In this document: piece by piece, positions 1 to 46,293 of the stretch | Layout of the letters: each line of letters opens with the position of its first letter | Position numbering within the stretch: the stretch's first letter is position 1 | DNA from: a virus | Taxonomy: Duplodnaviria > Heunggongvirae > Uroviricota > Caudoviricetes | Virus record (IMG/VR): IMGVR_UViG_2925897562_000003 | Length of the DNA stretch: 46,293 nt | Direction: 5' to 3' (one strand) | The notes under the pieces: generated by a model | Database searches by the model: none | What the model saw: the letters and a program-made list of their open reading frames with translations, nothing else | What the model was told of the DNA's origin: nothing | Program-made: the position numbers and the translations under genes

Positions 1-1209
1 ATGTCGGTTTTTCATAACTGGCTGCTTGATATCGCAAGCGGGAATTACTTTATCTACATCAAACGCCTTTCTGCAAACGACACAGGCGCAACAGGTGGCC
101 ATCAGGTCGGACTTTATATCCCCTCAAATATCGTTGAAAAGCTTTTTCCATCTATCAATCATACTCGCGAACTGAACCCTTCAGTCTTCCTTACTGCGCA
201 TGTATCATCCCATGATTGCCCTGATACCCAAGCACGCGCAATTTATTACAACAACCGTTATTTTGGTAAGACCCGAAACGAAAAAAGAATTACGCGCTGG
301 GGGAGAGGAAGTCCATTACAGAACCCTGAAAATACAGGAGCCCTCACAATTCTTGCTTTCAGGTTAAACGAACAGAACACTGACTGTTCCGAGGTAGATA
401 TATGGGTCTGCGTCAATCCCGATGAAGAGGATATCATCGAGTCTGCTATTGGCGAAATCATACCTGGAACCCTAATTTCCGGCCCTGCCGGACAAATTTT
501 GGGCGGATTGTCTCTTCAGCAAACTCCAGTAAATCATAAATATGTTATTCCTGAAGACTGGAAGAAGCGTTTTCCTTCTGGAAACGAAATTATTCAATAT
601 GCTGCTGGCCATTATGCTAAAAACTCCAAGGATCCAGATGAGCAACTGATTGACCGTCGGCGTGTCGAGTATGATATTTTTCTACTCGTCGAGGAATTAC
701 ATGTTCTTGATATTATTAAGAAAGGATTCGATTCTGTAGATGAGTTTATTGCATTAGCCAACTCTGTCAGTAATCGACGTAAATCAAGGGCAGGCAAATC
801 ACTTGAACTTCACCTAGAGAAGCTTTTTATCGAGCACGGACTACGGCATTTCTCCACTCAGGCAGTTACTGAAGGTAATAAAAAACCAGATTTCCTGTTT
901 CCTTCAGCAGAGGCATATCATAACGTTGAATTTCCTGTAGAAAACTTACGTATGCTGGCAGTAAAGACCACCTGCAAAGATCGCTGGCGTCAGATACTGA
1001 ATGAAGCAGATAAAATCCATCAGGTACATTTATTTACACTGCAAGAAGGTGTTTCTTCAGCACAATACCGAGAAATGAAAGATGCGGGTGTCAGACTCGT
1101 TGTACCATCAACTTTACATAAAAAATACCCAGAAGCAGTTAGAGAAGAATTAATAACGCTCGGAGCATTCATTACTGAGCTGATAGAGCTTTACGCTGAA
1201 CTATCATAG
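1..1209 (+). CDS. ecoRIIR: Type II (IIE) restriction endonuclease, EcoRII-like
   Basis: 402-aa ORF starting at window position 1; N-terminus MSVFHNWLL...YIKRLSANDTGATGGHQVGLYIP matches my recollection of R.EcoRII (about 404 aa); convergent with a Dcm-like methyltransferase 35 bp downstream. Confidence 0.8.
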   Translation: MSVFHNWLLDIASGNYFIYIKRLSANDTGATGGHQVGLYIPSNIVEKLFPSINHTRELNPSVFLTAHVSSHDCPDTQARAIYYNNRYFGKTRNEKRITRWGRGSPLQNPENTGALTILAFRLNEQNTDCSEVDIWVCVNPDEEDIIESAIGEIIPGTLISGPAGQILGGLSLQQTPVNHKYVIPEDWKKRFPSGNEIIQYAAGHYAKNSKDPDEQLIDRRRVEYDIFLLVEELHVLDIIKKGFDSVDEFIALANSVSNRRKSRAGKSLELHLEKLFIEHGLRHFSTQAVTEGNKKPDFLFPSAEAYHNVEFPVENLRMLAVKTTCKDRWRQILNEADKIHQVHLFTLQEGVSSAQYREMKDAGVRLVVPSTLHKKYPEAVREELITLGAFITELIELYAELS

Positions 1210-1214
1210 GCTGA

Positions 1215-1237
1215 CTCCCGGCTTAAAAGGCCGGGAG
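1215..1237. terminator. Hairpin between convergent R and M genes (CTCCCGGC-ttaaaag-GCCGGGAG); no clear U-tract on either side
   Basis: Perfect 8-bp inverted repeat read directly between the R stop (1207-1209) and M stop (1244-1246). Confidence 0.35.
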
Positions 1238-1243
1238 ATGTTC

Positions 1244-2677
1244 TCAAGGCTGCCCAGTCTTACCAGCATCAGCAGAAACAGCTTTGAGGATATAGGGTTC
1301 CAGAAGTCTGGCAACAGCTTCAAATACTGGCACCACAACTGAGTTACCGAACTGCCGATATGACTGAGTATCTGAAACCGGAATACGGAATGGTTTCCCT
1401 CCAGGTTTTTCAAATCCCATAAGGCGTGCGCACTCTCGGGGAGTCAGCCTGCGTGGTCGACGAGCCTGATTACTCTCATTCATAAAGTCAGCCTCTCCCG
1501 TTGCCATATCCCAACCACGATCAATAAGAATTTCTGATCCGTCTTTGTGATATCTGGCAGAAAGTGTGCGTGCAATGCTTTCCTTATTCTCAGGATTGAC
1601 CAACCCAAAGCCAAAACCATTCCCCTTGGCTGCATGCTTTTTGGCGTAGTTATAAAGGTACTCCCATAGTTTTGGCGTAAGTATATATTTACTGTCGACT
1701 ACAGGCTCCAGCAATTCACCAAATGATGGGCGGTGTTCCGGATAAAAACGACTGATATCACGCAAGGTAAACCCCTTGTGAATATTCAGATCTCGTCTAA
1801 ATCCGACCAGAACAATACGTTCACGATGCTGAGGCAAAAAATGCTTCCCATCGATAATCTTTGGATCGTTTTTTCCCATTTCTGCAGCATCGGCAACTTC
1901 GTAGCCCAGCTCGTCAAGGGTCTCCATAATGACTTTGAAAGTTTTACCCTTATCATGGCTCTTCAGATTTTTGACATTTTCCAGCACAAAAATTGCCGGT
2001 TTTTTTGCTCGTATAATACGTGCCACGTCAAAAAAAAGTGTTCCTTGTGCTTCACATTCAAAACCATGCGCACGACCAAGTGAGTTTTTCTTACTAACAC
2101 CAGCAAGGCTAAATGGCTGGCACGGGAACCCCGCAAGAAGCACATCATGATCCGGCACATGCTCATCAATATATGCATAAGCATCCGTTTCCAATACATC
2201 GGTTTTATCACTCAGCGTGACTTCCCGAATATCGAGATTGAATTTATGCACCTGTTCATCGTTAAACCAGTTGGCCTTGTATGTACGCACAGCATCTTTA
2301 TTCCATTCACTGGTAAAAACACACTGGCCTCCAATGGCCTCAAAACCTTTCCGTATCCCTCCAATTCCAGCAAATAAGTCAATGAAGCGGAAAGCATATT
2401 CCGGATGGTTTGCAGGTGGTTCTGGTAGCATCTTACGCAGAAGAGACTCTTCTACTGAAGTCAACGATTTTGGTAAACACTTGCCATTAATCCAGCGGTT
2501 AATGGTTTCACGGCTCCACTCATTTTTTCCGACTTTTCTCAGTAATTCAGCCACATACTTCTGATCATAGATTTCCAGCACTTTCTCGATAAGCTTTTTA
2601 TCATTTTCCTGTCGCAGCTTTTCTTCCGCCTCGGCTTCCTTCAGCAGATGCTGTGCCAACACTTCAAATTCAGACAT
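1244..2677 (-). CDS. ecoRIIM: DNA cytosine-5 methyltransferase, Dcm / M.EcoRII-like (CCWGG family)
   Basis: Motifs FAGIGG, PCQPFS, ENVKNL, QFGNSV and near-identity along its length to my recollection of E. coli Dcm; ATG at 2677 gives 477 aa (ORF track begins 14 codons upstream at 2719). Confidence 0.9.
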
Positions 2678-3038
2678 AATTCCTCCAAGGGGTCTAATGG
2701 GTGAAACTTTATCACTCATTCAACCCAGAAGGAAATGTTTTATCTGGATATTTAAACAGTGACTACAACGTAATCTAGCACTGGTGATGCTTTGTTAGGC
2801 ATAGAGAATCATTCTATATACGACTAATGACAGAAAAACAGCAGACAAGTAGTTTGTTCATAAATTAACGCATACTATGTGTCTACGGTTTTCGAGACCG
2901 GTCCAATCATCAAACGAAACATAAAATTAGCTCACATTATGAGGAAAAGTATCTTTTTTGTACTATGTAAATTCAAAGGCTTAGCCTCATTTCTCCGATG
3001 GTTTTCTCAACACTACTGGTTGTGAGCCCTTGCAATGA

Positions 3039-3857
<819 letters not shown>

Positions 3858-3876
3858 GTCTTTAAGTGATAAGCAT

Positions 3877-3924
3877 AAACCGCAGCACGTCATGCATACG
3901 TCGTGTCTGCGGTTTTTCTTTTTT
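3877..3924 (+). terminator. Rho-independent terminator after the GIY-YIG gene (stem AACCGCAG/CTGCGGTT followed by TTTTTCTTTTTT)
   Basis: Hairpin plus long T-tract read directly; ends just before the tfa stop on the opposite strand. Confidence 0.5.
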
Positions 3925-3926
3925 GC

Positions 3927-4511
3927 TTACACGGTGTCTGGTTCTTCTGGCCACTCAATATCCGGTGCAGTTGATGTATCAACACGGTTCAGCAACACCC
4001 GATACTTTTTCCAGGCTTCCAGCAATGAGGTTTCTTCCTCCGTTGCGATTTCCAGATCTACAGCATCCTGAAGTGGCGCAATATGCTCACTGGCTACCTG
4101 CATCAGGCTGTTTTTTGTTTCTTCTGCCTCCCGGATCCGGAACAGTTTTTCTGCTTCCGTATCCTTCACCCAGGCTGTGCCGTTCCACTTCTGATATTCC
4201 CCTCCCGGCGACAACCAGGTAACATTTTCCGGTAACGGACCGAGTTCAGAAATAAATAACGCGTCGCCGGAAGCCACGTCATAAACCGTTTTACCCCGAT
4301 GGTCTTCAACGAGATGCCACGATGCCTCATCACTGTTGAAAACAGCCACGAAGCCTGCCGGAATATCTGGTGGTGCAATATCGGTACTGTTTGCTGGCAG
4401 ACCTGTATGAGGCGGAATATATGCGTCACCTTCACCAATAAATTCATTAGTTCCGGCCAGCAGATTATAAATTTTTATGGTCCGTGTTTGTTCACTCATT
4501 CTGAATGCCAT
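3927..4511 (-). CDS. tfa: Tail fiber assembly protein (lambda Tfa-like)
   Basis: 194 aa immediately downstream of stf; composition and position typical of lambdoid Tfa. Confidence 0.8.
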
Positions 4512-7471
4512 TATGCAAGCCTCACAATATAGTTAAATGCGATGTTTTTGACGGTGTTTTCCGCGTTACCAGCAGCGTTAACGGTGATGGTGTGTCCATG
4601 TGAACCAATCGCAACGGAGTGCGTATGAGCACCAATACCGACAGTATGCGCGTGTGCACCTGCAGATGCTGCTGTGCCGGACAGTGAATGGCTATGATTA
4701 CCATCTGTACTGGTATTCGCTAACCACCCCGTAGACATACCTACTGAGCCTTGTACACCCCAGGTATTTTGACCTGAGCTTGTATAACCATATTGATAAG
4801 TATCTTTAAAAACACTGGGGTTAAATCGACGGCCATCTCTATGGCTGTGATTACCAGCTGCATTCGTGCTGCCACTTAAACTATGGGTATGCGCACCAGT
4901 GTTATTCGTGGATTTAGTGCCGTAATCAAACGACGATGTGGTTTTCGTCCCCAAATCCGTACTGGATGCGCTGGCGCTGTGGGTATGCGATTTAATGCCG
5001 TCCTGTTCCTGAGACAATACGGCCCGACCACTGGCAGGTTTGCCCTTAATCGTCCAGCCACGCATATCAGGGATCACGCCTGACGGATAAGCGGCTGCAA
5101 GTTTCGGGTATGCAGATTTGTCAAAAGTCTGCCCCTGCATCAGGGCATAGCCAGACGGAACGGTATCTGATGGCCACGGGATTGGTGCGCCAGGCGGATA
5201 AAACTGCTCTGATGGCGTATAGAGTGAATAAACTGTACCGTCCGTTAACCCTTCCGGCTTATTAGCAGAATATGCTGGTGACGTATGAATCGTCACGCTG
5301 GCATTACTGGTATAATCCCATTGAATATTTACACCAGTCGCATAATTTCCGATTGCAACGTAAATATCGTAAGTATCACCAGATGTATTGACCCAGGCAA
5401 AATTTGTAAACCCTGTCGATGTGCGCTGCCATAAAGCACCAGTAATCCCCTTCGGATTACCATTACCTGCACGTAAAACAAGTTCAGATATACCTGCCTG
5501 TTGAGGTGACCCCACGTTAAATCCAGCGCCACCAATCAACGTAATTGAAACAACAGAACTCGCCTGTGGCATGGTTACCGTTGCTAATTTGAACCAACCA
5601 GCACCACCGCTGAATGACATTGTTGTTGAGTTAAGCGTACCAATATCTTTCGGCGTCAGTGTTATATCCGCTGAAAGCGCCTTACCATTCACCTTACGGG
5701 CAGAAGGTACCCGACCATTCGCATTGTCATTAGCTGCTTTCACTGCTTTCGGTGTCGCAGCAAGCGTTTCAGATGTGCTGTTGGTTGCACTACTGAGCTG
5801 GACAATTCCTTTTTGTGCTGTCGTAGCGTCCTGTGCGGTGTATTTCCCGTTAGCCAGGTCATACGCGGCCTTAACGGCTTTTGGCGTTGCCGCCTGTGAC
5901 TCGGAAGTGCTGTTAGTCGCACTGCTGAGCTGAACTATCCCTTTCTGTGCTGTCGTTGCATCCTGTGCGGTGTATTTCCCGTTAGCCAGGTCATACGCGG
6001 CCTTAACGGCTTTTGGCGTTGCCGCCTGTGACTCGGAAGTGCTGTTGGTCGCACTGCTGAGCTGTACTATCCCCTTTTTCGTCGTGCTCGCATCCTCAAG
6101 CGCCACGGCGGATGCAATATCCTCTGCCCGTTTTGCTGCTGTCTCGGCGCGCGTTGCCGCGGATTCCGCCGTACTTTTGCTCTGTGCTGCCGCTGCCGCA
6201 CTGCCAGCAGCCTCTGTCGCCTTCGTGGATGCCGTCGTGGCGCTGCCCCTCGCTGCTGACGCCTGTCTGGTCGCCTCATCTTTTGAAGCAGACGCAGATG
6301 ATGCCGATGACGCCGCCGAACTGGCGGACGATGCGGCAGCCGTTTTTGAGGATTCTGCGCTGGTTTCCGACGCTTTCGCGTTCGTTTCGGATGTCTTCGC
6401 TGCGGAAGCAGACCTCGCTGCTGCGCTGGCCTGTTCAGTGGCTTCGCCAGCCTTCGTTGTGGCTGTTGAAGCGGATGATGCGGCGCTTTCTGCCGATTTT
6501 CCGGCGGCGGTGGCACTGACTGCTGCCTCCTCTGCCTTAATGGACGCCTCACGGGCCGATGATGCAGCTGCTGTCTCAGAGTCTGCCGCAGCTGAGGCGC
6601 TCTGTTCCGCTGCCGTTTCAGAAGACCTGGCATTCGTCTCGGACGTTTTTGCCGCCTTCACGGAATTTCCTGCCGCCGTTGCCGAGGAGGCTGCACTGCT
6701 GGCGCTTGTGGAGGCGTTCGTTTCTGATGATTTTGCCGCCTCTTTGGAGGCCGCCGCATCTCTGGCTGAAGTGGCGGCTTCTGACGCTTTCGTCGTCGCA
6801 GTGGATGCAGAAGTGGCTGCTGATTTTTGTGACGCTGCAGCATTCGTTTCTGACGTTTTCGCCGCACCGGCACTGGTGGCCGCCGCGCTTTTTGAGGACT
6901 CTGCAGCGGCAGCACTTTTTGATGCTTCAGTGGCCTTTGTTGATGCCGTTCCTGCGCTGGAAGACGCCTCCTGAGCCGAAGTCGCGGCCTGTCCGGCTGA
7001 CGTGCTGGCTGCACGCGCTGAGCCTGCAGCATCAGTCGCATGGGTTGCCGCCTCACGGGCAGATGTGCCGGCATCACTGGCTGACTTCTTCGCGGCTGCC
7101 GTGTTCTGTGCCACCGCGGACGCGTTACGCGCCACCTCTTCCACCATCAGTTCAAAACGGCGCAGAGCCTCAGGACGGGCATCATCCTCTGTCATGGCAC
7201 CGAGAAAATCATTCAGCGTACCGGGTTGAGAATCTTCATACACGGTAATGGTCCCGGCATGTGATGGCGGGAATCCCTCCACCAACAGACTGACGCTGTA
7301 CTGACCATACTCGACGTCCATTGTGTAACGCCCGGCTTCATCCGGGTTTTCTGAGGCCACTGTGTTCACCACCACCGTGGTGCTGTTGCGCCTGGCCTTT
7401 AGCTGAATGGTGCAGTTTTGTATCGGCTTACCTGCGCCATCTTTCAGTACACCTGAAATCCGTACTGCCAT
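4511..7471 (-). CDS. stf: Side tail fiber protein (lambda Stf-like) with expanded repeat region
   Basis: N-terminus [26 protein letters not shown] and C-terminal His-rich GAHTHS/HSH repeats match lambda Stf; Ala/Ser/Thr-rich central region; three 44-aa repeats [15 protein letters not shown]... Confidence 0.85.
5730..6125. repeat. Tandem 132-bp direct repeats (about three copies, first copy diverged) inside stf
   Basis: Identical blocks ...tagccaggtcatacgcggccttaacggcttttggcgttgccgcctgtgactcggaagtgctgtt... begin at 5851 and 5983 (period 132 bp). Confidence 0.7.
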
Positions 7472-7482
7472 ATTCCCCCCAC

Positions 7483-7509
7483 AAAAAAGCCCGCCTGAAC
7501 CGGCGGGCT
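7483..7509 (-). terminator. Rho-independent terminator downstream of lom (stem AGCCCGCC/GGCGGGCT then T-tract on minus strand)
   Basis: 8-bp perfect stem with 6-nt loop followed on the minus strand by TTTTTTGT; lies between the lom stop and the stf start. Confidence 0.5.
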
Positions 7510-7535
7510 GTCATAACACTGTGTTACCTGGCTAA

Positions 7536-8135
7536 TCAGAATTTATAACCGACACCAACGATGAAACTGTTGGTACGCCAGTCACCGCTGCCGGAGCCTT
7601 CATAAGCAATATCAATGGCCACGGATTCGGTCGGGTTAAACTGCACGCCAGCTCCCCACGCCAGAGACGTGTTGCTGTGGCGACCGTCATCACTTCCGGT
7701 CAGCACGTCGTGCGTTTTCCCCTTGTTGTCAGTTACGCGGAGATAATCCCCGGAGAAAGTCGACACACGGCTGTAAGCCACACCCGCCATCGCATACGCG
7801 CTGAACCATTCATTCACGCGCACAGACGGCCCCGCCATTACGCTGAACCAGCGGTTACGAACGGAATCTTCATGCCAGCGAGTATCGCTGTAATGGGTCA
7901 GCTGGCGATTCTTGTCTCCTGCATAGCTGAATGACGTCACCAGCCCCAGCGTATCCGTAAACTCATAACGGTATTTCACGTTAATCCCGTTCAGATCATC
8001 ACTGCCGGGAACGTTGGTCCGGGCATGAAGATACCCCGCGCTCAGCGTGGACTGATGTTCAGACGCCCATGCAGGCGCACCGGATACGGCCAGACAAATG
8101 GCTGCGGACAAAATGGCGGCACAAACTTTACGCAT
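7536..8135 (-). CDS. lom: Lom/Ail-family outer membrane beta-barrel protein
   Basis: 199 aa with signal peptide, C-terminal GYKF; position between J and stf as in lambda. Confidence 0.85.
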   Translation of the reverse strand: MRKVCAAILSAAICLAVSGAPAWASEHQSTLSAGYLHARTNVPGSDDLNGINVKYRYEFTDTLGLVTSFSYAGDKNRQLTHYSDTRWHEDSVRNRWFSVMAGPSVRVNEWFSAYAMAGVAYSRVSTFSGDYLRVTDNKGKTHDVLTGSDDGRHSNTSLAWGAGVQFNPTESVAIDIAYEGSGSGDWRTNSFIVGVGYKF

Positions 8136-8158
8136 AATTACCTCTCGCTTTTCTGCAA

Positions 8159-8183
8159 TAAAAAAGGCGTCATTCCTGACGCC
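8159..8183 (-). terminator. Rho-independent terminator downstream of J (stem GGCGTCA/TGACGCC then T-tract on minus strand)
   Basis: 7-bp stem, 4-nt loop, followed on the minus strand by TTTTTTATT. Confidence 0.5.
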
Positions 8184-8205
8184 ATTTATTGGGGTTATAA
8201 ATATT

Positions 8206-11200
8206 TCAACGAATACTGATGCCGGAAGCCGCTTTTTTGGTCACAATCACCGTACAGTCGGTGATATTGCCTGCCCCCTGATTGCCTTTCTGGAAAATCT
8301 TAAACTCCAGAGTGACGCTACCACCACCACTAGGCATATCAATAACTGCACTGTAACTACCGGGAATGGCCCCTTTAGTTTCTCTGGATGCGATTAATAC
8401 GCCGTTTTTGCGAACTTCAAAACCATAACCCGTGTATCGCGTGCCTCCCGGGTTATTTCCGCTCCCCGGATCGTCATACGCTATACCGTTAAAAATAATG
8501 GGCGGAATAATAATCTGGCGGTCAAAGTTATGATCATCGCTGATGGTGACTGTAACCGTACCGTTTGGTGTTTCCGTGTTACCCCACGTACCGACTTTTT
8601 TCGGGAAGGCTTTTGATACAGCTTTAACGAAATCTCCTCTGACCTGGGTCGCCTCCAGCATGCCCTTAATCGTACAGTTCTGGTTAATCGTGACATTGTT
8701 GAGCGTTCCTGAGTTCGCATTCACACTGCCACTGATATCCGCATTTTTCGCCGTCAGTCTCCCGTCTGATGTCAGGGAAAATGCCGGAGGATTACCGCCG
8801 CTGGTAATGGTGGGGGCCGTCAGGCGTTTCAGGAACACTTCATTCATGAATATCTGATCGCCCTGACCAACAAACATCGGCTTTGTGTTGCCATTCGCAG
8901 GATTAATCATCGCAATCCTGTCTGCTGCCAGCAGCACCTGACTCTGCATGCCGTCAGGGGTGTTCTCAATACCGGCACCGATACCCGCAATATAAAGGCG
9001 TCCGTCCTGCATCTGCTGCAGCTTCACTGCCCACATGCTGTTCAGGTTATTATTTGTATCAACCTGAACCTTCTGTATCTGCTGGATCGCTGCACTCTGG
9101 TCTTCCAGTTTCTTATTGACGGTCTGTGTTATTTCATTGCTGACATCCGTTATGGACGTCCTGATTTCAGTCAGGTCAGGCGCAAGCTGACCGTTATCAA
9201 TCTGCGTCCACAGCTCCTGAGCCAGATGGGTTTTCCCTATCTCGCCTTTGAAAAAATCCAGATAGCCTGATGCATCATCACTCGGCTGACCGACAGCCTC
9301 CACGAATGCCGATTTGCCAACGGTGTTCACACTGCGAACGTAAAAATAATAATCATGGCCCGGTTTGATATTGATACTGGCGGCTATCCAGTACAGTGCC
9401 GTACCAAGATAACGCGCGCTGGTTTCAACCTGCCTGATATCCGCAATCCGTTTTTCCGAGAACCAGAACTCAAACTGTACCGTCGGGTCATAAACCGCAA
9501 GATGCGGCGTGGCGGTTATCTGAAAATAGCCCGGCGTCAGCTCAATCCGCGACGGCGCTGCCGGTGCGGCAATCCGGAACGATACCGACGCCGGATCGCC
9601 CTGCTGCCCCCACGCATTTACTGCCCGGACTGTCAGCCTGTAGTTCCCCAGAGCCAGTTGTGTGAAGCGGTAAGTGGTTTCCGTCGTCCGGGCCGTGCTG
9701 ACCAGCCGCTCACGGCCGTCATCCGCTGCCACGGTCAGGCGAAGCAGGAAGCTCACGCCCTTCACCACCTTCGGCGTGTCCCAGCGCGCCAGCACCTGGT
9801 ATTCCCCGCTGTCTGCGGTGACTTCTGCGGTCAGGTGCTGCACCGCTGGCGGCGTGACACCATTTACCGTGCCGCTCTGGTCGCCGTCAAAGTGCGCCCC
9901 GTTATCCACGATGGCCTCTTTTTCCGGTACATGCTGCACGGCGGTGATGGCATACGTGCCGTCGTCGTTCTCACGGATACTCACGCAGCGGAACAGGCGC
10001 TGGCGCAACGTCGGCAGCTTCAGCCCCCATACGCTGTATTCAGCAACGCCGTCAGGAACACGGCTCACTTTCACCTTCACGCCGTCGGTGACGGACTGAA
10101 CCTCCACGCTGACCGGACTCCCCTGCCCGTCAACCAGGCTTATCAGCGTGGTGCCGGAAGATGGCAGCGTGATTTCACGGTCGAGCGTCAGCGTCCGGGT
10201 CTGGCTGTTTACCGCCAGCACGCGCCCGCCGGTGCGGATACCGGCATAGTCATCATCGCAGATTTCAATGACATCGCCCGGTACATGGCGAAGCCCTTCG
10301 GCACCCACGCTGAAGTCCACGGTCTGCGTTTCCAGCAGTTCTGTTTTAATCAGCCACAGCCCGGCGCGGTGTGCCTGCCCCCGGCTGGTACAGCCAAAAG
10401 CATCCATCTTCGTGACGTTACGACCGTAACGGGCAATGGCCTGCGTGTCCTCCACAAGCTCTGTCGCCGTCTCCCAGCCGTTATTCGGGTCAATCCAGTT
10501 CACCTCAACGGCATTATGGCGGTCCTTCAGGGCGCTGAAGCTGTAGCGGAACGGCGCACCATCATCCGGCATCACCACATTACTGCGGTTATAGGTCCAC
10601 ACCTTATCCGACGGTCGGTCCTGCACGAACGTCAGCGTCTGCCCGTTCCATACCGGCATACAGCGCATCGCAGAGCAGAAATCACTGAGCACATCCCACG
10701 CCTTGCGCTGTGTGGTCAGGTACGCATTACAGGTGATGCGCGGCTCCGTGCCGCCAAAACCGTCCGGCACCGACTGATCGCAATGCTGGCCGATGACATA
10801 CAGCGCCCATTTGTCCACATCCGCCGCACCAAGACGTTTCCCCATGCCGTAGCGCGGATGGGTCAGCATATCCCACAGACACCAGGCCATGTTGTTGCTG
10901 TATGCTGGCTTAAACGTTCCGTCCCAGATACCGCTGTATTGCCGCGTCTGCGGGTTATAGTTCGACGGCACCTGCAGAATGCGCCCGCGAAGATGATAAT
11001 TACGGCTCACCTGCTGGCTGCCGAACTGCTCCGAATCCACCTGTACGCCGACCAGTGCCGTATTCGGGTAGCCCTGTTTCACATCGATGATTTCGGTGTA
11101 TGACGACCAGAGCGTTTTGTTCTGCAGCTGGTCTGTGGTGCTGTCCGGCGTCATCCTGCGCATCCGGATATTAAACGGGCGCGGCGGCAGGTTATCCACC

Positions 11201-11703
11201 ACCACCGAGGCCAGATACTGCGAGGTGGTTTTGCCTTTAATGGTGATGTCTTTTTCCGTCACCCAGCCACCGTTACGTTGTATCTGAACCAGCAGGCGGA
11301 CTTCCGACGGATTCCGGTCACCCTTTGAAGTGGTTTCCACCAGTGCCTGCACACCGAAGGTAAAGCGCAGTCGGTCGATGTTTGCCGACGTAATGGTGCG
11401 GGTGATCGGCGTGTCATATTTCACTTCCGTACCCAGCACCGTCTCGGAACCGGAGGATTCAAACCCCTCCGGCGGAGTCTGCTCCTGCTCACCTGCCCGG
11501 AACACCACCGTGACACCGGAGATATTGGTATTCCCCTCACTGTCCAGCACCGGCGTACTGTTCAGCAGCACGCTTTTTAATCCATCCACCGGACCTTCAA
11601 CCGGCCCTTCGCTGATGGCATCGATCACACTCAGCAACTGCGTGGACTTCAGGTTGTCCTTCGCTTCGCGCGGGGTATGCCCCTTACTGCTTCCTTTACC
11701 CAT
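8206..11703 (-). CDS. J: Host specificity / central tail fiber protein J
   Basis: 1165 aa, lambda gpJ-like size, position and sequence ([18 protein letters not shown]...). Confidence 0.9.
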
Positions 11704-11763
11704 TCCTCACGCTCCATAAATGATAAAACCGCCCGGAGGCGGTTTCACATAAAACATTTTGCA

Positions 11764-12411
11764 TCAGCGACCAATCACCACAACCTGACCACCGTCCCCT
11801 TCGTCTGCCGTGCTGATCTCCTGAGAAACCACGCGTGACCCCACGCGCATTTCACCGTACAGAACCGGCAGAACATTGCCCTGGGCAACCATGTTATCCA
11901 GTGAGGAGAAATAGGTGTTCTGTTTGCCGTTATCTGTACTTGCTGCCGTGGGCGTCCTGGCTTTCGGTGCCAGCATCTGCGCCACTCCGCCCAGGATCAT
12001 ACTGGCCCCTGCCGCATACATGCCCGATACAGCCGCGGCACCCAGCCAACTCACAGGATTCCACCATGCCACCGCAATCAGCGCCGCCCCAAGCACCACC
12101 TGAAACACACCGCCACTTTTAGCTCCCGCCAGACGCGGCACGATGTGGATCACGGCACCATTTGCCAGCGGCTCATTAAGACGGGCAGACAATTCGGTTT
12201 CACCTGCATCACGCCCGGCAATGCGTACCTGGTACCAGCCGTCGCTCAGTTTCTGACGAAACGCCGGGATCTGCATGGCCAGCGCCCGGATGGCTTCGGA
12301 CCCCGTTTTCACTCGAAGGTCGATGCGGCGGCCAAATCGTTGTAAATCCCCGTAAAGGCAGATGCGTGCCATGCCCGGTGACGCCAGAGGGAGTGTGTGC
12401 GTCGCTGCCAT
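11764..12411 (-). CDS. I: Tail assembly protein I
   Basis: 215 aa, position between K and J; lambda gpI-like. Confidence 0.8.
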   Translation of the reverse strand: MAATHTLPLASPGMARICLYGDLQRFGRRIDLRVKTGSEAIRALAMQIPAFRQKLSDGWYQVRIAGRDAGETELSARLNEPLANGAVIHIVPRLAGAKSGGVFQVVLGAALIAVAWWNPVSWLGAAAVSGMYAAGASMILGGVAQMLAPKARTPTAASTDNGKQNTYFSSLDNMVAQGNVLPVLYGEMRVGSRVVSQEISTADEGDGGQVVVIGR

Positions 12412-13052
12412 TTGTCGGTGTACCTCTCTCGTTTGCTCAGTTGTTCAGGAATATGGTGCAGCAGCTCGCCGTCGCCGCAGTAAATAGCGGCATGATTCGG
12501 CACCGATGAACCGAAACAGCACAGCAGCACATCGCCCGGCTGCGCCGCTGACAACGGCACCTGATATAGCCCAGTTGCCTCCAGATTATCCAGATAGAGA
12601 TTCTGACCGTGACGCCACCAGTCATCCTCACGATGAAAATCCGGCATCTCAATCCCCGCCAGATGGTAAGCATCCCGGAACAGCGTGTAACAGTCCGTCA
12701 CCCCGTGCTCAAAGCGCCGCCCGGTGAGATGCGGCACACAGCGGAATTTATGAATCTCACCCCGGCAGACCAGCCACCACGGCAAATCACTCTGCACCTG
12801 CAGCCGCCGGTCAGCCTCACTCAGCCAGGGCAGACCACCGGGGTGGCTGTGGACCAGCGCCACAATCTCACCCTGCATCTCTGCCCGCAGCCAGTCCTCC
12901 GGCGACATCCGGAAATACTCCTCCGGCTCACCGGAGATATTCACGCAGGGAAAATATCTTTCCCCTTCCGGCGTTCTCACCACGAAGCCGCACGACTCCG
13001 CTGGCGCACATCGCCGGGCGTGCGCCAGAATCGCTGATTCTGTCTCTGTCAT
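12309..13052 (-). CDS. K: Tail assembly protein K (NlpC/P60 and JAB-like)
   Basis: Lambda gpK-like sequence (HSHPGG motif); overlaps the start of I. Confidence 0.85.
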   Translation of the reverse strand: MTETESAILAHARRCAPAESCGFVVRTPEGERYFPCVNISGEPEEYFRMSPEDWLRAEMQGEIVALVHSHPGGLPWLSEADRRLQVQSDLPWWLVCRGEIHKFRCVPHLTGRRFEHGVTDCYTLFRDAYHLAGIEMPDFHREDDWWRHGQNLYLDNLEATGLYQVPLSAAQPGDVLLCCFGSSVPNHAAIYCGDGELLHHIPEQLSKRERYTDKWQRRTHSLWRHRAWHASAFTGIYNDLAAASTFE

Positions 13053-13057
13053 GGGAT

Positions 13058-13756
13058 TTACTGCGAAAGTTTGTTAATGGAAAGGAAGCCGCCAAAGTTG
13101 CCGACATTATTGCGAAACTTACAGCCACTCAGGCATTTGCTGCATTTATCCTTCGTGATATCGGACGTCGGCTGGTCATATTCATCCGCGACCGCCGGAC
13201 CGCTATAACCGCACTCATCGCCGCGATAGGTCCAGGTGCAGGTGTTGGCCAGCATGATACGTCCCGGAAAAACGGCACCATCCGTTTCCGTCGGTGTGGA
13301 CAACACAAAGGAGGCACTGACCGCACTCAGTTCGCTGCACTGCTCTATGCGCCAGCGGCTGATCACCTCCTGCTCCGGATCGGCGTCGCTGTTTCCGTTG
13401 ACGAAGTTCACCGCATCCAGAAAACGGGCGTAAACCTTACGCCTGACCACCGTTCCGCCGACCAGACTCTGCAGGTCTTCCGCCATCCCCGTGACCATGC
13501 CGTGCAGGTTAGAAACCGTCAGTGTCGGACGGGCAGCACTGCCCTTGCCGTTCAGTTCAAATCCCGTCCCCTGAATGGGGTATGCCTGATACTGCCGCCC
13601 CTGCCAGGTAACCGGCTCACCTTTTTCGTTCTGCTCATTACAGAAAAAATAACGTTCACCACCGACCTCTGTCAGATCGATTTCCCAGAGCACCACCTGG
13701 GCTGACTGAGTGAGGCGTGTCGTCTCATGATGTGTTTCCTGTGGAATATCCTGCAC
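13058..13756 (-). CDS. L: Minor tail protein L
   Basis: 232 aa, near-identical to lambda gpL as recalled (MQDI...LWEIDLTEVGGERYFFCNEQNEKGEP...). Confidence 0.9.
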   Translation of the reverse strand: MQDIPQETHHETTRLTQSAQVVLWEIDLTEVGGERYFFCNEQNEKGEPVTWQGRQYQAYPIQGTGFELNGKGSAARPTLTVSNLHGMVTGMAEDLQSLVGGTVVRRKVYARFLDAVNFVNGNSDADPEQEVISRWRIEQCSELSAVSASFVLSTPTETDGAVFPGRIMLANTCTWTYRGDECGYSGPAVADEYDQPTSDITKDKCSKCLSGCKFRNNVGNFGGFLSINKLSQ

Positions 13757-13765
13757 CAGAGCCTC

Positions 13766-14095
13766 CTATGCCACGACCTGTTCAAAATCTGCCGTTATGG
13801 TTACCCACAGCGCCCCCACGCTTGCCGACCATTTACGACAAACCACCCTGATCGGTTTCCAGTCATAAGGTGGCGTCCACTGAAATGCGCGGACGCCACC
13901 GTGCCGTTCCAGAAAGGCTTTTAAAGATGGGTGTTCACATTTACGAACACGTATCGTCACGCTGTAAGTCGACAACTGGTTATTCAGTCCCGCCGCACGA
14001 CGCTGTTCATAACCATCGCCCAGCTTCACTGTCACCACTTTCGGCTCTGATACCACATTCATATCCGGGCGCACTTTCCAGTGAAACGTCTCCAT
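13766..14095 (-). CDS. M: Minor tail protein M
   Basis: 109 aa, lambda gpM-like, position between H and L. Confidence 0.85.
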   Translation of the reverse strand: METFHWKVRPDMNVVSEPKVVTVKLGDGYEQRRAAGLNNQLSTYSVTIRVRKCEHPSLKAFLERHGGVRAFQWTPPYDWKPIRVVCRKWSASVGALWVTITADFEQVVA

Positions 14096-17000
14096 TACCG
14101 ATATGCTCCACTTAACCGACCACCATCACGGGCCTGCTGTTGCATAAAGTCCGCTGCCGCTTTTTTCCCAAGGTCATAAACCACCTTCAGGGCAGCCGGA
14201 CCTATCTGCCCGTTCGTGCCATCGTTATTGATCTCGATGTTGTACTGCGGGGCAAACATCGCCATACCTGAACCACCAATATCCGCTACAACCCCCAGCT
14301 TACCGTCAGCACCACGACGCAGTGGCAGAATGGCTTCAGGTCCAGCTTCCCCCATCACACCCGCGCCTTTTGCAAAAGCAAAAAACGTCGGACGGTTAAC
14401 CACCGTGCCACTGTAACGACTCAAATCAGCAGACTGATAAATCCCCCCATTGGCATTCAGGGAAAGGCTGCTGAGATCAAATCCCAGTACACTGCCAATC
14501 CCTTTTATCGATTTCATCATGGTTGCCTGCGCCAGGATTTTCGCCATATCTGACAGCACCGAAGAGGTGAAGGATTTGAAGTTGAGTTTGCCGGTAGTGA
14601 CAAAAGTTGCCAGGCCATTTCCCATGTTGCTGAAGGCTGACGAGAACACCTGTTCTGCTGTTCCTGCCGTATTGTCTGCATCCACGGTAAAATCCTTAAA
14701 TGCACGCAGGACTCCGTTTTTCCAGTTACCCTGCACAACTTCAAGCTGTTGCCAGTAACGGCGATTCTCATTCAGTTGTCGGTTCAGGCTCTCCGTCAGC
14801 GCCTGCTCGGCCTTTCTGTAGTCATCCGTGTTATATGTCCCTTTCTGCTCACTATCCCGCCTCAACTGCTCCAGCTGTTGCTGGTATTTCTGGCGAAGAC
14901 TCAGTTGTACCTGATATCGCTGCCTCTGCTGATCACCCATACCCACCGTGGCGATATCCAGGTCATGTTGCTGACGCTGAGCGCGCTCTTCTTCAGCCAG
15001 TTGACTGGTCAGCTGAATTGTTTTTTTCTTCAGCTCGTTGAGTGCCGTCTGTTTCTGAAGCTCCTGCTGTTTTACATCCAGCAGCGTCAGTGCCTGAATC
15101 AGTTCATCTTTACGGGCCAGCACACTCTTTTCATCTGCCGTCAGTTTTTTCCCGTCCAGGTCGCTGATGCGCTGCTGCAGAGCCAGAAGCTGTTTATGCG
15201 CTTCTGTCATCCTTTCCGTGGCAATGCCTGCTGACTGTCTGGCAGCAGCAATCTGTCCTTCCACCTGTGCCTGTTGCTGACTGTACTGCAGCAATAACCG
15301 GGTGGCCTCATCATTACGGGGTTCGCGTGTTTTTTTCTTACCGGATGCCAGGGCTTTCTCGTAACGTTCATTTTCACGTTGTATCGCCGCATCCCTGACA
15401 GCCTGATCGGCGTACTGCATGGCATTAATACGCGCAATTTCACGCTGATGTCGTGCTGCTTCCGTTTCATTCATCCGGTTCAGTGCAGCATTTTCAGCAT
15501 TACGGCGTTTCTGTTGCTCCTGATAATTCCGCTCTGCCTGCTCTTTTGCATCCTGCAAATCCTTCTGGCGTTTTTTCTCCTGAAGCTCGTTAAGACGCTG
15601 CTGATCGTACTCAACCTGAGAAGATGATGCCGTCCAGGGGAGTCTTTTCGCCCGCGACACTTTCTCCTGTAAAGCGGAAATCTGTTCATCCAGCGAGTCT
15701 TCACGACCAATATTCATGGCCGCATCCCAGAAACGACTCCATAAATCAGACAGATACTTCAGCGTACTGCCCAGCGCATTGAGGTTATTATCAATATCCG
15801 CAGTACGCCGACCGGTTTCCTCTGCCAGTGCAGACATGGCTATCCGTGCAGCATCACTGGACCGTCCCTGATCCCCAAGGACACGTATCTGCTCAAGCTG
15901 AGTGGCAGTAAGAAAATGCAGCTCATTGTCCAGAGCCTTCGCGGCATTTACAGGATCATCCTTCAGCCGCTTAAACTGATTTATGGTATCGCTGACCGAC
16001 TGGCCAACCGATCGCTCCATCTGTGCGGCAGCTCTCGCCACCATACCGATATCGTTTCCACGAAATGCACCACTCCCCACCACCTGAGCCAGCGCACCGG
16101 CTGCAGCATGTTGCGTGATACCATTCCCGGAAATAGCACGACTAAGCGTCCACAGCTGCCCGGCAGTGACTCCGGCATAATGCCCCGTCAGCGACAACTG
16201 GCGGTTAAATTCTTCCCCCTCCTTCTGACCGTCATACCAGGCTTTACCCAGACCATAGACGGACGCGGCAATACCGCCAATAACCCCGCCAAGCATCATG
16301 CCTTTCGGTGACATCAGAGTGTCTATCCATCCGGCACGGTTAGCCAGCGTTATCCCGGATCCCCTCAGCGCCCCTAAATTGCCGCGGGCCAGTTCACCTA
16401 TCAGAACGCCTATCTCCTGGCGGGCCGCTGCACTTTTCAGACCCAGCGAATGCGTGGCTTTTCCTGCCTGCTCCATTTTGCGGATATACACTTCTGCAGC
16501 ACTGCTTACCCCCAGCTGGGCAGCCTTAGCACGAAGCAACTCAGAAGAAGAAAGATTCTGGCGGGTTGCCTGCTCTTTAAGCTGACGGATAAACGCCACT
16601 TTCTGTCGGGTAGCCTCTTCCTCAGCCTGCGTAAGAACACGGGTTTTCGCCGTAACCTCAGAAATCAGCGCCAGATAATCCTGCTGACCAATCCCGCCAC
16701 TGTTTCTGGCCTGTCGGATCTGCTGCTGAATACGCTGTAATTCCTGCAGCCCCGCACTGGCCTGTTTCACACTGTCAATCTGACGATAAAACGCGGCAGC
16801 CGCTTTATCCTGAGCCTCCGCCAGAGCCATGGCCTGCGCCTGTTCCTCGCGCATTTTCTGGCTCAGCGCCTCCATGCGCTGGCGGGTTTGCTCCACCTCG
16901 CGGGCCATGCGTTCATGAGCCTGTGCGCTCTTCTCCACCGTCTGCGCATGGACGGATGCGGCTGTTGCAGCCGAAGAAGCCGCCTGCATTGTCTGCCGGG

Positions 17001-17190
17001 CGGCCTGAGTCTGACGCTCCATAAAACGCTGCATACGGGCAGAAGACCGTTCTGCATCGCTGGCTGCACCATTCAGAAGGTTTTTGATACGGGGAATTTC
17101 ATTTTTAAACTCTGCCGCATCAATCCCCAAATCAATGACCAGGTTGGCTATCTGGTCCATAACGCACACCTCCGGAAATACCTTCCCCAA
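14095..17190 (-). CDS. H: Tail tape measure protein H
   Basis: 1031 aa, coiled-coil-rich (many Q/E/R/A heptads), position after G/T. Confidence 0.9.
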   Translation of the reverse strand: MGKVFPEVCVMDQIANLVIDLGIDAAEFKNEIPRIKNLLNGAASDAERSSARMQRFMERQTQAARQTMQAASSAATAASVHAQTVEKSAQAHERMAREVEQTRQRMEALSQKMREEQAQAMALAEAQDKAAAAFYRQIDSVKQASAGLQELQRIQQQIRQARNSGGIGQQDYLALISEVTAKTRVLTQAEEEATRQKVAFIRQLKEQATRQNLSSSELLRAKAAQLGVSSAAEVYIRKMEQAGKATHSLGLKSAAARQEIGVLIGELARGNLGALRGSGITLANRAGWIDTLMSPKGMMLGGVIGGIAASVYGLGKAWYDGQKEGEEFNRQLSLTGHYAGVTAGQLWTLSRAISGNGITQHAAAGALAQVVGSGAFRGNDIGMVARAAAQMERSVGQSVSDTINQFKRLKDDPVNAAKALDNELHFLTATQLEQIRVLGDQGRSSDAARIAMSALAEETGRRTADIDNNLNALGSTLKYLSDLWSRFWDAAMNIGREDSLDEQISALQEKVSRAKRLPWTASSSQVEYDQQRLNELQEKKRQKDLQDAKEQAERNYQEQQKRRNAENAALNRMNETEAARHQREIARINAMQYADQAVRDAAIQRENERYEKALASGKKKTREPRNDEATRLLLQYSQQQAQVEGQIAAARQSAGIATERMTEAHKQLLALQQRISDLDGKKLTADEKSVLARKDELIQALTLLDVKQQELQKQTALNELKKKTIQLTSQLAEEERAQRQQHDLDIATVGMGDQQRQRYQVQLSLRQKYQQQLEQLRRDSEQKGTYNTDDYRKAEQALTESLNRQLNENRRYWQQLEVVQGNWKNGVLRAFKDFTVDADNTAGTAEQVFSSAFSNMGNGLATFVTTGKLNFKSFTSSVLSDMAKILAQATMMKSIKGIGSVLGFDLSSLSLNANGGIYQSADLSRYSGTVVNRPTFFAFAKGAGVMGEAGPEAILPLRRGADGKLGVVADIGGSGMAMFAPQYNIEINNDGTNGQIGPAALKVVYDLGKKAAADFMQQQARDGGRLSGAYR

Positions 17191-17461
17191 GATGCATCAG
17201 TTCTTCGTCCGTTCGCTCCGGTATCCCGTTCTCTTCCGGTAAAAGGCTGAAATCAGCCACCGCAGCATCATTGCTGCCGGACACCATTCTCACGATCAAT
17301 GCCTTCAGCGAGGCAAACTGCGCATCCATCCACACATCACTGAAGCTCTGCATCCGGAAATAATCGCCCCACTCACCAAGCTCAGTGGCCGACATTTCCG
17401 ACAGCATCCGCCGCCAGTCTGCCCGCCGGAACTCCCGGGCAAGCCGCATGACAAACTGCAT
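17132..17461 (-). CDS. T: Tail assembly chaperone T segment (expected to be expressed as a G-T fusion by -1 frameshift)
   Basis: ORF in the -1 frame relative to G, open across the G stop; lambda G/GT architecture. Confidence 0.6.
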   Translation of the reverse strand: MQFVMRLAREFRRADWRRMLSEMSATELGEWGDYFRMQSFSDVWMDAQFASLKALIVRMVSGSNDAAVADFSLLPEENGIPERTDEELMHLGEGISGGVRYGPDSQPGH

Positions 17462-17469
17462 TTCCCGCG

Positions 17470-17898
17470 TCAGGACTTTTCCGGCGTCAGCACCTCATGC
17501 TCCAAATCCCCGGCATTCTCAATGACTCCCATACCGCTCAGCGACAGAACCATCTCCGCCCCCGCTCCCAGGGCATCATACGACCATGTTGTAATAACGG
17601 ATGCGCAAAGCGTCTCAACATCCTGAGACTGTTCCGCATTCCACAGTGAGCGGGAAACCAGCCAGGCATTGATATCCATCCCCATCCGCAAAAAAGCAAT
17701 CTGTCGTTCAGCCTCCGGCAGTTCTCCCTCTTCGGCATCAAACTTTGCCGTTCGCTGCTGAACAAACGCCAGATATTCAATTCTCTGCAGCCCGGACAGC
17801 TCACTGAGCACCACGGACTGCTTTTCATAATTAAACGTGCCCTGTTTCAGAAACATCATGTTCTCCACCTGCAAAAAAGCCCCGGATAACCGGGGCAA
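17470..17898 (-). CDS. G: Tail assembly chaperone G
   Basis: 142 aa (lambda G about 140 aa), between V and T/H. Confidence 0.8.
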   Translation of the reverse strand: MPRLSGAFLQVENMMFLKQGTFNYEKQSVVLSELSGLQRIEYLAFVQQRTAKFDAEEGELPEAERQIAFLRMGMDINAWLVSRSLWNAEQSQDVETLCASVITTWSYDALGAGAEMVLSLSGMGVIENAGDLEHEVLTPEKS

Positions 17899-17916
17899 AT
17901 GATGAGTATCGTCCTG

Positions 17917-18666
17917 TTAACCTGCGGCGCTGACAGCCACCGCAGCCACTGCCACAAAATCGCCGTCAGAAGTCATGCCCACAATGCTGACACTGCCCTG
18001 CTTCACGCCTTTCACCGTGGCCACAAGCCCGTTCAGGGTCACCGTGGCAGTCTGTGGATCTGTCGAATGCACACTGATCGCTTTGTCACTGGCTCCGTCA
18101 GGTTTTACTGTAAAGGTCAGCGTGGTGGTTGCTCCCACTTTTACACTGGCAGATGCCGGTGCCACCGTCAGCCCGGTAACGCTCACTGTTTCAGTGCCTT
18201 CCTCTGCCAGATACGGACGCCCCACACCGCTGATTTTCACTGTGCGGGTCATCACGTCTTTTGAGGCAATGGTTTTACCCAGTGAGCTCAGCCAGCCACG
18301 GAAAACATCAACAGTGCCGTTGGGATATTTGATACGAAACGCGCAGACTTCACCGGAGTCGAACAACTGAACCAGTTTTTTCTGCCCGCTGTCACCCGGA
18401 CGCCAGGCCAGCGTCGCCGAAGTATCACCGACGGATTTCTGCCCCTGGGTTGTCGTTTTCCAGTCTGCATCTTCATCATCGAGATAAGTGTCATCTTCTG
18501 CATCAGCGGTCATTTCGCCAGGTTGCAGATCCTTCACCATCGCAAGACGCAGCCAGTCAGTGTCCGATAAAGGGTTCGCAAACGCATCGCCCTTGCCGGT
18601 GTACATCCAGAACGTCGTTCCCGCACCTTTCGTTTTTGCCAGTGGATTTGGTGTGGTCATTGCCAC
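17917..18666 (-). CDS. V: Major tail protein V (with C-terminal Ig-like domain)
   Basis: 249 aa, lambda gpV-like, Big_2-like C-terminus (TVTGLTVAPASASVKVG...). Confidence 0.85.
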   Translation of the reverse strand: MAMTTPNPLAKTKGAGTTFWMYTGKGDAFANPLSDTDWLRLAMVKDLQPGEMTADAEDDTYLDDEDADWKTTTQGQKSVGDTSATLAWRPGDSGQKKLVQLFDSGEVCAFRIKYPNGTVDVFRGWLSSLGKTIASKDVMTRTVKISGVGRPYLAEEGTETVSVTGLTVAPASASVKVGATTTLTFTVKPDGASDKAISVHSTDPQTATVTLNGLVATVKGVKQGSVSIVGMTSDGDFVAVAAVAVSAAG

Positions 18667-18671
18667 CTCCT

Positions 18672-19085
18672 TTAATTCGTGTACGTGATCTGGTACGTGA
18701 TTTCCGCCATCGCCCAGGTGGCCATCTCATTATCACGTTGATAGTTAAAACCGAGAGGGATCAGGGTGTCGATGAGTCCGGAAAGTGCCGGTACATCATT
18801 CAGGGCCGGGAAAATGGTGCTCTCCATCCACATATCCAGCTCTGAATCCGGTGCCTGTGCCCGGATGAAGACAGCAATATGCAGAACAGCCTGCCAGTCA
18901 TCTTCATCCGTCATTTTTCCGGTGTACTGAGCATCACTCAGCCACACCGCCACGGCAGGCAGTTCCTGCGCATCAACAAATGCCGGAAGCCCGTCAAAAA
19001 ACGTGGCGCTGTCTCCACACTGTTCCCGAAGGCGTGCCAGTACGACCTGGCGGATTTGTGTATGTCGATTCATCGGGTCAGCCAT
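18672..19085 (-). CDS. U: Tail terminator protein U
   Basis: 137 aa at the lambda U position. Confidence 0.8.
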   Translation of the reverse strand: MADPMNRHTQIRQVVLARLREQCGDSATFFDGLPAFVDAQELPAVAVWLSDAQYTGKMTDEDDWQAVLHIAVFIRAQAPDSELDMWMESTIFPALNDVPALSGLIDTLIPLGFNYQRDNEMATWAMAEITYQITYTN

Positions 19086-19648
19086 AACCTCAGTTGTTGT
19101 TTCAGTGCATACCCCAGCTGTTTCGGCATTTCCGCAGCAATGATGCGGTCGCGGGCATCTTCAAATGCCTGTGTCAGCGGTCCGGACAGCGGGATTTTCA
19201 CCACATCAATGGGGTAACGATTTTTGCCATCAATACGCCGCATCACATGCCAGCGACCATTCGCCAGTTGCTGAATAAACGCATCCCGGAAAAGATATTT
19301 ACCCACCTTCAGCACGCTGCCACGGTACTGCAGTTTTCCACCACGCCGGGTCAGTCTGACCCGGGCGGTCCCCAGCTTAATGGCAGGCAGATTGCCCCGG
19401 TTAACGCGGATCCTGGCCGTCATTTTTCCTGACGGACTGGCTTTAAACACCCGGACACGCTGACGTACCAGTTTCAGGGGTATCCCTTTCACCTGGTTAT
19501 CTCCCGCAACGGTATTCCCGGCAACCTGCCGGGTGGCAACCGAGACCGCTTTCTGTGCCACACGGTTTATCGCCCATGCGCTGGCCTGTGGCACCATACG
19601 GGTATCAAGGCTGTTCAGATTGCGGATGGCATTCTCAAGCCCCTTCAT
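19070..19648 (-). CDS. Z: Tail completion protein Z
   Basis: 192 aa, same length and position as lambda gpZ. Confidence 0.8.
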   Translation of the reverse strand: MKGLENAIRNLNSLDTRMVPQASAWAINRVAQKAVSVATRQVAGNTVAGDNQVKGIPLKLVRQRVRVFKASPSGKMTARIRVNRGNLPAIKLGTARVRLTRRGGKLQYRGSVLKVGKYLFRDAFIQQLANGRWHVMRRIDGKNRYPIDVVKIPLSGPLTQAFEDARDRIIAAEMPKQLGYALKQQLRLWLTR

Positions 19649-19659
19649 CCCACACCTCT

Positions 19660-19935
19660 TTACTCAATAAAGATCATTGGCTTACCGTTAAAGCGTTCAT
19701 GCCGTGTGACCGTCCAATGTTGTCCGTCATAAACAACGCGATCCCCGCGCCGTGGGCGGTATCCCGAAGAAAACACCACCAGAGAGACCGCAGGTCCGGA
19801 CAAAGCATTCAGCTCTGCCAGTGTTTCTCCCGGGATCACAGTCATATCGACATCATTAATCGAGGCTGTCTTTCCCATCTTTCTGACCGTGATCGCATCC
19901 ATACGCGCTGCCAGCCGGGAAAAGGGATCAGACAT
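19660..19935 (-). CDS. Head-tail joining / connector protein (FII-position)
   Basis: 91-aa ORF between head and tail modules. Confidence 0.55.
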   Translation of the reverse strand: MSDPFSRLAARMDAITVRKMGKTASINDVDMTVIPGETLAELNALSGPAVSLVVFSSGYRPRRGDRVVYDGQHWTVTRHERFNGKPMIFIE

Positions 19936-20251
19936 TGAGTTTTACCGGCACTTCTTCTGCACTGGTTCCGGCATCTGCCCAGACAACCCCGACCAGCGGA
20001 TCAGAGCCGCTGTTAGTCAGCTGAACTTTTCCGGACTTCAGATAAACCTTCTTACCCGTTTTCATGTCATCCGTTTTCAGCTTAGGCAGCATAAACACAC
20101 CTTCGGTCAGGCCGTCGCCTGTTTCACCCTGTGGAATATCGGTCAGCGCCACCGCAAAAACATCACCCACCTGCACCAGGTCTCCGCTGCTGATGGCTGC
20201 ACTGGCAACAATCGCCACCGTTTTTCCTTCTTCTACAAAATTCTTTGCCAT
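19928..20251 (-). CDS. Small head protein (DUF2190-like; start taken at MAKNFVEEGK)
   Basis: Follows the capsid gene and its terminator; ORF track extends 15 codons further upstream. Confidence 0.5.
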   Translation of the reverse strand: MAKNFVEEGKTVAIVASAAISSGDLVQVGDVFAVALTDIPQGETGDGLTEGVFMLPKLKTDDMKTGKKVYLKSGKVQLTNSGSDPLVGVVWADAGTSAEEVPVKLNV

Positions 20252-20337
20252 AACTGTCTCCGCACAGCCCCGTTCAGGGGCTGATTTCAGGTACAAAAAA
20301 AGCCCTTACGGGCCATCAGAGTTGTTGTCTGCGACGT

Positions 20338-22296
20338 TTACGCCGTACATTTCACCAGACCGCGGTGATCAACTGGCGCGACACCGGCGTCAATACGCAC
20401 TTTCGTTGTCACGCCATCCACACTGAAGCCCTCCATCTGATCAATATATGGCGTATCCACACCGTTGAGATAAGCCACTTCAATCGTATCGGAGCCTTTT
20501 GACGCAGCCAGGTAGAAGGTGGTCTGGCTGTTATCATCAAGACGGGGCTCTGCAATAACGGTCGCAAAATCTTTCACCGGGTTAATAATACCGGCGTTAA
20601 TGTCAGCCCCCTTGACACTTGAGGAGCGAATGACCTGGTTAGCAACAGACTCCATCGCCGTCGGTACCAGTACGAACGCAGGACGAATATTCAGATGACG
20701 CTCCCCCTCTTTCTGAACGCGCATCAACTGGCGGGCTTTATCCAGCGATGCCACGTCCATTGCCGCGCTCTCCAGTACGTTTGCATGTTTCGCTTTATCG
20801 AACAGACTTACATTATCTGTGGAGATTTTCGGGTTAGACGTCAGAATGGCATAAACCAGATCGGCAATAGTGGATTTCGCCGCACGGCCCAGTTTCATCG
20901 GGACATCGGTCAGCATATTCAGATCATCATTGATAATGGCCTGACGGGTGATACTGAACAGCTCGCCATAGGTCGCCAGTGCAATAGTGGCCTGTTTATC
21001 TCCGGTGGTGACGTATTTATATTCCGCCCCTTCACGCACCTGACGCAGAGCACTGAAGCCCCCCATACCCACACGATGGGCAATTTTAAAATCAGACAAC
21101 TGACCTTTCCGCGTCCACTGTTCATAGGTTTCAGGGGCATCTTCCCAGCCCTGCAGAATGGCTTTGTTCGCAACATCCAGCAGAATATTACCGAAGTCAG
21201 ACGTACTGTGTGTGAACGCCGCACCGACCATCTGCATCGGGTTATAACTGGAAACCCCAATACCCCGTTCAGTCAGTGACATACGGGCATATTCACGCAG
21301 GGTCATCCCGTTGTAGACATTATCACGTTCGGTTTTTTCAAATCCGGCACGCGCCATCAGCGCCTGGCGGATCCCGTCCCCCACAAAATTACCGTTTCCG
21401 GCATAAATATGAGCCGGGGTATTTTTATTGGATGGCGTGGACTCGCGCCCCATCTCGTTCAACAGCTTTTCGCGGGCCTGCTCCAGCGAACATTCAGGAT
21501 CGGCAAGACACTGAGCCTGCAGCGTCTGATAACGCCCGCCAAACATGGCAAACAGATCATTAATACCGTTTACACGCGCTTTTTGCTCTGCCAGTACCTG
21601 CGCACGGATACTGTTTTCATCCACCACGGGTGCTGCTGCCTGCACTGGCGTCCGGGAGGCTGCAGGTTCATCATCCTGTACGCGTGGAGCACTGTTGCGT
21701 GGCGGAGTAATCATGTTTCGAATGGATTCCGGCATCTTTTTAAATTCCTCTGTACGTTTTGACTGAATACATGCCATTGCCTTAACGGCTGGCGTCACCT
21801 GATCAGCAAATCCCTGTGCCAGACATTCGGCACCGGACATCCAGGTCTCATCCGCCAGCATGGCAGCAATTTCATCGGTGGTTTTCCCGGTTTTCTGTGC
21901 ATAAGCGGGTAACAGAACCGCCTCAACCTTATCGAGCAGGTCGGCATAGGTGCGCATGTCCTCCGCATCACCGCCCGTAAAGCCAAATGGTTTATGAATC
22001 ATCATGAAGGTGTTTTCCGGCATAATGACCGGGTTTCCCACCATCGCAATGACCGACGCCATTGACGCCGCCACACCGTCGACATAAACGGTAATGGACG
22101 CACCATGTGTTTTCAGCGCATTAAAAATGGCGATGCCTTCAAAGACATCGCCACCCGGTGAATTAATATGGAGATTAATGTGGGTGATATCGCCCAGTGC
22201 ATTCAGATCACTGATAAACTGCTTCGCTGTAACACCCCAGAAACCAATCTCGTCATAAATATAAATATCCGCGTCACTCTGGTGACCAGCCTGCAT
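20338..22296 (-). CDS. Prohead protease (ClpP/S14-like) fused to HK97-fold major capsid protein
   Basis: N-terminal ClpP-like region (IYIYDEIGFWG...HINSPGGDVFEG...) then a long capsid-like domain; start MQAGHQ at 22296 sits just after the portal stop (ORF track extends to 22557). Confidence 0.8.
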   Translation of the reverse strand: MQAGHQSDADIYIYDEIGFWGVTAKQFISDLNALGDITHINLHINSPGGDVFEGIAIFNALKTHGASITVYVDGVAASMASVIAMVGNPVIMPENTFMMIHKPFGFTGGDAEDMRTYADLLDKVEAVLLPAYAQKTGKTTDEIAAMLADETWMSGAECLAQGFADQVTPAVKAMACIQSKRTEEFKKMPESIRNMITPPRNSAPRVQDDEPAASRTPVQAAAPVVDENSIRAQVLAEQKARVNGINDLFAMFGGRYQTLQAQCLADPECSLEQAREKLLNEMGRESTPSNKNTPAHIYAGNGNFVGDGIRQALMARAGFEKTERDNVYNGMTLREYARMSLTERGIGVSSYNPMQMVGAAFTHSTSDFGNILLDVANKAILQGWEDAPETYEQWTRKGQLSDFKIAHRVGMGGFSALRQVREGAEYKYVTTGDKQATIALATYGELFSITRQAIINDDLNMLTDVPMKLGRAAKSTIADLVYAILTSNPKISTDNVSLFDKAKHANVLESAAMDVASLDKARQLMRVQKEGERHLNIRPAFVLVPTAMESVANQVIRSSSVKGADINAGIINPVKDFATVIAEPRLDDNSQTTFYLAASKGSDTIEVAYLNGVDTPYIDQMEGFSVDGVTTKVRIDAGVAPVDHRGLVKCTA

Positions 22297-22309
22297 CCTG
22301 AACCAGGAA

Positions 22310-23818
22310 TTAATCTTCGGACTGGTCGTCGGTGTGCTGCGGCTCCTGTCGTTTCGTTGCGGCACTACTGCCTCCTTTATCACTGGCCGGATCGGTATCA
22401 AATACCAGATCCAGCTTGCGGTTTTCATCAATTTCGGCCTTGCGCCGACGTTTGACATCATCCGGATTACGACCACCAGCACGTACCCAGTCTGATTCTG
22501 TCGCCGCTCCACCACGAATCTGGATTTTCCAGGCCTCAGCCTCCTTAACAGGGTCAATCCACGGCATCACTGGTCCGGAATACACCGCGGTATACAGTGA
22601 AGAACGGTCAAGATCGCGGGGTAGCCTGATAACACCGGATGCCACAGCCTGTTTCAGCCATGCACGATACATCGGGCGGGTGACGGCACCAATAAACCAG
22701 TCCTGCAGGATCAGGTAGCCATCAGTAGATTCAACCAGCTCCTGACGCTGGGCGCTGTAAGTGCCGTTATAGTTGCGCGCTGTACTGGAAAAACTCAGAC
22801 GACTGCCCGCCGCCACGGCACGCAACTGACCATTACGAAAAGTTTCAAGGTTAGGATTGGGGCGATCCGACTTCACCATTCCGATTTCTTCGCCGGGTTT
22901 CAGATCGTCGTAAATAATGCCTGGCTGAATGGTAAGCTCGCGTTCCTTATCCTTGCTGCCATTACCATCCGGTTCATAGCTCTGCCCGTCGCCTTTGCGG
23001 ATGTACATCCCCAGAGCAGCGGCGATCCTTGCTGCAGTCAGCTCATAATCTTCATAATCTTTCAGGGCACTGAGGCGGATCAGCACACCGGACAACAAAG
23101 ACGTCCCGCGCATCTGGTGCAGACGGCGAACAAATTTAAGATGCAGCATTCGCTCTGCATCCACTTCTTTGGTTTCCATCTGCCGTCCGGATACGGGACG
23201 GCTTTTATACACCAGATATTTTTCGGGACGCCCCCAGTCATCAACAAACACGCCCTGATTCAGCCTGTTGCTCTCATCACTGGTCATGGGAATAAAGTCT
23301 GGCTCGAGCGCCTCCAGCCAGAAATGAACACCGGCAGAAGGCGTCAGGCTGTTTATGCGCCCGGAAACCATCTGGGCAAACACCTCACCATCGCGCAGCC
23401 AGGTACGCAGCATCAGACGTTCCAGCATCGGACGGGTAAACTGCCCGGTGACTTCCGGGCTGACAGACCATTCACTCCATCGGGTGCGAATCTCCGCAGC
23501 CAGGTCACGGGCAATGGCCCCATTGCGTAATACCGGATGTGGCTCGACAATAATCCCGTTTTTCCCCACCACCCGTTCTTCCAGCTTGTCAAATACACCA
23601 ATGACCAGATCGTGGTTGTTATCAAGGTAACGGGCCTGCTCACGTAACGACACGGCCCCGTACTGGCTTAACTGGTCGGCAGTTCGGTTTTCCCGCCGGG
23701 CTTTGTGTGTCCGCGTCGTTTTTACGGCCTCATAAGCCTGGATCACCGCACGGGAACGCAGCCTTGCCGCTTTCCATCCTGGTGAAAAAACGCCAATCAC
23801 ATCATCAAGAATTGCCAT
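22310..23818 (-). CDS. Portal protein
   Basis: About 500 aa between the W-like gene and the capsid gene; start MAILDD at 23818 overlaps the W-like stop by 1 nt. Confidence 0.85.
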   Translation of the reverse strand: MAILDDVIGVFSPGWKAARLRSRAVIQAYEAVKTTRTHKARRENRTADQLSQYGAVSLREQARYLDNNHDLVIGVFDKLEERVVGKNGIIVEPHPVLRNGAIARDLAAEIRTRWSEWSVSPEVTGQFTRPMLERLMLRTWLRDGEVFAQMVSGRINSLTPSAGVHFWLEALEPDFIPMTSDESNRLNQGVFVDDWGRPEKYLVYKSRPVSGRQMETKEVDAERMLHLKFVRRLHQMRGTSLLSGVLIRLSALKDYEDYELTAARIAAALGMYIRKGDGQSYEPDGNGSKDKERELTIQPGIIYDDLKPGEEIGMVKSDRPNPNLETFRNGQLRAVAAGSRLSFSSTARNYNGTYSAQRQELVESTDGYLILQDWFIGAVTRPMYRAWLKQAVASGVIRLPRDLDRSSLYTAVYSGPVMPWIDPVKEAEAWKIQIRGGAATESDWVRAGGRNPDDVKRRRKAEIDENRKLDLVFDTDPASDKGGSSAATKRQEPQHTDDQSED

Positions 23819-24036
23819 CAGAACCTCGCCAGCCGGTACCCGGGATGCCCCCGTCGTCGTGTAATCAGAGCCGCAAGGCGGCGCTCCCACTCCTGCCGTC
23901 CCTGCCGGATCTCAGATAAGTTTTCCATGGTCATCTGCTGACCATTAAAGGTGACGGATTTTCCGTCCAGCACCGCCATTTCAGCTTCCGTATAACGCTG
24001 AATCATGGCTTCGATATCATTCTGGTTCATAACCAT
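23818..24036 (-). CDS. W: Head-tail joining protein, lambda gpW-like
   Basis: 72 aa; C-terminal RRRGHPGY resembles lambda W RRRGPAGF; sits between terminase and portal. Confidence 0.6.
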   Translation of the reverse strand: MVMNQNDIEAMIQRYTEAEMAVLDGKSVTFNGQQMTMENLSEIRQGRQEWERRLAALITRRRGHPGYRLARF

Positions 24037-26129
24037 CCTCCGGAAGTCAGCCAGGGGTTAACATCGTCAGTTACTGTTTTCTTCCGTTTTTGTTTTTTAA
24101 CAGGCGTGGATACCGGTTCCGGTGAGGGTGACGGTTCGGTACTGTCCGGGACACACTCCAGCCAGGTTTCCCGGCTCGCCCATTCCGGTGCATCCGGCCA
24201 GCGGATCTTTTCGTATCCATGCAGAATGACCAGAGCCTCGGCATACACCATCAGGTCAAAGGCTTCGTTGGCACCGCGCCCCGGCTTACTCCATTTCCCG
24301 TCACTGCTCCGCTCTTCATACGTCAGTTCGTCGTAAAACCAGCTCCCCAGCCAGTCAGGAAAATGCACATAGCCGGGACCTGGCGAGTCACGCCATAACG
24401 CGTTATTCACCCGGTCTTTCAGGGCATCCGTCTGAAGAAGCCAGAGCGGCACATCACCTGCGGCCTGCGCCCGTCGGCCCGTTCGTCCGGTGTTATCAGG
24501 GAATGTACGGGTGATCAGTTTTGCGCGCCGGATGCTGTCGCCCTTAAACAGGTAAATACGTTTACCAAGGCCATCACGACGGCAACGACGCCAGAATTTA
24601 TAGGCATTATCAGTGACCCCGTCTTCACCGCCGGAGTCCACCGCCATTGCCATCAGTCGCATTTGTTGAGAAGGATCGGAGGCCAGCGGCCAGCTTTTAT
24701 GAAAAACATCCGTCAGCAGGACATCCCAGTCTTCCGGATAGCTGGCCGGATCAATTCGCTGGCTCTCCCCGTCGCTGTCACCGCGCAATGACTGCGTGAT
24801 GTTGTAACGATCAATAATCCAGCGTTCGCCACGGCTGCCATAGCCCGTTACCTGAACCACAAAACGGCGATGACGTCCCGCCTGCACATCCACTGTCGCC
24901 ACAAGGAAATTAACGCCATCCGGCACACTGCGGGAAGGAACTGGCTCTGCCCGCTGCTCAAGCAGTTCACTTTTTCGTTGCTCCATGCTGGCGCGGGGAA
25001 GATAAGGTAATCCCCAGTCAGTATTGATAACCGTCTTGAGTGTTTCTTCACTTCCGGTTGTCTCGTATTCCTGTTCTGCAGTAAGCAGTTTGTAAACGAG
25101 TTGCGAGAGTGTCTGGTAAGCAGCTGCCGGACCCTCCATCCAGAATGACGCAATACGTGAGCGTCGGGGATCACCATAACGACTACCATCCGCATTGATG
25201 GATTCACCATCCCGCAACCAGACCCCACGTCCGTTCAGCTCACGTTTTTGTTCAGGCATAATCCGTCCTGAACAGGAAGGACACTGAATATAAGCCGCCT
25301 CACTTGCCAGCACGGGATCGGCAATATCACGGAAACCAGCAACCACATCGCCGCAGGGCTGAAAATACTCACCACAGTGTGGACAGGGCCAGTACCAGCG
25401 ACGGCGATCGCCACGGTTATAGAGCGACAGTATCCCCGTGGTTGGTGGAGCCTCATGCGGTGAAGTCCGTCGCCATTTCACATCCTTCACATCCCTGCCG
25501 GGGGAACTCTCCACCAGCGTCATACCACTGGACATAAATGTTGTGGTACGTTTTGAGGCAAGAGAGAAAGCATCCCCCTCGCCATCAATATCTTCCGGAA
25601 AACGGTCATAATCCGTCAGCGCGACGCATTTATAATCTGATGAGGACATGATATTGACTGACGGCCAGCCGATTTTCAGGTAGTTACCAGCAAGGAATGT
25701 TCTGTCATAAACGTTGTTGTCATTTTTGTTCGGACTCAGGCGACTGACCACTTCCGGGCTGACGCGAAACGTTCTGGCGAGTCGTTTTTTGGAGTGTTCG
25801 CGGGCTTTTTCCTCCGTCATCTGAATGATCAGCATATCAGCAGGATCGCAAATCACGTTGTAAATCACCCAGCCGTCAATCAGGCCGATAGTCTTGCCGG
25901 TTCGTGCCGGGCCAACAAATATCACTGCGTCGTATTCACGCGAGGCCAGGCAGTTCATCGGCTCAATAACATACGGTGCCACCAGCGGATCCCACGGGAC
26001 TGAGTTCCCTGCCCCCATGGGCACCCGCATATACTGAGCAACGGCATCAGCAACCCGCATTCGCCTCGGTGCGCGAAGGATATAACCTGAATCGGTTCGT
26101 GCTGCCTTTGCGGTTTCCTGATTCAGCAT
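24027..26129 (-). CDS. A: Terminase large subunit (lambda gpA-like)
   Basis: 700 aa; Walker A VGPARTGKT; position after the small subunit. Confidence 0.9.
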   Translation of the reverse strand: MLNQETAKAARTDSGYILRAPRRMRVADAVAQYMRVPMGAGNSVPWDPLVAPYVIEPMNCLASREYDAVIFVGPARTGKTIGLIDGWVIYNVICDPADMLIIQMTEEKAREHSKKRLARTFRVSPEVVSRLSPNKNDNNVYDRTFLAGNYLKIGWPSVNIMSSSDYKCVALTDYDRFPEDIDGEGDAFSLASKRTTTFMSSGMTLVESSPGRDVKDVKWRRTSPHEAPPTTGILSLYNRGDRRRWYWPCPHCGEYFQPCGDVVAGFRDIADPVLASEAAYIQCPSCSGRIMPEQKRELNGRGVWLRDGESINADGSRYGDPRRSRIASFWMEGPAAAYQTLSQLVYKLLTAEQEYETTGSEETLKTVINTDWGLPYLPRASMEQRKSELLEQRAEPVPSRSVPDGVNFLVATVDVQAGRHRRFVVQVTGYGSRGERWIIDRYNITQSLRGDSDGESQRIDPASYPEDWDVLLTDVFHKSWPLASDPSQQMRLMAMAVDSGGEDGVTDNAYKFWRRCRRDGLGKRIYLFKGDSIRRAKLITRTFPDNTGRTGRRAQAAGDVPLWLLQTDALKDRVNNALWRDSPGPGYVHFPDWLGSWFYDELTYEERSSDGKWSKPGRGANEAFDLMVYAEALVILHGYEKIRWPDAPEWASRETWLECVPDSTEPSPSPEPVSTPVKKQKRKKTVTDDVNPWLTSGGWL

Positions 26130-26623
26130 TACTCCTCCTGCTGTAATTCCTCCTCATCATCCGCACCTGCTTCGGTCACCCGCAGGGCTATCTGATCGCG
26201 CAGATCATCAATAATGGACTGAACACGGCTCACAGCGGCAGGCTGCAGACCGCAGTCACGTTCCAGAATATCCGGTAATGTCTCCAGCACCTGCACGACC
26301 GCTTTTGCCCAGATGGCAAACTCCCGTCTGACATCACTGGCCGGAATGAGTTGCGCCGTTTCCTGTTCGAACTTAAGACGCTCACGTTCAGACTGATACC
26401 AGGCTTTGCGCTCATGCGCGTCCATTTCGCCTTCTGCAACCGGCGGTGGTAATGCCAGAAATGCCGACACAATATCAACCACCCGATAAAGCTTGAGGTT
26501 GCTTTCATGCCCCCCTGCAACGGGTAGATTTTGCAGCCTTGCCGCAGCAGTCTGGCGATGTACACCTGACAGTGCCGCCAGTTGACTGATATTCAGCGTC
26601 ATATTTTTTAACTCTCGATCCAT
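26129..26623 (-). CDS. Terminase small subunit (HTH DNA-binding)
   Basis: 164 aa; N-terminal HTH (LNISQLAALSGVHRQTAAARL); acidic C-terminus; overlaps the terL start; GGAG RBS upstream. Confidence 0.6.
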   Translation of the reverse strand: MDRELKNMTLNISQLAALSGVHRQTAAARLQNLPVAGGHESNLKLYRVVDIVSAFLALPPPVAEGEMDAHERKAWYQSERERLKFEQETAQLIPASDVRREFAIWAKAVVQVLETLPDILERDCGLQPAAVSRVQSIIDDLRDQIALRVTEAGADDEEELQQEE

Positions 26624-27438
26624 ACCCGCTCCAGAATGTTTTAAACATGCATCTTGCGAACAACTTTAGGCAAACGGTGTTAGTGATGAACAAAAAACAA
26701 TCAAAATCGACACCATAAAAATAAAACCAATTTAATATCAATGCATTACAGTAGTGGTGATGACGAATGAAATTTCAAAAACTAGCCTTTTTCCGCGACG
26801 CTCCCGCCCCGTGGCAGGCCACCCCACCGGGAGGACCCGTCAGCCTGACAGCTCTGACGAACGTCTGATACAACGCCTTGCATGAATGGCATCGGGATAA
26901 TCCAGAAAGGCATAGCATCGCGCCCACAAGAATCTGTGTAAGTGTCCTGTTTCTTCCACCCCCGCACAGGACTGGCGAGCATGAGGGACAAACCCGCGAA
27001 CCATAAACGCGGTAAAAACCCGGTGTGCATCGTTTTTGATTATTCCCGCACACTCGCGCAGAAGGAGTTCCCCGTCGGGCTACGGTCTCTGTTAATACGG
27101 GAATACGGCGACGATACAGCGCATGATGTGTCAGGCTTGAATACCTTTATCCTTTAAAAGGGATATCAGTTAAGTTATCCCGTGTAGGGTATAAGCCATT
27201 ATCAAAGCCACTCTGTAGGAAGTGGCTTTTGTAATGGCAATAAAAAGCCCCGCGAATGCGAGGCTAAATCCTGGTATTTGTAATGACTGGCTCTTATCTC
27301 AACGCAGCCCCTTACCGCGCGCAAAATGCTCAATATCAAGCATCAGCAATGAGATGTTTAATCTGGATTCACTCCAGAAGTGAGCACCACCCTGTCTACA
27401 GAGCCAGATGTGAAGGATGATGAGTAAAATTATCGCTA

Positions 27439-27918
27439 TCATCGAAGGCATTGCGTCCTGATGTATTCCTGAAGCGTTCTCAGTGCTGTTTGGTCGCGGA
27501 TAATTCCGTCCCGGATACCGAGAACGTTTCGTCCAGCAACTGGAGAGAGTTCGACGGTGGCATCATTGCCCATGCCGGAGGCGCTGGAGGTTTCGGCTGA
27601 GGATGGCACAGGGCATTTTCCTTTGACGAGCACCCGACCACCATTATCAAGCTTGCGCCGAAGAGCATCATTTTCAGCTTTCGCATCAGCTAACTCCTTC
27701 GTATATTTATCATCGAGTGCATCAGCATCACGCTGGCGCTGCTGCATGTCAGTAATGGTGGCGTTCGCCTTCTCCAGTTCACTGGCCTTGTTATCGCGCT
27801 GTTCTTTGTAGGCGATTGCATTATCACGGTAATGATTAACAGCCCATGACAGGCAGACGATGATGCAGATAACCAGAGCGGAGATAATCGCGGTTACCCT
27901 GCTCATTGTTGCCCCCAC
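27439..27918 (-). CDS. Rz: Spanin inner-membrane subunit Rz
   Basis: 159 aa; N-terminal TM segment then coiled coil; follows the endolysin. Confidence 0.8.
27480..27686 (-). CDS. Rz1: Spanin outer-membrane lipoprotein Rz1 (embedded in Rz, +1 frame)
   Basis: MRKLKMML...VVGCSS lipobox, proline-rich; fully embedded in Rz. Confidence 0.7.
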
Positions 27919-28400
27919 AAACAGACCTCACGCTCAATCTCACGACGAGTCATCAGGCCTTTCCATTGCTTACCGCCAGCGTATGCCCAGCGACGTAGCT
28001 GGTCACATGCGCCCTTGATATCGCCCTGGTTTATTTTGCGAAGAAGAGTAGATGTTCTGAAATTGCCTGCGCCCACGTTATAGACGAACGAGTAAAGAGC
28101 GCCGCGCGTTGTTTCCGGTATATCGACTTTGATGTACGGGTTAATTTGTCTGGCTACCGTGGCAAGGTCTTTATTCAGGAGGGCTTTGCATTCTGCTTCG
28201 GTATACGTTTTACCGGGAATGATGTCTTTTCCTGTATGCCCGTGACATACAGTCCATACGCCAACGATATCTTTGTATGGTATGTAACTGACACCTTCCA
28301 GGCCATCGTCACCACTTGGGCCAGTGATTAACACTGATGCTATAGCAATTGCTCCGCCACCAATAGCAGCAGCAACTGCTTTTCGTAATGATGGAGGCAT
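27903..28400 (-). CDS. R: SAR endolysin (phage 21 R-like lysozyme)
   Basis: 165 aa; N-terminal Gly/Ala-rich SAR-like segment [16 protein letters not shown]; matches my recollection of R21. Confidence 0.85.
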
Positions 28401-28615
28401 TATTCACCTCTCGCAGCCTTGCGCTTATCTTCTTTAATCTTGAAATAAAGGTTTGTCAGGTACGTCAGCAGGCCAAATACCAGACTACCCAGCACACCTA
28501 TTGCCGCCCACTGTGAGGGCGTGACTTTATCGAGCAACTGTAAAAACCAGTACCCGGCACTACCTGCTGAGGTGCCATAGGCGACACCCGTTGTTAACTT
28601 ATCCATGGATTTCAT
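28400..28615 (-). CDS. S: Pinholin S (phage 21 S-like) with dual start MKSMDK
   Basis: [26 protein letters not shown]...[22 protein letters not shown]; two in-frame ATGs (28615 and 28606) as in S21-71/S21-68. Confidence 0.8.
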
Positions 28616-28682
28616 AACCCCACCTCGCAGATGCGGGTGCTGTGTAATGGAAATAAAAAGGCCACCTGACGTGGCCACCAGA

Positions 28683-29735
28683 TTATTTCCCCACCAGCTC
28701 GTTTATCTCTTTCACTGTCTGGTTAAACCGCTCTGACTCAAGCTCAACACCTAAGGCCCGACGCCCCAGCGCCATTGCTGCTTTTATTGTGGAACCGGAT
28801 CCCATAAAAAAATCAGCAACCAGATCACCAGGTCGACTACTGGCATTGATTATTTGCCTGAGCATATCCACCGGTTTCTCACACGGATGTTTACCCGGGT
28901 AGAACTGAACGGGTTTATGCATCCAGACATCGGTATAAGGCACGGAGACTGATACGGAGAAATAGCGCCGGAGAGATTTAAACTCATCCAGCAATTCAGA
29001 ATATTTGCGATTCAGTGAATCATAAGATGCCACCAGCTGGTGGTGTGGTTGTTCCAGTTGTTGTTCCTGAAACTTCTCTGCCGCTATACGGGAAAACAGT
29101 GCCTGTAACTTCCGATAGTCAGCCTCATTCGGCAACTGCCACTGACTGGCACCAAACCAGTGGGAAACCATATTTTTCTTACCTGTGGCTTCGGCAATTT
29201 GTTTTGCCGTTATACCCAGTTCGGCACGAGCATCCCTGAAATACGATATCAGCGGTGCCATTATGTGCTGTTTGAGTTCCCTTTCTTTTGCCGCATAGCC
29301 GTCACTTTTGCCGCGATATGGCCCCTGGTAATGTTCAGCAAACAGAACGCGCTCTGTGGCAGGAAAATATGCGCGCAGACTTTCTTTATTACACCCATTC
29401 CAACGTCCGGACGGCTTCGCCCAGATGATATGGTTAAGCACGTTGAAACGTTCACGCATCATGATCTCAATATCAGATGCCAAGCGATGCCCACAGAACA
29501 GGTAAAGGCTTCCGGCAGGTTTTAACACCCGCCAGAACTGGGCCAGACAGTGGTCCAGCCACTTAAGGTAATCTTCGTCCCCTTTCCACTGATTGTCCCA
29601 ACCGTTGGGTTTCACCTTGAAGTAAGGCGGATCGGTAACAATCAGGTCAATGGAATCATCAGGCAGGGACTGAATAAAATGCAGGCAATCAGCGTTGATT
29701 AAATCAACACTGTTTATTTTTACAGTATTTTTCAT
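28683..29735 (-). CDS. Orphan DNA amino-methyltransferase (N6-adenine or N4-cytosine; DPPY motif)
   Basis: IVTDPPYF catalytic motif near the N-terminus plus C-terminal FFMGSGST AdoMet motif; no partner endonuclease adjacent. Confidence 0.8.
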
Positions 29736-29885
29736 GGATCAGTAAGCGTAACTCTGGTAGGCTCACTCTGCTTTTGCGCTAAAGCAGTGGGCCGTGGTTC
29801 GCTTGTGACCAGTAAGCATGAGCGAATGGCTGGCAGGTGCTACCAACACCCACCAGCCGCCCATTTTCACAGCAGGAAACCGCCA

Positions 29886-30113
29886 TTACTGGCAGCGTCT
29901 GAATTTATTCCCGTACCCGCCGTTATCCTTCGCCAGACCCGCCAGAACTAACTGAGTCAGTATTAACTGGCACCGGGCTTCGCTTACTCCGGTAGTTCTC
30001 GTCATCATGCGTGGCGTTACCCACTTGTCAGCAGGTAAAAAATAAAGGACTGCGGCGGCGGTTTCTGTCATATCTTGCTGTTTTAGCATGTCTTTTTCCC
30101 TTCTGGTTAACAT
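29886..30113 (-). CDS. Hypothetical small protein (75 aa)
   Basis: ORF only; no family recognised. Confidence 0.35.
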   Translation of the reverse strand: MLTRREKDMLKQQDMTETAAAVLYFLPADKWVTPRMMTRTTGVSEARCQLILTQLVLAGLAKDNGGYGNKFRRCQ

Positions 30114-30353
30114 GACATACCAATAACTCTTGTCTAAAAAGCCAGCAAGATAAAAAGTCAGTATTCACGACCACCAGCGTGTTTACTGTACTGCACCAGG
30201 TTTACAGGTACAAAAAACCGCTCAGCGGCGGGTTTAAGTTGTGTGGCGAAGTAACCACTCTTAACACGATATAATACTTTTTGCGTACGCGTTAGGATTT
30301 TTATAAACTATGCGTCCCCATTCTCGCTATCTTTAGTCGGTCCTGGAATACAC

Positions 30354-31280
30354 ATGAAAGTTAGAAGCATAGGATTTACAATAAATAACAATAACAAAAA
30401 TATTAATACCGTTGACGTAATGAATGCTTTTATCAACGCATCAAACAGAGAACACAGTCGCACAGACTATACTCGTAAAATTCTCATTTCGGATGTGAAT
30501 GATTTCTATTATGGATTAGTTGTCACATTCAGAAACCAAAAAAAGAACTGTAAGTCGCAATTTGTTGATGGTAAATTCCAGCTTAAAATTGAAGATCTTC
30601 AAGGAAGTGACAAACTTGCTAATTTCAACTTTTTCTTAATTAAAAAATCTAATCTTTCTGGTCTCTATATGTATCACCACGGTTCATGCAGTCTGAACAC
30701 TCTCTTTTCTCATTTAGAAACAATAAGTAATGAATTTATCAGAAATCAAAATAAAGAAGAAATAAAAAAACTTGGTGATAAACCAAAACAAAAAGAAGTA
30801 ACTGCAATAAATAAAAAATACAAAGAAAGACTGACTTTCAGCCTTATGACAAATAAAAACAACATTCAGAGTGTTTTATGTCAATTCAAAGAGATTAAAA
30901 GCACAAGCTTTAAATTTAATTATATAGATTTTAAAGGTGGACCAATGACTGCGCTTGAACAATTTGTTAACACCACCACAATAGATATGAATTTTAATTC
31001 TAGCGACAGAACAAAAGTGCAACAACTATCTCAGAATCTTTCAAATATTTATAATTCTATGAGTGGAGTTGCTAAAGCACAGGTTATTGCAGTAAACCAT
31101 GCAGGAATAGAAAAAACCATTGATTTTATGAACTGCCCTGTTTTTTTTGAAACATACGATTTCGATATAATTGCCGATAAAGTCAATGGATTGACAAACG
31201 ATAATTATACAACAAACCCTGTTTTTGATATGATAAAAGAAGAAATGCTGAACGGGACGAATAAAAATGCCTTTATATGA
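30354..31280 (+). CDS. Hypothetical protein (308 aa), visibly AT-rich gene, Asn/Lys-rich; first gene of the accessory cassette
   Basis: Long uninterrupted ORF on the strand opposite to the late genes; codon usage clearly unlike the surrounding phage genes (runs such as aataacaataacaaaaatattaat). Confidence 0.6.
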   Translation: MKVRSIGFTINNNNKNINTVDVMNAFINASNREHSRTDYTRKILISDVNDFYYGLVVTFRNQKKNCKSQFVDGKFQLKIEDLQGSDKLANFNFFLIKKSNLSGLYMYHHGSCSLNTLFSHLETISNEFIRNQNKEEIKKLGDKPKQKEVTAINKKYKERLTFSLMTNKNNIQSVLCQFKEIKSTSFKFNYIDFKGGPMTALEQFVNTTTIDMNFNSSDRTKVQQLSQNLSNIYNSMSGVAKAQVIAVNHAGIEKTIDFMNCPVFFETYDFDIIADKVNGLTNDNYTTNPVFDMIKEEMLNGTNKNAFI

Positions 31281-31411
31281 ATGGCTAATAAATAAAAGAT
31301 TGAGGTATCAGTACCTTACACTGCTTGCATTCTCGATCCTGGCATTGCTTGCACTTTACCTATTGTACAGAAACACACCTAAAGTAAGTGTTAACTTTTT
31401 TGATTTTTATC

Positions 31412-32481
31412 CTTGAATTGTCAAACCAAGTGCAACGATTTTTTGAAGTAAACTTCATAAGGTGTTTTCCAACCTAAACATTTACGTGGTCGTAAATTCA
31501 GTTTATTGATCACCTGTTGAATATCAACTTCGCTCCACTGATTGATGTCTTGGTGCTTCGGAAAGTATTCACGAAGTAACCCATTTGTATTTTCATTCGT
31601 TCCCCGTGTCCACGGTTGATGCGGCTCGGGGAAGTAAAATTCTACACCCAGTGCTTCTGTTACCAAACGATGTTGGGCAAATTCTTTACCACGGTCTGGC
31701 GTAATTGACCGCAATATATGTGAATCCAGCAATTCAATCATGGCTTTTTGGACTGCTTCGGCTTTTTTGGCAGGAATTTTCTTCACCAACTCAAAACGAC
31801 TTTTGCGTTCCGTCAGCGTCAGCAAACAAGCTCCACCCGCTTTACCCAGTACGGTATCGGCTTCCCAATGTCCAAAGCGACTGCGATTTTGCGCCGAAAT
31901 GGGACGGTCGTTCAAATGGTTGGATATCTGAATTTTGCCACGTTTTTCATGATGATTTTTTGTATGCCGTGTTTTGCCTTTGTGGCGCAGTTTGCGACTG
32001 GCTTTGCGTTCGCCTATATCAAACAACCCTGAATAAATACCACGATAAATGGTTGAATAACTAATGGATAATTCAGATTTTTCCAATTTTAATCGTGCGC
32101 TGATTTGTTCGGGCGACCAGTTTTCTGTCAGAAACTTTTCTTGCACCAAATTGAAATATTCAGGCTGCTCTAATTTGCGCTGTGCTTTGCTATTTTGACG
32201 ATGCTTCAAATAGCTGTTTTGTGCGTTCGTTGCACTGTAGCTTTCTAGAGCGTGTCGTTTCAGCTCGCGAGAAATGGTGCTGGAGCTACGTCCCAGTGCT
32301 TTGGCAATTTCTGCTTGTTTTTTGCCCTGTGCGAGTAAAATCATTATCTTTTCTCGCTCGTTTATTGTAAGATGTCGGTAGGAAGTACTCATCATTTGGA
32401 AGTGGTTTTTGTGTGGAAACAAAATTATATTCTAGTTGATGAGTACTTCTTTTTTTGTTGCACTTGGATTGTAAATTCAGC
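31412..32481 (-). mobile_element. IS30-family insertion sequence (about 1.07 kb), possibly ISApl1-like
   Basis: Single transposase ORF flanked by imperfect roughly 25-bp terminal inverted repeats (left TGAATTGTCAAACCAAGTGCAAC, right reverse complement TGAATTTACAATCCAAGTGCAAC); exact ends and target duplication not resolved. Confidence 0.8.
31421..32344 (-). CDS. IS30-family transposase (DDE); 307 aa from MILLAQ, ORF track extends to 32422
   Basis: N-terminal HTH (AEIAKALGRSSSTISRELKR), catalytic region HWEADTV...TPDRGKEF...TRGTNEN typical of IS30 transposases. Confidence 0.85.
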   Translation of the reverse strand: MILLAQGKKQAEIAKALGRSSSTISRELKRHALESYSATNAQNSYLKHRQNSKAQRKLEQPEYFNLVQEKFLTENWSPEQISARLKLEKSELSISYSTIYRGIYSGLFDIGERKASRKLRHKGKTRHTKNHHEKRGKIQISNHLNDRPISAQNRSRFGHWEADTVLGKAGGACLLTLTERKSRFELVKKIPAKKAEAVQKAMIELLDSHILRSITPDRGKEFAQHRLVTEALGVEFYFPEPHQPWTRGTNENTNGLLREYFPKHQDINQWSEVDIQQVINKLNLRPRKCLGWKTPYEVYFKKSLHLV

Positions 32482-32871
32482 TCATAAAAACTTACGAGGC
32501 TATCTCTTCTCCGGTTTTATTTCCGTGGGCTCATTTTTATTGAGCCTGCATACCTTTGTCATAATAAATTTACGCGATAAGGTTTTTGCAACTCAGGAAT
32601 ATAAGGAAATTTATAGCATTGCCACTGGTATACCTATTGACAAAATCAATGATAGTGTACTTTATAAACCTTTAGACAATTTATCCTCATTTATTAATAC
32701 ATCAATATTATGTTCTATCACAACAGCAATTGCACAATTCACTATTGGGCTTTCAACTAATTTATATGCATGCTTATTTTGCGTATGGCTTGCAATACTA
32801 ACGGTATTTCTTTTATTACATTGCCTCATCATAATCAGACAAAATATTAAAATTTTATTAAAGCAACAGAG

Positions 32872-32894
32872 AAAAAAAGGGGGGTAATCCCCCC
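32872..32894 (-). terminator. Strong rho-independent terminator immediately after Q (GGGGGG-ATTA-CCCCCC then TTTTTTT on minus strand)
   Basis: Perfect 6-bp G/C stem with 4-nt loop and 7-T run, 5 nt downstream of the Q stop; the loop also holds the stop codon of the plus-strand disrupted gene. Confidence 0.6.
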
Positions 32895-32899
32895 TAATA

Positions 32900-33241
32900 T
32901 TACAACATTGAAAGCACACCATCCAGAAAACCAAGAGCTGTTTGCAACTCTTTTCTTATTGTCCCATCAGAACACTTCTGCTTCTTTGCAATAGTTCTTA
33001 GTGAGATGCCGATAACAAAATGAGCAATAACCAACTCATACTCTTCGGGCTTATATTTCCGCAATCGCGCAACACAGCTGTCAATCATGATTCCTTCATC
33101 ATCATCGCATTGTTGACGTGTTTTCTTTCCATGAGGTAGTAAACCTTTAAACCCTGCAGCAACAGGCTGCCAGTCCACACCACTGTTATCTGCTGCAGCC
33201 CATGCACCCCAGCGGTCCAATACTTCATACATATCACGCAT
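32900..33241 (-). CDS. Q: Late antiterminator Q (QuuD / phage-82 Q-like)
   Basis: LDRWGAWAA...AAGFKGL...CDDD...CVARL resembles E. coli QuuD as recalled; start taken at ATG 33241 (ORF track uses an upstream TTG at 33256). Confidence 0.7.
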   Translation of the reverse strand: MRDMYEVLDRWGAWAAADNSGVDWQPVAAGFKGLLPHGKKTRQQCDDDEGIMIDSCVARLRKYKPEEYELVIAHFVIGISLRTIAKKQKCSDGTIRKELQTALGFLDGVLSML

Positions 33242-33258
33242 CAACTTTCTCCACAAAA

Positions 33259-34254
33259 TCAGGCCAGTACGCCAATTGCCAGTGCACGATCGATAAAACG
33301 AAATATCAGCTCCAGCTGGGAGCCATACTTCTCTTCAAATGCCACGGTATCCGCATGCAGCTCGTCGTGATGCTTTCTGCACAAAGGCAACACAAAGAGG
33401 TCATGCGCTTTTGTAGCCATTCCACCCTGACCGTGACCTATCAGGTGGTGGGGATCATCAGCAGGTTTTCCACAACATGCGCACGGCTGCGTCTTAACCC
33501 ATCGCGTGTACTTTTCATTAACCCAGCGGCGACGTTTGGGGCGTAACATAAAAGACTCCGGCGACTCCGGATCCACTTTCAGCGCCAGCACCTTTTTCGC
33601 CTTATCCTGGATGATGCTGGTGGCAGGAACCGAAGGCATAAGGTCACTTTCCCGGGTAACAGACGGCACAACAGGCTTCGGTAATCTCAGTGCCTTACGG
33701 GCTGCACTTTCCGGTAAGGCATCCGCCAGATCATTACGAATCAGCCACCAGCACAGTTCCGGCATTGTCACAACGTGACTATCATCAAAACCGAGATCCC
33801 GACGCACAACAGACAACACCCAGCGGGCACTGTTATCCGTTGCCATTGATTCCAGCCGTTCCGTGAACTGATCGCGCAGCTGGTTATCGCAGTGCCAGCA
33901 CAAACGGATTGCGCCCGGAGCGTGTCGCATTGTTGTCATGTTCTCGCTGTGCCAGTCGGAATGAGGCCACTGGCAGCCTTTTTCACGAAGTAACCAGCTT
34001 TCAAGACATTCCACGCCACCAGCACGACGGATCACTGCCTCATTGCGGAACACGGCCCGAACGGCAGGATCATCCGCCAGCGGTTGTGATGCCGCCGGAA
34101 CGGCACCACTGGCGAAAGATGAATAACGTTCCGGCTCAGGCTCCAGCAAGACACGCCCCTGCATAAACAAGGGCATCAGCTCTGAACCTGGTCTGAACAA
34201 TACGATCCCCATACGCGGGGCAATTTCAGGGGTCAGTAGTGCTCTCACGGTCAC
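33259..34254 (-). CDS. DUF968-family phage protein with C-terminal HNH/zinc-finger-like motif
   Basis: C-terminal CACCGKPADDPHHL...CRKHHDELH; typical nin-region position upstream of Q. Confidence 0.55.
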   Translation of the reverse strand: MTVRALLTPEIAPRMGIVLFRPGSELMPLFMQGRVLLEPEPERYSSFASGAVPAASQPLADDPAVRAVFRNEAVIRRAGGVECLESWLLREKGCQWPHSDWHSENMTTMRHAPGAIRLCWHCDNQLRDQFTERLESMATDNSARWVLSVVRRDLGFDDSHVVTMPELCWWLIRNDLADALPESAARKALRLPKPVVPSVTRESDLMPSVPATSIIQDKAKKVLALKVDPESPESFMLRPKRRRWVNEKYTRWVKTQPCACCGKPADDPHHLIGHGQGGMATKAHDLFVLPLCRKHHDELHADTVAFEEKYGSQLELIFRFIDRALAIGVLA

Positions 34255-34255
34255 C

Positions 34256-35065
34256 TCAATGAACGGTATCGAGCAGCTTTAACAGCTCAGGGAATCGGGA
34301 TTCGAAGAAATGCGGCTGCGTCTCGCGCGGATTTGCGGGACTGGTGATGTTCTTGCCGAACATGCAGCCTTTCGCCGTCAGCGACCAGAATTTTTTGATG
34401 TTGTTAATCGCAGTGCGGCTGTATCGTTCACGTTGTTCAACGATCCCCAGCTTCGCCATCTGGTGATATGCCTGATTAGCTGTCAGGCGGATACCATGCT
34501 GCTTCAGCAGTGCGCTCAGTGACAGCGTGGGGCGGCTTGAGCCATCAGGCGCGTCAACAGGAGCATCAATGGCATAGCGCGGTGCCAGATTCGGTAAGCC
34601 AACAGCCTCCTGGAGTTTCTGACAGGCACCAAGCACTGAAGAGTTAGACAGGTTTAATTCCCGGCGCATAAAGTCCAGCAGAATCACACCAGCCTGCATC
34701 TTGTCAGCAGCCTGTCCGGATAATTTTTCCGGTGCGCTTGTTACCATGTCGAAAGTACGGATCACCTTCAGATGGAATGACGGGCTGATCCACATTGCAT
34801 AGGCATACACCAGTTCCTTGCAGACATACGTTCCCCGTTCATTTCCCCCATGAATCACACTCACCGGGTCAACACCCAAATTCTGGGTGTTGGTCAATTC
34901 ATGAACAAGCTCAACAGTTTGTTGGCTGGAAAGAAACTTTCCTGGCTCCTTGGTTCTGGCATTTGCACCAGATGCTACTGCTGCGCGATGCAGATCGTTC
35001 AGGCTGTAACGCCCATAAGCATCACGACGAACTTCAATACCATCAATGACCATCAGATTATTCAT
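34256..35065 (-). CDS. KilA-N domain protein (putative antirepressor-like)
   Basis: N-terminal VIDGIEVRRDAYGRYSLNDLHRA resembles the KilA-N/APSES domain. Confidence 0.6.
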   Translation of the reverse strand: MNNLMVIDGIEVRRDAYGRYSLNDLHRAAVASGANARTKEPGKFLSSQQTVELVHELTNTQNLGVDPVSVIHGGNERGTYVCKELVYAYAMWISPSFHLKVIRTFDMVTSAPEKLSGQAADKMQAGVILLDFMRRELNLSNSSVLGACQKLQEAVGLPNLAPRYAIDAPVDAPDGSSRPTLSLSALLKQHGIRLTANQAYHQMAKLGIVEQRERYSRTAINNIKKFWSLTAKGCMFGKNITSPANPRETQPHFFESRFPELLKLLDTVH

Positions 35066-35084
35066 ACTTCGTTTCTCCTCTTAA

Positions 35085-35474
35085 TCAGGCGGCTGCACCC
35101 GCCGGTTTCTCATACTTACTGATAGTGATCTCGACCTTCCCTTTCGGGATAACCGGTCCCCACTCCACCAGCATTCTTTTCACCTGTCTGTCGTCTTCCC
35201 ACACACCCGCGTGGGTCAGGGCGTCAAACAGCGCCTTGTTATAGTTGTCCAGATCGCGGATCCGGTTATCCGGAGGAAACAACACGATCTCCACTGAAGC
35301 AGGTGCCGACGTTGGTTTCGGCAGACGACGTAACTGCTCAACTATTGCTGCGCACGCCGCGCTCTGAAATTTTCGCCCCGCCTCGCTTATCAGGCTCTTA
35401 CCAGCAAATGCCCCTTTGTTGGGGTGTCGCCAGTACGTGTTCACACTGGGCGGGAAAGGAAGGATCAACTTCAT
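35085..35474 (-). CDS. rusA: Holliday junction resolvase RusA
   Basis: 129 aa; LPFPPSVNTYWRH...RDLDNYNKALFDALTHAGVWEDDRQV matches the RusA family. Confidence 0.85.
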   Translation of the reverse strand: MKLILPFPPSVNTYWRHPNKGAFAGKSLISEAGRKFQSAACAAIVEQLRRLPKPTSAPASVEIVLFPPDNRIRDLDNYNKALFDALTHAGVWEDDRQVKRMLVEWGPVIPKGKVEITISKYEKPAGAAA

Positions 35475-35797
35475 ACTTTCAGGCCCCTCTCATGTAACCA
35501 GTGGGCTGCACGCAACCTGGCGTTCTCCTCACCGGCAAGCAGTGCGCGGATGATACCGACCGCCTCGCTGTCGTCGTCCTTCACCGCGATATGAAGCGTT
35601 ATCCCCCGGGCCACGCCACGCTTTATCGTGATGACACCTTTTTTCTCCAGTGCGCGAAGATGCTCCACCGCTGCATTCACTGAACGATATCCCAGCATGG
35701 TTGCCACCTCCTGATTGGTTGGCGGGAAGCCTCGTTCTTTCTGGTAAGAAATCAGCATATCCAGCACCTGCTGCTGGCATTGAGTTAATGTCGTCAT
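35471..35797 (-). CDS. LexA N-terminal DNA-binding-domain homolog lacking the S24 peptidase domain
   Basis: LTQCQQQVLDMLISYQKERGFPPTNQEVATMLGYRSVNAAVEHLRALEKKGVITIKRGVARGITL aligns by eye with the LexA N-terminal domain as recalled; protein ends at 108 aa with no Ser/Lys-dyad region. Confidence 0.6.
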   Translation of the reverse strand: MTTLTQCQQQVLDMLISYQKERGFPPTNQEVATMLGYRSVNAAVEHLRALEKKGVITIKRGVARGITLHIAVKDDDSEAVGIIRALLAGEENARLRAAHWLHERGLKV

Positions 35798-36480
35798 GCC
35801 GCCATCTCCCTGACCAGTTTTTCTGCCTGCAGGCGAACCTGCGCCAGAAAGGCCTCACCACATGCCTCAAGTTCATCACGCCCGATGTAGCTGATTGCCG
35901 GTCCCTTCCAGGTCTTGTCGAAAACAGCAATAGCACCAGCGAAGAAAGCGCCTGTCGGCACCTGCTTCTCGTCCTTCGGTATAAACCAGGCAGGCAGTTC
36001 AAAACCAATACGCCCGCGAATAAAAGCAATATGATCTGCATCTTCCGGCCACCACACTTCGCTGGTGGCCGCTTTGATCAGGAAAACATAGCGCCCGCCC
36101 TTATCACGCATGGCACTGGCATGTTTCATGATGTAACGCATGCCGGTGATGTATTGCCCCTCATGCTGACTGGCGCGGCTGTATGGGGGATTACCAAAGG
36201 CAGCACCTTTAAGCTCCGCAAGACGTTCTGACCAGTCATGCGCCAGCGCGTTATCTTCCGCCGTGTAATACGCGGCACATTTGGCGTTATCACCGTCAGT
36301 AAACAGATCCAGAACAAACGGGCCAAACAGGGTGTTAATTCCCCAGAAAATGTTGTCCGGCGTGCGCCACTGATCGCCCACTTCCTTCAGTTCATGGGCT
36401 GGTTTGTTCCGCAGTTCCACCAGCGCCTGGCAATATTTATTACTCATTAAGCCCCCACGTAATTCCCTGACAGATACCAC
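35794..36480 (-). CDS. Phage-type DNA N6-adenine methyltransferase (orphan)
   Basis: NPPY motif (FGNPPYS) and overall resemblance to phage Dam-family methyltransferases; no partner nuclease. Confidence 0.75.
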   Translation of the reverse strand: MVSVRELRGGLMSNKYCQALVELRNKPAHELKEVGDQWRTPDNIFWGINTLFGPFVLDLFTDGDNAKCAAYYTAEDNALAHDWSERLAELKGAAFGNPPYSRASQHEGQYITGMRYIMKHASAMRDKGGRYVFLIKAATSEVWWPEDADHIAFIRGRIGFELPAWFIPKDEKQVPTGAFFAGAIAVFDKTWKGPAISYIGRDELEACGEAFLAQVRLQAEKLVREMAA

Positions 36481-36941
36481 TCTTCACCCGATGCAGCGCG
36501 CTTGCTGCTTTTCCGTAAGCACCGCTCACGACGCGCCAGAAAATTGTTTCGTTCTGGCTGGGAGTGGCTTTCACGGAATGCCGCCATCCACACGGTTGCA
36601 GCACGACGGTATAAGCCCCTGGACTCCAGTTCTTCAGCCTGGCGGGTCAGGCACAAAATCACCCGTGGATCGTTAGTGCCGACATAGAAATTGCGCACAG
36701 GTCTGGTTTCTCGAACTGGTTGTGGTTCCGGTTCCTGCGCTCTCTCAGTCAGGCGCGGGAAATGTCTGCGTGTATCTCCTTCACAACGGTGAGCCACACG
36801 CCCACTCTGACGTAACTTGCTTGCTGACTGCAGAACGCGCTGCCGTGAGTAACCTGCAAAAGCATCCGCAATGTCTCCGGAAGTACACCCCGGATGGGCT
36901 TCAATGAATTTCTGAACTTCATTCAAAAGACTCATGATCAC
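36447..36941 (-). CDS. Regulator with PerC/Pch-like C-terminal domain
   Basis: AEELESRGLYRRAATVWMAAF...RRERCL resembles the PerC-family signature as recalled. Confidence 0.5.
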   Translation of the reverse strand: MIMSLLNEVQKFIEAHPGCTSGDIADAFAGYSRQRVLQSASKLRQSGRVAHRCEGDTRRHFPRLTERAQEPEPQPVRETRPVRNFYVGTNDPRVILCLTRQAEELESRGLYRRAATVWMAAFRESHSQPERNNFLARRERCLRKSSKRAASGEEWYLSGNYVGA

Positions 36942-37756
36942 CCCCTGAATCCTGCCGGGATCTGGCTGTAGTCCACGTTGTCGTAACTGGCTTTGAAGTA
37001 CGGGTCCTCGCGTCTGGCTGCAGATACCGCAGGAACTTCCCAGGATTCTTCGAAATGACGATCCGGACCAAAGAACGTGACAGCCTGTTTCACAAATTGT
37101 GTGCCGCTGTTACCCATCGCAGATACCCAGCCCGCGTAGCGTTTCACACCTTCCAGCATGGTTTCGGGGTTTACTCCCTCATTCAAACGGGCTTTCCAGG
37201 CTTTGAAGGCTGCAGATTTTGAATTGCCACCAGCACGTTTGGGATATACCAGCCATGCCTGCTCAAACTCCGGAGAGTATTCCGGTCGGTTTGAACGAAC
37301 TCGCACGGACTCATCAACTGATGCACCAACAGCTATTGGTTCATTGACTGGTTCTTTGACAGGTTCAAAAGAGTGACTGGTTCTGGGTGAATCTCCTGCA
37401 CTACCCCCTGGTGCAACTCCTGCACTACCTGGTGAATTTGCTGCACCAGATAGTGAATTATTTGCACTACCCCCTAGTGAATCTCCTGCACCATCCAGAT
37501 GAAGGAGATAGATATTACTTGAGTTACCTTTTTCACCTTTCCGGGTGACTTTTTTTACCAGCCCGGACTCACAAAGGGCCGCAATATGATTCATCACAGA
37601 ACGTTTGCTAATCTCGCACTGGTCAGCAATATGCTGGTAGCTGGGCCAGCACTCACCCTGATCGCTGGCATTATCAGCCAGCTTGATCAGAACCAGTTTT
37701 CGCAATGGATTACCCACTCGAATTTTCATCGCTTTAACCATCAGCTCCATACTCAT
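36938..37756 (-). CDS. Replication initiation protein (lambda O analog; N-terminal winged HTH, Gly/Ser/Ala linker, C-terminal domain)
   Basis: HTH region LVLIKLADNASDQGECWPSYQHIADQCEISKRSVMNHIAAL; internal iteron-like DNA repeats; position downstream of cro/cII-like genes. Confidence 0.55.
   Translation of the reverse strand: MSMELMVKAMKIRVGNPLRKLVLIKLADNASDQGECWPSYQHIADQCEISKRSVMNHIAALCESGLVKKVTRKGEKGNSSNIYLLHLDGAGDSLGGSANNSLSGAANSPGSAGVAPGGSAGDSPRTSHSFEPVKEPVNEPIAVGASVDESVRVRSNRPEYSPEFEQAWLVYPKRAGGNSKSAAFKAWKARLNEGVNPETMLEGVKRYAGWVSAMGNSGTQFVKQAVTFFGPDRHFEESWEVPAVSAARREDPYFKASYDNVDYSQIPAGFRG
37386..37496. repeat. Five iteron-like direct repeats (21-24 bp, GGTGAATCTCCTGCACTACCCCCT family) inside the replication gene; putative replication origin
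   Basis: Repeats read directly: GGTGAATCTCCTGCACTACCCCCT / GGTGCAACTCCTGCACTACCT / GGTGAATTTGCTGCACCAGATA / GTGAATTATTTGCACTACCCCCTA / GTGAATCTCCTGCACCATCC, followed by an A/T-rich stretch. Confidence 0.5.
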
Positions 37757-37989
37757 GCTGCACCTCCGAGATGCTTCATGTTTTTTCCGGAGCGAAAGGC
37801 TATAAGCGGCATACTGACGCGGTAATTACGGCCCAGCGGTTCACAAACCACCTTCTGACATTCACGGTCAACCAGGCTAACACGTAGAACATGCCCTGCA
37901 GGCGTGGTGTACCACTGCCCAACTGTAGGAATTGATGTTTTTTTACGCTGAAGCAAACGGCAAATATTGAGGATCAACGGATTAAGCAT
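37753..37989 (-). CDS. Hypothetical protein (78 aa)
   Basis: ORF in operon context only. Confidence 0.3.
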   Translation of the reverse strand: MLNPLILNICRLLQRKKTSIPTVGQWYTTPAGHVLRVSLVDRECQKVVCEPLGRNYRVSMPLIAFRSGKNMKHLGGAA

Positions 37990-38818
37990 GACGATGCCCT
38001 CCGCTGATATTCAGGAGACGGTGAATATGAAAATTAGCCTTATCCGCCAAACGGATACGTTCAGCCTGCAAGTTAAGAAGGGTTTCTACCAGAACCTGAT
38101 GCGCCTGCGGATCCGAAAGAGTTACCTTGCGCAGAGCACGTAGTGCAGTTGTTACATAACTGAGTTTATGTAAGTCTTCATCATTCAGACGAGTGAGGGC
38201 TGGGACAGTAGCCATGATGGCAGCCTCCGATAACAGTGAATTACCTTCACCACCGGAAACGCCAATTTCGCTGGTGGTGAACTGAACGGGGTTGGCGTAA
38301 CCGGCGTTATCGGAAACCGGCGCACCTTTCGGTGCCCCCGTCCAGCCCACCATAATTTGGGTGTGCGCAGACGCAGACGATAAAAAAGACGCTGGCGCGT
38401 CATATATCGCCGATAACATTTCCAGGACGCCAATCCCGGCACCCGCTTTATAAGGTGCCTGAACAGTGTAACGTCCCGGAATGGCAGAATCAATGTGCTG
38501 GTGGTCCTTCACACTCAACAAAATCACGCCTGAATTTCCACAAAGGACTAAAGCACTCATGCGGGTAGTCTTTGCGAAGATAGATAACGCGCTGTGTTTC
38601 TGGCTCCCAACGAATAACATGGACATAAAGCCCTCTTCCATCACGAAACCAGCGGTTAAGTTCCTGCACAACTCGCCCCCCACAGTCAGGTAAAGTTCTC
38701 TGTGGTTACTTACAGCCAGGTGATTTGGTAATCTGCATTCATGCCGTAACAACAGGTGTTCAGCGACACTGACCACCAGCTGTTGCGACAAACGGTTATT
38801 TGCCGTTAAACTGTTCAT
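37982..38818 (-). CDS. Hypothetical early-right operon protein (278 aa)
   Basis: ORF in operon context between the cII-like and replication genes; no family recognised. Confidence 0.4.
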   Translation of the reverse strand: MNSLTANNRLSQQLVVSVAEHLLLRHECRLPNHLAVSNHRELYLTVGGELCRNLTAGFVMEEGFMSMLFVGSQKHSALSIFAKTTRMSALVLCGNSGVILLSVKDHQHIDSAIPGRYTVQAPYKAGAGIGVLEMLSAIYDAPASFLSSASAHTQIMVGWTGAPKGAPVSDNAGYANPVQFTTSEIGVSGGEGNSLLSEAAIMATVPALTRLNDEDLHKLSYVTTALRALRKVTLSDPQAHQVLVETLLNLQAERIRLADKANFHIHRLLNISGGHRHA

Positions 38819-39378
38819 GCGTTAGTTTCTCCACAGACACAAAACGCCACGACGCCCGGAGCTGCACACTCGCGGGCGTCACTCTTTTCTGGAGCGCAAA
38901 AGATTTTGTAGACCAGTGCTGCATGCTCCTGGAGCTTCGAAATTGACAGATACAACTCATCATTAATTGCTGTCTGCTCGTGTGGCTCCACTACCCCATC
39001 TTCGATTGCCGAACGAATCTGCTTTGAGTAACTCCCGATCTGTTCGATGACTTCCAGCAGGCGCTGGTTTATATCGGCGTTCTCTACTTCCTCAATTTCA
39101 GGAAGCGATACAAACACCCCACCAGCAGACTGTGCGACAGCATCCGCAATGTAGTGAGTGCCAGCCGCGCGCTGTAAAATCATTGCCCATCCCAGCGGGA
39201 AAATCTGATCGCCATCTGCACGAAGGCGGTTGAATAAAGCGTTCTCTGTTACATCCAGCCACTCAGCAGCTTCAGCGTAACCCCCCGGCAACGCCGCGAT
39301 CGTTTTTCTGACAGCTTTCACGTACCACTCAGGCTGTTTTTCTACTTTCCAGTGATGCTTACCCACGGTTAGCCTCAT
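38815..39378 (-). CDS. Putative phage regulatory protein (CII-like, CP76-type)
   Basis: 187 aa immediately downstream of cro; assignment by position and loose resemblance only. Confidence 0.4.
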   Translation of the reverse strand: MRLTVGKHHWKVEKQPEWYVKAVRKTIAALPGGYAEAAEWLDVTENALFNRLRADGDQIFPLGWAMILQRAAGTHYIADAVAQSAGGVFVSLPEIEEVENADINQRLLEVIEQIGSYSKQIRSAIEDGVVEPHEQTAINDELYLSISKLQEHAALVYKIFCAPEKSDARECAAPGVVAFCVCGETNA

Positions 39379-39409
39379 CGTTCTGTGGTTAAAAATTGAA
39401 GGTGTTCTG

Positions 39410-39610
39410 TTAATCTTTCGGATAGATATCCGGTCTTAAGTCAGATTTCGTAATTGCACCTGACGTGCATTGCTCAAGTTTTTTAGCCAGCACAAAACTG
39501 GCTTTTTTATAACCATTGAAAACCAGCCGTAAGTAGCCAGGTGTTGAGCCAACTTTTCCGGCCAACTCGCCCTGCTGTTCTTTGGTTAAAGAGTCCCAAT
39601 ACGCTTTCAT
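39410..39610 (-). CDS. cro: Cro-like HTH repressor (66 aa from MKAYWDSL)
   Basis: Small HTH protein divergent from the cI-like gene; ATG at 39608-39610. Confidence 0.7.
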   Translation of the reverse strand: MKAYWDSLTKEQQGELAGKVGSTPGYLRLVFNGYKKASFVLAKKLEQCTSGAITKSDLRPDIYPKD

Positions 39611-39700
39611 ACAATATGTACCTCCGATATACATATTACATGATTGAGATGAACCTTCAAGATACTTGTACCTTATCGGTACAAAGGTTTTAATTTCTTT
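39611..39700. promoter_or_regulatory. Divergent promoter/operator region between cro and cI, with inverted repeat TTGTACC-N5-GGTACAA (39666-39684)
   Basis: Palindromes containing GTAC cores read directly in the 90-bp intergenic region. Confidence 0.5.
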
Positions 39701-40375
39701 ATGAAAACAGTCCATGACATCCGGCGGTCTAACGCCAGAAAACTGAGAGATGGTGTTGGCGGGAATTCTTCCTTTGCCACCATGATTGATCGCGAGCCAA
39801 CCCAGACCAGCAGGTTTATGGGAGATGGTGCTACTAAAAATATCGGTGACAGCATGGCAAGGCACATCGAAAAATGTTTCGACCTGCCTGTCGGATGGCT
39901 TGATCAAGAACACCAGACCACGAACATCACAAAAAAACCTGATGTTTCAATCACTAACAAACAAATAACGTTAGTCCCTGTCATATCATGGGTACAGGCC
40001 GGAGCATGGAAAGAAGTTGGCTATTCTGAGGTTGATTTGAGCACAGCAGAAACTTATCCCTGCCCTGTACCCTGTGGCGAAATGACTTATATCTTGCGGG
40101 TGATTGGTGATTCAATGATTGATGAGTACCGCCCGGGAGACATGATTTTTGTTGATCCTGAAGTCCCTGCCTGCCACGGTGACGACGTTATTGCATTGAT
40201 GCACGATTCAGGCGAAACCACCTTCAAGCGATTGATAGAAGATGGAACACAGCGTTATCTCAAAGCATTAAACCCAAACTGGCCTGAGCCTTACATTAAG
40301 ATTAACGGTAATTGCTCTATAATTGGTACAGTGATTTTCTCGGGAAAACCAAGAAGATACACAATAAAGGCCTAA
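39701..40375 (+). CDS. cI: CI-like prophage repressor (HTH plus S24 LexA-like autopeptidase domain)
   Basis: 224 aa; C-terminal region VIGDSM...; divergent from cro. Confidence 0.85.
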   Translation: MKTVHDIRRSNARKLRDGVGGNSSFATMIDREPTQTSRFMGDGATKNIGDSMARHIEKCFDLPVGWLDQEHQTTNITKKPDVSITNKQITLVPVISWVQAGAWKEVGYSEVDLSTAETYPCPVPCGEMTYILRVIGDSMIDEYRPGDMIFVDPEVPACHGDDVIALMHDSGETTFKRLIEDGTQRYLKALNPNWPEPYIKINGNCSIIGTVIFSGKPRRYTIKA

Positions 40376-40387
40376 TCAATATTTATG

Positions 40388-40410
40388 AACCTGCTTCGGC
40401 AGGTTTTTTT
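40388..40410 (+). terminator. Rho-independent terminator after cI (AACCTGC-ttcg-GCAGGTT then TTTTTTT)
   Basis: 7-bp stem, tetraloop, T-run read directly. Confidence 0.65.
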
Positions 40411-40414
40411 ATAC

Positions 40415-40452
40415 TTGACAATGTACCCATGAGATACATAATGTATCCAAAA
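40415..40452 (+). promoter_or_regulatory. Early-left promoter candidate (TTGACA, 17 bp, ATAATG) overlapping a 15-bp perfect palindrome GATACATAATGTATC
   Basis: Consensus -35, near-consensus -10 and a perfect palindrome over the -10 read directly; downstream of the cI terminator. Confidence 0.5.
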
Positions 40453-40851
40453 GAAACATAAGGCAGGCAAGATTCAAACAAAATTTGGTTGTAACACGGC
40501 GTATGGCACATGCGTCGTTAGCGGTCTGGGGACGTTAAAGGGGACAATCCACTTCTTGCTCGGGCAAACAAACCAGGTAGCCGGAATGTGCAAGTCAATG
40601 ATGATGCAGATAAGACGCCTAACCAGCGTGGCGATTCGGTTTGACGCCTGAGAAGAGACCAGGGTGCAACGATGAGGGCATTTATGGAGCCGCGACAAAG
40701 TGTGGTGCCGTAACTGGCTAAGTGCTCTCAGCGTTGTGGTAATCCGCGAAATGGCGCGGCGGTAAGTATGGCGGGGTTACTCTTTCCCCGTTGAGGACAC
40801 CGGATTGTCAGGTTGACCATACGCCTGAGTGACAACCCCACCACAACAGCC

Positions 40852-40907
40852 ACTGCTTTGGCGGTACCAGTTTGTACCCTTGCTTCCGGCTGGTACCGCT
40901 CTTTTTA
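40852..40907 (+). ncRNA. dicF: DicF-like small RNA candidate ending in an intrinsic terminator
   Basis: TTTGGCGGTACCAGTTT matches the core of E. coli DicF as I recall it (TTTGGCGGTATCAGTTTT); followed by a 10-bp stem GCGGTACCAG/CTGGTACCGC and CTCTTTTT. Confidence 0.4.
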
Positions 40908-41043
40908 CAAAACAGAGAAGAGCATCACCGGACGACGGGCTCATAACCCAATCCATCCGGGCGGCTGCCACCGCAGGTGTTCTTCTCCGTTTTGTGGAGA
41001 AACCAACCGACCTTGCAGGGTCGATATGATGAGGAGCAGCAAA

Positions 41044-41406
41044 ATGGCTAGCGAACGCAGTACTGATGTGCAGGCATTTATTGGGGAGCTGGACGGCGGC
41101 GTATTTGAAACCAAAATCGGCGCAGTTCTCAGTGAAGTCGCTTCCGGTGTGATGAACACGAAAACCAAAGGTAAGGTCTCGCTCAACCTGGAAATCGAAC
41201 CGTTTGATGAGAATCGTGTGAAAATCAAACACAAACTCTCGTATGTTCGCCCGACTAACCGCGGGAAAATTTCCGAAGAAGACACCACCGAAACGCCGAT
41301 GTATGTCAATCGCGGTGGTCGCCTGACTATTCTGCAGGAAGACCAGGGACAATTACTGACTCTTGCTGGTGAACCTGACGGAAAACTCCGCGCAGCAGGT
41401 CATTAA
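41044..41406 (+). CDS. Hypothetical early-left protein (120 aa; possibly YfdP-like)
   Basis: ATG at 41044 with GAGGAG RBS; ORF track extends upstream over the sRNA region. Confidence 0.5.
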   Translation: MASERSTDVQAFIGELDGGVFETKIGAVLSEVASGVMNTKTKGKVSLNLEIEPFDENRVKIKHKLSYVRPTNRGKISEEDTTETPMYVNRGGRLTILQEDQGQLLTLAGEPDGKLRAAGH

Positions 41407-41471
41407 TATCGTTCTTAATTAACTGATTATTTATCTCATCACTGAATATCTTTATATAGTGAGGACTTATT

Positions 41472-42296
41472 ATGTCTCAGAACTTAGACGCAACCGCAAT
41501 TAATCAAATCCATGCCCTTATTTCTGCTCAGGGTGTTAATGAAATTATCAGTAAGATTGGTGCCGATGCTGTGGCATTGCCTGAGAATTTCCGCATTCAT
41601 GATCTGGAAAAATTTAATTTAAATCGCTTCCGTTTCCGTGGTGCGCTTTCCACTGCCAGCATCGATGACTTTACCCGTTATTCTAAAGATCTTGCAGATG
41701 AAGGCACCCGCTGCTTTATCGATGCTGATAATATGCGTGCCGTCAGTGTGCTTAACCTGGGTACTATTGATGAACCAGGTCACGCAGATAACACCGCCAC
41801 TCTCAAACTGAAAAAGACAGCACCGTTCTCTGCTCTGTTGTCTGTTAATGGCGAGCGTAACTCCCAGAAATCACTGGCAGAATGGATTGAAGACTGGGCC
41901 GACTACCTTGTGGGCTTTGATGCTAATGGTGACACCATTCAGGCAACAAAAGCGGCTGCGGCGGTCCGTAAAATCACGATTGAAGCAAACCAGACCGCTG
42001 ATTTTGAAGATAATGACTTCAGCGGCAAACGCTCCCTGATGGAGTCTGTCGAAGCGAAGACCAAAGACATTATGCCAGTGGCATTTGAATTTAAATGCGT
42101 TCCGTTTGAAGGCCTTAAAGAACGTCCGTTTAAATTACGCCTCAGCATTATCACTGGCGATCGTCCTGTACTGGTTCTGCGCATTATTCAGCTGGAAGCG
42201 GTGCAGGAAGAAATGGCTAACGAATTTCGTGATCTGCTTGTTGAGAAATTTAAAGACAGCAAAGTAGAAACCTTTATTGGTACTTTCACCGCCTGA
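41472..42296 (+). CDS. Hypothetical phage protein (274 aa; YfdQ-like by size and context)
   Basis: ORF with GAGGA RBS; same length and gene order as the CPS-53 yfdQ-yfdR-yfdS cluster as I recall it. Confidence 0.5.
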
Positions 42297-42423
42297 TTTC
42301 ATTACTGCAAATGCCCCTGCGGGGGCATTTATGGAAACATAATTTACTCAATAATCGCCGGATGGTGATGGCTTCCTTTTACCAGAATTCAGCACGGTGC
42401 AGCGCATATACGTGGAGAACAAA

Positions 42424-42960
42424 ATGTCATTTATTAAAACTTTTTCCGGGAAGCATTTTTATTATGACAGGATAAATAAAGACGACATCGATATTAACGA
42501 TATCGCGGTTTCCCTTTCAAATATCTGTCGCTTTGCCGGTCATCTTTCGCACTTCTACAGCGTCGCCCAACATGCGGTTCTTTGCAGCCAGCTGGTGCCG
42601 CAGGAATTTGCTTTTGAAGCGTTAATGCATGATGCAACAGAAGCGTATTGCCAGGACATCCCCGCACCACTGAAACGACTTCTTCCTGACTATAAACGGA
42701 TGGAAGAAAAAATAGACGCCGTAATCCGTGAGAAATACGGGTTACCTCCTGTTATGAGCACGCCAGTGAAATATGCCGATCTCATCATGCTGGCAACCGA
42801 ACGCCGCGATCTCGGGCTTGATGATGGCTCTTTCTGGCCTGTGCTGGAAGGTATCCCGGCAACAGAGATGTTCAACGTGATTCCACTGGCTCCAGGCCAT
42901 GCCTACGGGATGTTTATGGAACGCTTTAACGAATTATCGGAGTTACGCAAATGCGCATGA
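42424..42960 (+). CDS. HD-domain phosphohydrolase (YfdR-like 5'-deoxynucleotidase), 178 aa
   Basis: HD signature ...AQHAV...HDATEAYCQDIP...; ATG at 42424 with GGAGA RBS (ORF track starts at GTG 42397). Confidence 0.7.
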   Translation: MSFIKTFSGKHFYYDRINKDDIDINDIAVSLSNICRFAGHLSHFYSVAQHAVLCSQLVPQEFAFEALMHDATEAYCQDIPAPLKRLLPDYKRMEEKIDAVIREKYGLPPVMSTPVKYADLIMLATERRDLGLDDGSFWPVLEGIPATEMFNVIPLAPGHAYGMFMERFNELSELRKCA

Positions 42961-43313
42961 GTGTTTTCGAAATGGAAGGGTTTCTTCGCGGGAAATGTGT
43001 ACCGCGAGATCTGAAAGTGAACGAAACAAATGCTGAGTACCTGGTACGTAAATTCGACGCGCTTGAAGCTAAATGTGCGGCACTGGAAAGCAAAATAATA
43101 CCAGTGTCAGCTGAACTGCCACCAGCAAATGAAAGTGTTCTGTTATTTGATGCTAACGGAGAAGGCTGGCTGATTGGCTGGCGTTCTCTCTGGTACACCT
43201 GGGGACAAAAAGAAACCGGAGAATGGCAGTGGACATTTCAGGTCGGGGACCTTGAAAACGTCAATATCACTCACTGGGCAGTAATGCCGAAAGCACCAGA
43301 GACTAAGAAATGA
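42951..43313 (+). CDS. DUF551-like phage protein (YfdS-like)
   Basis: 120 aa; Trp-rich C-terminal region typical of DUF551. Confidence 0.45.
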   Translation: MRMSVFEMEGFLRGKCVPRDLKVNETNAEYLVRKFDALEAKCAALESKIIPVSAELPPANESVLLFDANGEGWLIGWRSLWYTWGQKETGEWQWTFQVGDLENVNITHWAVMPKAPETKK

Positions 43314-43525
43314 GCGTGATAAAAACTCATACAGGAATTGTTATCACCCGAGACGGTGAAAAGCGGATGAAATTACATTCCACTGAAACGTCCTGGGTTG
43401 CCGGACGTTGTGAATCCTACGACAAAAAGACTGGTTACCGTTGGGGGGCACCTAACATGCGTCGCCGTCTGCTACTGGACAGCATCAGGCCAATAAAACA
43501 GGTAGCAACCAGGGAACAAAATTAA
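43310..43525 (+). CDS. Hypothetical protein (71 aa)
   Basis: ORF in operon context. Confidence 0.35.
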   Translation: MSVIKTHTGIVITRDGEKRMKLHSTETSWVAGRCESYDKKTGYRWGAPNMRRRLLLDSIRPIKQVATREQN

Positions 43526-43584
43526 TTATCAGGACTGGAATTTGATATTACTGCCCGTGTGCAGCGGGCTAAGTGGAGAAACAT

Positions 43585-43791
43585 ATGCTGAACCTCGATT
43601 GTGTTCCAATCTCAACTTATTGCAAAGAAACTGGCGAAACTCCTGAAGCAATAAACAAACGTGTACAGCGCGGTGTTTGGCGTGAAGGTGTTCAGGTTTT
43701 AAAGGTTGAAGGCGTTAAGGAGAGGTGGATTGATCTTAGTGAGGTTGCAAAATGGGCCAGACAAAACTGCTCAAACTACCGCGCGGCGTAA
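43585..43791 (+). CDS. xis: Excisionase-like DNA-binding protein
   Basis: Small basic protein immediately upstream of and overlapping int; ATG at 43585 with GGAG RBS. Confidence 0.6.
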   Translation: MLNLDCVPISTYCKETGETPEAINKRVQRGVWREGVQVLKVEGVKERWIDLSEVAKWARQNCSNYRAA

Positions 43792-44927
43792 CAATCAGGA
43801 AACACCGCCAGGGCGAAACGATCAATATAACTTTCACCTACAAAGGAGTTAAATGTCGTGAGCCTCTTTCCAATCTGGAAGTAATACCAAAGAACATAAA
43901 ATACGCCGAGCGCACACTCGGCGAAATTCATAATAAGATCGAAAGGGGAACATTCATTTATGCGGAATATTTTCCCCGTTCTGCTCGTTTGAAAATTTTT
44001 GGTAATGCTGCTGCAGGCAAAACGGTAAAAATGTACCTGGACGAATACCTTGAAATCTGCGAAACGAGAAAACTTTCACCCTCTACGATTGGTGGTTATA
44101 AAAAATGCCGTAGTGCGTTAGCCTCACTCCACATTTGCCCTGCAAGTGAATTAACACCAGCAATCCTGAAAGCGTGGATTCAAAGCCAGAAAACGACCTT
44201 AAAAACAATTCGCAACCAGTTATCTTTCCTGCGGTCAGCACTTGATGAAGCCGTAACCGATGGGGTACTTCAAATTAACCCCGTATCGTTGGTAACTGCT
44301 TCGCGCTACCAAAGTGATAAGTCAGAAGCAGAAAGCAGCTACGTGGTTGATCCGCTATCACCAGCAGAAGTTGATGCATTACTAGCAGCAGCCGGAAACA
44401 AACAATGGGAAAATCTGTTCCGGTTCGCTATACATACAGGCCTGCGTAGTTCTGAATTATGTGCCCTTCGATGGCGTGATATCGACTTTGTTGGAAAAAC
44501 TGCCCATGTCCAGAGCGCAAGTGTTGTCGGTGTTATCAAAGGAACAAAGACAAAAGCCGGTACTCGTAAAGTTGAACTGACAGAAGAGGCAATGTTGGCG
44601 CTGATAAATCAGAAGCCATTTACATTCATGAAGGATGCTACTGTCTTTGAAGATCCAAAGACAAACAAACCGTGGGCCAGCGCCGATGCGATAAGGAAAA
44701 AAGCGTGGATACCAACCTTACGTAAAGCAGGTATCCGGTACCGTAACCCATATCAGACCAGGCATACATTCGCCACCAGCCATATCAGCCGTGGTGCGAA
44801 CCTGTTCTGGCTTGCAGGCCAGATGGGCCATAAGGGACCAGAAATGCTATTTCGTCACTATGGCAGTTACCTTGCTGCATATGACGGACATACCGCTAAA
44901 AATACTAATGATACAAAACAGGCTTGA
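43752..44927 (+). CDS. int: Tyrosine recombinase / phage integrase
   Basis: 391 aa; C-terminal catalytic region (...HTGLRSSELCALRWRDID..., ...RHTFATSHISRGANLFWLAGQMGHKGPEMLFRHYGSY) with R..HxxR..Y arrangement. Confidence 0.9.
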   Translation: MGQTKLLKLPRGVTIRKHRQGETINITFTYKGVKCREPLSNLEVIPKNIKYAERTLGEIHNKIERGTFIYAEYFPRSARLKIFGNAAAGKTVKMYLDEYLEICETRKLSPSTIGGYKKCRSALASLHICPASELTPAILKAWIQSQKTTLKTIRNQLSFLRSALDEAVTDGVLQINPVSLVTASRYQSDKSEAESSYVVDPLSPAEVDALLAAAGNKQWENLFRFAIHTGLRSSELCALRWRDIDFVGKTAHVQSASVVGVIKGTKTKAGTRKVELTEEAMLALINQKPFTFMKDATVFEDPKTNKPWASADAIRKKAWIPTLRKAGIRYRNPYQTRHTFATSHISRGANLFWLAGQMGHKGPEMLFRHYGSYLAAYDGHTAKNTNDTKQA

Positions 44928-45222
44928 TGCTGCCCGAACAAATAGCCACTGAAACCTGATAAAAAGTTATTTGTGATGTGGTTATGTTCGTCATATCCAC
45001 ATCATACATACTTAAACATAAGGCACTTTTTACCTTGCAAAAATTCGAACCAAGTATATATGTTATAGGTGAACTTGGTACTCAGGCAGCTGTCCTAGTA
45101 CTAGGAACACGCGGGAAATCTTGGAGCCAGTACGTAGATTATGGTAAAATCCCGCGCCCCGTTCTGCGGGGAGCAATAAATGCCTCAAAAGGATACATTG
45201 GGGGGACTGAAAGGAGGTCTTT

Positions 45223-45471
45223 ATGTCAGAACTAGTCATGAAGATGTTTGGGCTGAATGATTTGGTCAAAGGCGGACAAGCCATGGCCGATCGTTTGAAC
45301 AAATCTGGTGTTAAAAACATCAAGGTCGTAGGGCGTGGTGCAGTTATTGTAGACCCATCTACTGACCCAGAAAAAATCACTCAGCTTAGGAAAGCAGCTA
45401 GAAAATTCGTCGAGCAGGATGCAAAAGCTGTTGCAGCCGCTAAAGCTAACTCAATGGACAATGACGACTAA
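45223..45471 (+). CDS. Hypothetical small soluble protein (82 aa)
   Basis: Strong AGGAGGT RBS; immediately followed (3-nt gap) by the membrane protein gene. Confidence 0.5.
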   Translation: MSELVMKMFGLNDLVKGGQAMADRLNKSGVKNIKVVGRGAVIVDPSTDPEKITQLRKAARKFVEQDAKAVAAAKANSMDNDD

Positions 45472-45474
45472 CAA

Positions 45475-46293
45475 ATGTTTGCATTGCTGATCATTCCACT
45501 TTTAGTAAGTGGATCCTTACTGGTTACATCGCCCCATAACATCAAATTATTCTATCGACTCCACCGTTACGACGGCCAGCTTCTCTATATGAAGGTGGCC
45601 ACGTACGGTGTGTACTCGTTCATTGTTGCAGTCGTGCTGGCGTATGCAACCAAGTACTTTATACCAAGCCTTACACTGGTCACATGGGTATCACATCTTA
45701 TTGATGGTAGTGCAGACCCTAAAGAAAACAGGATAACATCATGGCTCATCCTGCTATCAGTGGCGACTTGTGGAGTTGCTTTTATTTGGTTGCAGATATG
45801 CAAATTTCGTATGTTTGTGGCAGCAAAAACTATTAGTTCTGCATCCAATAATGCAATTTCTATCAATTTCGCAAAGCAACTAATCAGGCTTAATGAGTTG
45901 GAAAAACTGTTGTCTGATGGCTCACTTGGTCAGCTATTCTTTGATTCAGCGACTACAAACAGACCGGTACTGATAAGCCTGAAATGCCGCAAAGTATATG
46001 TCGGAACAGTTAACATGATTAGTGAGCCAAACGAAAAACAAGGCCCTAACCTTGAAATTTCTATTAGCCCAATCATATCTGGTTACAGGGACAAGGACAC
46101 ACTAAGGGTCCTGTTTTCAAATGATTACAACGATCTTGATGGAGTTGATACCAGTATCATATTTCCATTAAGTGAGGTTTCGCATGCTTCTTGGTTCAAT
46201 ATGGATATACATGAAAAAGTAGACAATAACCGAGAGAAGAAACCAGAAACAAACCGCAAGAAAAAACGTAAATATGGCAGGACTACGAATTGA
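45475..46293 (+). CDS. Hypothetical membrane protein (N-terminal TM helices, C-terminal soluble domain with basic tail)
   Basis: 272 aa; hydrophobic segments LLIIPLLVSGSLLV, VYSFIVAVVLAYA, WLILLSVATCGVAFIWL; AT-rich codon usage; ends at the window edge. Confidence 0.55.
   Translation: MFALLIIPLLVSGSLLVTSPHNIKLFYRLHRYDGQLLYMKVATYGVYSFIVAVVLAYATKYFIPSLTLVTWVSHLIDGSADPKENRITSWLILLSVATCGVAFIWLQICKFRMFVAAKTISSASNNAISINFAKQLIRLNELEKLLSDGSLGQLFFDSATTNRPVLISLKCRKVYVGTVNMISEPNEKQGPNLEISISPIISGYRDKDTLRVLFSNDYNDLDGVDTSIIFPLSEVSHASWFNMDIHEKVDNNREKKPETNRKKKRKYGRTTN

Follow-up and report, generated by a model that had tools for sequence, protein, structure and literature searches.

The window, the whole 46,293-nucleotide stretch of viral DNA analysed here, opens with a restriction-modification (R-M) cassette of two convergent genes whose stop codons lie 34 bp apart. 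The R gene (1..1209, + strand) encodes a 402-aa EcoRII-family type IIE restriction endonuclease, and the M gene (1244..2677, - strand) a 477-aa C5-cytosine DNA methyltransferase of the Dcm/M.EcoRII subfamily; the two proteins are identical to RefSeq WP_000110239.1 and WP_001288444.1, respectively. An earlier note, made from the sequence alone, had described a complete convergent pair of these lengths, and both ORFs were intact and placed as claimed. The span it gave, 1-2719, was right for R but not for the end of M: the longest ORF has its first ATG at 2719 and would yield 491 aa, whereas the 477-aa M starts at the ATG at 2677, just after a GGAGGA Shine-Dalgarno sequence, and RefSeq uses the same start. 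The note had also put the cassette just beyond the tail fibre assembly gene tfa (3927..4511, - strand; Pfam Caudo_TAP, 7e-45, and RefSeq annotation). The cassette does lie on the tail side of the prophage but is not directly adjacent to tfa, since a gene for a PD-T4-3/CMoRE nuclease (3084..3857, + strand, 257 aa), which the note did not mention, stands between M and tfa. tfa is the first structural gene of the prophage and forms the inner edge of the cargo slot.

R has an N-terminal B3-like effector domain (aa 16-163), which matched 148/154 profile positions of Pfam EcoRII-N (PF09217; E 3.9e-61), and a C-terminal PD-(D/E)XK catalytic domain (aa 227-391), which matched the full profile, 1-165, of EcoRII-C (PF09019; E 2.4e-71). 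PADLOC identified R as REase_II (1.5e-233), while an NCBIfam profile search returned no model matching it. In a PDB search, R aligned with EcoRII (1NA6) over its full length and without gaps (E 1e-242), and 346 of 401 residues (86%) were identical. Using a list of published functional residues taken from DNA-bound EcoRII structures (PMC2770665), we found all 30 conserved in R. All four catalytic residues (E271, D299, K324, and E337) were the same as in EcoRII, as were the residues that read out CC:GG (K328-D329-R330 with N260 and R262) and those of the flipped-base pocket (R222/E225/Y226/F229/R265/A266), the latter two sets accounting for 11 of 11. The effector domain retained 15 of 15 DNA contacts (K23, N28, H36, Q37, Y41, N61, R81, Y85, K92, T93, R94, E96, R98, T100, and R101). 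From the 86% identity and this residue conservation, R is predicted to need a second, bound effector site before it cleaves unmethylated CCWGG. The 55 substitutions between R and EcoRII could affect activity or regulation.

M matched Pfam DNA_methylase (PF00145; E 4.7e-78) and, at its N terminus, DNA_meth_N (PF18284; E 7e-27), and it scored 927 bits against the NCBIfam model PRK10458 (NF007772), for which the subfamily cut-off is 710. The expected series of methyltransferase motifs was present: I (FAGIGG, aa 102), IV (PCQ, 185), VI (ENV, 233), VIII (QHRER, 283), IX (RRLTPRE, 409), and X (GNSV, 444). M matched Shigella Dcm (PDB 3ME5) at E 5e-209 and was identical to a plasmid M.EcoRII-type allele at 432/477 residues (90.6%); the segment between motifs VIII and IX differs at only 6 positions. 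M is predicted to methylate the inner cytosine of CCWGG. The domains, the full-length identity and retained residues of R, and the placement of M in the Dcm subfamily bear out the earlier assignment to an EcoRII-like type IIE system with CCWGG as its predicted target. The reading frames were unbroken, every nuclease motif was in place, and nothing pointed to a different specificity family.

The 34-bp spacer between the convergent stops (1210..1243) contains an 8-bp GC-rich hairpin, CTCCCGGC/GCCGGGAG, which may act as a bidirectional transcription stop. We infer this role rather than assign it, because the hairpin has no U-tract and a consensus terminator scan made no call there; the sole call from that scan was a terminator between ssrA and R. 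Consensus scans for promoters and terminators near R and M gave no more sites than in shuffled sequence, and no strong sigma-70 promoter was found upstream of either gene, so any expression in the lysogen is putative. Upstream of M, a region in common with the plasmid EcoRII cassette by alignment (2678..2759, - strand) holds a 22-nt block, CTGTTTAAATATCCAGATAAAA, that is the same in the prophage and plasmid cassettes, as well as a CCAGA-N13-TCTGG inverted repeat. Because autorepression by M.EcoRII has been published (PMC12707154), this region is a candidate promoter/operator for autoregulation of M. An AT-rich spacer follows (2760..3083), and GC is 35.5% over 2678-3083.

The gene beyond this spacer matched the PADLOC model PD-T4-3 (PDLC04031) at 8.8e-139 over positions 1-255/256, and PDB 9U75 across all 257 aa (E 5.5e-170); no model in the NCBIfam profile search matched it. 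Solved structures are available at 86-97% identity. PD-T4-3/CMoRE is a GIY-YIG type IV nuclease that cuts 5hmC/ghmC DNA and spares 5mC DNA (PMC12923530). It is an already characterised anti-phage nuclease and lies outside the R-M system proper, and it was inherited together with R-M in 243 genomes.

At the opposite end of the window lies the tyrosine integrase of the prophage (43752..44927, + strand; Pfam Arm-DNA-bind_2 and Phage_integrase). Two ORFs 3' of the integrase (~45223-45471 and 45475-46293) and a third ORF at 30354-31280 matched only PHROGs families of unknown function, and none of them had a match in PADLOC. The window does start at the R start codon, as had been observed, but this is a cutting artefact: in matching E. 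coli genomes, R is preceded by ssrA and then 234 bp of non-coding DNA. This left flank was taken from other genomes, which were 99.9-100% identical over window positions 1-3900. Beyond the integrase, a degenerate copy of the ssrA 3' end (37/40) occurs 72-110 bp past the end of the window (L004), and genome MB06171 has both ssrA upstream of R and the ssrA 3' repeat past the integrase. No att-like copy of the ssrA 3' end was found inside the window, where the best match was a 16-nt chance hit, and the ssrA 3'-end repeats bracket the whole prophage only. A circular 43.7-kb element (L012) has the order int-DinI-att-R-M-CMoRE-tail genes. Because ssrA lies 234 bp upstream of R, its 3' repeat lies past the integrase with no internal att copy, and the circular element joins int to R across att, these flanks place the cassette within a lambda-like prophage, as its cargo; the prophage has integrated into the 3' end of the tmRNA gene, ssrA. 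The choice between prophage cargo and a neighbouring island, which the note had called unsettled, is thereby settled as cargo via the flanks of matching genomes.

Prophages commonly concentrate defence cargo at hotspots. Related ssrA prophages carry RnlAB, or Bro-N with HTH/ImmA, in the same position, and by this comparison the slot between the attachment site and the tail-fibre genes is variable. It resembles known defence hotspots in holding RnlAB, CMoRE, or R-M in different related prophages. CMoRE prophages that lack R-M have sequence in common with the window from ~2870-2886 on (match starts at query positions 193-209), so this point marks the right junction of the R-M insertion.

Compared with plasmid EcoRII (PDB 1NA6, 3HQF, and 3HQG, with M.EcoRII), the prophage cassette has the same convergent gene order, domain architecture, and protein lengths (402/404 and 477 aa), with R 86-87% and M 91% identical. 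R, M, and their flanks form one continuous 2.83-kb block of homology with the plasmid cassette, which includes ~67 bp upstream of R and 82 bp upstream of M and stops at window position 2759. In contrast, nucleotide identity is only 79-81% and synonymous sites are near saturation, which makes this a distinct, old lineage. Against the plasmid allele, dN/dS was 0.046 at a dS of 1.69 for R and 0.034 at a dS of 1.65 for M, both dS values being near-saturated. Since dS is near equal for the two genes and dN/dS is this low, the alignments indicate that strong purifying selection acted on R and M while the two diverged jointly from their plasmid EcoRII counterparts. The settings differ as well, in that plasmid EcoRII is found on conjugative resistance plasmids with IS26/IS1 and resistance genes, whereas this cassette is chromosomal, in a prophage at ssrA, beside CMoRE.

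Collectively, these findings make it very likely that the locus encodes a functional EcoRII-family type IIE R-M system, carried as cargo in the variable slot between att and the tail-fibre genes of an ssrA-integrated lambda-like prophage. By analogy with EcoRII, M would carry out S-adenosylmethionine-dependent C5 methylation of the inner cytosine of CCWGG on both strands, and its N-terminal domain would repress the M promoter. R would be an autoinhibited dimer whose N-terminal B3-like domains first bind unmethylated CCWGG effector sites, after which the PD-(D/E)XK core would flip the central A:T pair, read the CC:GG halves via K-D-R, and cut. DNA with at least two unmethylated sites would be cleaved, and methylated resident DNA left intact. 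In a lysogen, the system would restrict incoming phage or plasmid DNA without Dcm-type methylation, and CMoRE would cover T-even phages, which escape such enzymes via hydroxymethyl- or glucosyl-cytosine. This is an already known kind of defence system, not a new one, and because the EcoRII family is well studied in mechanism, structure, and regulation and the allele keeps every known functional residue, it carries little mechanistic weight. Its modest value is ecological, as a full two-domain EcoRII-type system that ssrA-integrating lambda-like prophages spread in E. coli.

Among 20,395 E. coli records, about 260 contain the cassette, and its RefSeq annotation is generic. An R allele at least 99% identical occurred in 262 records, and the cassette sat directly at ssrA in 128 genomes. 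A nucleotide search with the cassette of a phage collection of 50,697 deposited genomes gave no match, and a protein search of the collection gave only 4 distant records and no close relative. Our search of the literature on prophage-borne EcoRII in E. coli found only plasmid or general references, and it turned up no biochemical or genetic tests of this allele.

Of 5426 E. coli genomes, 5366 carry dcm or a dcm-like gene. In NZ_CP027351, which bears the R-M cassette, M has a second match. The earlier note reasoned that the prophage must tolerate CCWGG methylation; because almost all E. coli carry dcm, this would cost the prophage nothing. By the same token, most DNA from other E. coli would already be protected. 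This narrows what the cassette can add in defence, and any selective advantage is putative. The locus offers a natural setting for asking what a CCWGG restriction enzyme is worth in an almost universally Dcm-methylated species. We regard it as unlikely that the main role is addiction, with post-segregational killing stabilising the prophage and defence secondary. EcoRII is a documented post-segregational killer (PMC3874152) and the cassette is on a mobile element that can be lost, but a solitary Dcm weakens host killing after EcoRII loss (PMC3874152). With a dcm-like gene in nearly all hosts, CCWGG sites would stay protected once the prophage is lost.

Host dcm would also make loss of R harmless, and we considered whether R, whose activity is predicted, is in fact inactive or attenuated and the locus serves only as an extra Dcm-like methyltransferase, for example by shielding phage DNA from EcoRII-type enzymes in new hosts. 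Solitary methyltransferases are common in phages, and this prophage has one at 28683-29735. However, the R ORF is intact with all 30 functional residues kept, its dN/dS of 0.046 was maintained at a dS of ~1.7, and the allele found at no less than 99% identity in those 262 records was annotated as an intact CDS in every record inspected. This makes an inactive R quite improbable, and we retain a functional R-M system as the preferred reading.

A third possibility is that the cassette does not belong to the phage genome but forms a genomic islet of its own, positioned between the prophage and ssrA. GC is 42-45% in the cassette compared to 51% in the rest of the prophage, a foreign composition that also suits cargo. 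The cassette is missing from many related ssrA prophages, and the L012 circle has att-like sequences on either side of the R-M-CMoRE block, a hint that the block can act as a unit. Several observations make this very improbable. The block has no integrase or transposase, the window has no att copy between the block and tfa, and the ssrA 3' repeats enclose the entire prophage. The block is contiguous with int and the tail genes in the circular, phage-like element, and together with the att arm of the phage side it has moved to a site next to paoD/pinE, in the remnant of another prophage. Least probable is a different specificity, such as CCNGG as for Ecl18kI/SsoII: EcoRII-C, PspGI, and Ecl18kI share a fold and CC:GG read-out and central-base discrimination is subtle (PMC2770665), but the A:T-discrimination residues are unchanged (pocket E225 and F229; effector-domain Q37 and Y85), Ecl18kI and PspGI gave only weak PDB matches to R (E ~1e-4, versus 1e-242 for EcoRII), and M falls in the Dcm subfamily, its stretch between motifs VIII and IX departing from the plasmid M.EcoRII-type allele at just those 6 positions.

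An EcoRII-type R-M system, the reading we prefer, can be set beside several relatives. M shares with E. coli/Shigella Dcm (PDB 3ME5) the NCBIfam subfamily, the N-terminal domain, and ~69% nucleotide identity to dcm; Dcm, however, is solitary and has no partner endonuclease, whereas M is paired with an intact EcoRII-type R. Dcm is paired with vsr; in the cargo slot here, a vsr-like gene is neither annotated nor apparent. PspGI, Ecl18kI, and SsoII (CCWGG/CCNGG) have in common with EcoRII-C the catalytic fold, a K/R-D-R read-out of CC:GG, and nucleotide flipping (PMC2770665), but none of them has the EcoRII-N effector domain, and their sequence similarity is remote. Burkholderia phage KL3 carries an EcoRII-C/Vsr/Dcm module that was proposed to cut non-self DNA (PMC3091744) and is a precedent for a temperate phage with an EcoRII-related nuclease and a C5 methylase. 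The match to KL3 is limited to the C-terminal half of the nuclease (query aa 169-395, 39% identity), and the KL3 genes are co-directional with vsr between them, whereas the prophage here encodes the full two-domain enzyme and no vsr.

With R-M beside a modification-dependent nuclease, the locus also resembles combined type II and type IV restriction islands, and any synergy between R-M and CMoRE is putative. We tentatively suggest, with less confidence than we would need to favour it, that the two form a two-layer surveillance of cytosine state on one temperate phage. R would cut unmodified CCWGG, 5mC would count as self and be spared by both enzymes, and CMoRE would cut 5hmC/ghmC DNA. Carriage of the restriction enzyme would be safe, since chromosomal Dcm already protects nearly every E. 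coli that is lysogenised. If so, Dcm-protected hosts would remove the usual risk that R cuts a new host before methylation is set up, and host Dcm would account for a CCWGG specificity riding on coliphages. The presence of type II and type IV restriction in one prophage allows their complementarity to be tested.

The note had asked for a count of CCWGG sites, and the window contains 103 for the system to protect. Base composition predicts 92 and a third-order Markov model 155; because these baselines disagree on either side of the observed number, avoidance of CCWGG by the prophage was dropped as a candidate.

Since the window begins at the start codon of R, the 402-aa EcoRII-family endonuclease gene, flanking sequence was taken from E. 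coli genomes matching it at 99.9-100% identity over positions 1-3900. In strains 2014C-3655, C31 and MB06171, the tmRNA gene ssrA, a prophage attachment site, lies 234 bp upstream of the R start. At the other end, the far prophage end of MB06171 matches the last 2.8 kb of the window at 100% and carries a degenerate copy of the ssrA 3' end (37/40) 72-110 bp beyond the window end. A search of the whole window found no ssrA-like sequence inside it. The whole window, including the R-M pair, therefore lies between the ssrA integration repeats. By these alignments, the cassette is cargo of a prophage at ssrA, which answers the question of cargo or neighbouring island that the earlier note had left to a leftward search for the prophage boundary. 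Beyond the far att site of MB06171, another element with its own integrase lies in tandem (9109-10350 of the MB06171 comparison locus); the downstream region of 2014C-3655 instead holds espK, espN and nleL, which encode type III effectors (30153-38001 of its comparison locus).

Independent support for the cargo position comes from a circular record, a prophage remnant and the variability of the slot itself. In the circular 43.7-kb phage-like record NZ_CP081794.1, int and DinI are followed by an att-like core, then R, M (the methyltransferase gene), CMoRE (a GIY-YIG nuclease gene) and tail genes. The same block also occurs next to paoD and pinE in a prophage remnant, where it starts precisely with the final 28 nt of ssrA. 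Related ssrA prophages have the initial ~155 nt downstream of ssrA in common, a terminator hairpin included, and the slot beyond holds different cargo: RnlAB and a hypothetical gene in one, and in another Bro-N and an HTH/ImmA pair followed by CMoRE. This strong terminator-like hairpin between ssrA and R, AAAAGCCCGC-TTAT-GCGGGCTTTT and then a run of T, sits ~84-107 bp before window position 1 (11894-11917 of E. coli comparison locus L001) and is common to many ssrA prophages without R-M. The R-M insertion starts just past it, with a left junction ~70-80 bp upstream of R and a right junction near 2870-2886, and the GC content of the cassette and CMoRE is 42-45% versus 51% in the rest of the prophage. 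In NZ_CP081794.1, att-like sequences lie on both sides of the R-M-CMoRE block (4742-4850 and 8905-9001), which suggests that the block can be swapped between prophages via recombination at att-arm sequences; the second of these is only 72% identical, and an acyltransferase follows.

The cassette itself is intact, as the earlier note had proposed in describing a complete EcoRII-like system of convergent 402-aa and 477-aa proteins. In the ORF list from the raw sequence, R spans 1-1209 (+), and it contains both EcoRII-N and EcoRII-C domains (Pfam). Aligned to the EcoRII crystal structure 1NA6 (401 residues, zero gaps, E 1e-242), it is identical at 346/401 positions, and none of the 55 differences falls on the 30 published functional residues. 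Nuclease motifs, whose loss would have spoken against that description, are present, with all four catalytic residues kept (E271, D299, K324 and E337, EcoRII numbering throughout). Also kept are the CC:GG recognition residues K328, D329 and R330, with N260 and R262; the flipped-base pocket residues R222, E225, Y226, F229, R265 and A266; and 15 effector-domain contacts, among them Q37 and Y85, the readers of the central A:T pair. Position 88, one of the 55 differences, is Ala in the crystal sequence versus Arg in both the window R and the plasmid allele; 1NA6 is an engineered R88A mutant.

M lies at 1244-2677 (-), convergent with R, and its stop codon at 1244 is 34 bp from that of R, with an 8-bp GC hairpin in the spacer. 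Its longest reading, from 2719, would be 491 aa long; GGAGGA precedes the ATG at 2677, the start annotated by RefSeq in identical genomes, from which the protein is 477 aa. It has DNA_methylase and DNA_meth_N domains (Pfam) and motifs I, IV, VI, VIII, IX and X, scores 927 bits against the NCBIfam Dcm-subfamily model (cut-off 710) and matches Shigella Dcm (3ME5, E 5e-209).

As the classical EcoRII allele we used that of an E. coli NDM-5 plasmid, because its R matches 1NA6 at all but 4 positions. Compared with this plasmid, the window proteins are identical at 350/402 (R) and 432/477 (M) positions, and nucleotide homology forms one 2.83-kb block of 79.6% identity, reaching 67 bp upstream of R on one side and 82 bp upstream of M on the other. 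The stretch between motifs VIII and IX sets target specificity in C5-methyltransferases of this class, and M has only 6 substitutions there. Nei-Gojobori estimates were similar for R (dS 1.69, dN/dS 0.046) and M (dS 1.65, dN/dS 0.034), so the two genes diverged as one unit, long ago, with both proteins under strong purifying selection. Such selection speaks against R being a decayed enzyme. Upstream of R, a TATAAT-like element and a GGGGA ribosome-binding site are kept relative to the plasmid cassette, and a 22-nt block upstream of M is identical in both; the M upstream region also has a CCAGA-N13-TCTGG inverted repeat. M.EcoRII is reported to have a fused repressor domain and to repress its own gene (PMC12707154), and the conserved block is a candidate operator.

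The earlier note placed the cassette just beyond the tail fibre assembly gene tfa. It does occupy a prophage slot near the tail genes; CMoRE (PD-T4-3; 3084-3857, +), absent from that account, intervenes between M and tfa. This 257-aa GIY-YIG protein matches PADLOC PD-T4-3 end to end (8.8e-139) and the solved structure of CMoRE from E. coli O157:H7 (9U75, E 5.5e-170). CMoRE, a type IV nuclease published in 2026, degrades T-even phage DNA with 5hmC or glucosyl-5hmC and leaves unmodified and 5mC DNA both unbound and uncut (PMC12923530); it is thus compatible with a neighbouring C5-methyltransferase. The slot holds two restriction systems whose predicted targets are complementary.

We infer the activity, specificity and expression of the R-M as follows. 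By homology, M would methylate the inner cytosine of CCWGG. EcoRII is a dimer kept inactive by autoinhibition until unmethylated effector sites are bound by its N-terminal domains (PMC2770665), and R would work likewise. The site count proposed earlier gave 103 CCWGG sites in the window, so the prophage would depend on methylation. Host Dcm provides this in almost every E. coli, and lysogenising a new host should therefore be harmless. Post-segregational killing by the cassette is unlikely, because killing by EcoRII is weaker in the presence of a solitary Dcm (PMC3874152). The cassette's likely benefit lies in restricting incoming DNA without Dcm-type methylation, and CMoRE would deal with hydroxymethylated phages.

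The R allele occurs at at least 99% identity in 262 E. coli records, the ssrA-R junction in 128 genomes and the full R-M-CMoRE block in 243 E. coli genomes. CMoRE-region matches are commoner than R-M (866 genomes, some without R-M). R matched 311 plasmid places, with sampled full-length plasmid rows ~79% identical, and a dcm-type sequence (~69% identity) was found in 5366/5426 genomes. A nucleotide search of a phage genome collection gave zero matches to the cassette, and a protein search only four distant ones, all below 40% identity: two metagenomic fragments and two records of Burkholderia phage KL3, whose EcoRII-C/Vsr/methylase module provides a precedent from the literature for a relative carried by a phage (PMC3091744). 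The exact R and M proteins are already in RefSeq under generic names, and the structures, mechanism and regulation of the EcoRII family are known; our literature search found no characterisation of this R-M allele or account of its prophage setting.

Two or three ORFs (45223-46293, +, and 45063-45380, -) separate the integrase from the far att site; they have no Pfam or PADLOC match, and the PHROGs families they match (phrog_35771, phrog_3630) are of unknown function. This region resembles a second slot for variable cargo, since 2014C-3655 has genes for an AAA ATPase and for a DNA adenine methylase there instead. A second, solitary DNA methyltransferase (28683-29735, -; 350 aa; Pfam N6_N4_Mtase; PADLOC MTase_II, 5e-152) lies near the lysis/late-gene region, and its counterpart in 2014C-3655 is a truncated pseudogene. 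A 308-aa ORF (30354-31280, +) on the strand opposite to the surrounding late genes matches phrog_2802 (unknown function) at full length, has no Pfam or PADLOC match and could be a moron. The 986-aa tail fibre (4511-7471, -) contains a long low-complexity stretch rich in Ala, Ser and Thr, as well as three near-identical ~45-aa repeats; genomes with the same R-M block begin to diverge from the window in this gene, with mismatches clustering from ~7130 onward.

Follow-up and report, generated by a model that had tools for sequence, protein, structure and literature searches.

At positions 31412 to 32481, on the minus strand, a lambda-like prophage of Escherichia coli carries a complete copy of ISApl1, and almost certainly the element got there by simple, single-copy transposition, landing in an accessory (moron) gene that is rich in AT. 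The window, by which we mean the whole stretch of 46,293 nucleotides that was analysed, is that prophage. ISApl1 belongs to the IS30 family, was first described in Actinobacillus pleuropneumoniae and mobilises the colistin-resistance gene mcr-1. The event is an ordinary IS insertion at an apparently unrecorded site, and it makes a clean natural knock-out of one gene in a conserved, uncharacterised two-gene prophage cassette.

The bounds of the element come from alleles that lack it. Empty sites are found in phage mEp460_4F5 and in E. coli O104:H4 (loci L001 and L002; records LR595868.1 and NZ_CP027394.1), where the uninterrupted allele reads ...TTTTTATC|ATAAAAAC... The window reads ...TTTTTA-TC-(1070 bp)-TC-ATAAAAAC... 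Set against each other, the two place the IS at exactly 31412-32481, the very coordinates proposed by an earlier, sequence-only reading of this DNA. They also supply the target-site duplication, which that reading had left to be identified. It is a 2-bp TC, present at 31410-31411 and again at 32482-32483, and single in the empty site.

At each end of the element sits a 27-bp inverted repeat: the left one, IRL, at the transposase-proximal end (32455-32481, minus strand; GCTGAATTTACAATCCAAGTGCAACAA) and the right one, IRR, at 31412-31438 (minus strand). The two match at 21 of 27 positions over the full ends, and the core repeat inside them (31414-31436 and 32457-32479) is complementary at 20 of 23. 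Imperfect terminal repeats had been noted before and are real; the length given then, about 25 bp, becomes 27 bp with six mismatches, which is how the inverted repeats of ISApl1 were published (PMC5404521). Between the ends lies an intact transposase CDS of 324 aa (31421-32395, minus strand). The open reading frame itself extends to 32422 on the same strand and would give 333 aa from a TTG; the annotated ATG is at 32395, and the coordinates relative to the IS ends equal those of WP_012478345.1 in loci L003 and L011-L018. Elements of the IS30 family have one DDE transposase, in which an N-terminal HTH is combined with a catalytic integrase core. That the element belongs to this family, as had been suggested, is borne out by the NCBIfam model NF033563 (IS30 family transposase), which gives 309 bits where 80 is the cut-off, and by Pfam HTH_38, found above its cut-off at E = 2.9e-16. 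The Pfam integrase core, rve, falls below its own (29.0 versus 32.6 bits).

The more specific suggestion of something ISApl1-like can be put more firmly: on sequence identity the element is confirmed as ISApl1, already known and thoroughly described. A megablast search of PLSDB with 31380-32520 returned 448 plasmid matches, 430 of them at 99% identity or better. All the matches listed are annotated "IS30-like element ISApl1 family transposase", and their hosts are mostly Escherichia, Salmonella and Klebsiella, with Actinobacillus, Glaesserella and Pasteurella also represented. Plasmid pMCR_W2-5 (locus L003) has a copy immediately before mcr-1.1, on its upstream side, and with this copy the element agrees at 1069 of 1070 positions; the sole difference is at 32402, 7 nt upstream of the transposase ATG, where the window has G and the plasmid A. 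This G is common to those pap2-side copies of chromosomal Tn6330 that were checked. At 100% identity the full 1070 bp occur in many complete E. coli genomes, on chromosomes as well as plasmids, and the exact 1070/1070 match was verified in eight E. coli copies. Five of the eight adjoin pap2 and are therefore the downstream copy of Tn6330. Among 50,697 phage records, none carried ISApl1.

Tn6330 is the composite transposon ISApl1-mcr-1-pap2-ISApl1, with two directly repeated copies of the element. Might the window's copy be one end of it, or a single-ended remnant, that brought colistin resistance into the prophage? ISApl1 is after all the mobiliser of mcr-1, and copies identical to ours at 100% adjoin pap2 in several E. 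coli chromosomes. What we find in the window speaks against the idea. A degenerate pattern of the inverted repeat matches at two sites only in its 46 kb (0 expected by chance), and these are both ends of one element. A tblastn search with MCR-1 and a blastn search with the mcr-1-pap2 segment gave no match in the window, and both ends of the IS abut halves of one host gene, flanked by a matching TC duplication. We accordingly give an origin as part of Tn6330 practically no credence. The two-copy mcr-1-pap2 structure was looked for and rejected; within the 46-kb window the IS stands alone, mcr-1, pap2 and a second ISApl1 all being absent, and the link to mcr-1 that had been implied earlier does not apply here.

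The target is a 15-bp AT-rich palindrome, TTTTTAT-C-ATAAAAA, in surroundings of 27% GC (over 52 bp), and an AT-rich palindromic target is typical for ISApl1, whose bias toward AT-rich DNA has been published (PMC5404521). Similar flanks (TTTTTAT-NN, then A-rich) occur at two other simple ISApl1 insertions, in dosC and aslB. Megablast matches had overrun the IS ends by 8-20 bp, as though the element were longer; their cause is the similarity of AT-rich target flanks, and a longer element was rejected.

How the element arrived can be sketched from what is known of its relatives. Copy-out-paste-in transposition, by way of a circular or IR-IR junction intermediate, is known for the IS30 family and for ISApl1 (PMC5821093, PMC6349718), and on the strength of the IS30 and ISApl1 literature (PMC5821093, PMC5404521) our copy would have come in by the same route, through a circular intermediate. 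The donor would have been another copy in that cell, most likely an ISApl1 or a Tn6330 on a plasmid or the chromosome. The TC duplication would then stem from a staggered 2-bp cut in the AT-rich, roughly palindromic target. For the window copy in particular, it is from the intact ends and the transposase, and from these only, that we infer copy-out-paste-in. With both ends and the transposase intact, the element is presumably still mobile.

Empty versions of the site are common: besides those in the strains and phages named here, more than 200 genomes have one. The left flank is present at 99% identity or better in 217 complete E. coli genomes, and phages mEp460_4F5 and vB_EcoS-569R4 have the whole 3-kb region less about 1.07 kb. 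E. coli WAT has an empty site as well, the spacing between its matches being 1072 bp shorter than in the window. The occupied site is another matter. No match spans the junction in 5,426 complete E. coli genomes, the exact 44-nt junction is absent from the GTDB species representatives, and exact look-up of the 49-aa truncated product and of a 171-aa chimeric open reading frame (both described below) found no match in the protein/contig collection. Among the records searched, the insertion is thus attested by this assembly alone. One could therefore argue that the assembler misplaced a repeat and that the gene is intact in the source strain. ISApl1 occurs at 928 places in 234 of the 5,426 genomes, with as many as 41 in a single genome, and short reads make repeats of this kind difficult to assemble. 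Misplacement by the assembler would not, however, create a perfect 2-bp duplication at a target of the kind ISApl1 prefers, and the flanks would not then join up to give precisely the wild-type protein. We regard an assembly artefact as very improbable.

The gene that ISApl1 entered reads on the plus strand. Its 5' fragment, 48 codons and one base, is at 31267-31411, and its 3' fragment, 134 codons and a stop, at 32484-32887. The intact allele in E. coli O104:H4 (L002:3968-4516) encodes a 182-aa protein, WP_001131905.1, annotated as hypothetical. When 31412-32483 is deleted, so that 31267-31411 reads straight on into 32484-32887, the 182-aa product is this protein without a single difference. 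The flanks are thus one gene, as had been surmised, and the empty sites in mEp460_4F5 and O104:H4 say the same. The host gene has grown by 1072 bp (1 mod 3), and because of this it passes from frame 1 before the IS (start 31267) to frame 2 after it (end 32887), just as had been read from the DNA. Calling the insertion "phase-preserving", as was done then, is misleading. After 48 native codons and one Pro codon the host frame meets a TGA at 31414-31416, with which the core repeat at the IRR end opens, and the result is ordinary gene disruption.

At least three stretches of the protein, at about residues 15-34, 55-78 and 135-170, are strongly hydrophobic, and its AlphaFold2 model is all-helical, with four long helices (pLDDT 76.6). 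A multi-pass membrane protein is a reasonable prediction for the 182-aa product, and the earlier description of the gene as one for a membrane protein is well founded. What is left of the truncated gene encodes little more than the first transmembrane helix, and the 182-aa membrane protein is lost. Its upstream neighbour (30354-31280, plus strand), a gene for a 308-aa protein with a RexA/RdgC-like fold, is intact and left without its membrane partner.

The rest of the prophage is untouched by the insertion. Its landmarks are an integrase (43752-44927), an S24 repressor (39701-40375), the Phage_antitermQ gene or Q (32900-33256, minus strand), a DNA methylase (28683-29735, minus strand), a lysozyme (27903-28400, minus strand), the large terminase (24027-26129) and a tail fibre (4511-7471). 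Over 33000-46293 the closest prophages are those of E. coli WAT (100.0%) and MB06171 (99.9%). Inside the region homologous to 33000-46293, WAT carries an IS of the IS21 family and XD35 carries ISEc68, so this prophage lineage collects IS insertions repeatedly. Two further observations concern the surroundings. Just beyond the prophage tail-fibre genes, at window positions 1-2719 and 3084-3857, lie genes for an EcoRII-type restriction endonuclease and a convergent C-5 cytosine methyltransferase, then one for a GIY-YIG domain protein; the endonuclease is a 402-aa open reading frame with its ATG at window base 1 and with EcoRII-N and EcoRII-C domains. ARAGORN found no tRNA genes in the window. 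The O104:H4 prophage has genes for tRNA-Ile and two tRNA-Arg just downstream of the homologous methylase (window 28400-28683 versus L002 1085-1336).

The 308-aa gene and the interrupted gene overlap by 14 bp and form a plus-strand cassette between Q and the methylase, both of which are on the opposite strand. Its GC content is 31%, against 50% for the window, and this low GC fits the target preference of ISApl1. The cassette is conserved, always convergent with Q, in lambdoid prophages of Escherichia, Klebsiella, Salmonella, Yersinia, Kosakonia and others. Both proteins have homologues across the Enterobacterales, down to about 42-45% identity, and these homologues have no precomputed Pfam domain and no informative name. 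In prophages of Yersinia ruckeri and Kosakonia the cassette is again convergent with Phage_antitermQ and sits between Q and the lysis genes. At three cassette loci (L004 6001-7450, L007 6001-7450 and L009 284-1733) the 308-aa protein is about 49-58% identical to ours; at L008 the second gene was not called, and there is a gap at 6054-6597. Frameshifted versions are present in other genomes (P0034, P0053), as is a fused one (P0002, 289 aa), in which the end of the 308-aa gene is joined to the 182-aa gene. Elsewhere, then, the cassette has also been altered by other mutations.

Could the IS be regulatory, and not only disruptive? It might drive the 171-aa chimeric frame, or it might drive or block late transcription toward the lysis genes. 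That frame, a mechanical open reading frame of 171 aa (32372-32887, plus strand), starts inside ISApl1, antisense to the 5' end of the transposase gene, and, staying in frame, crosses out of the element into the 3' part of the host gene. Moreover, Q is on one side of the IS and the methylase and lysis genes are on the other, all of them on the minus strand; should the late promoter adjoin Q, late transcription would cross the IS in the transposase-sense direction. Against this, a consensus scan found no outward-facing plus-strand promoter at the IRL end, and the chimeric protein would be without the first transmembrane helix. The hits of the scan were no more numerous than in shuffled sequence, which makes it uninformative on transcription driven by the IS. 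Regulatory effects of the IS are unsupported, and we think them improbable. The consensus scan, and only that scan, also yields a terminator-like feature between the convergent Q and interrupted genes, a strong GC-rich hairpin at 32878-32895, AGGGGGGATTACCCCCCT and then TTTTTTT on the minus strand. It is in the region of the 12-bp gap between the stop of Q (32900) and that of the membrane-protein gene (32887). A terminator so placed would follow Q immediately, and as such it bears on the position of the Q-dependent late promoter of this phage.

What does the cassette do? Searches of its proteins with Pfam, NCBIfam and PADLOC assigned no function; PHROGs gave phrog_2802 only, a family of unknown function, and a profile search against PDB sequences gave matches at chance level only. 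Structure is more suggestive. The soluble component looks structurally like RexA of phage lambda: the 308-aa protein has the RexA-type fold, a split globular domain and a dimerisation domain, shared with RdgC, and immediately downstream of it is encoded a predicted small polytopic membrane protein. In lambda, RexA and RexB exclude superinfecting phages by membrane depolarisation. Foldseek with the model of our membrane protein against BFVD found no match at E <= 0.001 and no named RexB. The best BFVD match was a protein of the uncultured phage ctylc9, and a 314-aa protein of the same phage matches the 308-aa soluble partner; with both cassette proteins matched in ctylc9, the pair recurs.

Membership of the RexAB family by sequence was considered and rejected. 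The RexA and RexB models of Pfam (PF15969/PF15968) and PADLOC (PDLC02339/02340) found no match in the cassette at E = 10 (Pfam) or E = 1 (PADLOC), and the same models detect lambda RexA and RexB at E < 1e-60. Likewise, hhalign of the cassette proteins against lambda RexA and RexB gave a probability of 0.2% or less. From the fold, the architecture of the pair and its conserved position, we tentatively suggest an undescribed RexAB-like pair for exclusion or abortive infection, of which the disrupted gene would be the membrane (RexB-like) half, while thinking it somewhat likelier that this is not so. If the suggestion is right, the window is a natural knock-out in which the RexA-like protein has become an orphan. 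And if the cassette is a defence system, this allele and isogenic empty-site lysogens such as WAT or MB06171 would be at hand for comparison.

The insertion has a second meaning, for the strain. A chromosomal, prophage-borne ISApl1 identical to copies in Tn6330 is a marker of exposure to the mcr-1 mobilome. That identity implies that an active ISApl1 donor, of a kind often associated with mcr-1, was once in the strain or is there still, and for this reason it is worth looking for mcr-1 in the remainder of the source genome.

Three known systems invite comparison. With lambda RexA/RexB the cassette shares its order, a soluble protein of RexA fold followed by a small polytopic membrane protein, a likeness known at the level of fold and architecture. 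It differs in having no similarity at the level of sequence, in lying convergent with Q in the late region and not next to cI, and in the size of its membrane protein (182 aa, where RexB has 144). Tn6330 contains the same IS, and the window copy is identical to the pap2-side copy of chromosomal Tn6330; the window differs from it in having a single IS with its own duplication and neither mcr-1 nor pap2. From ISApl1 itself there is no difference within the element; only the insertion site seems unrecorded in the collections searched. [quoted passage not shown]

Follow-up and report, generated by a model that had tools for sequence, protein, structure and literature searches.

The locus described here lies in a 46,293-bp stretch of viral DNA (IMG/VR record IMGVR_UViG_2925897562_000003), which was analysed as a whole and is referred to below as the window. 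On its minus strand, downstream of DUF968, KilA-N and RusA genes of the same orientation, an antiterminator Q gene (32900..33241) was found, encoding 113 aa from an ATG codon, or 118 aa if a TTG start at 33256 were used. The product is a member of Pfam PF06530 (Phage_antitermQ, E=2.5e-45), the Q21/Q933 family, and a weak similarity in sequence to the Q21 structures 6P18/6JNX was detected (E=2.6e-4). It is identical to the Q of the sequenced phage mEp460_4F5 and shares about 55–58% identity with cdtI-type Q proteins (57% with that of cdtI itself), 45% and 47% with QuuD of K-12 and the Q of phage 1W, respectively, which are of the DLP12 type, and 44% with the Q of VT1-Sakai (Q933 type). The final few codons of Q vary with the type of cargo next to it, as described below. 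The Q of phage SfII (1267–1578 of its locus) is without 13 residues, between WGAW and AAGF, that are present in all relatives.

Read 5′ to 3′ on the minus strand, the Q stop codon TAA (32902–32900) is followed by TATTA, GGGGGG (32894–32889), ATTA, CCCCCC (32884–32879) and TTTTTTT (32878–32872), forming a hairpin and T7 run that resemble an intrinsic terminator for the Q strand (32872..32895, minus strand), with a gap of 5 nt between stop codon and stem. The structure has seven pairs (six G-C and one A-U) and the loop ATTA, which agrees with a GC-rich stem of at least 5 bp and a loop of 3–8 nt, and on the minus strand a U7 tract lies directly 3′ of the stem. A scan of 28–36 kb placed it at rank 1 among terminator-like sites, folding gave minimum free energies of -14.1 kcal/mol for the minus-strand RNA and -15.1 kcal/mol for the plus-strand RNA, and the pattern G6N4C6T5 occurred once in the window versus 0 times in 100 shuffles. 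The z-score against dinucleotide shuffles was only -1.5, because such shuffling leaves homopolymer runs intact. The hairpin, varying in length, is kept in all 27 sequences carrying the same cassette (26 loci and the window), 19 having a G5-A allele (-11.4 kcal/mol), 5 including the window a perfect G6 allele, and 3 shorter C or T runs, and the T run is at least six residues long in every one. On the plus strand, the TAA at 32885–32887 in the loop is the stop codon of an open reading frame (32372..32887) whose C-terminal K-K-G-G is encoded by the A7 run and the G6 arm. The first-pass annotation, made from the sequence alone, had described a perfect G6/C6 hairpin with a 7-T run 5 nt past the Q stop codon, its loop holding the stop codon of the disrupted plus-strand gene, and both points were borne out. 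These results confirm that the junction hairpin is a real terminator-like structure, at which Q-strand transcripts would be predicted to end. The plus-strand tract after the hairpin is only UAAUAUU, which makes a bidirectional role doubtful.

Facing Q across this hairpin is an inverted, AT-rich cassette (GC of its genes about 0.30) on the plus strand. Its first gene (30354..31280) encodes a 308-aa protein with the RexA/RdgC fold, and the second, at the position of RexB, is a membrane-protein gene of 182 codons split after codon 48 by a copy of ISApl1 (IS30 family, 1070 bp, 31412..32481, minus strand; NCBIfam IS30 transposase, E=3e-92). The 5′ fragment of 48 codons (31267..31411) was delimited by the list of open reading frames and alignment to the empty site, and the 3′ fragment (32482..32887) by alignment to the uninterrupted locus of E. 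coli MB06171. The alignment to the empty site also gave the boundaries of the element and revealed a 2-bp target duplication, at 31410–31411 and 32482–32483. The copy is 100% identical over 1070 bp to annotated ISApl1, plasmid copies included, and ISApl1 was absent from this site in all 5,426 complete E. coli genomes. Many complete E. coli genomes have the uninterrupted arrangement, as do phages mEp460_4F5 and vB_EcoS-569R4; the two phage genomes, both sequenced, share the order of Q, cassette and the promoter block described below, which we counted as support for the viability of this arrangement. Judging from the sequence comparison, the ISApl1 copy alone is a recent insertion, and it has probably inactivated the cassette in the window.

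The intact 182-aa protein has three hydrophobic stretches (residues about 12–37, 56–78 and 135–174), as in a small multi-pass membrane partner, and in loci without interruption the two genes overlap, the 182-aa gene starting before the 308-aa gene has ended. Since a protein of RexA fold is directly followed by a membrane partner, as rexB follows rexA, the cassette was read as a Rex-like exclusion pair; the fold is evident, and a function in defence would be the corresponding role. Sequence comparison did not place either protein in the RexA or RexB family: no Pfam match was obtained for the 308-aa protein or the disrupted reading frame of the window, no PADLOC or NCBIfam match for the 308-aa protein or the intact 182-aa protein, and BLASTP detected no similarity of the 308-aa protein to the cassette proteins of SfII and Stx2a_1447. 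The pair is like lambda RexA/RexB in that a RexA/RdgC-fold protein of about 300 aa precedes a small multi-pass membrane protein in a lambdoid prophage (PMC11077077), and unlike it in having no detectable sequence similarity to RexA/RexB, in lying between Q and the late promoter region instead of in the immunity region beside cI, and in that the membrane gene of the window is disrupted.

A promoter scan of the minus strand from 32900 to 33260, and of the 5-nt gap after the Q stop codon, found no promoter-like site. The late promoter pR′ is not directly after Q in this locus, as the nearest homolog of a promoter block begins 2,605 nt past the Q stop codon (1,533 nt without the insertion sequence); the inverted AT-rich cassette and the insertion sequence occupy this interval, for which the earlier estimate had been roughly 2.8 kb. 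The block is an 84-nt sequence on the minus strand (30211..30294; TATCGTGTTAAGAGTGGTTACTTCGCCACACAACTTAAACCCGCCGCTGAGCGGTTTTTTGTACC in the window, TATCATGATAAGAGTGGTTACATTGCCACGCTGCTTAACCCGCCGATGCGCGGGTTTTTTTGTACC in VT1-Sakai), recognised by homology to the promoter, Q-utilisation site (qut) and terminator annotated in VT1-Sakai and by the layout of phage 21 pR′. By this homology, it would comprise a -35 element TAACGC (30294–30289), separated by a 17-bp spacer from a -10 element TATCGT (30271–30266), a transcript start near 30259, a leader hairpin (30258–30243), and a tR′-type hairpin with a 4-bp GC stem (30231–30218) followed by T6 (30217–30212), the last of these supported by the terminator scan and folding. 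Within the spacer region lies a palindrome, GCGTACGC (30290–30283), followed by an A-tract. At the end of Q, the VT1-Sakai record carries depositor annotations for a late promoter (TTTACG-16-TATCAT), a Q-utilisation site and a terminator, and this stretch aligns base for base with the block of the window from the -10 element through the hairpin. The promoter, short leader and terminator ahead of the late genes are homologous both to the annotated pR′/qut/tR′ of VT1-Sakai and to the region upstream of essD in DLP12. The block was also found in K-12 DLP12, phage 1W, cdtI, Stx2d_112808 and Yersinia ruckeri, and its invariant core can be written as TAACGCGTACGCAAAAA-N-(8–9 nt)-TGTTAAGAGTGG, after which a short leader leads to a GC hairpin with T-run. 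This core occurs once in the window, at 30268–30240.

For the Stx phages of strain Sakai, Sy et al. placed the pR′ start 258 nt upstream of tR′ by dRNA-seq (PMC7547250). Counting 258 nt back from the second annotated terminator of VT1-Sakai puts the start about 7 nt past TATCAT. This published distance, and not the published coordinate of 2,926,201, was used to locate the start; in the numbering of NC_002695.2 (Sp15), the coordinate lies 135 nt too far downstream, presumably owing to a difference between record versions. Together, these comparisons support the placement of the Q-dependent late promoter and qut downstream of the cassette, within 29736–30353, as the first-pass annotation had proposed; the block homologous to that of VT1-Sakai (30294–30211, minus strand) was found with this Q type in every related locus.

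Several features of the block depart from a canonical promoter. The -35 element TAACGC is poor, and a consensus scan called no promoter at the block. A -35-like motif farther upstream, nTnACA, is separated by 25 nt from the nearest -10 element and for this reason was not accepted as the -35 element of pR′. A second -10 candidate, TATTAT (30276–30271), would put TAAGAG at +2, resembling the pause element of phage 21 (TAAGCT). At about +7, VT1 has TACATT, whereas the window has TACTTC at that position and no convincing -10-like pause element; TAAGAG would fit only with TATTAT as the -10 element. With RNAalifold, no compensatory pairs emerged from 23 leader sequences; hairpin variants of different register are merged in the alignment, and we relied therefore on the GC hairpin and T-run present in each leader variant. 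An Rfam scan of 28300–33400 gave no relevant family and none matching the block. On the plus strand, a perfect TATAAT (30270–30275) without a matching -35 element overlaps the -10 region of pR′ and points to the cassette, so that it could be a divergent cassette promoter; the TAnnAT pattern is kept in cargo-bearing relatives, though not in VT1-Sakai.

The hairpin at 30200–30225 had earlier been set aside as unconvincing for a tR′. The comparison overturned that judgement, since it is the conserved first tR′-type hairpin, present in the window as a weakened allele (GCGG versus GCGGG). In Stx phages, the homologous first hairpin must be leaky because the mapped RNA is 258 nt long (PMC7547250). 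Downstream of the block on the minus strand are 1) a small conserved open reading frame of 67–75 aa (29886..30113), the first gene after the block, 2) a DNA methyltransferase gene (28683..29735; Pfam N6_N4_Mtase, E=1e-42) between pR′ and the lysis genes, 3) a second terminator-like hairpin detected by the scan just upstream of the holin gene (28660..28676; GGCCACGTCAGGTGGCC and then TTTTTATTT), and 4) an S21-type holin gene (28400..28615; Pfam Phage_holin_2_1, E=3.6e-35), the first of the lysis genes. A terminator is annotated in phage Ayreon at the place equivalent to the 28660–28676 hairpin. Should the weak first hairpin be as leaky as its homolog in Stx phages, lysogens could express the methylase, which lies with the small open reading frame (28683–30113) between pR′ and the second terminator.

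The arrangement was then compared among about 80 IMG/VR loci (80–81) encoding this Q at 87–100% identity, 78 of which had enough downstream DNA. In all 78, as well as in phages SfII, Stx2a_1447 and mEp460_4F5, the block lies 611–2415 nt past the Q stop codon and never adjoins Q. SfII and Stx2a_1447, which have a closely related Q and other cassettes, share with the window only a short segment beyond the cassette; the block is directly ahead of the holin gene in SfII and upstream of stx2 in Stx2a_1447. At least 13 unrelated types of cargo were found in the gap between Q and the block in this Q lineage, all with a GC content of 0.30–0.38 and with every gene oriented against Q. Among them are Kiwa (KwaB, E=9e-144), PDC-S33 (RelA/SpoT-like), PDC-M53 (in SfII), pairs of NA37 and a membrane protein, and an ion-channel-like protein. 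Inversion of all cargo as a rule for the whole family was rejected: POCJ13, which has a DLP12-type Q, carries a co-oriented open reading frame in the gap, and the orientation rule is therefore limited to the Q lineage of the window. A cargo-free state is known for the cdtI-type Q, as the block of Stx2d_112808 begins about 10 nt past the Q stop codon. In Y. ruckeri, the same cassette as in the window (49% protein identity) lies between a PF06530 Q and methylase/holin genes (locus 4001–5831), and the block there keeps TAACGCGTACGCAAAA, the 17-bp spacing, a TAnnnT hexamer and AAGAGTGG; the cassette being at the same site, the linkage of Q and cassette thus spans genera.

Because all 78 loci consist of Q, AT-rich cargo and the block, the cassette of the window is one occupant of a recurrent cargo site. 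The first-pass annotation had taken the cassette to be inserted between Q and its target promoter; its position between Q and the pR′ block stands, while the implied single insertion event does not agree with the at least 13 alternative cargos. The gap between Q and pR′ looks like a hot spot for defence cargo.

The element in the spacer between -35 and -10 was found to vary with the type of Q, the leader being common to the Q types. It is GCGTACGC with the Q type of the window (window, IMG/VR loci, SfII and Stx2a_1447), GCGGTCCGC with the cdtI type (cdtI, Stx2d_112808 and VIT_AJPSC), TACGTACGTA with the DLP12 type (1W, PhiR34_1, K-12 and POCJ13) and TACGATCGTA with the Q933 type (VT1-Sakai). 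Over these four types, the helix-turn-helix region of Q changes in parallel with the spacer element. Such covariation fits a candidate Q-binding element within the spacer, where lambda and phage 21 have theirs, and each type of Q may bind the palindrome of its own spacer.

Three known systems resemble the locus. The Stx phages VT1-Sakai, 933W and H-19B have a Q of the same Pfam family, a homologous -10 element, leader and first hairpin, and late, lysis or toxin genes downstream. In contrast to the window, in which 2.6 kb of inverted cargo (1.5 kb without the insertion sequence) separates Q from pR′, their pR′ overlaps the Q stop codon, their cargo, stx, is co-oriented and downstream of pR′, and their spacer element is TACGATCGTA instead of GCGTACGC. 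K-12 DLP12 and PA-2-like phages (1W) have the same order as the window, namely Q, junction hairpin(s), inverted lysogen-expressed cargo, the same pR′ block and holin. In K-12 the order is quuD, inverted nmpC, block (4695–4778 of the locus) and essD, with a predicted start near NC_000913.3 577,226–577,229, and according to work cited in PMC7918800, a Q-type antiterminator controls the DLP12 lysis operon. A cargo gene is split by an insertion sequence in both, nmpC by IS5 in K-12 and the membrane-protein gene by ISApl1 in the window. DLP12 differs in that its cargo is a porin and not a Rex-like pair, its Q is 45–47% identical and its spacer element is TACGTACGTA. The separation of Q and pR′ by inverted cargo is thus a known, DLP12-like arrangement, ordinary in kind.

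For phage 21, the elements were taken from its annotated record, in which the annotations are based on published experiments. A comparison with its pR′ region, which the first-pass annotation had suggested, showed that the block of the window is laid out alike: the spacer between -35 and -10 holds the Q-binding element, a candidate in the window, and after the start a leader of about 50 nt, predicted in the window, runs to an intrinsic terminator. In phage 21 a pause element follows the start. The Q proteins belong to the same Pfam family. Q21 binds a direct repeat (ATTGAGCA/AATGAGCA), while the candidate in the window is a palindrome; moreover, phage 21 pR′ starts 7 nt after Q, unlike that of the window, and the Q proteins are about 26% identical.

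Based on these comparisons, we consider it quite probable that the hairpin serves as an intrinsic terminator where Q and the cassette converge, that Q acts on a separate pR′ beyond the cassette, and that the gap is a recurrent cargo site. The junction hairpin would end the early-right operon, of which Q is the last gene, its stem and U7 tract stopping transcripts that leave Q, and this stop would limit antisense transcription and polymerase collisions over the cassette. In a lysogen, the cassette would be transcribed toward Q from its own promoter, the 3′ end of its transcript probably lying at the junction hairpin. After induction, the diffusible Q would load near the start onto polymerase initiated at pR′ (about 30294–30259, minus strand), 2.6 kb away. 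The leader would be roughly 48 nt long, ending at the weak hairpin and T6 (30231–30212), and Q-modified polymerase would pass this first hairpin and then the stronger terminator at 28676–28660, transcribing the small open reading frame, the methylase gene and the S21-type lysis genes. Since Q would act in trans on pR′, late expression would be independent of the stop at the junction hairpin. The junction terminator would be ignored in lytic growth if early transcription is antiterminated; in the mEp460_4F5 relative, Pfam recognised no N-type antiterminator next to cI.

The junction hairpin may alternatively be mainly the 3′ end of the cassette itself, as a terminator or mRNA stabiliser, in which case the Lys-Lys-Gly-Gly codons would account for the T7 run on the Q strand, and any stop of transcripts from Q would be incidental. 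The A7 run and G6 arm are indeed cassette coding sequence, with the stop codon in the loop. Among the cargo types, 13 of 14 have a GC hairpin of their own within about 30 nt of the Q stop codon, as does cdtI, so that the hairpin differs by cargo type and appears to travel with the cargo and not with Q. The better U-tract faces Q in some cargo types, the cargo strand in others (e.g., the L037 class), and both in cdtI. However, in the window type a canonical U7 is present only on the Q strand, the plus strand having UAAUAUU, and all 27 copies keep at least six T on the Q strand despite homopolymer polymorphism. The two roles are compatible in any case, and we regard it as rather unlikely that the hairpin serves mainly the cassette.

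A terminator at the junction being preferred, the identity of the block has also to be weighed, since it might not be the late promoter but might instead control the inverted cassette, as its promoter or regulatory region, or encode a small RNA independently. The perfect TATAAT at 30270–30275 faces the cassette, and its TAnnAT pattern is kept in cargo-bearing relatives, though not in the cassette-free VT1-Sakai. However, the block directly follows Q in VT1-Sakai and Stx2d_112808, where there is no cassette at all; it stays constant while the cargo varies, always ahead of late, lysis or stx genes; no Rfam family matches it; and a divergent cassette promoter could coexist with pR′. We thus consider this explanation very improbable. 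Still less credible is that the junction hairpin is tR′ itself, with promoter and qut within the 3′ end of Q and antisense read-through of the cassette to the lysis genes, for although the VT1-Sakai late promoter overlaps the Q stop codon, so that a promoter in the end of Q is possible in this family, the minus strand from 32900 to 33260 has neither a promoter-like site nor similarity to the block, the core motif is in the window only at 30268–30240, conservation at the end of Q is that of coding sequence only, the hairpin is different in every cargo type, and the stretch homologous to the VT1 promoter region is on the far side of the cassette.

Of the by-products of the analysis, the Rex-like cassette and the pattern of cargo at this site are of most interest. 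In lambdoid prophages with a Q of the Q21/Q933 family, the gap may be a dedicated, orientation-constrained landing site for lysogen-expressed cargo (Kiwa, PDC-M53, PDC-S33, porins and Rex-like pairs), each insulated from early transcription by a convergent hairpin of its own, the pair in the window being an uncharacterised phage-exclusion system; we hold this wider proposal tentatively, as slightly short of an even chance. If it is true, the gap between Q and pR′ could be mined systematically for new defence systems. The gap already serves as a practical marker for lysogen-expressed cargo, which in this sample comprises Kiwa, two candidate systems of PADLOC and a Rex-like pair not recognised by any library.

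Although unstudied, the Q type of the window is common, being found in many E. coli prophages and in some Stx2a phages, and precise, testable positions can now be given for its late promoter, its tR′ and its candidate Q-binding element. The results also indicate that kilobases of unrelated, oppositely oriented DNA can separate Q from its target promoter, which matters for the annotation of prophages, the prediction of Stx expression and lysis, and phage engineering.

What the first reader, a model, noticed from the sequence alone, without database searches (positions are those of the whole stretch)
35471..35797. Prophage-encoded LexA DNA-binding domain without the autocleavage domain
The 108-aa protein aligns by eye with the N-terminal winged-helix domain of LexA but stops before the Ser/Lys-dyad peptidase and dimerisation domain. 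Such a protein could bind SOS-box-like operators without being inactivated by RecA-stimulated cleavage, or interfere with host LexA. Its start and stop overlap the flanking Dam methyltransferase and RusA genes, placing it in one operon with recombination functions.
Basis: partly seen in the sequence, partly recalled or inferred. Interest (0 to 1): 0.55.

Follow-up and report, generated by a model that had tools for sequence, protein, structure and literature searches.

The report
Prophage LexA-like DNA-binding protein, no protease
This lambdoid prophage gene encodes a small protein made of a LexA-type DNA-binding domain and a short conserved helical tail in place of LexA's self-cleaving domain. 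The family is common and already annotated but, as far as I could find, untested, and it most likely acts as a DNA-damage-insensitive LexA-like regulator during phage growth.

Summary
ORF 35471..35797 (minus strand, 108 aa) has a full-length LexA DNA-binding winged helix: Pfam PF01726 E=2.9e-19, and about 50% identity and about 1 Å rmsd to E. coli LexA residues 1-69. It has no S24 peptidase domain. Its start and stop overlap the Dam methylase gene and rusA through ATGA overlaps.

It is not a bare DNA-binding domain. A flexible acidic linker leads to a conserved two-helix hairpin (residues 75-102), which is under the same purifying selection as the DNA-binding domain (dN/dS about 0.2). Four of LexA's five DNA-contacting residues are kept: S39, N41, A42 and E45.

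The family is old news as a sequence. It is PHROG 362, RefSeq names it "LexA family transcriptional regulator", and it is present in 2232 of 5426 complete E. coli genomes, including Stx2 phages. It always sits directly upstream of rusA in Enterobacteriaceae lambdoid prophages. I found no functional study.

My best inference (confidence about 0.4) is a RecA-insensitive, tail-dimerised protein that binds SOS boxes. It would be expressed from the early-right operon and would restore LexA-type repression after host LexA has been cleaved.

One strong, conserved SOS box lies in the prophage, over the 5' end of an M.EcoGII-type methylase gene. The main rival explanation is a phage-specific regulator like GIL01 gp6.

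The parts
35471..35797 (-). LexA-like gene, 108 aa plus stop (member of PHROG 362, annotated 'LexA family transcriptional regulator')
   Evidence: ORF. Pfam PF01726 E=2.9e-19. PHROG 362 matched over its full length, E=8.8e-59. RefSeq annotation of the identical gene.
35591..35797 (-). Residues 1-69: LexA-type winged helix-turn-helix (H6-22, H28-35, H40-52, strands 56-58 and 66-68)
35642..35680 (-). Recognition helix, residues 40-52 (VNAAVEHLRALEK). With S39 it keeps LexA contact residues S39, N41, A42 and E45; E44 is replaced by V
   Evidence: Alignments. Contact residues taken from PMC3091678. S39 and N41 are invariant in the short family.
35576..35590 (-). Residues 70-74: low-confidence acidic linker (IAVKD...)
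   Evidence: pLDDT is below 50 for residues 71-74.
35474..35575 (-). Residues 75-108: conserved two-helix hairpin (H75-87, H93-102), the proposed dimerisation or partner-binding module
   Evidence: AF2 pLDDT about 85. Conserved pattern EA..lIraLL....A..RA..WL...G across genera. dN/dS 0.18-0.20 in 72 unique genes of the sister subfamily. No Pfam or PDB match.
35794..36447 (-). Upstream gene: phage Dam-family N6-adenine methyltransferase. Its stop overlaps the LexA-like start
   Evidence: Pfam PF05869 E=1.2e-45. RefSeq boundaries. The mechanical ORF extends to 36480.
35085..35474 (-). Downstream gene: RusA Holliday-junction resolvase. Its start overlaps the LexA-like stop. This is the invariant neighbour in related loci
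   Evidence: Pfam PF05866 E=1e-14. Directly downstream of the LexA-like gene in all 91 fetched loci with a match.
29708..29727 (.). The only strong SOS box inside the prophage (CACTGTTTATTTTTACAGTA). It overlaps codons 3-9 of the M.EcoGII-type methylase gene and is a candidate cis target for host LexA and/or the LexA-like protein
   Evidence: PWM score 22.4 bits, above the maximum of 200 shuffles, 20.5. Conserved at the same place in homologues with 77-80% aa identity.
39701..40375 (+). Context: CI-type prophage repressor with an S24 peptidase domain, the RecA-sensitive switch of this prophage
   Evidence: Pfam Peptidase_S24 E=2e-26. Annotated ymfK 'LexA family protein' in the identical prophage.

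Best explanation
The gene encodes a cleavage-proof LexA surrogate. Its N-terminal domain is a true LexA winged helix that keeps most of the base-contacting residues of enterobacterial LexA. A flexible linker joins it to a small two-helix hairpin, which replaces the S24 domain as the element that pairs two DNA-binding domains. This pairing role is inferred. The gene is translationally coupled within the early-right (replication-nin-Q) operon, so it is made after the CI-type repressor has been cleaved in an SOS-induced cell. That is exactly when host LexA has been destroyed. The protein then occupies CTGT-N8-ACAG-type operators that RecA* can no longer clear. These would be host SOS boxes and, in this phage, the box over the 5' end of the toxic M.EcoGII-type methylase gene. 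The effect would be to damp SOS functions, SOS-controlled rival elements and premature methylase expression during lytic growth.

Shown here: domain identity, absence of the protease, conservation and selection of the tail, operon position, and the presence and conservation of one SOS box.

Inferred: dimerisation through the tail, binding to SOS boxes, timing of expression, and the physiological effect.
For: The fold and sequence are LexA-specific. There is no S24 domain, and the TIGR00498 score of 69 bits is below its cut-off of 111. Contact residues S39, N41, A42 and E45 are kept, and 9 of 14 positions in residues 39-52 are identical to E. coli LexA. The tail is conserved from Escherichia to Cronobacter, Kosakonia, Enterobacter, Cedecea and Klebsiella, with dN/dS about 0.2, equal to the DNA-binding domain. 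The model gives confident helices after a floppy linker, the same layout as LexA's own domain-linker-dimeriser. Other lineages solve the pairing problem differently at the same locus or elsewhere: a different 90-aa C-terminal domain in L004-L011, and tandem double domains in P0132/P0133/P0150. An isolated LexA DNA-binding domain does not repress sulA-lacZ unless it is fused to a dimerising partner. This is the principle of the Dmitrova LexA-based dimerisation assay, as used in PMC7160566. The gene string from the replication gene to Q has overlapping stops and starts, and no minus-strand promoter-like or terminator-like site lies between 38388 and 35084. The prophage repressor is an S24 type, so induction occurs in LexA-depleted cells. 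One high-scoring SOS box in the prophage is conserved across diverged methylase homologues. Phage-encoded damping of SOS has precedents in GIL01 gp7 and Listeria AriS.
Against: There is no binding or expression data of any kind. E44 is never retained in the family, and E45 is replaced in some subfamilies: G in P0084, D in P0123, S in the L004 type, L in P0169, I in P0185. Specificity may therefore have drifted. P40 is V here, and residues 40-42 are known to tune specificity (own knowledge of the LexA408 mutant). Most related phages have no SOS box within 10 kb of the gene (only 21 of 92 loci score >=15 bits), so a phage-internal target is not general. No enrichment of CTGT/ACAG half-sites at any spacing was seen in the window. 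The closest characterised analogue, gp6, evolved a different site and acts as an activator.
Confidence: 0.4

Rival explanations
1. The protein is a phage-specific transcription factor of the GIL01 gp6 type. The LexA fold was recruited, but the protein recognises its own operator, not the SOS box. It activates or represses a phage promoter, for example a late or nin-region promoter.
For: gp6 is a LexA DNA-binding-domain-only phage protein. It binds GaCACAnnTGTGaC and activates the late promoter P3. Recognition-helix positions 44 and 45 vary between subfamilies. The gene evolves faster (42-50% aa identity between subfamilies) than its neighbours rusA (70-80%) and the DUF968 gene (63-67%), as expected if it co-evolves with a phage-specific site.
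Against: In this protein four of the five LexA contact residues are unchanged, whereas gp6 has a different helix: K38 aligns with N41. No recurrent palindrome or candidate operator was found near Q, the late region or the immunity region. There is no detectable BLASTP similarity to gp6.
Confidence: 0.3
2. The protein is a DNA-targeting or architectural accessory of the recombination/nuclease module (RusA, DUF968/HNH protein), not a transcription factor. The tail would dock onto a neighbouring gene product.
For: Invariant ATGA-type coupling to rusA in 91 loci across genera. A DUF968/HNH gene (PHROG 96 'HNH endonuclease') lies two genes downstream. One protein, P0156, fuses a LexA DNA-binding domain to the DUF968 C-terminal HNH region. 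The upstream neighbour is always a DNA methyltransferase, but of varying family: Dam, MT-A70 or C5.
Against: The fusion is a singleton seen on one contig, so it is probably a deletion artefact. RusA works alone in other phages and in E. coli (established knowledge). Synteny in lambdoid nin regions is common without any functional coupling.
Confidence: 0.12
3. The protein is a dominant-negative antagonist of host LexA. It would poison LexA dimers or occupy half-sites without repressing, so raising SOS expression.
For: It shares the DNA-binding domain, and LexA DNA-binding domains contact each other on DNA (own knowledge of the 3JSO complex).
Against: The LexA dimer interface lies in the C-terminal domain, which is absent here. 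A conserved tail of its own points to self-association instead.
Confidence: 0.05
4. The gene is an inert remnant of a captured lexA gene.
For: Its function is uncharacterised. Truncated and frameshifted copies exist in databases.
Against: Length is conserved at 104-112 aa across at least eight genera. dN/dS is about 0.2 over the whole gene, tail included. It has a proper Shine-Dalgarno sequence and is translationally coupled. An intact copy is present in 41% of complete E. coli genomes.
Confidence: 0.03

Closest known systems
E. coli LexA (SOS repressor; PDB 1LEA, 3JSO, 1JHH)
   Same: [quoted passage not shown] Contact residues S39, N41, A42 and E45 and the wing residues R64-G65-I66 are kept. 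A flexible linker follows the domain.
   Different: It has no S24 peptidase/dimerisation domain and no Ser119/Lys156. The apparent 'LLAGE' match to the VAA|GE cleavage site is not conserved in the family. Instead there is a 30-residue helical hairpin. It is phage-encoded, in an early lytic operon.
GIL01 gp6 (Bacillus tectivirus; PMC6182141)
   Same: It is a phage-encoded LexA homologue that lacks the protease domain and is expressed from an early operon of an SOS-inducible temperate phage. It shows that such proteins are functional regulators.
   Different: gp6 is 66 aa and consists of the DNA-binding domain only. It derives from a Gram-positive LexA and shows no BLASTP similarity to this protein. 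Its recognition helix differs (K38). It binds its own palindrome and activates the late promoter. The protein here has an extra conserved tail and a host-like recognition helix.
Engineered LexA-DBD fusions to dimerisation domains (LexA-based bacterial two-hybrid, Dmitrova 1998; used in PMC7160566)
   Same: The architecture is a LexA DNA-binding domain, a linker and a heterologous dimeriser. In that system the architecture is sufficient to repress an SOS-box promoter and is insensitive to RecA.
   Different: Those fusions are artificial. Here the dimerising role of the natural tail is only inferred.
Non-inducible LexA (Ind-) mutants, and the phage SOS dampers GIL01 gp7 and Listeria AriS
   Same: The proposed outcome is the same: SOS genes stay repressed, or are repressed again, despite RecA activation.
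   Different: Ind- mutants are full-length LexA. gp7 acts by binding host LexA. AriS acts through an ANT/KilAC domain. None of them is a truncated LexA.

Membership tests
LexA SOS repressor (TIGR00498 equivalog) | N-terminal LexA_DNA_bind winged helix | tested here: met
   PF01726 matched 1-65 of 65, E=2.9e-19. Structural match to 1LEA and 3JSO.
LexA SOS repressor (TIGR00498 equivalog) | C-terminal S24 peptidase/dimerisation domain with the Ser-Lys dyad | tested here: not met
   The protein ends at residue 108. There is no Peptidase_S24 hit. TIGR00498 scores 69.3 bits against a cut-off of 110.95 and matches only profile positions 1-91.
LexA SOS repressor (TIGR00498 equivalog) | Ala-Gly autocleavage site in the linker | tested here: not met
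   A88-G89 aligns with LexA A84-G85. However, the pair is replaced in family members: AN in Citrobacter-type sequences, and ER, TR, DD, AC, AE and AD in others. With no catalytic domain present, the match is a chance resemblance.
LexA SOS repressor (TIGR00498 equivalog) | Binds CTGT-N8-ACAG SOS boxes | not testable with these tools
   Only indirect evidence: four of five contact residues are kept, and one conserved SOS box lies in the prophage.
Short prophage 'LexA family transcriptional regulator' (PHROG 362) | Full-length match, about 106 aa: DNA-binding domain plus helical tail | tested here: met
   phrog_362 matched 1-108 against 1-106 of 106, E=8.8e-59. Homologues of 104-112 aa occur in Escherichia, Salmonella, Citrobacter, Hafnia, Cronobacter, Kosakonia, Enterobacter and Cedecea.
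Short prophage 'LexA family transcriptional regulator' (PHROG 362) | Position directly upstream of rusA in the lambdoid nin region | tested here: met
   The same order, LexA-like then RusA, then KilA-N in some loci, then DUF968 and, where detected, Q, holds in all 91 fetched loci with a match.
GIL01 gp6-type late-gene activator | LexA DNA-binding domain without a protease domain, phage-encoded | tested here: met
   This protein has an extra C-terminal hairpin that gp6 lacks.
GIL01 gp6-type late-gene activator | Sequence relatedness to gp6, including the K38 recognition residue | tested here: not met
   BLASTP finds no alignment with E<=100. K38 of gp6 aligns with N41 here.
GIL01 gp6-type late-gene activator | Own palindromic operator overlapping the -35 of a late promoter; activates transcription | tested here: inconclusive
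   No candidate palindrome was found downstream of Q or near the late genes. Promoters are not mapped, and activity cannot be tested here.

The most novel reading that the evidence does not exclude
Lambdoid prophages of Enterobacteriaceae, including Stx2a and Stx2c phages, carry a natural uncleavable LexA. It is a LexA DNA-binding domain dimerised by a private helical hairpin. After induction it would re-impose repression on the host SOS regulon, on SOS-controlled rival prophages and colicins, and on the phage's own toxic non-specific M.EcoGII-type methylase. If so, it would shape burst size, Stx output, competition between prophages and SOS mutagenesis in about 40% of E. coli strains.
Probability: 0.3. 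Interest if true: 0.65.

Novelty: new member of a known kind. Interest (0 to 1): 0.4.

Why it matters
If the protein really binds SOS boxes and cannot be removed by RecA, then a very common prophage gene rewires the end-phase of the SOS response. It is present in 41% of complete E. coli genomes, often in several copies, and on Stx2 phages. This would bear on Shiga-toxin phage induction by antibiotics, on which prophage wins in polylysogens, and on SOS-driven mutagenesis. It would also be a natural counterpart of the engineered LexA-DBD fusions used for decades, and a Gram-negative counterpart of GIL01 gp6. If it instead has its own operator, it is one more uncharacterised lambdoid regulator. 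Either way the sequence observation itself is already in the databases, and only the function is open.

Tried and rejected
(1) LexA-like cleavage site. The alignment places 'LLAGE' opposite LexA 'VAAGE', which suggested trans-cleavage by host LexA or RecA*. I rejected this because the Ala-Gly pair is not conserved in the family.

(2) Phage-internal operators. I scanned for CTGT/ACAG half-sites at spacings 0-24 in all orientations. I also looked for inverted repeats around Q, the late region and the immunity region. Nothing recurrent was found beyond the single SOS box.

(4) The tail alone against PDB and Pfam gave only non-significant hits: the HOIL-1L LTM helical dimerisation motif at E=0.44 and the NIL domain at E=0.017.

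(5) The search for related loci with the divergent family alignment failed because no stretch was conserved enough. I used single proteins instead.

(6) The fusion of a LexA DNA-binding domain with DUF968/HNH (P0156) was considered as a Rosetta-stone link. It is a singleton and was down-weighted.

(7) Ten full-text literature queries found no functional study of this family. It appears only in catalogue listings, for example pham 237 in PMC8136144.

(8) The Zhang 2010 paper on the LexA-DNA structure is not held. Contact residues were taken from PMC3091678 and PMC5999292.

(9) The defence-system library gave no meaningful hit for the protein.

Full report
OBSERVATION. The ORF at 35471..35797 (minus strand) starts with ATG and encodes 108 aa. 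A GGAG Shine-Dalgarno sequence lies 8 nt upstream of the ATG (sequence). Its ATG overlaps the stop codon of the upstream Dam-family methylase gene in an ATGA overlap. Its stop codon overlaps the ATG of rusA in the same way. An identical gene in E. coli strain WAT is annotated in RefSeq with the same boundaries as 'LexA family transcriptional regulator'. It is flanked there by 'phage N-6-adenine-methyltransferase' and 'RusA family crossover junction endodeoxyribonuclease'.

IS IT LexA-LIKE OR A GENERIC WINGED HELIX? Pfam LexA_DNA_bind covers residues 1-65 against the whole 65-position profile, at E=2.9e-19. The next family, HTH_Crp_2, scores E=0.0017, below its cut-off. phmmer against PDB returns only LexA entries, the best being the E. 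coli LexA DNA-binding domain 1lea at E=6.5e-16. BLASTP against E. coli LexA gives 43% identity over 90 residues, E=2e-21.

PMC3091678 lists the DNA-contacting residues of E. coli LexA as S39, N41, A42, E44 and E45. Here S39, N41, A42 and E45 are kept and E44 is V. The refutation criterion 'similarity limited to a generic winged helix' is not met.

WHAT IS MISSING AND WHAT IS ADDED. There is no S24 peptidase domain. The LexA equivalog model TIGR00498 scores 69 bits against a cut-off of 111 and matches only positions 1-91.

The alignment runs on through the LexA linker and puts 'LLAGE' opposite the cleavage site 'VAA|GE'. This Ala-Gly pair is replaced in many family members, so I treat it as coincidence.

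The protein does not simply stop after the DNA-binding domain. After a low-confidence acidic linker (residues 70-74) come two confidently predicted helices, 75-87 and 93-102. Their pattern, EA..lIraLL....A..RA..WL...G, is conserved down to about 40% overall identity. In 72 unique genes of the Enterobacter-type subfamily, dN/dS is 0.21 for the DNA-binding domain and 0.18-0.20 for the tail. The tail is therefore a selected, functional module. It has no significant Pfam or PDB relative.

DISTRIBUTION AND CONTEXT.
- The gene is found in 2232 of 5426 complete E. coli genomes, with up to four copies per genome.
- It is found in 51 phage records, including Stx2a, Stx2c and Shigella phages.
- It matches PHROG 362 ('transcriptional repressor') over its full length.
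- Exhaustive profile-free searching finds relatives that carry the tail only in Enterobacteriaceae. By cluster names these are Cronobacter, Kosakonia, Enterobacter, Cedecea, Klebsiella, Salmonella, Citrobacter and Hafnia.
- In all 91 fetched loci with a match, the gene lies directly upstream of rusA, followed by DUF968/HNH (with a KilA-N gene between them in some loci) and, where it was detected, Q.
- The upstream neighbour is a DNA methyltransferase in the three arrangements examined, but of different families: Dam PF05869 here, MT-A70 in L013, and Dam plus C5 in L004.
- The gene diverges faster (42-50% aa identity between subfamilies) than rusA (70-80%).

In this window the string runs CII-like, Ash (with the C4 and isrK RNAs), replication protein, PerC-like, Dam, LexA-like, RusA, KilA-N, DUF968, Q. 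All are on the minus strand, divergent from an S24-type CI repressor at 39701..40375. Consensus scans find no minus-strand promoter-like or terminator-like site between 38388 and 35084. The gene is thus most simply a delayed-early gene, made after induction or infection and not in the lysogen. This is an inference.

OTHER SOLUTIONS TO THE SAME PROBLEM. At the same position upstream of rusA, loci L004-L011 encode a LexA DNA-binding domain joined to an unrelated C-terminal domain of about 90 aa (158 aa in all). Elsewhere there are single chains with two tandem LexA DNA-binding domains. Many proteins of about 70-80 aa consisting of little more than the domain also appear among the top hits. One singleton fuses the domain to the DUF968 HNH region. 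Together these fit the established fact that a lone LexA DNA-binding domain binds poorly and needs to be paired. That is the basis of the LexA-based dimerisation assay, in which the domain represses sulA-lacZ only when fused to a dimeriser (PMC7160566).

I built a 20-bp weight matrix from 22 E. coli SOS boxes recalled from the literature, so it is approximate. It gives one outstanding site inside the prophage: 29708-29727, CACTGTTTATTTTTACAGTA, 22.4 bits. This is within the range of the training sites and above the best of 200 shuffles, 20.5.

The site overlaps codons 3-9 of a 350-aa N6_N4 methylase gene (28683..29735, minus strand), which lies just upstream of the lysis genes. The box is kept at the same place in homologues only 77-80% identical in protein sequence: L004-L008 and Stx2 phage 1720a-02. 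PMC5778455 states that the non-specific adenine methylase M.EcoGII is 349 aa, silent in the lysogen and harmful when expressed, and that it has a very similar homologue in phage 1720a-02. This gene is therefore of the M.EcoGI/GII family.

A second, weaker box (2742-2761, 18.7 bits) lies 23 bp upstream of an EcoRII-type C5 methylase gene at the prophage edge.

On the other side of the ledger, only 21 of 92 loci have any site of at least 15 bits within the fetched flanks. No half-site spacing is enriched in the window. No recurrent palindrome was seen near Q or the immunity region. If the protein binds SOS boxes, its main targets must therefore be chromosomal.

MECHANISM. My best-supported reading (confidence 0.4) is an uncleavable LexA surrogate: a LexA-type reader head, a flexible linker, and a private helical dimeriser. 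It would be produced from the early-right operon in cells whose own LexA has just been cleaved, and it would re-occupy SOS boxes.

Phage strategies that damp SOS are known. GIL01 gp7 stabilises LexA on DNA, and Listeria AriS down-regulates SOS.

The main rival (0.3) is a gp6-like regulator. GIL01 gp6 is a 66-aa LexA DNA-binding domain that recognises its own palindrome and activates the late promoter. Unlike gp6, whose recognition helix differs and which shows no BLASTP similarity to this protein, the present protein keeps the host-type contact residues. However, positions 44 and 45 vary among subfamilies, so drift in specificity cannot be excluded.

Minor rivals are an accessory of the RusA/HNH module (0.12), a dominant-negative antagonist of LexA (0.05; there is no interface for it), and a dead remnant (0.03; contradicted by the selection analysis).

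NOVELTY. As a sequence family this is already catalogued, in PHROG 362, in PGAP naming, and as pham 237 in PMC8136144. Phage-encoded, protease-less LexA homologues are a known kind, with gp6 as the example. I found no experimental work on this enterobacterial family in ten full-text searches. I rate it a new, uncharacterised member of a known kind and of moderate interest. The interest rests on its prevalence, its presence on Stx phages, its host-like recognition helix, and the conserved SOS box on a toxic methylase gene.

Noticed in passing
window 29708-29727 (gene 28683..29735, minus strand); L004:14259, L005:15440, L093:6186: A high-scoring SOS box overlaps codons 3-9 of an M.EcoGI/GII-type non-specific adenine methylase gene, which lies just upstream of the lysis genes (upstream of stx2 in phage 1720a-02). 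The box is conserved in homologues with 77-80% aa identity. The 5' region is present in 1078 of 5426 E. coli genomes. This could explain why this toxic enzyme is silent in lysogens.
   Followed up: partly
window 29736-29830: The roughly 95 nt upstream of the methylase ATG are more conserved than the coding sequence across diverged phages. They contain a perfect-looking hairpin (29768-29787, CTGCTTTTGC/GCTAAAGCAG). There was no Rfam or tRNA hit.
   Followed up: no
window 1-3857: There is defence cargo at the prophage edge. It comprises an EcoRII-type restriction enzyme (1..1209, plus strand), its C5 methylase (1244..2719, minus strand) and a full-length PD-T4-3 GIY-YIG protein (3084..3857, plus strand; PADLOC E=8.8e-139). 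An SOS-like box (2742-2761, 18.7 bits) lies 23 bp upstream of the methylase start.
   Followed up: partly
window 38270-38458 (minus strand): Rfam finds a C4 antisense RNA (38270-38357) and the isrK Hfq-binding sRNA (38382-38458). Both lie inside the long 'Ash family' ORF 37982..38818 in the early-right operon. This is a P1/Gifsy-type RNA-controlled module.
   Followed up: no
window 31421-32422 (minus strand) and 3970-4168 (minus strand): An IS30-like transposase ORF (HTH_38 plus rve) sits between Q and the late methylase/lysis genes. In the otherwise identical WAT prophage, Q itself is split by an IS21 element. An IS009 RNA family hit lies in the tail-fibre assembly region.
   Followed up: no
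L004-L011, about 10001-10477: A variant at the same position upstream of rusA has a LexA DNA-binding domain joined to an unrelated C-terminal domain of about 90 aa (158 aa; PHROGs 29443 and 24920, no Pfam hit). It is preceded by a Dam fusion protein and a 673-aa C5 methylase.
   Followed up: partly
P0156 (240 aa); P0132, P0133, P0150: There is a singleton fusion of a LexA DNA-binding domain to the C-terminal HNH part of DUF968. Several single-chain proteins carry two tandem LexA DNA-binding domains.
   Followed up: partly
L025:5229, L027:6203, L035:6430, L041:4643, L058:5697, L072:5357, L073:5594; L093:14161: Very strong SOS boxes (23-27 bits) lie in the immunity regions of related phages. In L025-L073 no S24-type CI was detected, which suggests LexA-controlled antirepressor switches. 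L093 (Stx2 phage 1720a-02) was not screened for an S24-type CI; there the box lies inside the CDS annotated 'regulatory protein'. All these phages also carry the LexA-like gene.
   Followed up: partly
window 32878-32895 (minus strand): A strong intrinsic terminator (AGGGGGGATTACCCCCCT followed by a T-run) lies 5 nt after the Q stop codon.
   Followed up: no

Follow-up and report, generated by a model that had tools for sequence, protein, structure and literature searches.

A structured non-coding leader with a conserved, unclassified RNA core in the early-left operon of an N-less lambdoid phage

Background

Structured RNAs carried by phages include GOLLD and ROOL, which lie next to tRNA genes, and the tRNA clusters of phages are known to carry extra stable RNAs. 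Two systems from lambdoid phages and prophages stand closer to the locus studied here. The first is DicF of the Qin prophage, whose biogenesis proceeds by RNase E processing together with either termination or RNase III cleavage (PMC5069750). [quoted passage not shown] It needs no phage protein and works on the polymerase in cis (PMC9378689); Casjens and colleagues have speculated that LLS, an N-less relative, uses a put-type mechanism (PMC12315714).

Here we analyse the leader of the early-left operon in a 46,293-nt stretch of viral DNA (the window, to which all coordinates refer), a lambdoid phage of the 2H10 / SfV / KplE1 type. A preliminary description had likened this leader to the dicF leader of Qin or to a cis-acting antitermination RNA such as put. 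We find two folded modules, the A core and element B, joined by a spacer and followed by a putative sRNA with its own terminator, and comparison of the sequences makes it probable, in our judgement, that the leader is both a polycistronic precursor of non-coding RNAs and a gate on early-left transcription in a phage without N.

Results and discussion

A non-coding leader between the cI-like gene and yfdP

The leader begins past the terminator of the cI-like gene and ends at a YfdP-like gene (phrog_204, E 1e-49) whose GAGGAG stands 7 nt ahead of the ATG (Table 1). The early-left promoter lies 9 nt past that terminator and scores 11/12 against the consensus, a promoter is annotated at the homologous site in the record of phage Ayreon, and we infer a transcription start near 40449. 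Exact copies of the operator-like 17-mer within the promoter are found elsewhere in the window only at 39617-39633 and 39667-39683, both between cI and cro; with one mismatch allowed the window holds seven matches against 0.66 expected, a number reached by none of 100 shuffles. Because the 17-mer recurs in the cI/cro intergenic region, the early-left promoter is plausibly repressor-controlled. Past the YfdP-like gene follow a YfdQ-like gene, an HD phosphatase, small ORFs, a TorI-like excisionase and the integrase.

Table 1. Features of the leader and its borders, in window coordinates
Feature	Position	Strand	Remarks
cI-like repressor gene	39701-40375	+	phrog_4 match, transcriptional repressor with S24 domain
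Intrinsic terminator of cI-like gene	40387-40406	+	8-bp stem, then T-run; 5' bound of the leader
Early-left (pL-like) sigma-70 promoter	40415-40442	+	TTGACA 40415-40420, 16 nt, CATAAT 40437-40442
Operator-like palindrome TGTACC-N6-RTACA, 17-mer	40422-40438	.	inside promoter spacer
A core, 175-nt structured RNA, unclassified family	40491-40665	+	alignment A1, covariation, covariance model
A core helix P1	40497-40501/40513-40517	+	six-helix model
A core pseudoknot PK1, GCACAU:AUGUGC, invariant	40506-40511/40586-40591	+	six-helix model
A core helix P2	40521-40528/40574-40581	+	six-helix model
31-aa ORF	40556-40651	+	leader ORF listing
A core helix P4	40615-40618/40626-40629	+	six-helix model
A core pseudoknot PK2	40621-40624/40638-40641	+	six-helix model
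26-aa ORF	40641-40721	+	leader ORF listing
A core helix P5, GAAGAG-type loop	40647-40651/40659-40663	+	six-helix model
H1 spacer unit, long stem GCAACGAUGAGGGCA / UGCUCUCAGCGUUG enclosing a small hairpin	40666-40732	+	fold z-score -3.7
Element B, four-helix RNA with pseudoknot	40733-40847	+	homology and covariation
Element B closing stem	40733-40740/40840-40847	+	four-helix model
Element B first hairpin	40744-40748/40755-40759	+	four-helix model
Element B pseudoknot GUAUGG : CCAUAC	40766-40771 : 40817-40822	+	four-helix model
Element B second hairpin	40772-40776/40786-40790	+	four-helix model
Element B third hairpin	40802-40810/40830-40838	+	four-helix model
TTG-started open in-frame extension of yfdP	from 40813	+	leader ORF listing
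66-aa ORF, GTG start	40829-41029	+	leader ORF listing
Putative sRNA at DicF position	40848-40906	+	variable 5' region, then intrinsic terminator
sRNA terminator	stem 40861-40872/40888-40899, UCUUUUU 40900-40906	+	12-bp stem and U-tract
Second long imperfect stem, 7 + 12 bp, with insert	40907-40995	+	40907-41046 fold -50.2 kcal/mol, z -3.3
Small GC hairpin	41008-41023	+	between second stem and RBS; opposite strand terminator-like
RBS and YfdP-like first gene	RBS GAGGAG 41031-41036; ATG 41044 to 41406	+	end of the leader

The stretch 40449-41043 is non-coding, as the preliminary description held in placing an ORF-poor leader of about 600 nt upstream of the first sizeable gene. The interval to which it drew attention, 40453-40851, spans the A core, the spacer and element B; the leader extends to 41043, so that the sRNA terminator (40861-40906) falls just beyond the end of that interval. 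The statement that the plus strand offers only peptides of 10-20 aa until 41044 needs correction: the first convincing gene does begin there, and RefSeq annotates yfdP at the matching position in homologous prophages, but the leader contains plus-strand ORFs of 31, 26 and 66 aa. The longest closed one is of a length expected by chance, 66 aa against 60.5 +/- 21.9 in 1000 shuffles, 34% of which reach it. Among 36 relatives of the A core, whose longest ORFs measure 0-41 aa, length differences are not multiples of three (mod-3 classes 18/12/6) and frames are not kept. The leader thus holds no conserved small ORF, and the small ORFs were rejected as leader genes for their chance lengths and their want of conservation. 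That the leader should encode small proteins, for example from the 31-aa ORF, the 66-aa ORF or an antisense ORF of 74 aa, is hardly credible: the records of Ayreon, cdtI and mEp460 do annotate hypothetical ORFs in this stretch, but on strands that differ from record to record, and against such proteins stand also the match of ORF lengths to shuffled sequence, the loss of frame through non-triplet indels and substitutions that are compensatory within RNA helices.

An N-like gene is likewise missing, as had been noted: among the 20 ORFs of both early operons scanned against PHROGs no N-type antiterminator was found, the matches being to Cro-, CII-, O-, RusA- and Q-like proteins, an excisionase and others. 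Nor is N annotated in mEp460 or Stx2a_1447, two relatives arranged in the same way. For boxA there was no match in the leader, and matches across the window stay at chance level. The leader occupies the niche of lambda N/nut and rrn boxA, the start of the early-left operon, but unlike lambda N/nut it comes without an N-like protein and without boxA above chance; with a YfdP-like protein encoded by the first gene as well, a system of the lambda N/nut type was rejected.

BLAST shows the leader to be a mosaic of blocks that are widely shared, with 98% identity to Escherichia phage 2H10 along its length. At least 80% of it is present in 890 of 5426 complete E. coli genomes and some part, most often element B, in about 4760 of them; it is also found in Stx2a- and Stx2c-converting phages and in P1-type plasmids. 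In Stx2a_1447 (L353 11875-12654; WGPS2-type) and in O157 Stx2c-converting phages the order CI, leader, yfdP is the same as in the window, no N is annotated, and the leader is either unannotated or annotated as a hypothetical protein.

Structure prediction, which the preliminary description had proposed as a check, gives a fold of -224 kcal/mol for the whole 598-nt leader (z-score -3.8). The Rfam search that it had also proposed, for DicF and put among others, yielded neither DicF nor any other credible family in the leader at E<=10; over the whole window at the gathering threshold, and in the leader at E<=10, the only matches were to IS009, C4 and isrK, all outside the leader. The IS009 RNA match (229 bits) lies at 3970-4168 on the minus strand. 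A C4 antisense RNA (RF01695, 82.8 bits; 38270-38458, minus strand) lies beside isrK (RF01394, 63.7 bits) within the span of a 278-aa regulator ORF (37982-38818), a c4 module of the P1/P7 immI type inside a lambdoid early-right operon. Elsewhere in the window, a near-identical 17-mer, TGAACCGTG.TGATACA, is present at 3975-3991 and 30670-30686, and a transposase-like ORF (31421-32422, minus strand) adjoins the gene for a Q-like antiterminator (32900-33256).

Element B and the sRNA slot are related to the Qin dicF locus

Window positions 40733-40839 are about 93% identical to a segment carried by most E. coli genomes. In Qin (L001 4001-4107) this segment is located in the interval from ydfC to dicB and stops 25 nt short of the Rfam match to DicF (4133-4184, 76.7 bits). 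In phage P1, element B with a terminator follows directly after the C1-controlled ban promoter, in what the depositors labelled a "dicF-like region". Sequence comparison shows homology of element B and of the slot for sRNA and terminator with both the Qin dicF locus and the beginning of the P1 ban operon. The conservation of element B is probably in part on record already, in Faubladier and Bouche 1994, the P1 genome paper and King 2011; the conserved motifs of the leader were not found in print in the literature searched, nor did the supplements of Tree et al. hold sequences matching the leader.

In the four-helix model of element B, pairing stands at 94.7% and 7 pairs are compensatory, against 0-1 of 500 shuffles as good and slid controls at 29-54%; the diversity behind this covariation is limited because the sequences were gathered by a fixed-loop pattern. 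Its middle hairpin occurs with at least six differing stems, all of which pair. ARAGORN finds no tRNA in the window and Rfam none in the leader at E<=10, so that element B was rejected as a tRNA. What resemblance there is consists of the four-helix junction and of the slot, which in O157 typing phage 9 (L004 2742-2900) is taken by a tRNA-Arg(UCU) whose flanks, GUU/GUGG ... CCAC, are those of element B in the window. In that phage the tRNA-Arg is followed by a DicF-type hairpin, CUUGGCGGUGAUGG...CUAUCACCGCCCUUUUU.

After element B the window reads CAACAGCCACUGCUUUGGCGGUACCAG...CUGGUACCGCUCUUUUU, an sRNA-like unit whose fold reaches -22.5 kcal/mol (z -3.2). By position it corresponds to DicF, lying directly 3' of the pre-dicF element and ending in a Rho-independent terminator. 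The DicF model (Rfam RF00039), which as a control detects Qin DicF at 76.7 bits, gives no match in 40300-41150 even at E<=10, a result that counts against the reading preferred below. Direct comparison found only UUUGGCGGUAnCAGUUU in common with DicF, whose pairing regions (the 5' seed UUUCUGGUGAC and the 3'-proximal region, for xylR/pykA and ftsZ) are absent. Since the 5' region differs, the targets of the sRNA should differ from those of DicF. In IMG/VR at least seven different sRNA/terminator variants are found behind the same element B, and the arrangement appears to be a cassette in which a conserved folded 5' element is combined with a variable seed and a terminator.

The likeness to the Qin dicF leader that had been proposed holds by homology: element B is common to both, and a putative sRNA ending in an intrinsic terminator stands at the position of DicF, but the ydfABC ORFs and the RF00039 match are absent. 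Both loci stand in a repressor-controlled early operon with the protein genes past the terminator, but where Qin has ydfA/B/C upstream the window has the A core and the spacer, and dicB downstream in Qin is replaced by yfdP through int. The leader of the P1 ban operon likewise combines element B, a terminator and the A core in one long, largely untranslated early operon. The order in P1 is reversed, however, with element B and the sRNA first and the A core 2.3 kb downstream, beyond tRNAs and tci genes, in an unannotated spacer between tRNA-Ile and ban (137 bits with the A-core model R2). The "dicF-like region" of P1 is without the DicF 5' seed, and directly 3' of the A core, before ban, P1 (L003) reads UUUUCUGGUGAUGAC at 2700-2716, which is nearly the DicF seed UUUCUGGUGACG.

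The 3' strand of the closing stem of element B and the start of the sRNA (40836-40852) read CACCACAACAGCC, which includes CACAACA, the consensus of GcvB R1 targets that the anti-sRNA AgvB uses (PMC4104026). This motif suggests that the sRNA or its precursor might sponge GcvB. Identity of the sRNA with the anti-sRNAs AgvB or AsxR was rejected, as those genes lie 3' of PR' at the moron site and not in a pL leader.

Beyond the sRNA terminator, no promoter-like site was found between 40906 and yfdP (41044). The second stem is common to many prophages that carry yfdP, and its insert contains GGGCUCAUAACCC (40936-40948), which resembles the anticodon arm of tRNA-Met. Some Klebsiella phages have a tRNA-Arg annotated at the spot homologous to this insert.

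The A core is a conserved RNA without family assignment

A scan of IMG/VR gave 99 unique A-core loci, 41 of them differing by more than 10%, and alignment A1 holds 36 relatives with mutual identity below 90% and lengths of 150-182 nt. Along with long invariant stretches, the alignment supports five covarying helices and one invariant helix, two of the six being pseudoknots. In this model 98.6% of the cells are paired, and compensatory changes are seen at 10 pairs and in 72 cells; none of 500 shuffles is as good, and slid controls reach 28-45%. Covariation in the A core and in element B thus bears out the earlier supposition that the leader is a structured RNA region. The covariance model R2, derived from A1, finds a single copy in the window (136 bits, E 2e-45), and Rfam 15 holds no match to the A core at E<=10. 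The A core is a well-supported structured RNA without a family assignment.

Among 5426 complete E. coli genomes 1832 carry the A core, 553 of its places being on plasmids, and it occurs in P1 and in Uetakeviruses as well. Forty places listed from E. coli comprise 38 that are unannotated and two that fall under a hypothetical protein in RefSeq. A scan of genome contigs by a 16-mer returned mostly chance matches, of which only loci confirmed by the covariance model were kept; at least 13 were confirmed among the first 100 of 120 matches, and those with an organism shown are all from Enterobacteriaceae. A tRNA gene is adjacent on the same strand at 10 of 41 representative loci. In O157 typing phage 9 the promoter-proximal A-core block ends exactly at the 5' end of the tRNA-Arg, and in Uetakeviruses the A core heads a small tRNA/sRNA unit and not a long operon. 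Like GOLLD, ROOL and the T4 stable RNAs C and D, the A core is a phage-borne structured RNA often found beside tRNA genes. It is far smaller than GOLLD and ROOL, to neither of which the leader has an Rfam match, and unlike them it is confined to Enterobacteriaceae and tied to early promoters and DicF-type sRNAs.

The spacer and the order of modules

The A core runs straight into the H1 stem (CAACGAUGAGRGCA ... UGCUCUCAGCGUUG) at 67 of the 99 loci; the inserts differ, and variants of the stem show covariation when compared by eye. Next, 76 of the 99 have GUUGUGG, which is the 5' strand of the closing stem (partner CCACAAC), and the stem it forms can hold element B, a genuine tRNA-Arg or some other cargo. 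Within 420 nt downstream, 64 of the 99 unique loci show a DicF-type terminator arm (TTGGCGG), and the first ORF of 60 aa or more on the same strand lies at a median distance of 409 nt from the A core. A crude count of terminators downstream of A cores was not above that of the antisense strand, and since the antisense strand gives as many matches this count carries no weight.

These borders might be read as DNA, the conserved flanks (CAACGAUGAG..., GUUGUGG / CCACAAC) being linkers that promote the exchange of modules, with the RNA folds incidental. Mosaic breakpoints do coincide with the flanks, and element B, tRNA-Arg and other cargo are swapped between identical GTTGTGG...CCACAAC borders. 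We nonetheless think it very unlikely that they are linkers and nothing else, for the flanks pair and covary (four pairs of the closing stem are compensatory) and recombination does not need pairing. The two roles, linker and RNA stem, are not mutually exclusive.

A second alternative makes the modules a ligand- or factor-responsive attenuator, akin to a riboswitch, that sets termination at 40906 against read-through. A pseudoknotted, conserved, aptamer-like fold does lie upstream of an intrinsic terminator, and GGCGGUA is present both in element B and in the 5' arm of the terminator, in the window and in Qin, so that element B could compete for the 3' arm. The GGCGG overlap is missing in P1, however, 70-300 nt of variable cargo separate the A core from the terminator, a conserved alternative pairing was not found, and the leader has no Rfam riboswitch match; we consider an attenuator of this kind improbable.

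The 3' strands of H1 (AGUGCUCUYUCMGUUGUGG; window 40721-40739) resemble rrn boxA and boxC in some relatives (UGCUCUUUCCGUUGUGG; L188, L131 and L199). In L188 a perfect UGCUCUUUAACAA stands about 40 nt past the A core. In some relatives boxA-like strings follow the A core, L188 having TGCTCTTTAACAA. The phage mEp460, which carries the leader, comes from a collection described as Nus-dependent (PMC11893012), and an RNA mechanism dependent on Nus factors is conceivable.

Comparison with put and the role of the A core

The A core resembles put in position: each is a folded RNA just past pL in lambdoid phages without N. The put RNA is about 70 nt long with two stems, however, whereas the A core has 150-182 nt and two pseudoknots, and HK022 carries a putR while in the window the A core is a single copy on the pL side, with no second copy in the early-right operon. 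A covariance model of put (R1), built from HK022 putL and putR and the puts of HK639, CobraSix and PdC23, recovers all five at 64-98 bits. It found nothing in the leader or in twelve A-core loci, its best score on the leader (701 nt, filters off) being 4.8 bits on the minus strand, and a hairpin of P1 that resembles put stem I scores 0.9 bits. The A-core model R2, in turn, found nothing in HK022, HK639, CobraSix or PdC23. As the models do not detect each other's families, we reject membership of the put family, and the earlier suggestion of a put-like RNA as in HK022 fails in this sense. The motifs that the two RNAs have in common (stem I CGGCG/CGUCG with the same G.U pair, CAUG, AGCG and AAUG-UGC) are anecdotal.

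A functional analogue of put is a separate matter. The A core may be a processive antiterminator RNA, unrelated to HK022 put in sequence and fold, that takes the place of N/nut: folding on the nascent transcript, it would bind RNA polymerase and render it resistant to the DicF-type terminator and, along the untranslated leader, to Rho. The A core lies just downstream of early promoters, and at two loci (L131 and L155) it begins no farther than about 10 nt from the -10 element, a closeness to the promoter that putL shares (PMC9378689). All inspected examples in a pL context (the window, mEp460 and Stx2a_1447) are without N, and between the core and the first gene there are a strong terminator and some 400 nt of RNA that is not translated. 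Its long invariant stretches, unpaired or pseudoknotted, recur across unrelated types of phage within Enterobacteriaceae alone, which suggests a conserved host partner, and the short motifs shared with put also count for the proposal. Against it stand the covariance tests, negative in both directions with the shared motifs at 0.9 bits, the free-standing copies and the mid-operon copy of P1, and the lack of an early-right copy comparable to putR. We regard antitermination by the A core as a tentative proposal, possible and on balance doubtful.

The main rival to a role in cis is a stable RNA acting in trans, a standing it owes to rare free-standing copies: at 2 of the 99 loci a hairpin and a T-rich tract follow the A core directly with no same-strand gene within 900 nt, and these loci, with a terminator-like end of their own and no gene, fit a free-standing trans-acting RNA better than a cis element. 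Flanking stems release the rRNAs by processing, and the A core, perhaps element B also, could be cut from the leader by RNase III or RNase E at such stem stalks, the released RNAs binding or titrating a host protein or RNA early in infection, for instance in host takeover or anti-defence. The free-standing units of promoter, A core and terminator agree with this, as do the preservation of the A-core sequence while its surroundings are shuffled, the adjacent same-strand tRNAs at the representative loci, and GGA and UCCUU-type motifs in hairpin loops. Most loci, however, have no defined 3' end after P5, the core continuing into the H1 stem, and the linkage to a promoter and a DicF-type terminator suits a cis role equally. 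A trans-acting A core seems to us unlikely, and a role in cis is favoured; the mid-operon position in P1 and the small tRNA/sRNA units of Uetakeviruses speak against cis action as the best explanation.

A model for the leader

On the reading that we prefer, of a precursor that is also a gate, loss of the repressor would allow RNA polymerase to initiate near 40449, and part of the transcripts would stop at 40906, at the sRNA terminator. Trimming by RNase E in the single-stranded linker 3' of element B, as for DicF, would then give an Hfq-type sRNA of ~55-60 nt, with element B most likely serving as a scaffold for its maturation or positioning. The remaining polymerases would read through into yfdP and yfdQ and on to xis and int, and the A core most likely works in cis, as a domain of the leader that would aid the polymerase along this long, untranslated, terminator-containing RNA. 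The functions given here to the A core and element B are what we infer from conservation and position.

Conclusions

Although the leader is common, the records leave it blank or fill it with spurious hypothetical proteins, and this gap in annotation covers what appears to be a cassette system with interchangeable sRNA seeds of which DicF is one member. Such a cassette leads one to expect a series of prophage sRNAs, so far uncharacterised, that have new targets. The A core, for its part, occupies the very place at which an antitermination device would be required in N-less lambdoid phages. Were it to act as one, it would explain early antitermination without N in a large lambdoid group, and it would be the means by which N-less lambdoid phages, including the Stx2a and Stx2c phages, P1-like phage-plasmids and Uetakeviruses traverse DicF-type terminators and long stretches of untranslated RNA.

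Follow-up and report, generated by a model that had tools for sequence, protein, structure and literature searches.

DicF, a prophage small RNA familiar from textbooks, has been treated as one 53-nt sequence. To our knowledge, surveys of DicF have counted only near-identical copies. The RNA (Rfam RF00039) comes from the dicB operon of Qin. The title of Faubladier et al. (1990), as cited in PMC12197685, names RNase E as the enzyme that generates the 5' end of DicF. By mutagenesis, the segments CUCCG and CUGCUCUGCCGCC of DicF were found to pair with ftsZ, and the 5' single-stranded segment UUUCUGGUGACG is the region that pairs with xylR (PMC5069750).

Three other described systems bear on the locus reported here. 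The first is sRNA-17 of E. coli K1 RS218, a 193-nt RNA mapped by 5'/3' RACE and seen as a Northern signal, which is located in an mEp460-like prophage and for which no Rfam homologue was reported (Sun et al. 2020, Front Microbiol 11:574833; PMC7719688). Deletion and overexpression of sRNA-17 altered growth in blood and about 48 transcripts, mostly about 2-fold; in the deletion strain, yfdP rose about 95-fold and yfdR was also strongly up (PMC7719688). The second is a "dicF-like region" annotated in phage P1 (NC_005856, 68791-68892), in the leader of the ban operon just after the C1-controlled ban promoter. The third is StxS, from the PR' terminator of Stx phages (PMC7547250), in which a terminator just past a read-through-controlled phage promoter yields a short RNA, as may be the case here; that promoter is a late one, whereas the promoter in this work is early-left, and there is no sequence relation between the two.

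The DNA analyzed in the current work, referred to as the window, is the whole 46,293-nt stretch of a caudoviral genome (IMGVR_UViG_2925897562_000003). It contains a hairpin in the early-left slot downstream of a cI/DicA-type repressor gene, which is homologous to the slot occupied by DicF in Qin. A structured RNA element directly upstream of the hairpin, called module B below, is approximately 93% identical over 115 nt to the 115 nt immediately 5' of dicF in E. coli K-12 (positions 2760-2870 of the K-12 locus, L003). With such identity directly upstream, the resemblance to DicF reflects homology and not chance. The two loci also have TTTGGCGGTAyCAGTTT in common, with 16 of 17 positions identical, and beyond this point the loop, the 3' arm and the downstream sequence diverge. 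Judged by these flanks, the hairpin sits in the dicF slot and is the positional homologue of the hairpin that in Qin makes up the body and the terminator of DicF.

A preliminary description, made from the letters of the sequence alone, had called the element DicF-like. It gave the DicF core as TTTGGCGGTATCAGTTTT, which is correct for K-12 (L003 2895-2912), and the window, in which TTTGGCGGTACCAGTTT stands at 40857-40873, matches 16 of the first 17 bases. It also placed the element after the repressor gene, in a position equivalent to that of DicF, which agrees with the order found here: cI-like gene, PL, leader, hairpin, yfdP. The DicF reading holds for the slot, the upstream element, the 5' arm and the general design, and it does not hold for membership of the family or for the proposed action on ftsZ, both of which are discussed below. 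The shared design is that of a terminator hairpin with a GGCGG base and U5, which in the window takes the form GGCGG...CCGCU followed by UCUUUUU. The differences are equally clear. In the alignment to Qin, a 19-nt deletion in the window takes away nucleotides 1-12 of DicF together with the position of its 5' end, so that neither the single-stranded 5' segment with UUUCUGGUGACG nor the end made by RNase E has a counterpart. The loop and the 3' arm are different, the stem is perfect whereas that of DicF is bulged, and the module and gene downstream differ (yfdP in the window, not dicB). The features of the locus are listed in Table 1.

Table 1. Features of the repressor-yfdP region, in window coordinates
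Feature	Position	Strand	Description
cI-like repressor gene (LexA/S24 family, ymfK-type)	39701-40375	+	224-aa ORF
Repressor-transcript terminator	40387-40406	+	8-bp stem, 4-nt loop, T-run; terminator in Ayreon annotation
Early-left promoter (PL-like)	40415-40442	+	TTGACA-16-CATAAT, 11/12 consensus; promoter in Ayreon annotation
Leader module A	40468-40731	+	Conserved non-coding RNA segment
Leader module B	40733-40847	+	Structured RNA cassette; closing stem GTTGTGGT (40733-40740) / ACCACAAC (40840-40847)
Spacer, cassette to hairpin	40848-40859	+	19 nt fewer than Qin (alignment)
Hairpin	40860-40900	+	5' arm 40861-40870, loop 40871-40889, 3' arm 40890-40899
Terminator T-run	40902-40906	+	TC, then TTTTT, 3' of hairpin
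Leader module D	40907-41030	+	Conserved non-coding; long-range stem CAGAGAAGAGCA ... TGTTCTTCTCCG
yfdP, first early-left gene	41044-41406	+	ORF; yfdP in E. coli WAT and K-12 annotation

The sequence around the hairpin reads CTTTGGCGGTACCAGTTTGTACCCTTGCTTCCGGCTGGTACCGCTCTTTTTACA. The stem is formed by GCGGTACCAG and CTGGTACCGC, which make 10 perfect pairs, 7 of them G-C; a G40860.T40900 pair outside and two G.U pairs inside may lengthen it (10-13 bp in total), and the loop contains approximately 19 nt. The perfect 10-bp stem and the T-run that had been noticed earlier were thereby confirmed. For 40840-40915, the folding energy from RNAfold is -22.5 kcal/mol (z = -2.5), and 3 of 200 shuffled sequences fold equally well. 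A hairpin can also form on the opposite strand, but there it is preceded by an A-run and is followed by no U-run; hence, the element is assigned to the plus strand. A GC-rich stem followed immediately by a U-run on the transcribed strand characterizes intrinsic terminators, and both are present here as the hairpin and UCUUUUU. A simple terminator scan of the window did not list the hairpin, because the scan considers only loops of 3-8 nt and the loop of about 19 nt falls outside that range. The loop is far larger than those of typical efficient intrinsic terminators and only five U follow, so termination at this hairpin may be weak.

GGTACC and TGTACC motifs in the hairpin were also considered as operator-like sequences, and this reading was rejected since the same hairpin is found in phages of other immunity types. 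A full-text literature search for the hairpin sequence itself returned no match.

Membership of the DicF family was examined at three levels of search sensitivity and was rejected. The Rfam DicF model found no match in the whole window at the gathering score (48 bits), and a 501-nt search with the limit set at E<=10 was likewise empty. A 101-nt search returned 11.9 bits, far from the cut-off of 48, with E=2 and only model positions 12-52 aligned. The same tool gave 76.7 bits for K-12 and 61.1 bits for the locus L005 as positive controls. The check suggested in the preliminary description, a significant match to this model, therefore goes against its own assignment.

The same description had proposed inhibition of ftsZ translation. 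The alignment shows that CUCCG and CUGCUCUGCCGCC, the ftsZ-pairing segments of DicF, are replaced in the window; since the pairing nucleotides are not retained, repression of ftsZ in the manner of DicF is not expected. The best predicted pairing with ftsZ from -25 to +12 is -10.4 kcal/mol, no better than the shuffle mean of -13.2 kcal/mol, with no perfect run longer than 5 nt. This energy comparison, made with window-limited duplex searches against shuffles, is weak evidence because authentic DicF is not separated from shuffles by it either; unrestricted RNAduplex searches with ftsZ gave long duplexes without meaning. Repression of ftsZ by the window hairpin is accordingly a claim that the nucleotides compared here do not support.

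A functional DicF orthologue would be an Hfq-dependent small RNA of about 50-60 nt, cut from the leader, that represses ftsZ and causes filamentation. The homologous slot and the common TTTGGCGGTAyCAGUUU speak for such an RNA, as does the start of the loop, AGUUU, which is complementary to AAACU just ahead of the ftsZ start codon. In a sister allele (L145), 11 nt (AGUUUCUCUCC) are even perfectly complementary to the Shine-Dalgarno region of ftsZ. Against these points stand the score of 11.9 bits, the loss of nucleotides 1-12, the replaced pairing segments and, with the reservation just given, the pairing energy; a functional orthologue in the window is thus very unlikely. The complement in L145 suggests that targeting of ftsZ may recur at this slot, and it leaves room for loops that act as exchangeable seeds.

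The extent of variation at the slot was surveyed in approximately 240 loci, which were gathered from IMG/VR and from one genome per species by scanning with motifs of the upstream element. In these loci, module B is followed either by canonical DicF or by one of at least 8 other hairpin alleles, namely the window type and at least 7 more, with different loops and inner stems. A long form of the hairpin occupies the slot in Erwinia, Izhakiella, and Trabulsiella. A GGCGG-type base is common to all of the alleles, as is a T-run with 4 or more T, and the loops range from about 8 to more than 40 nt. Among them, recognition by the Rfam DicF model is limited to the K-12 type and a single close variant. 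The dicF position, in other words, carries hairpins of several different kinds, all placed after a single conserved structured RNA, and for that reason Rfam-based annotation misses these loci. PGAP likewise places no feature under them; its silence is uninformative, as canonical dicF is equally unannotated.

Seventeen alleles from Escherichia, Citrobacter, Erwinia, Izhakiella, and Trabulsiella were aligned. In the outer nine stem pairs, 94% of the cells are paired and 6 of the 9 pairs show changes on both sides, a result reached by none of 500 shuffles. Five T are invariant columns of this alignment; one window-type copy (L176) has four. Such covariation is the signature of a selected terminator hairpin, with selection acting on pairing rather than on sequence; it shows selection on the hairpin and not termination as such.

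In 5426 complete E. coli genomes, canonical DicF is present in 3976 and the window-type hairpin in 2444 (45%), which makes it the second commonest hairpin at the dicF position. In 811 of the 5426, module B and the window-type hairpin are joined exactly as in the window. For recognition of the window allele in sequencing reads, the string GGCGGUACCAGUUUGUAC can be used.

The upstream element is conserved as a structure in its own right. Module B has a multi-stem fold with a pseudoknot, in which 96% of cells are paired and 14 of 36 pairs are changed on both sides (0 of 500 shuffles); it is absent from Rfam. In the "dicF-like region" of P1, module B is present with compensatory changes; a terminator hairpin and T-run come next, and the whole lies after a repressor-controlled early promoter as in the window. 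The P1 hairpin itself differs, being short (GCCCATC-TTCG-GGTGGGC) and unrelated in sequence; the P1 unit lies about 30 nt from its promoter, and tRNA genes follow downstream. In a phiV10-like phage, the cassette slot is occupied by tRNA-Arg and is followed by another hairpin allele; in SfV, that slot is taken up by a module related to the Qin dicF-dicB spacer. The arrangements in P1 and in the phiV10-like phage fit a terminator that closes a stable-RNA unit.

The leader in which these elements lie was compared with related genomes. The region is found with 98-99.7% identity in phage Ayreon and E. coli WAT (99.7% in WAT), whose annotations concur on the repressor, terminator, promoter, and yfdP; the repressor gene is annotated as repressor/cI in Ayreon and as a ymfK LexA family protein in WAT. 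The PL-like promoter is a near-consensus sigma-70 promoter that overlaps operator-like TGTAC repeats, and transcription would start near 40449. The promoter stretch is specific to the immunity type, and similarity to phages of other immunity begins at about 40468. From PL to yfdP, the leader extends for about 600 nt without a credible gene. The hairpin is located about 410-460 nt into it and about 140 nt ahead of yfdP, after which yfdQ, yfdR, an excisionase-like ORF, and the integrase follow on the plus strand. ARAGORN detected no tRNA or tRNA-like gene in the window.

Module A is 77-82% identical to the P1 spacer after trnI and to phiV10-like sequence before tRNA-Arg. It also recurs in Klebsiella and Stenotrophomonas phages and has no match in Rfam. 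Module D is conserved at the nucleotide level in Citrobacter, Erwinia, Izhakiella, and IMG/VR contigs, with differing genes downstream, and ends with a variable hairpin ahead of the yfdP ribosome-binding site. A put-type antiterminator was sought by comparing the leaders of the window, Qin, SfV, and P1 with the whole HK022 genome, putL and putR sites included (blastn, word size 7), and only chance-level matches were found. An N-like antiterminator was not evident on inspection of the early-left region.

An open reading frame does run through the hairpin, from 40829 to 41029 (66 aa), and it may be asked whether a small protein gene accounts for the conservation, the hairpin being incidental. 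The frame is open here and in Citrobacter, and its stop lies 15 nt before yfdP, near the ribosome-binding site of that gene. It has neither an ATG nor a Shine-Dalgarno sequence, though, and the one GTG available lies within the stem of module B. The Trabulsiella frame closes after 11 codons, the ATG in the Izhakiella loop is in another frame, and insertions vary. Indels in the relatives of module D, together with an early stop codon and a changed frame, do not fit a conserved ORF. The conserved blocks precede unrelated genes, and their conservation fits RNA stems with compensatory changes. The small protein gene was rejected because its reading frame is not conserved, and we regard it as highly improbable.

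A link to an RNA observed in bacteria was found in the case of sRNA-17. In the primer table and supplementary alignment of Sun et al., one end of sRNA-17 corresponds to AAAAGAGCGGTACCAGCCGGAAGCAAGTGTAC and the other to CGTTGTGGTGAATGCG (PMC7719688). The former is the reverse complement of the window hairpin with its T-run. According to the primers and the alignment, the 5' end of sRNA-17 is at CGTTGTGG and its 3' end is in the T-run of the hairpin. Sun et al. place sRNA-17 on the negative strand of the genome and put a promoter in the stretch that is taken here as transcribed leader (PMC7719688). The primers were mapped on mEp460, used as a stand-in for RS218 (NZ_CP007149). Relative to the PL-sense strand, antisense orientation is seen for the Northern probe as well as the 5'-RACE primers, and sense orientation for the 3'-RACE primers. 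sRNA-17 is therefore read here as PL-sense, starting at the base of the cassette-enclosing stem and ending in the T-run. This strand assignment is our reading of the published primers.

From 40839 to 40930, window and mEp460 differ at a single base, in the loop, where the window has C and mEp460/RS218 have A. Their leaders are otherwise identical but for two parts, the immunity-specific promoter region and the cassette between GCGTTGTGG and CCACAAC. The last ~65 nt of sRNA-17 (CACCACAACAGCCACTGCTTTGGCGG...GGTACCGCTCTTTT) therefore match the window apart from that one loop base, and the flanking module A, module D and yfdP are shared, as is the orientation. By contrast, the 5' body of sRNA-17, about 128 nt (TGAATGCGCAGGCTGATGCGCG...CACCGGT), is replaced in the window by module B, framed by the same sequences of the closing stem, and sRNA-17 has 193 nt, compared with approximately 174 nt for the RNA predicted here. 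The expression of sRNA-17, its control by ArcA, and its phenotypes pertain to RS218 only. E. coli WAT and near-identical genomes were listed by Sun et al. as "degenerative sRNA-17" (PMC7719688). On the evidence of these alignments, the element in the window is a DicF-slot hairpin in which a 3' domain of the sRNA-17 type is fused to an upstream cassette of the DicF type. The second commonest hairpin at the dicF position thus forms the end of sRNA-17, an RNA published without known relatives, and two separate literatures, on DicF and on sRNA-17, are joined.

Taken together, the hairpin is probably a Rho-independent terminator in the PL leader, an allele of the DicF slot, which ends a leader-derived RNA of approximately 174 nt. 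Transcripts from upstream, begun at PL or at a weaker start within the leader, would fold module B first; the hairpin would then form, and a share of the transcripts would end in its U-run at about 40905. Termination here is supported indirectly by a relative, in which the RACE-mapped 3' end of sRNA-17 falls within this T-run. The released RNA would extend from 40732 to 40905 (174 nt) and would consist of module B and the hairpin, starting, by analogy with sRNA-17, at C40732, the base of the cassette stem. This 5' end is extrapolated from a relative that has a different cassette. A shorter product of DicF size may also be formed, though the processing site of DicF is not conserved. Transcripts that read through would express yfdP, yfdQ, yfdR, xis, and int. 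Primer mapping shows that the RS218 deletion replaced the upstream cassette and left the hairpin intact; as yfdP nevertheless rose about 95-fold, a model in which the hairpin alone blocks yfdP is insufficient. Production of a DicF-like small RNA at this slot in the window is plausible and is supported indirectly by the experiments on sRNA-17.

The hairpin may alternatively be understood as an attenuator or insulator that acts only in cis, keeping yfdP to int silent against leaky transcription in the lysogen and being read through on induction, with the RNA as a by-product. Its location between PL and the first early-left gene agrees with such a role, and so does P1, where module B and a terminator lie directly after a repressor-controlled promoter. 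The strong increase of yfdP and yfdR in RS218 after replacement of the cassette points in the same direction. A cis-only role, however, leaves unexplained why the loops are large and allele-specific rather than minimal, no antiterminator was identified to accompany it (the leader has no similarity to HK022, put sites included), and the homologous DicF hairpin is able to act in trans. On balance we consider this a serious possibility that nevertheless falls somewhat short of even chances. If the hairpin is only a terminator, the locus represents ordinary phage gene organization.

A role in trans on targets other than ftsZ was weighed with the same evidence. The RNA would then use its pyrimidine-rich loop UUUGUACCCUUGCUUCC as a seed, and the alleles would be seed variants for different host mRNAs. 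The loops are large, and several of them open with CAGUUU and continue with pyrimidine-rich runs that resemble anti-Shine-Dalgarno sequences; DicF uses the same region against ftsZ. The effects of sRNA-17 deletion and overexpression, and the presence of the allele in 2444 of the 5426 E. coli genomes, would also be in keeping with a role in the host. Those effects were mostly about 2-fold, however, and they are not assignable to the hairpin because the deletion took the cassette instead. In the phiV10-like phage, moreover, a hairpin of this kind comes after a tRNA, as would be expected of a mere terminator. A trans-acting role of the window hairpin is hence possible, yet rather doubtful.

The terminator reading given above can be extended to a more general one, which covers lambdoid, P1-like, and phiV10-like phages. 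The leaders of these phages may be modular "stable-RNA operons", each with a swappable cassette and a terminator that exchanges its loop. A closing stem, GTTGTGG/CCACAAC, would frame module B, the body of sRNA-17, a module of the Qin dicF-dicB spacer type, or a tRNA, and the arms of the terminator would stay compatible while the large loop is swapped. DicF, sRNA-17, the P1 "dicF-like region", and the RNA of the window would then be products of one locus family. The loops would serve as alternative seeds for host mRNAs, with ftsZ as the target for DicF and L145 and other targets for the window, and module B (about 115 nt, pseudoknotted) might, for example, direct processing or modify the transcription complex. 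Held jointly, these propositions are tentative, and it is unlikely that all of them apply. The hairpin itself is ordinary; of greater interest is the largely undescribed family of modular structured leaders to which it belongs.

The leader of the early-left (PL) operon, lying ahead of yfdP, contains the non-coding modules A, B and D, with the terminator hairpin between B and D. Module B folds into four helices with a likely pseudoknot, in which GUAUGG pairs with CCAUAC, and the structure is backed by strong covariation (14 of 36 pairs). Rfam holds no family for this RNA. Copies are found elsewhere, immediately 5' of dicF in the Qin prophage of K-12 and in the ban leader of P1, in the 'dicF-like region'.

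Modules of the leader and other RNA matches in the window
Feature	Position	Strand	Details
Module A	40468-40731		relatives: P1 (L124) 3009-3215; phiV10-like phage (L125) 1480-1745
Module B, structured RNA of ~115 nt	40733-40847		closing stem GTTGTGGT/ACCACAAC
Module D	40907-41030		between hairpin and yfdP
IS009	3970-4168	-	Rfam, 229 bits, above gathering score
C4 antisense RNA	38270-38357	-	Rfam, 82.8 bits, above gathering score
isrK	38382-38458	-	Rfam, 63.7 bits, above gathering score

The slot occupied by module B carries other cassettes in other phages. In E. coli O157 typing phage 10, which is phiV10-like (L125 1742-1905), it is filled after GCGTTGTGG by a genuine tRNA-Arg, followed by a spacer, a further hairpin allele GGCGGTGATGG...CTATCACCGCC and CTTTTTA. 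This arrangement suggests that the slot is a general position for stable RNAs, closed by terminators of the hairpin family. In phage SfV (L242 2340-2560), the window-type hairpin is preceded by another cassette, TGAATGCGGCTCAGCGCACGCGG...GGAGGCACCCGGCA, flanked by closing-stem sequences identical to those framing the cassette of the window. The SfV cassette is similar to the dicF-dicB spacer of Qin (L003 2940-3100); thus, the modules have been shuffled between positions.

Module A, composed of variable hairpins between conserved blocks, likewise has no matching Rfam family. The P1 spacer directly 3' of trnI and before ban, and the sequence immediately 5' of tRNA-Arg in phiV10-like phages, resemble it at 77-82% identity (a range covering both). 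Phages of Klebsiella and Stenotrophomonas also match it, but less closely.

Module A and the hairpin also figure in the published study of sRNA-17, an RNA of E. coli K1 RS218 (PMC7719688). When the primers of its Table S2 were mapped on the mEp460 sequence, the 'sRNA-17 promoter' fragment used in the ArcA gel shift corresponded to leader module A (window ~40484-40732), a segment that we read as transcribed from PL. The forward primer for sRNA-17 qRT-PCR also lies in module A, and the deletion allele retains the terminator hairpin. It may thus be the leader transcript as a whole to which the regulation and phenotypes reported for sRNA-17 apply.

Other alleles of the hairpin differ in their loops. 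On an IMG/VR contig (L145), the hairpin 3' of module B has the loop CAGUUUCUCUCCC, containing an 11-nt perfect complement, GGAGAGAAACU, to the Shine-Dalgarno region of ftsZ; this complementarity is better than that of DicF itself. Long-form hairpins of 70-80 nt were found in L139 (Trabulsiella), L141 (Erwinia), L142 (Izhakiella) and L148, all with a loop carrying a conserved AGGAG and, after ~10 nt, ATG or GTG. A mini-ORF would begin in this loop and cross the 3' arm and the T-run, and its frame is not conserved; the long form might be a translation-coupled attenuator.

The nucleotide sequence of module D is conserved in Citrobacter, Erwinia, Izhakiella and IMG/VR contigs, including those cases in which another gene follows. 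The module contains a long-range stem, CAGAGAAGAGCA/TGYTCTTCTCYG, and ends in a sequence-variable hairpin ahead of the ribosome-binding site.

Among the E. coli genomes listed (matches H161-H175), no RefSeq feature lies beneath either the canonical dicF copies or the window-type hairpin, which implies that these sRNA loci are generally unannotated outside K-12. Elsewhere in the window, the early-right operon holds C4 and isrK, adjoining an ash-family gene.

Follow-up and report, generated by a model that had tools for sequence, protein, structure and literature searches.

The window, i.e., the whole 46,293-nt stretch of DNA that was analysed, is a lambdoid prophage of E. coli inserted at ssrA. 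Both of its limits, which are those of a predicted prophage, coincide with gene boundaries: a restriction endonuclease gene opens with its start codon at position 1, and the final base belongs to the stop codon of the gene for a 272-aa protein. This gene is the second of two short ORFs at the right end (Table 1). The integrase gene int, the product of which is labelled in RefSeq as "site-specific integrase" (WP_000531797.1), lies at the 5' side of the pair; it is followed by a 295-bp spacer, the ORF of an 82-aa protein and, 3 nt past the stop of the latter, the ORF of the 272-aa protein. At its opposite end, the prophage encodes a type II restriction-modification system. The GC content of the pair is 41.5%, compared to 42.7% for the spacer, 45.5% for int, 49.4% for the early region, 54.4% for the late region and 50.2% for the entire window. 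A sequence-only reading of this DNA had described a non-coding stretch of about 300 bp after int, a strong RBS in front of the 82-aa ORF, a second ORF 3 nt downstream with the window closing on its stop, N-terminal TM helices and a basic C-terminus in the larger protein, and a pair richer in AT than the phage backbone. All of these were borne out, the helices by a Kyte-Doolittle scan, the basic C-terminus by counts of K/R versus D/E and the composition by comparison with the whole window.

Table 1. Positions of the features at the right end of the window.
Feature	Position	Strand	Basis or remark
Tyrosine integrase (int) of the ssrA-integrating lambdoid prophage	43752..44927	+	Context, outside the module; Arm-DNA-bind_2 1.4e-21, Phage_integrase 1.5e-15 (Pfam)
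Spacer with putative expression signals of the module	44928..45222	+	Conservation in alignment
19-nt inverted repeat	44968-44986 / 44992-45010		
Promoter-like TTGCAA with TATGTT	45035-45040, 45059-45064		
Extended -10-like TGgTAAAAT	45142-45150		
Two predicted leader hairpins	about 45157-45171 and 45184-45203		RNAalifold
RBS AAGGAGG	45211-45217		Upstream of the 82-aa ORF
Small soluble partner, 82 aa, pI 9.4	45223..45471	+	phrog_35771 1.1e-45, function unknown
Predicted inner-membrane protein, 272 aa, three TM helices and cytoplasmic Sm-like domain	45475..46293	+	phrog_3630 5.5e-82, function unknown
Predicted membrane-embedded N-terminal part	45475..45804	+	Hydropathy, charge counts, AF2
Predicted TM1, residues 1-21	45475-45537		Hydrophobic segment, Kyte-Doolittle scan
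Conserved cytoplasmic loop motif LHRYDGQLLYxK, residues 28-40	45556-45594		
Predicted TM2, about residues 41-63	45595-45663		Hydrophobic segment, Kyte-Doolittle scan
Predicted TM3, about residues 88-110	45736-45804		Hydrophobic segment, Kyte-Doolittle scan
Predicted cytoplasmic Sm-like (LSm/Hfq/WYL-type) beta-barrel domain, about residues 150-242	45922..46200	+	
Lys/Arg-rich C-terminal tail, residues 243-272	46201..46290	+	Variable across the family

Two origins had been considered for the pair, int-proximal prophage cargo and host flanking DNA, depending on the location of the att site. An intact ssrA (tmRNA) gene ends 235 nt to the left of window position 1, and a displaced ssrA 3' core, GGGTTCAACTCCCGCCAGCTCCACCA, is located 85-110 nt beyond the right window end (locus L001, positions 9451-9476), where Rfam detects a tmRNA fragment ending at position 9476. 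A repeat of ~190 nt with ~93% identity is common to both prophage ends, and the pair falls inside the integrated element, between its attL and attR. The same two genes are present as 001 and 002 in the virion DNA of the UV-induced, independently sequenced Cronobacter phage phiES15, between int and the annotated attP, with 75% nucleotide identity to the pair in the window. Because the ssrA core lies beyond the window end and phiES15 has the pair between int and attP, the pair is phage cargo inside the prophage boundaries; the host flanking DNA option is ruled out by the att mapping and by phiES15. An Enterobacter relative accompanies a related prophage at two distinct sites of the chromosome. 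The att mapping fixes the right boundary of the ssrA prophage, whatever the function of the pair.

The case named beforehand as fatal to the cargo option was an att site within the spacer, with conserved core host genes behind it. The spacer was found to contain promoter-like elements and a leader instead, and an att or tRNA within its 295 bp is ruled out by ARAGORN and by Rfam (E<=1). Over the homologous genome stretch of 17 kb, ARAGORN did not find a tRNA, nor had the sequence-only reading recognised one 3' of int; the only Rfam match at E<=1, besides a sub-threshold Leu-leader, was the tmRNA fragment downstream of the pair. This sub-threshold match overlaps a terminator-like hairpin (L001 9605-9626) in the ssrA-downstream repeat. 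The blocks of the spacer that carry the signals listed in Table 1 show little or no variation when aligned with phiES15, Atlantibacter, Scandinavium and IMG/VR relatives, and the int-adjacent sequence is not alignable across those relatives. A strict sigma-70 scan of the spacer returned no site; therefore, these elements are putative promoters, for which we infer a function from conservation. RNAalifold detected no double compensatory base change in the predicted leader hairpins.

Using four relatives, we obtained pN values of 0.08-0.14 and pS values of 0.69-0.89 for both genes, which shows purifying selection on each of them. Because pN is low compared to pS and relatives are numerous, the ORFs are not the result of chance. 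Relatives of the 272-aa protein form 104 clusters in a word-indexed database, and a full profile scan with the membrane protein family yielded 2,852 representatives (E<=1e-3, clusters at 50% identity, across Proteobacteria), with a range that spans Alpha-, Beta- and Gammaproteobacteria. A broad HMM places a homologue of the small protein, 60-95 aa in size, immediately 5' of the gene for the membrane protein in 152 of the 155 testable loci, or in 154 of 155 when two mis-called loci are added; the intergenic gap is typically -13 to +24 nt. Co-occurrence had been proposed as a check on the pair, and this degree of linkage means that the two genes are one obligate, conserved module. Thus, the "hypothetical proteins" phrog_35771 and phrog_3630 of RefSeq and PHROGs turn out to be parts of a single module. 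A conserved third gene can be dismissed in view of the heterogeneous surroundings, with 133 and 112 distinct Pfam families among 253 neighbours.

The pair was found in 17 of 5,426 complete E. coli genomes, which, together with a GC content below that of the phage and conserved upstream signals of its own, supports an accessory, mobile status. Across the family, the module occupies prophage ends, integrative islands and small islets between housekeeping genes; for example, core genes flank a Vibrio islet of three genes that includes the pair. The pair is 70-76% identical within the Pseudomonas fluorescens group, compared to 83-89% for its flanks, with other variable DNA alongside, and it shares the same chromosomal neighbourhood in several species of the P. 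fluorescens and oryzihabitans groups. Integrase adjacency was rejected as a general rule, since it is confined to the clade of the window and a small number of others. In 21 loci, representing 6 sequence clusters, the pair is located between the P2-type gpA and the portal gpQ. This gpA-portal (old/tin) hotspot of P2 has been shown to hold anti-phage systems (Rousset et al., PMC9122126). IetA/IetS adjoin the pair in Citrobacter, Salmonella and Scandinavium, and the defence systems named near the pair are IetAS, CBASS, Wadjet, AbiL and PARIS. Strong PADLOC matches among the nearest neighbours include JetD (4e-161), AbiLi (9e-75), RT (1e-75), AriA (4e-40), SoFic and a CBASS cyclase (2e-107) with NucC (8e-103); it should be noted that these are raw HMM matches, which overstate system-level defence calls. 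Among RefSeq proteins, just 0.41-0.65% are classed as defence components (10.1101/2025.01.08.631966). Many family members lie among ordinary housekeeping genes, with no defence gene within the two nearest neighbours per side. The defence-island context proposed as a further check is present, as the pair recurs in the P2 hotspot and beside defence genes in terms of raw HMM matches. Being sited where phages keep anti-phage genes, the pair is a good candidate for a new phage-defence system.

Neither protein had been recognised by the sequence-only reading, and indeed neither matches a family of known function; what that reading missed is the Sm-like domain and the widespread module. The 272-aa protein gave nothing against Pfam, NCBIfam and PADLOC, even at E<=1. 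Structure prediction, recommended earlier for both proteins, was performed with AF2, and the resulting model of the 272-aa protein has a mean pLDDT of 82.8. Helices of its N-terminal part are predicted at residues 3-18, 34-62 and 82-123, and the charges of the loops (+4/-1 for residues 19-40, +2/-3 for residues 63-87) predict an N-out/C-in topology. Residues L29, R31, G34 and Y38 in the loop region are invariant across 48 diverse sequences. In the predicted model, the C-terminal soluble part appears to have an Sm-like fold, in which a helix on the N-terminal side leads into a strongly bent antiparallel sheet of five strands; the invariant residues of this domain are K173, Y175, G177, P185, S202, G203 and R205. 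The Foldseek E-values behind this assignment are only about 1e-2, and the WYL proteins BrxR, CapW and DriD are among the structural matches. The family profile had 0 matches to PDB sequences at E<=10, the Pfam LSM, Hfq and WYL profiles did not match the 272-aa protein at E<=1, and Foldseek found no significant match among the BFVD viral structures. The tail contains 11 K/R versus 5 D/E residues, has pLDDT of 49-58 and is not conserved in the family alignment.

An arrangement of three TM helices (N-out, C-in) and an Sm-like beta domain resembles that of MscS channels, and the pair could accordingly serve host physiology unrelated to phage conflict, for example as a small channel of the MscS type or as a membrane-tethered factor that binds RNA, carried by chance on mobile elements. 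The many loci between metabolic genes, and the shared chromosomal neighbourhood in several species of the Pseudomonas groups, are consistent with such a housekeeping role. We consider the housekeeping role highly improbable.

For the 82-aa protein, no family reached the threshold in Pfam, NCBIfam and PADLOC. The predicted layout is a helix, a beta-hairpin around a conserved (R/K)VVGRG motif, and a second helix; in the AF2 model (pLDDT 62), helices span residues 3-28 and 49-78, and strands span residues 33-36 and 40-43. A fold search was unjustified because a model of this pLDDT is too uncertain, and any role proposed for the small protein is a guess because of the same low confidence. Close relatives of this protein form 25 clusters. 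It evolves faster than its membrane partner, and its detection by sequence is harder.

The faster evolution and harder detection of the small protein would fit a toxin-antitoxin (TA)-like addiction module, in which the membrane protein would be a membrane-damaging toxin and the small protein its antitoxin, and which would stabilise the prophage or island, as opposed to acting against phages. The genes are adjacent, co-directional and tightly coupled, as in type II TA loci, and the small upstream gene is tightly coupled to, or overlaps, the larger downstream gene in ~99% of loci. The occurrence on prophages, integrative islands and small islets fits as well, and a HicB-like antitoxin gene is found nearby in one locus. 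However, neither a known toxin nor a known antitoxin domain was matched, and no DNA-binding domain could be detected in the small protein, whereas most type II antitoxins autoregulate through such a domain. Presence at the P2 old/tin hotspot favours defence over maintenance. It should also be noted that TA and defence roles are compatible, given that many TA modules act in phage defence. On balance, addiction as the role of the pair appears rather unlikely.

We suggest that the pair is a self-contained accessory two-gene "moron", most likely anti-phage by abortive infection or exclusion, and assign a probability of roughly 50% to this interpretation. The sequence-only reading had pointed to exclusion or abortive-infection genes; the support for that suggestion comes from context, i.e., defence hotspots and defence neighbours, and the activity is putative. 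In the mechanism that we propose, the three TM helices of the 272-aa product would leave the conserved loop and the Sm-like beta-barrel on the cytoplasmic side. The membrane protein may oligomerise, by analogy with Sm/Hfq rings and WYL sensor domains, and its Sm-like domain may bind a cue, which could be a phage protein, a nucleotide or nucleic acid. The effector would then be the membrane part, which would cause permeabilisation or depolarisation or block DNA entry, and the co-translated small protein could be a stoichiometric regulator, either an antitoxin-like inhibitor or a sensing adaptor.

A simpler mode of protection would be classical superinfection exclusion, in which the membrane protein, helped by the small protein, blocks DNA injection or the receptor for related phages, without sensing or death. 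P22 SieA and HK97 gp15 are models of superinfection exclusion, and P22 sieA, HK97 gene 15 and the gtr loci are known exclusion genes at similar places; an inner-membrane protein at a moron position beside int/att in temperate phages is what would be expected under this explanation. However, the family extends across Alpha-, Beta- and Gammaproteobacteria, with many copies outside prophages, so a general mechanism fits better, and the best-conserved parts, the loop motif and the Sm-like domain, are predicted to be cytoplasmic, not periplasmic. Classical exclusion is therefore regarded as improbable.

In a stronger version of the anti-phage interpretation, the pair would be an anti-phage system that is widespread (~2,850 clusters at 50% identity across Proteobacteria) and has so far gone unrecognised, with a membrane-embedded Sm-ring protein as a new kind of effector: a cytoplasmic ring of the Sm/WYL type would sense a phage protein or phage nucleic acid and gate a pore made of its own TM helices, which the partner of 60-95 aa would hold shut until infection. 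We put this forward as a speculative and rather doubtful model. WYL domains are ligand sensors controlling defence systems, and Sm-like domains usually serve as soluble sensors or as rings that bind RNA. Should the pair protect lysogens, it would be, to our knowledge, the first case in which an Sm-like domain is joined to a membrane effector, and a large protein family without annotation would enter the catalogue of bacterial immunity. The link between nucleic-acid sensing and membrane killing would then be open to direct tests in E. coli with a 1.3-kb construct. Neither protein matched any of the 5,027 PADLOC models (PADLOC-DB v2.0.0; 0 families at E<=1), and the supplementary files of the DefensePredictor study list neither of the two accessions (WP_001293201.1 and WP_000457798.1). 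The literature searched, which excluded Brenes & Laub 2025 (Cell Host Microbe 33:1004), contains no mention of the protein accessions or the phiES15 locus tags, and nothing relevant on Sm-like domains in combination with transmembrane segments and defence. The new systems of the P4 hotspot (PMC13586616) have an architecture unlike that of the pair.

Several known systems can be compared to the pair. The P2 old/tin cargo (gpA-gpQ) includes relatives of the pair at the same position as proteins unrelated to it, and the location is circumstantial evidence. Similarly, the int/att-proximal morons (gtr, sieA) have the same position as this copy, between int and attP, and encode unrelated proteins. 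With Sm/LSm/Hfq ring proteins, the likeness is at the level of the predicted fold, with no Pfam LSM/Hfq or PDB sequence match, and the 272-aa protein differs in being membrane-anchored. The WYL sensors (BrxR, CapW, DriD, PafBC) are soluble HTH factors, whereas here the domain, which has no match to Pfam WYL, would be tethered to three TM helices without an HTH. The Sm-like domain of MscS (SCOP b.38.1.3) forms a heptameric ring under the pore, and the predicted architecture of the 272-aa protein is alike, with three N-out/C-in TM helices followed by a cytoplasmic Sm-like beta domain. However, the alpha-beta domain and the C-terminal barrel of MscS are absent from the 272-aa protein, there is no sequence similarity, neither Pfam MS_channel nor a structural match to the MscS TM3-beta unit was found, and MscS is absent among the listed top structural matches; the likeness is an analogy only.

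Lambda RexAB, Sbash gp30/31 and Butters gp30/31 are prophage two-gene modules that consist of a soluble protein and a multi-pass inner-membrane protein. RexAB and its mycobacteriophage analogues have an accessory place in the phage life cycle, and the known cases use a membrane effector to protect the lysogen. No homology to RexA or RexB was found in PADLOC, which is believed to include Rex models, or in Pfam; therefore, no sequence similarity to RexAB is detected. RexA has ~279 aa, compared to 82 aa for the soluble partner of the pair, and the membrane protein of the pair combines three TM helices with a predicted cytoplasmic Sm-like domain, whereas RexB is without an Sm-like domain. An account of the Butters gp30/31 system is available (PMC7542560). 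What the RexAB-type systems and the pair, with its putative activity, have in common is a two-gene, prophage-encoded layout of a soluble and an inner-membrane protein.

The open question of whether the two ORFs that follow int are prophage cargo or host flanking DNA, as posed by the sequence-only reading, is settled by the attachment site. The window matches the E. coli SA186 chromosome at 100% identity, and its edges are the first and the last gene of a lambdoid prophage. This prophage is complete, having tail genes like those of lambda, a capsid protease-capsid fusion, lysis genes, Q, and an immunity region of the ymfK/ymfT/ymfL type, behind which lie early genes of the yfdP/Q/R type. On the left, ssrA, the tmRNA gene, is intact and located 235 nt from window position 1; a second ssrA 3' end, GGGTTCAACTCCCGCCAGCTCCACCA, recognized as a tmRNA fragment by Rfam, lies 85-110 nt to the right of the window end, past the pair. 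Cronobacter phage phiES15, obtained by UV induction, has both genes (numbered 002 and 001 there; 75% nucleotide identity) between int and an annotated attP of 26 bp; this attP is again the ssrA core. Because ssrA ends flank the prophage and phiES15 has this gene order, the pair is phage cargo between int and attP, and the host DNA reading is excluded.

The two prophage ends share an imperfect direct repeat of ~190 nt (~93% identity; positions 8965-9150 of the left-end locus L003 and 9445-9630 of the right-end locus L001, just outside the window), which spans the final 35 nt of ssrA and what follows it as far as a hairpin terminator. Since this repeat extends past the short core, the phage attP apparently comes with an ssrA 3' flank and terminator of its own. 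The base just left of the core is G beside intact ssrA, and A in the right copy and in the phiES15 attP; because the right copy matches the phage and not the intact gene, the data fit a crossover inside the core, with the left arm of the right copy derived from the phage.

The gene layout described earlier (int, spacer, ribosome-binding site, ORFs of 82 and 272 aa, AT-richness, TM helices and basic tail) is accurate by coordinates, GC content and hydropathy. The pair has a GC content of 41.5%; the values are 45.5% in int, 49.4% in the early region and 50.2% over the entire window. The large protein has three hydrophobic segments (1-21, ~41-63 and ~88-110) and a Lys/Arg-rich tail. Compared with four relatives, non-synonymous differences (0.08-0.14 per site) are far below synonymous ones (0.69-0.89 per site); hence, both ORFs are genuine genes under purifying selection. 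It should be noted that both lie in one frame, with TAA CAA alone before the ATG (45469-45477), such that stop readthrough would yield a fusion. The shared frame is probably incidental because the junction in other family members ranges between an overlap of 13 nt and a ~24-nt gap.

Features of the prophage and of the int-proximal pair
Feature	Position	Strand	Remarks
Type II restriction endonuclease	1-1209		attL-side end; RefSeq annotation
DNA cytosine methyltransferase	1244-2677	-	RefSeq annotation
LEM-3-like GIY-YIG protein	3084-3857		attL-side end; RefSeq annotation
Lysogenic-conversion-type genes: Ail/Lom outer-membrane protein and two DNA methyltransferases	7536-8135, 28683-29735, 35794-36447		
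Hypothetical genes	30354-31280 and 32429-32887		flank the IS30 transposase
ISApl1-family IS30 transposase	31421-32395	-	
int	ends 44927	+	Arm-DNA-binding and Phage_integrase domains
Spacer, int to pair	295 bp		directly after int
Promoter-like TTGCAA and TATGTT	45035-45040 and 45059-45064		spacer; conservation
Extended -10-like TGgTAAAAT	45142-45150		spacer; conservation
Small ORF, 82 aa	45223-45471	+	RBS AAGGAGG 5 nt upstream
Large ORF, 272 aa	45475-46293	+	begins 3 nt past small-ORF stop; own stop is the last window base

Near int, the spacer is not alignable among relatives, and several blocks are conserved from ~45023 on, including the promoter-like elements, two hairpins and an identical ribosome-binding region. 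An independent promoter for the pair is plausible from these blocks, yet a strict promoter scan of the spacer returned no site. The hairpins are predicted by RNAalifold, but no double compensatory change was found in them. A clear GC-stem and T-run terminator directly follows the pair in phiES15; none was found between the pair and the att core in the E. coli copy. A 19-nt inverted repeat (TATTTGTGATGTGGTTATG / CATATCCACATCATACATA; 44968-45010, 84% complementary, 5-nt loop), 40 nt past the int stop, is not conserved in phiES15 or other relatives and might act as a terminator for int or bind a protein. In E. coli XD35 (locus L176, 4873-5853), the IS5-like element ISEc68 is inserted in the spacer, upstream of the second promoter-like element.

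The family is large. A word-indexed search with the large protein yielded 104 clusters of relatives, each labeled "hypothetical" and lacking any Pfam domain; a full profile scan yielded 2,852 representatives (50% identity) at E<=1e-3 and 1,818 at E<=1e-10. The top 150 are all 170-354 aa long, so no domain fusions were seen among them. The module was found in 188 matching stretches of a species-representative genome collection, from Gamma-, Beta- and Alphaproteobacteria, and on 185 viral contigs; in E. coli it is rare (17 of 5,426 complete genomes, always chromosomal). The 161 loci analysed form 67 clusters (70% identity). Almost all of these loci have a same-strand ORF of 60-95 aa that ends a few nt upstream of the large gene. 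These small proteins were united into one family, first by an iterated profile and then with a broader HMM; they have a core (R/K)VVGRG(T) hairpin and flanking helices. A small-protein homologue lies directly upstream in 152 of the 155 loci with room for it, two more have one that was mis-called and one lacks it; the two genes are obligately paired. No third gene is conserved: the nearest neighbors, 253 in all, are spread over >200 different Pfam families. Klebsiella prophages (L167-L170, 9285-9962) have an extra unannotated 225-aa protein between the pair and int, and the Vibrio loci (L171-L174, ~6300-7491) an extra unannotated protein of variable length (370-397 aa) on the opposite strand.

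Neither protein matched any Pfam, NCBIfam or PADLOC model, and their PHROGs families (phrog_35771, small; phrog_3630, large) are both of unknown function. For the large protein, the AlphaFold2 model (48-sequence alignment, mean pLDDT 82.8) has helices at 3-18, 34-62 and 82-123 and a linker that is also helical, while residues 165-240 form a beta-barrel. The model resembles Sm/LSm proteins, Hfq and WYL domains (DriD, PafBC, BrxR, CapW); the top Foldseek matches in the PDB were all Sm/LSm chains, with weak E-values. Because the charge distribution gives a predicted N-out, C-in topology, the Sm-like domain and the first loop are assigned to the cytoplasm. Residues invariant among 48 diverse sequences cluster in just these two parts: L29, R31, G34 and Y38 in the loop motif LHRYDGQLLYxK, and K173, Y175, G177, P185, S202, G203 and R205 in RKVYVG...EPxE...SGYRDKD of the Sm-like domain. 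The small protein was modeled as helix, hairpin, helix with low confidence (pLDDT 62); our guess is that it may fold only upon partner binding.

The pair occurs in several settings. It lies beside int at prophage ends in the clade of the window and phiES15, and in Klebsiella and Enterobacter prophages that share the YfdP/DUF2303 early region; the Enterobacter copy is found at two different chromosomal sites and, therefore, the pair moves with the phage. In P2-like prophages (21 loci, 6 sequence clusters), it sits between gpA (replication) and gpQ (portal), an arrangement borne out by independently called genes in Yersinia; among these loci are some with relatives 62-66% identical to the protein of the window. 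This interval is the old/tin hotspot of anti-phage systems (Rousset et al., PMC9122126). IetA/IetS are its immediate neighbors both in a P2 hotspot and on an island with a P4 integrase. In Vibrio parahaemolyticus, a three-gene islet with the pair lies between eda and an oxidoreductase gene, and in the Pseudomonas fluorescens group the pair (70-76% identical) occupies a variable segment with conserved flanks (83-89% identical).

Among the two nearest ORFs on each side at 67 non-redundant loci, strong PADLOC matches included those to IetA/IetS (two loci), JetD, a CBASS cyclase with NucC, AbiLi/AbiLii, AriA, a defence-type reverse transcriptase, SoFic, PDC-S45 and PDC-S04. Defence components account for only 0.41-0.65% of RefSeq proteins as called (10.1101/2025.01.08.631966); since raw HMM matches run higher than calls of whole systems, the enrichment near the pair is suggestive.

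These hotspots and defence neighbors support, as a setting, the earlier suggestion of exclusion or abortive-infection cargo; the activity of the pair, in all its aspects, is what we infer. Our preferred reading, with a probability of about 0.5, is that the pair is an anti-phage module, acting by abortive infection or exclusion. The membrane protein would be the effector, its cytoplasmic Sm-like domain would be the sensing or gating part, and the small protein would be a stoichiometric regulator; a pore gated by an Sm ring, as the specific mechanism, is rather unlikely. A toxin-antitoxin addiction module, a role that overlaps with defence, appears fairly doubtful. Classical superinfection exclusion at DNA entry is quite unlikely, being hard to square with the wide distribution outside prophages and with conservation in the cytoplasmic parts, and a housekeeping channel or RNA-binding role is very unlikely given the patchy distribution and hotspot location.

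Other mobile elements accompany the pair in places. Right beside the prophage end that holds the pair in one Klebsiella genome (L168, 3905-7228), a second integrase occurs with a CTD1 / MComp1 / SMC_N trio of conflict-system type, showing that mobile defence-like elements are stacked there. In XD35, a second integrase-bearing element follows the pair (L176, 7477-8706), for which the displaced ssrA end apparently serves as insertion site; similarly, an integrase lies 234 nt downstream of the pair in two IMG/VR loci (L085, L087).

The prophage of the window has further cargo. Beyond the tail-fibre genes, the attL-side accessory segment (1-3857; GC 41-44.5%) includes restriction-modification genes and the pair lies at the other end; thus, both prophage ends carry defence-type or candidate cargo. 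The stretch of lowest GC (30354-32887, 34-39%) has the antiterminator gene Q on one side and the lysis genes on the other, a classic late-operon moron position. Of the two further methyltransferases, one adjoins the lysis genes and one, an N6-adenine enzyme, is in the early region.

Candidate defence systems are now numerous and the anti-phage role of the pair is still a candidate one; the family is large, it is unusual for an Sm-like domain to be tethered to the membrane, and testing the hypothesis would cost little. The literature searched, which left out Brenes & Laub 2025 on E. coli prophage defence systems, yielded no description of the pair. In overall architecture, the closest protein to the large one is MscS, where an Sm-like beta domain likewise comes after three TM helices; the closest folds to the C-terminal domain of the large protein are Sm/LSm/Hfq rings and WYL sensor domains. 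The Pfam models LSM, Hfq, WYL and MS_channel and all PADLOC models gave no match, and none of these likenesses is a family assignment, nor is that to lambda RexAB. In working principle, RexAB and the mycobacteriophage two-component prophage defences are closest, each pairing a soluble with a membrane protein. Prophage-borne two-gene modules with a membrane component are, as a kind, already known, and this one is built from unrelated, unannotated families.
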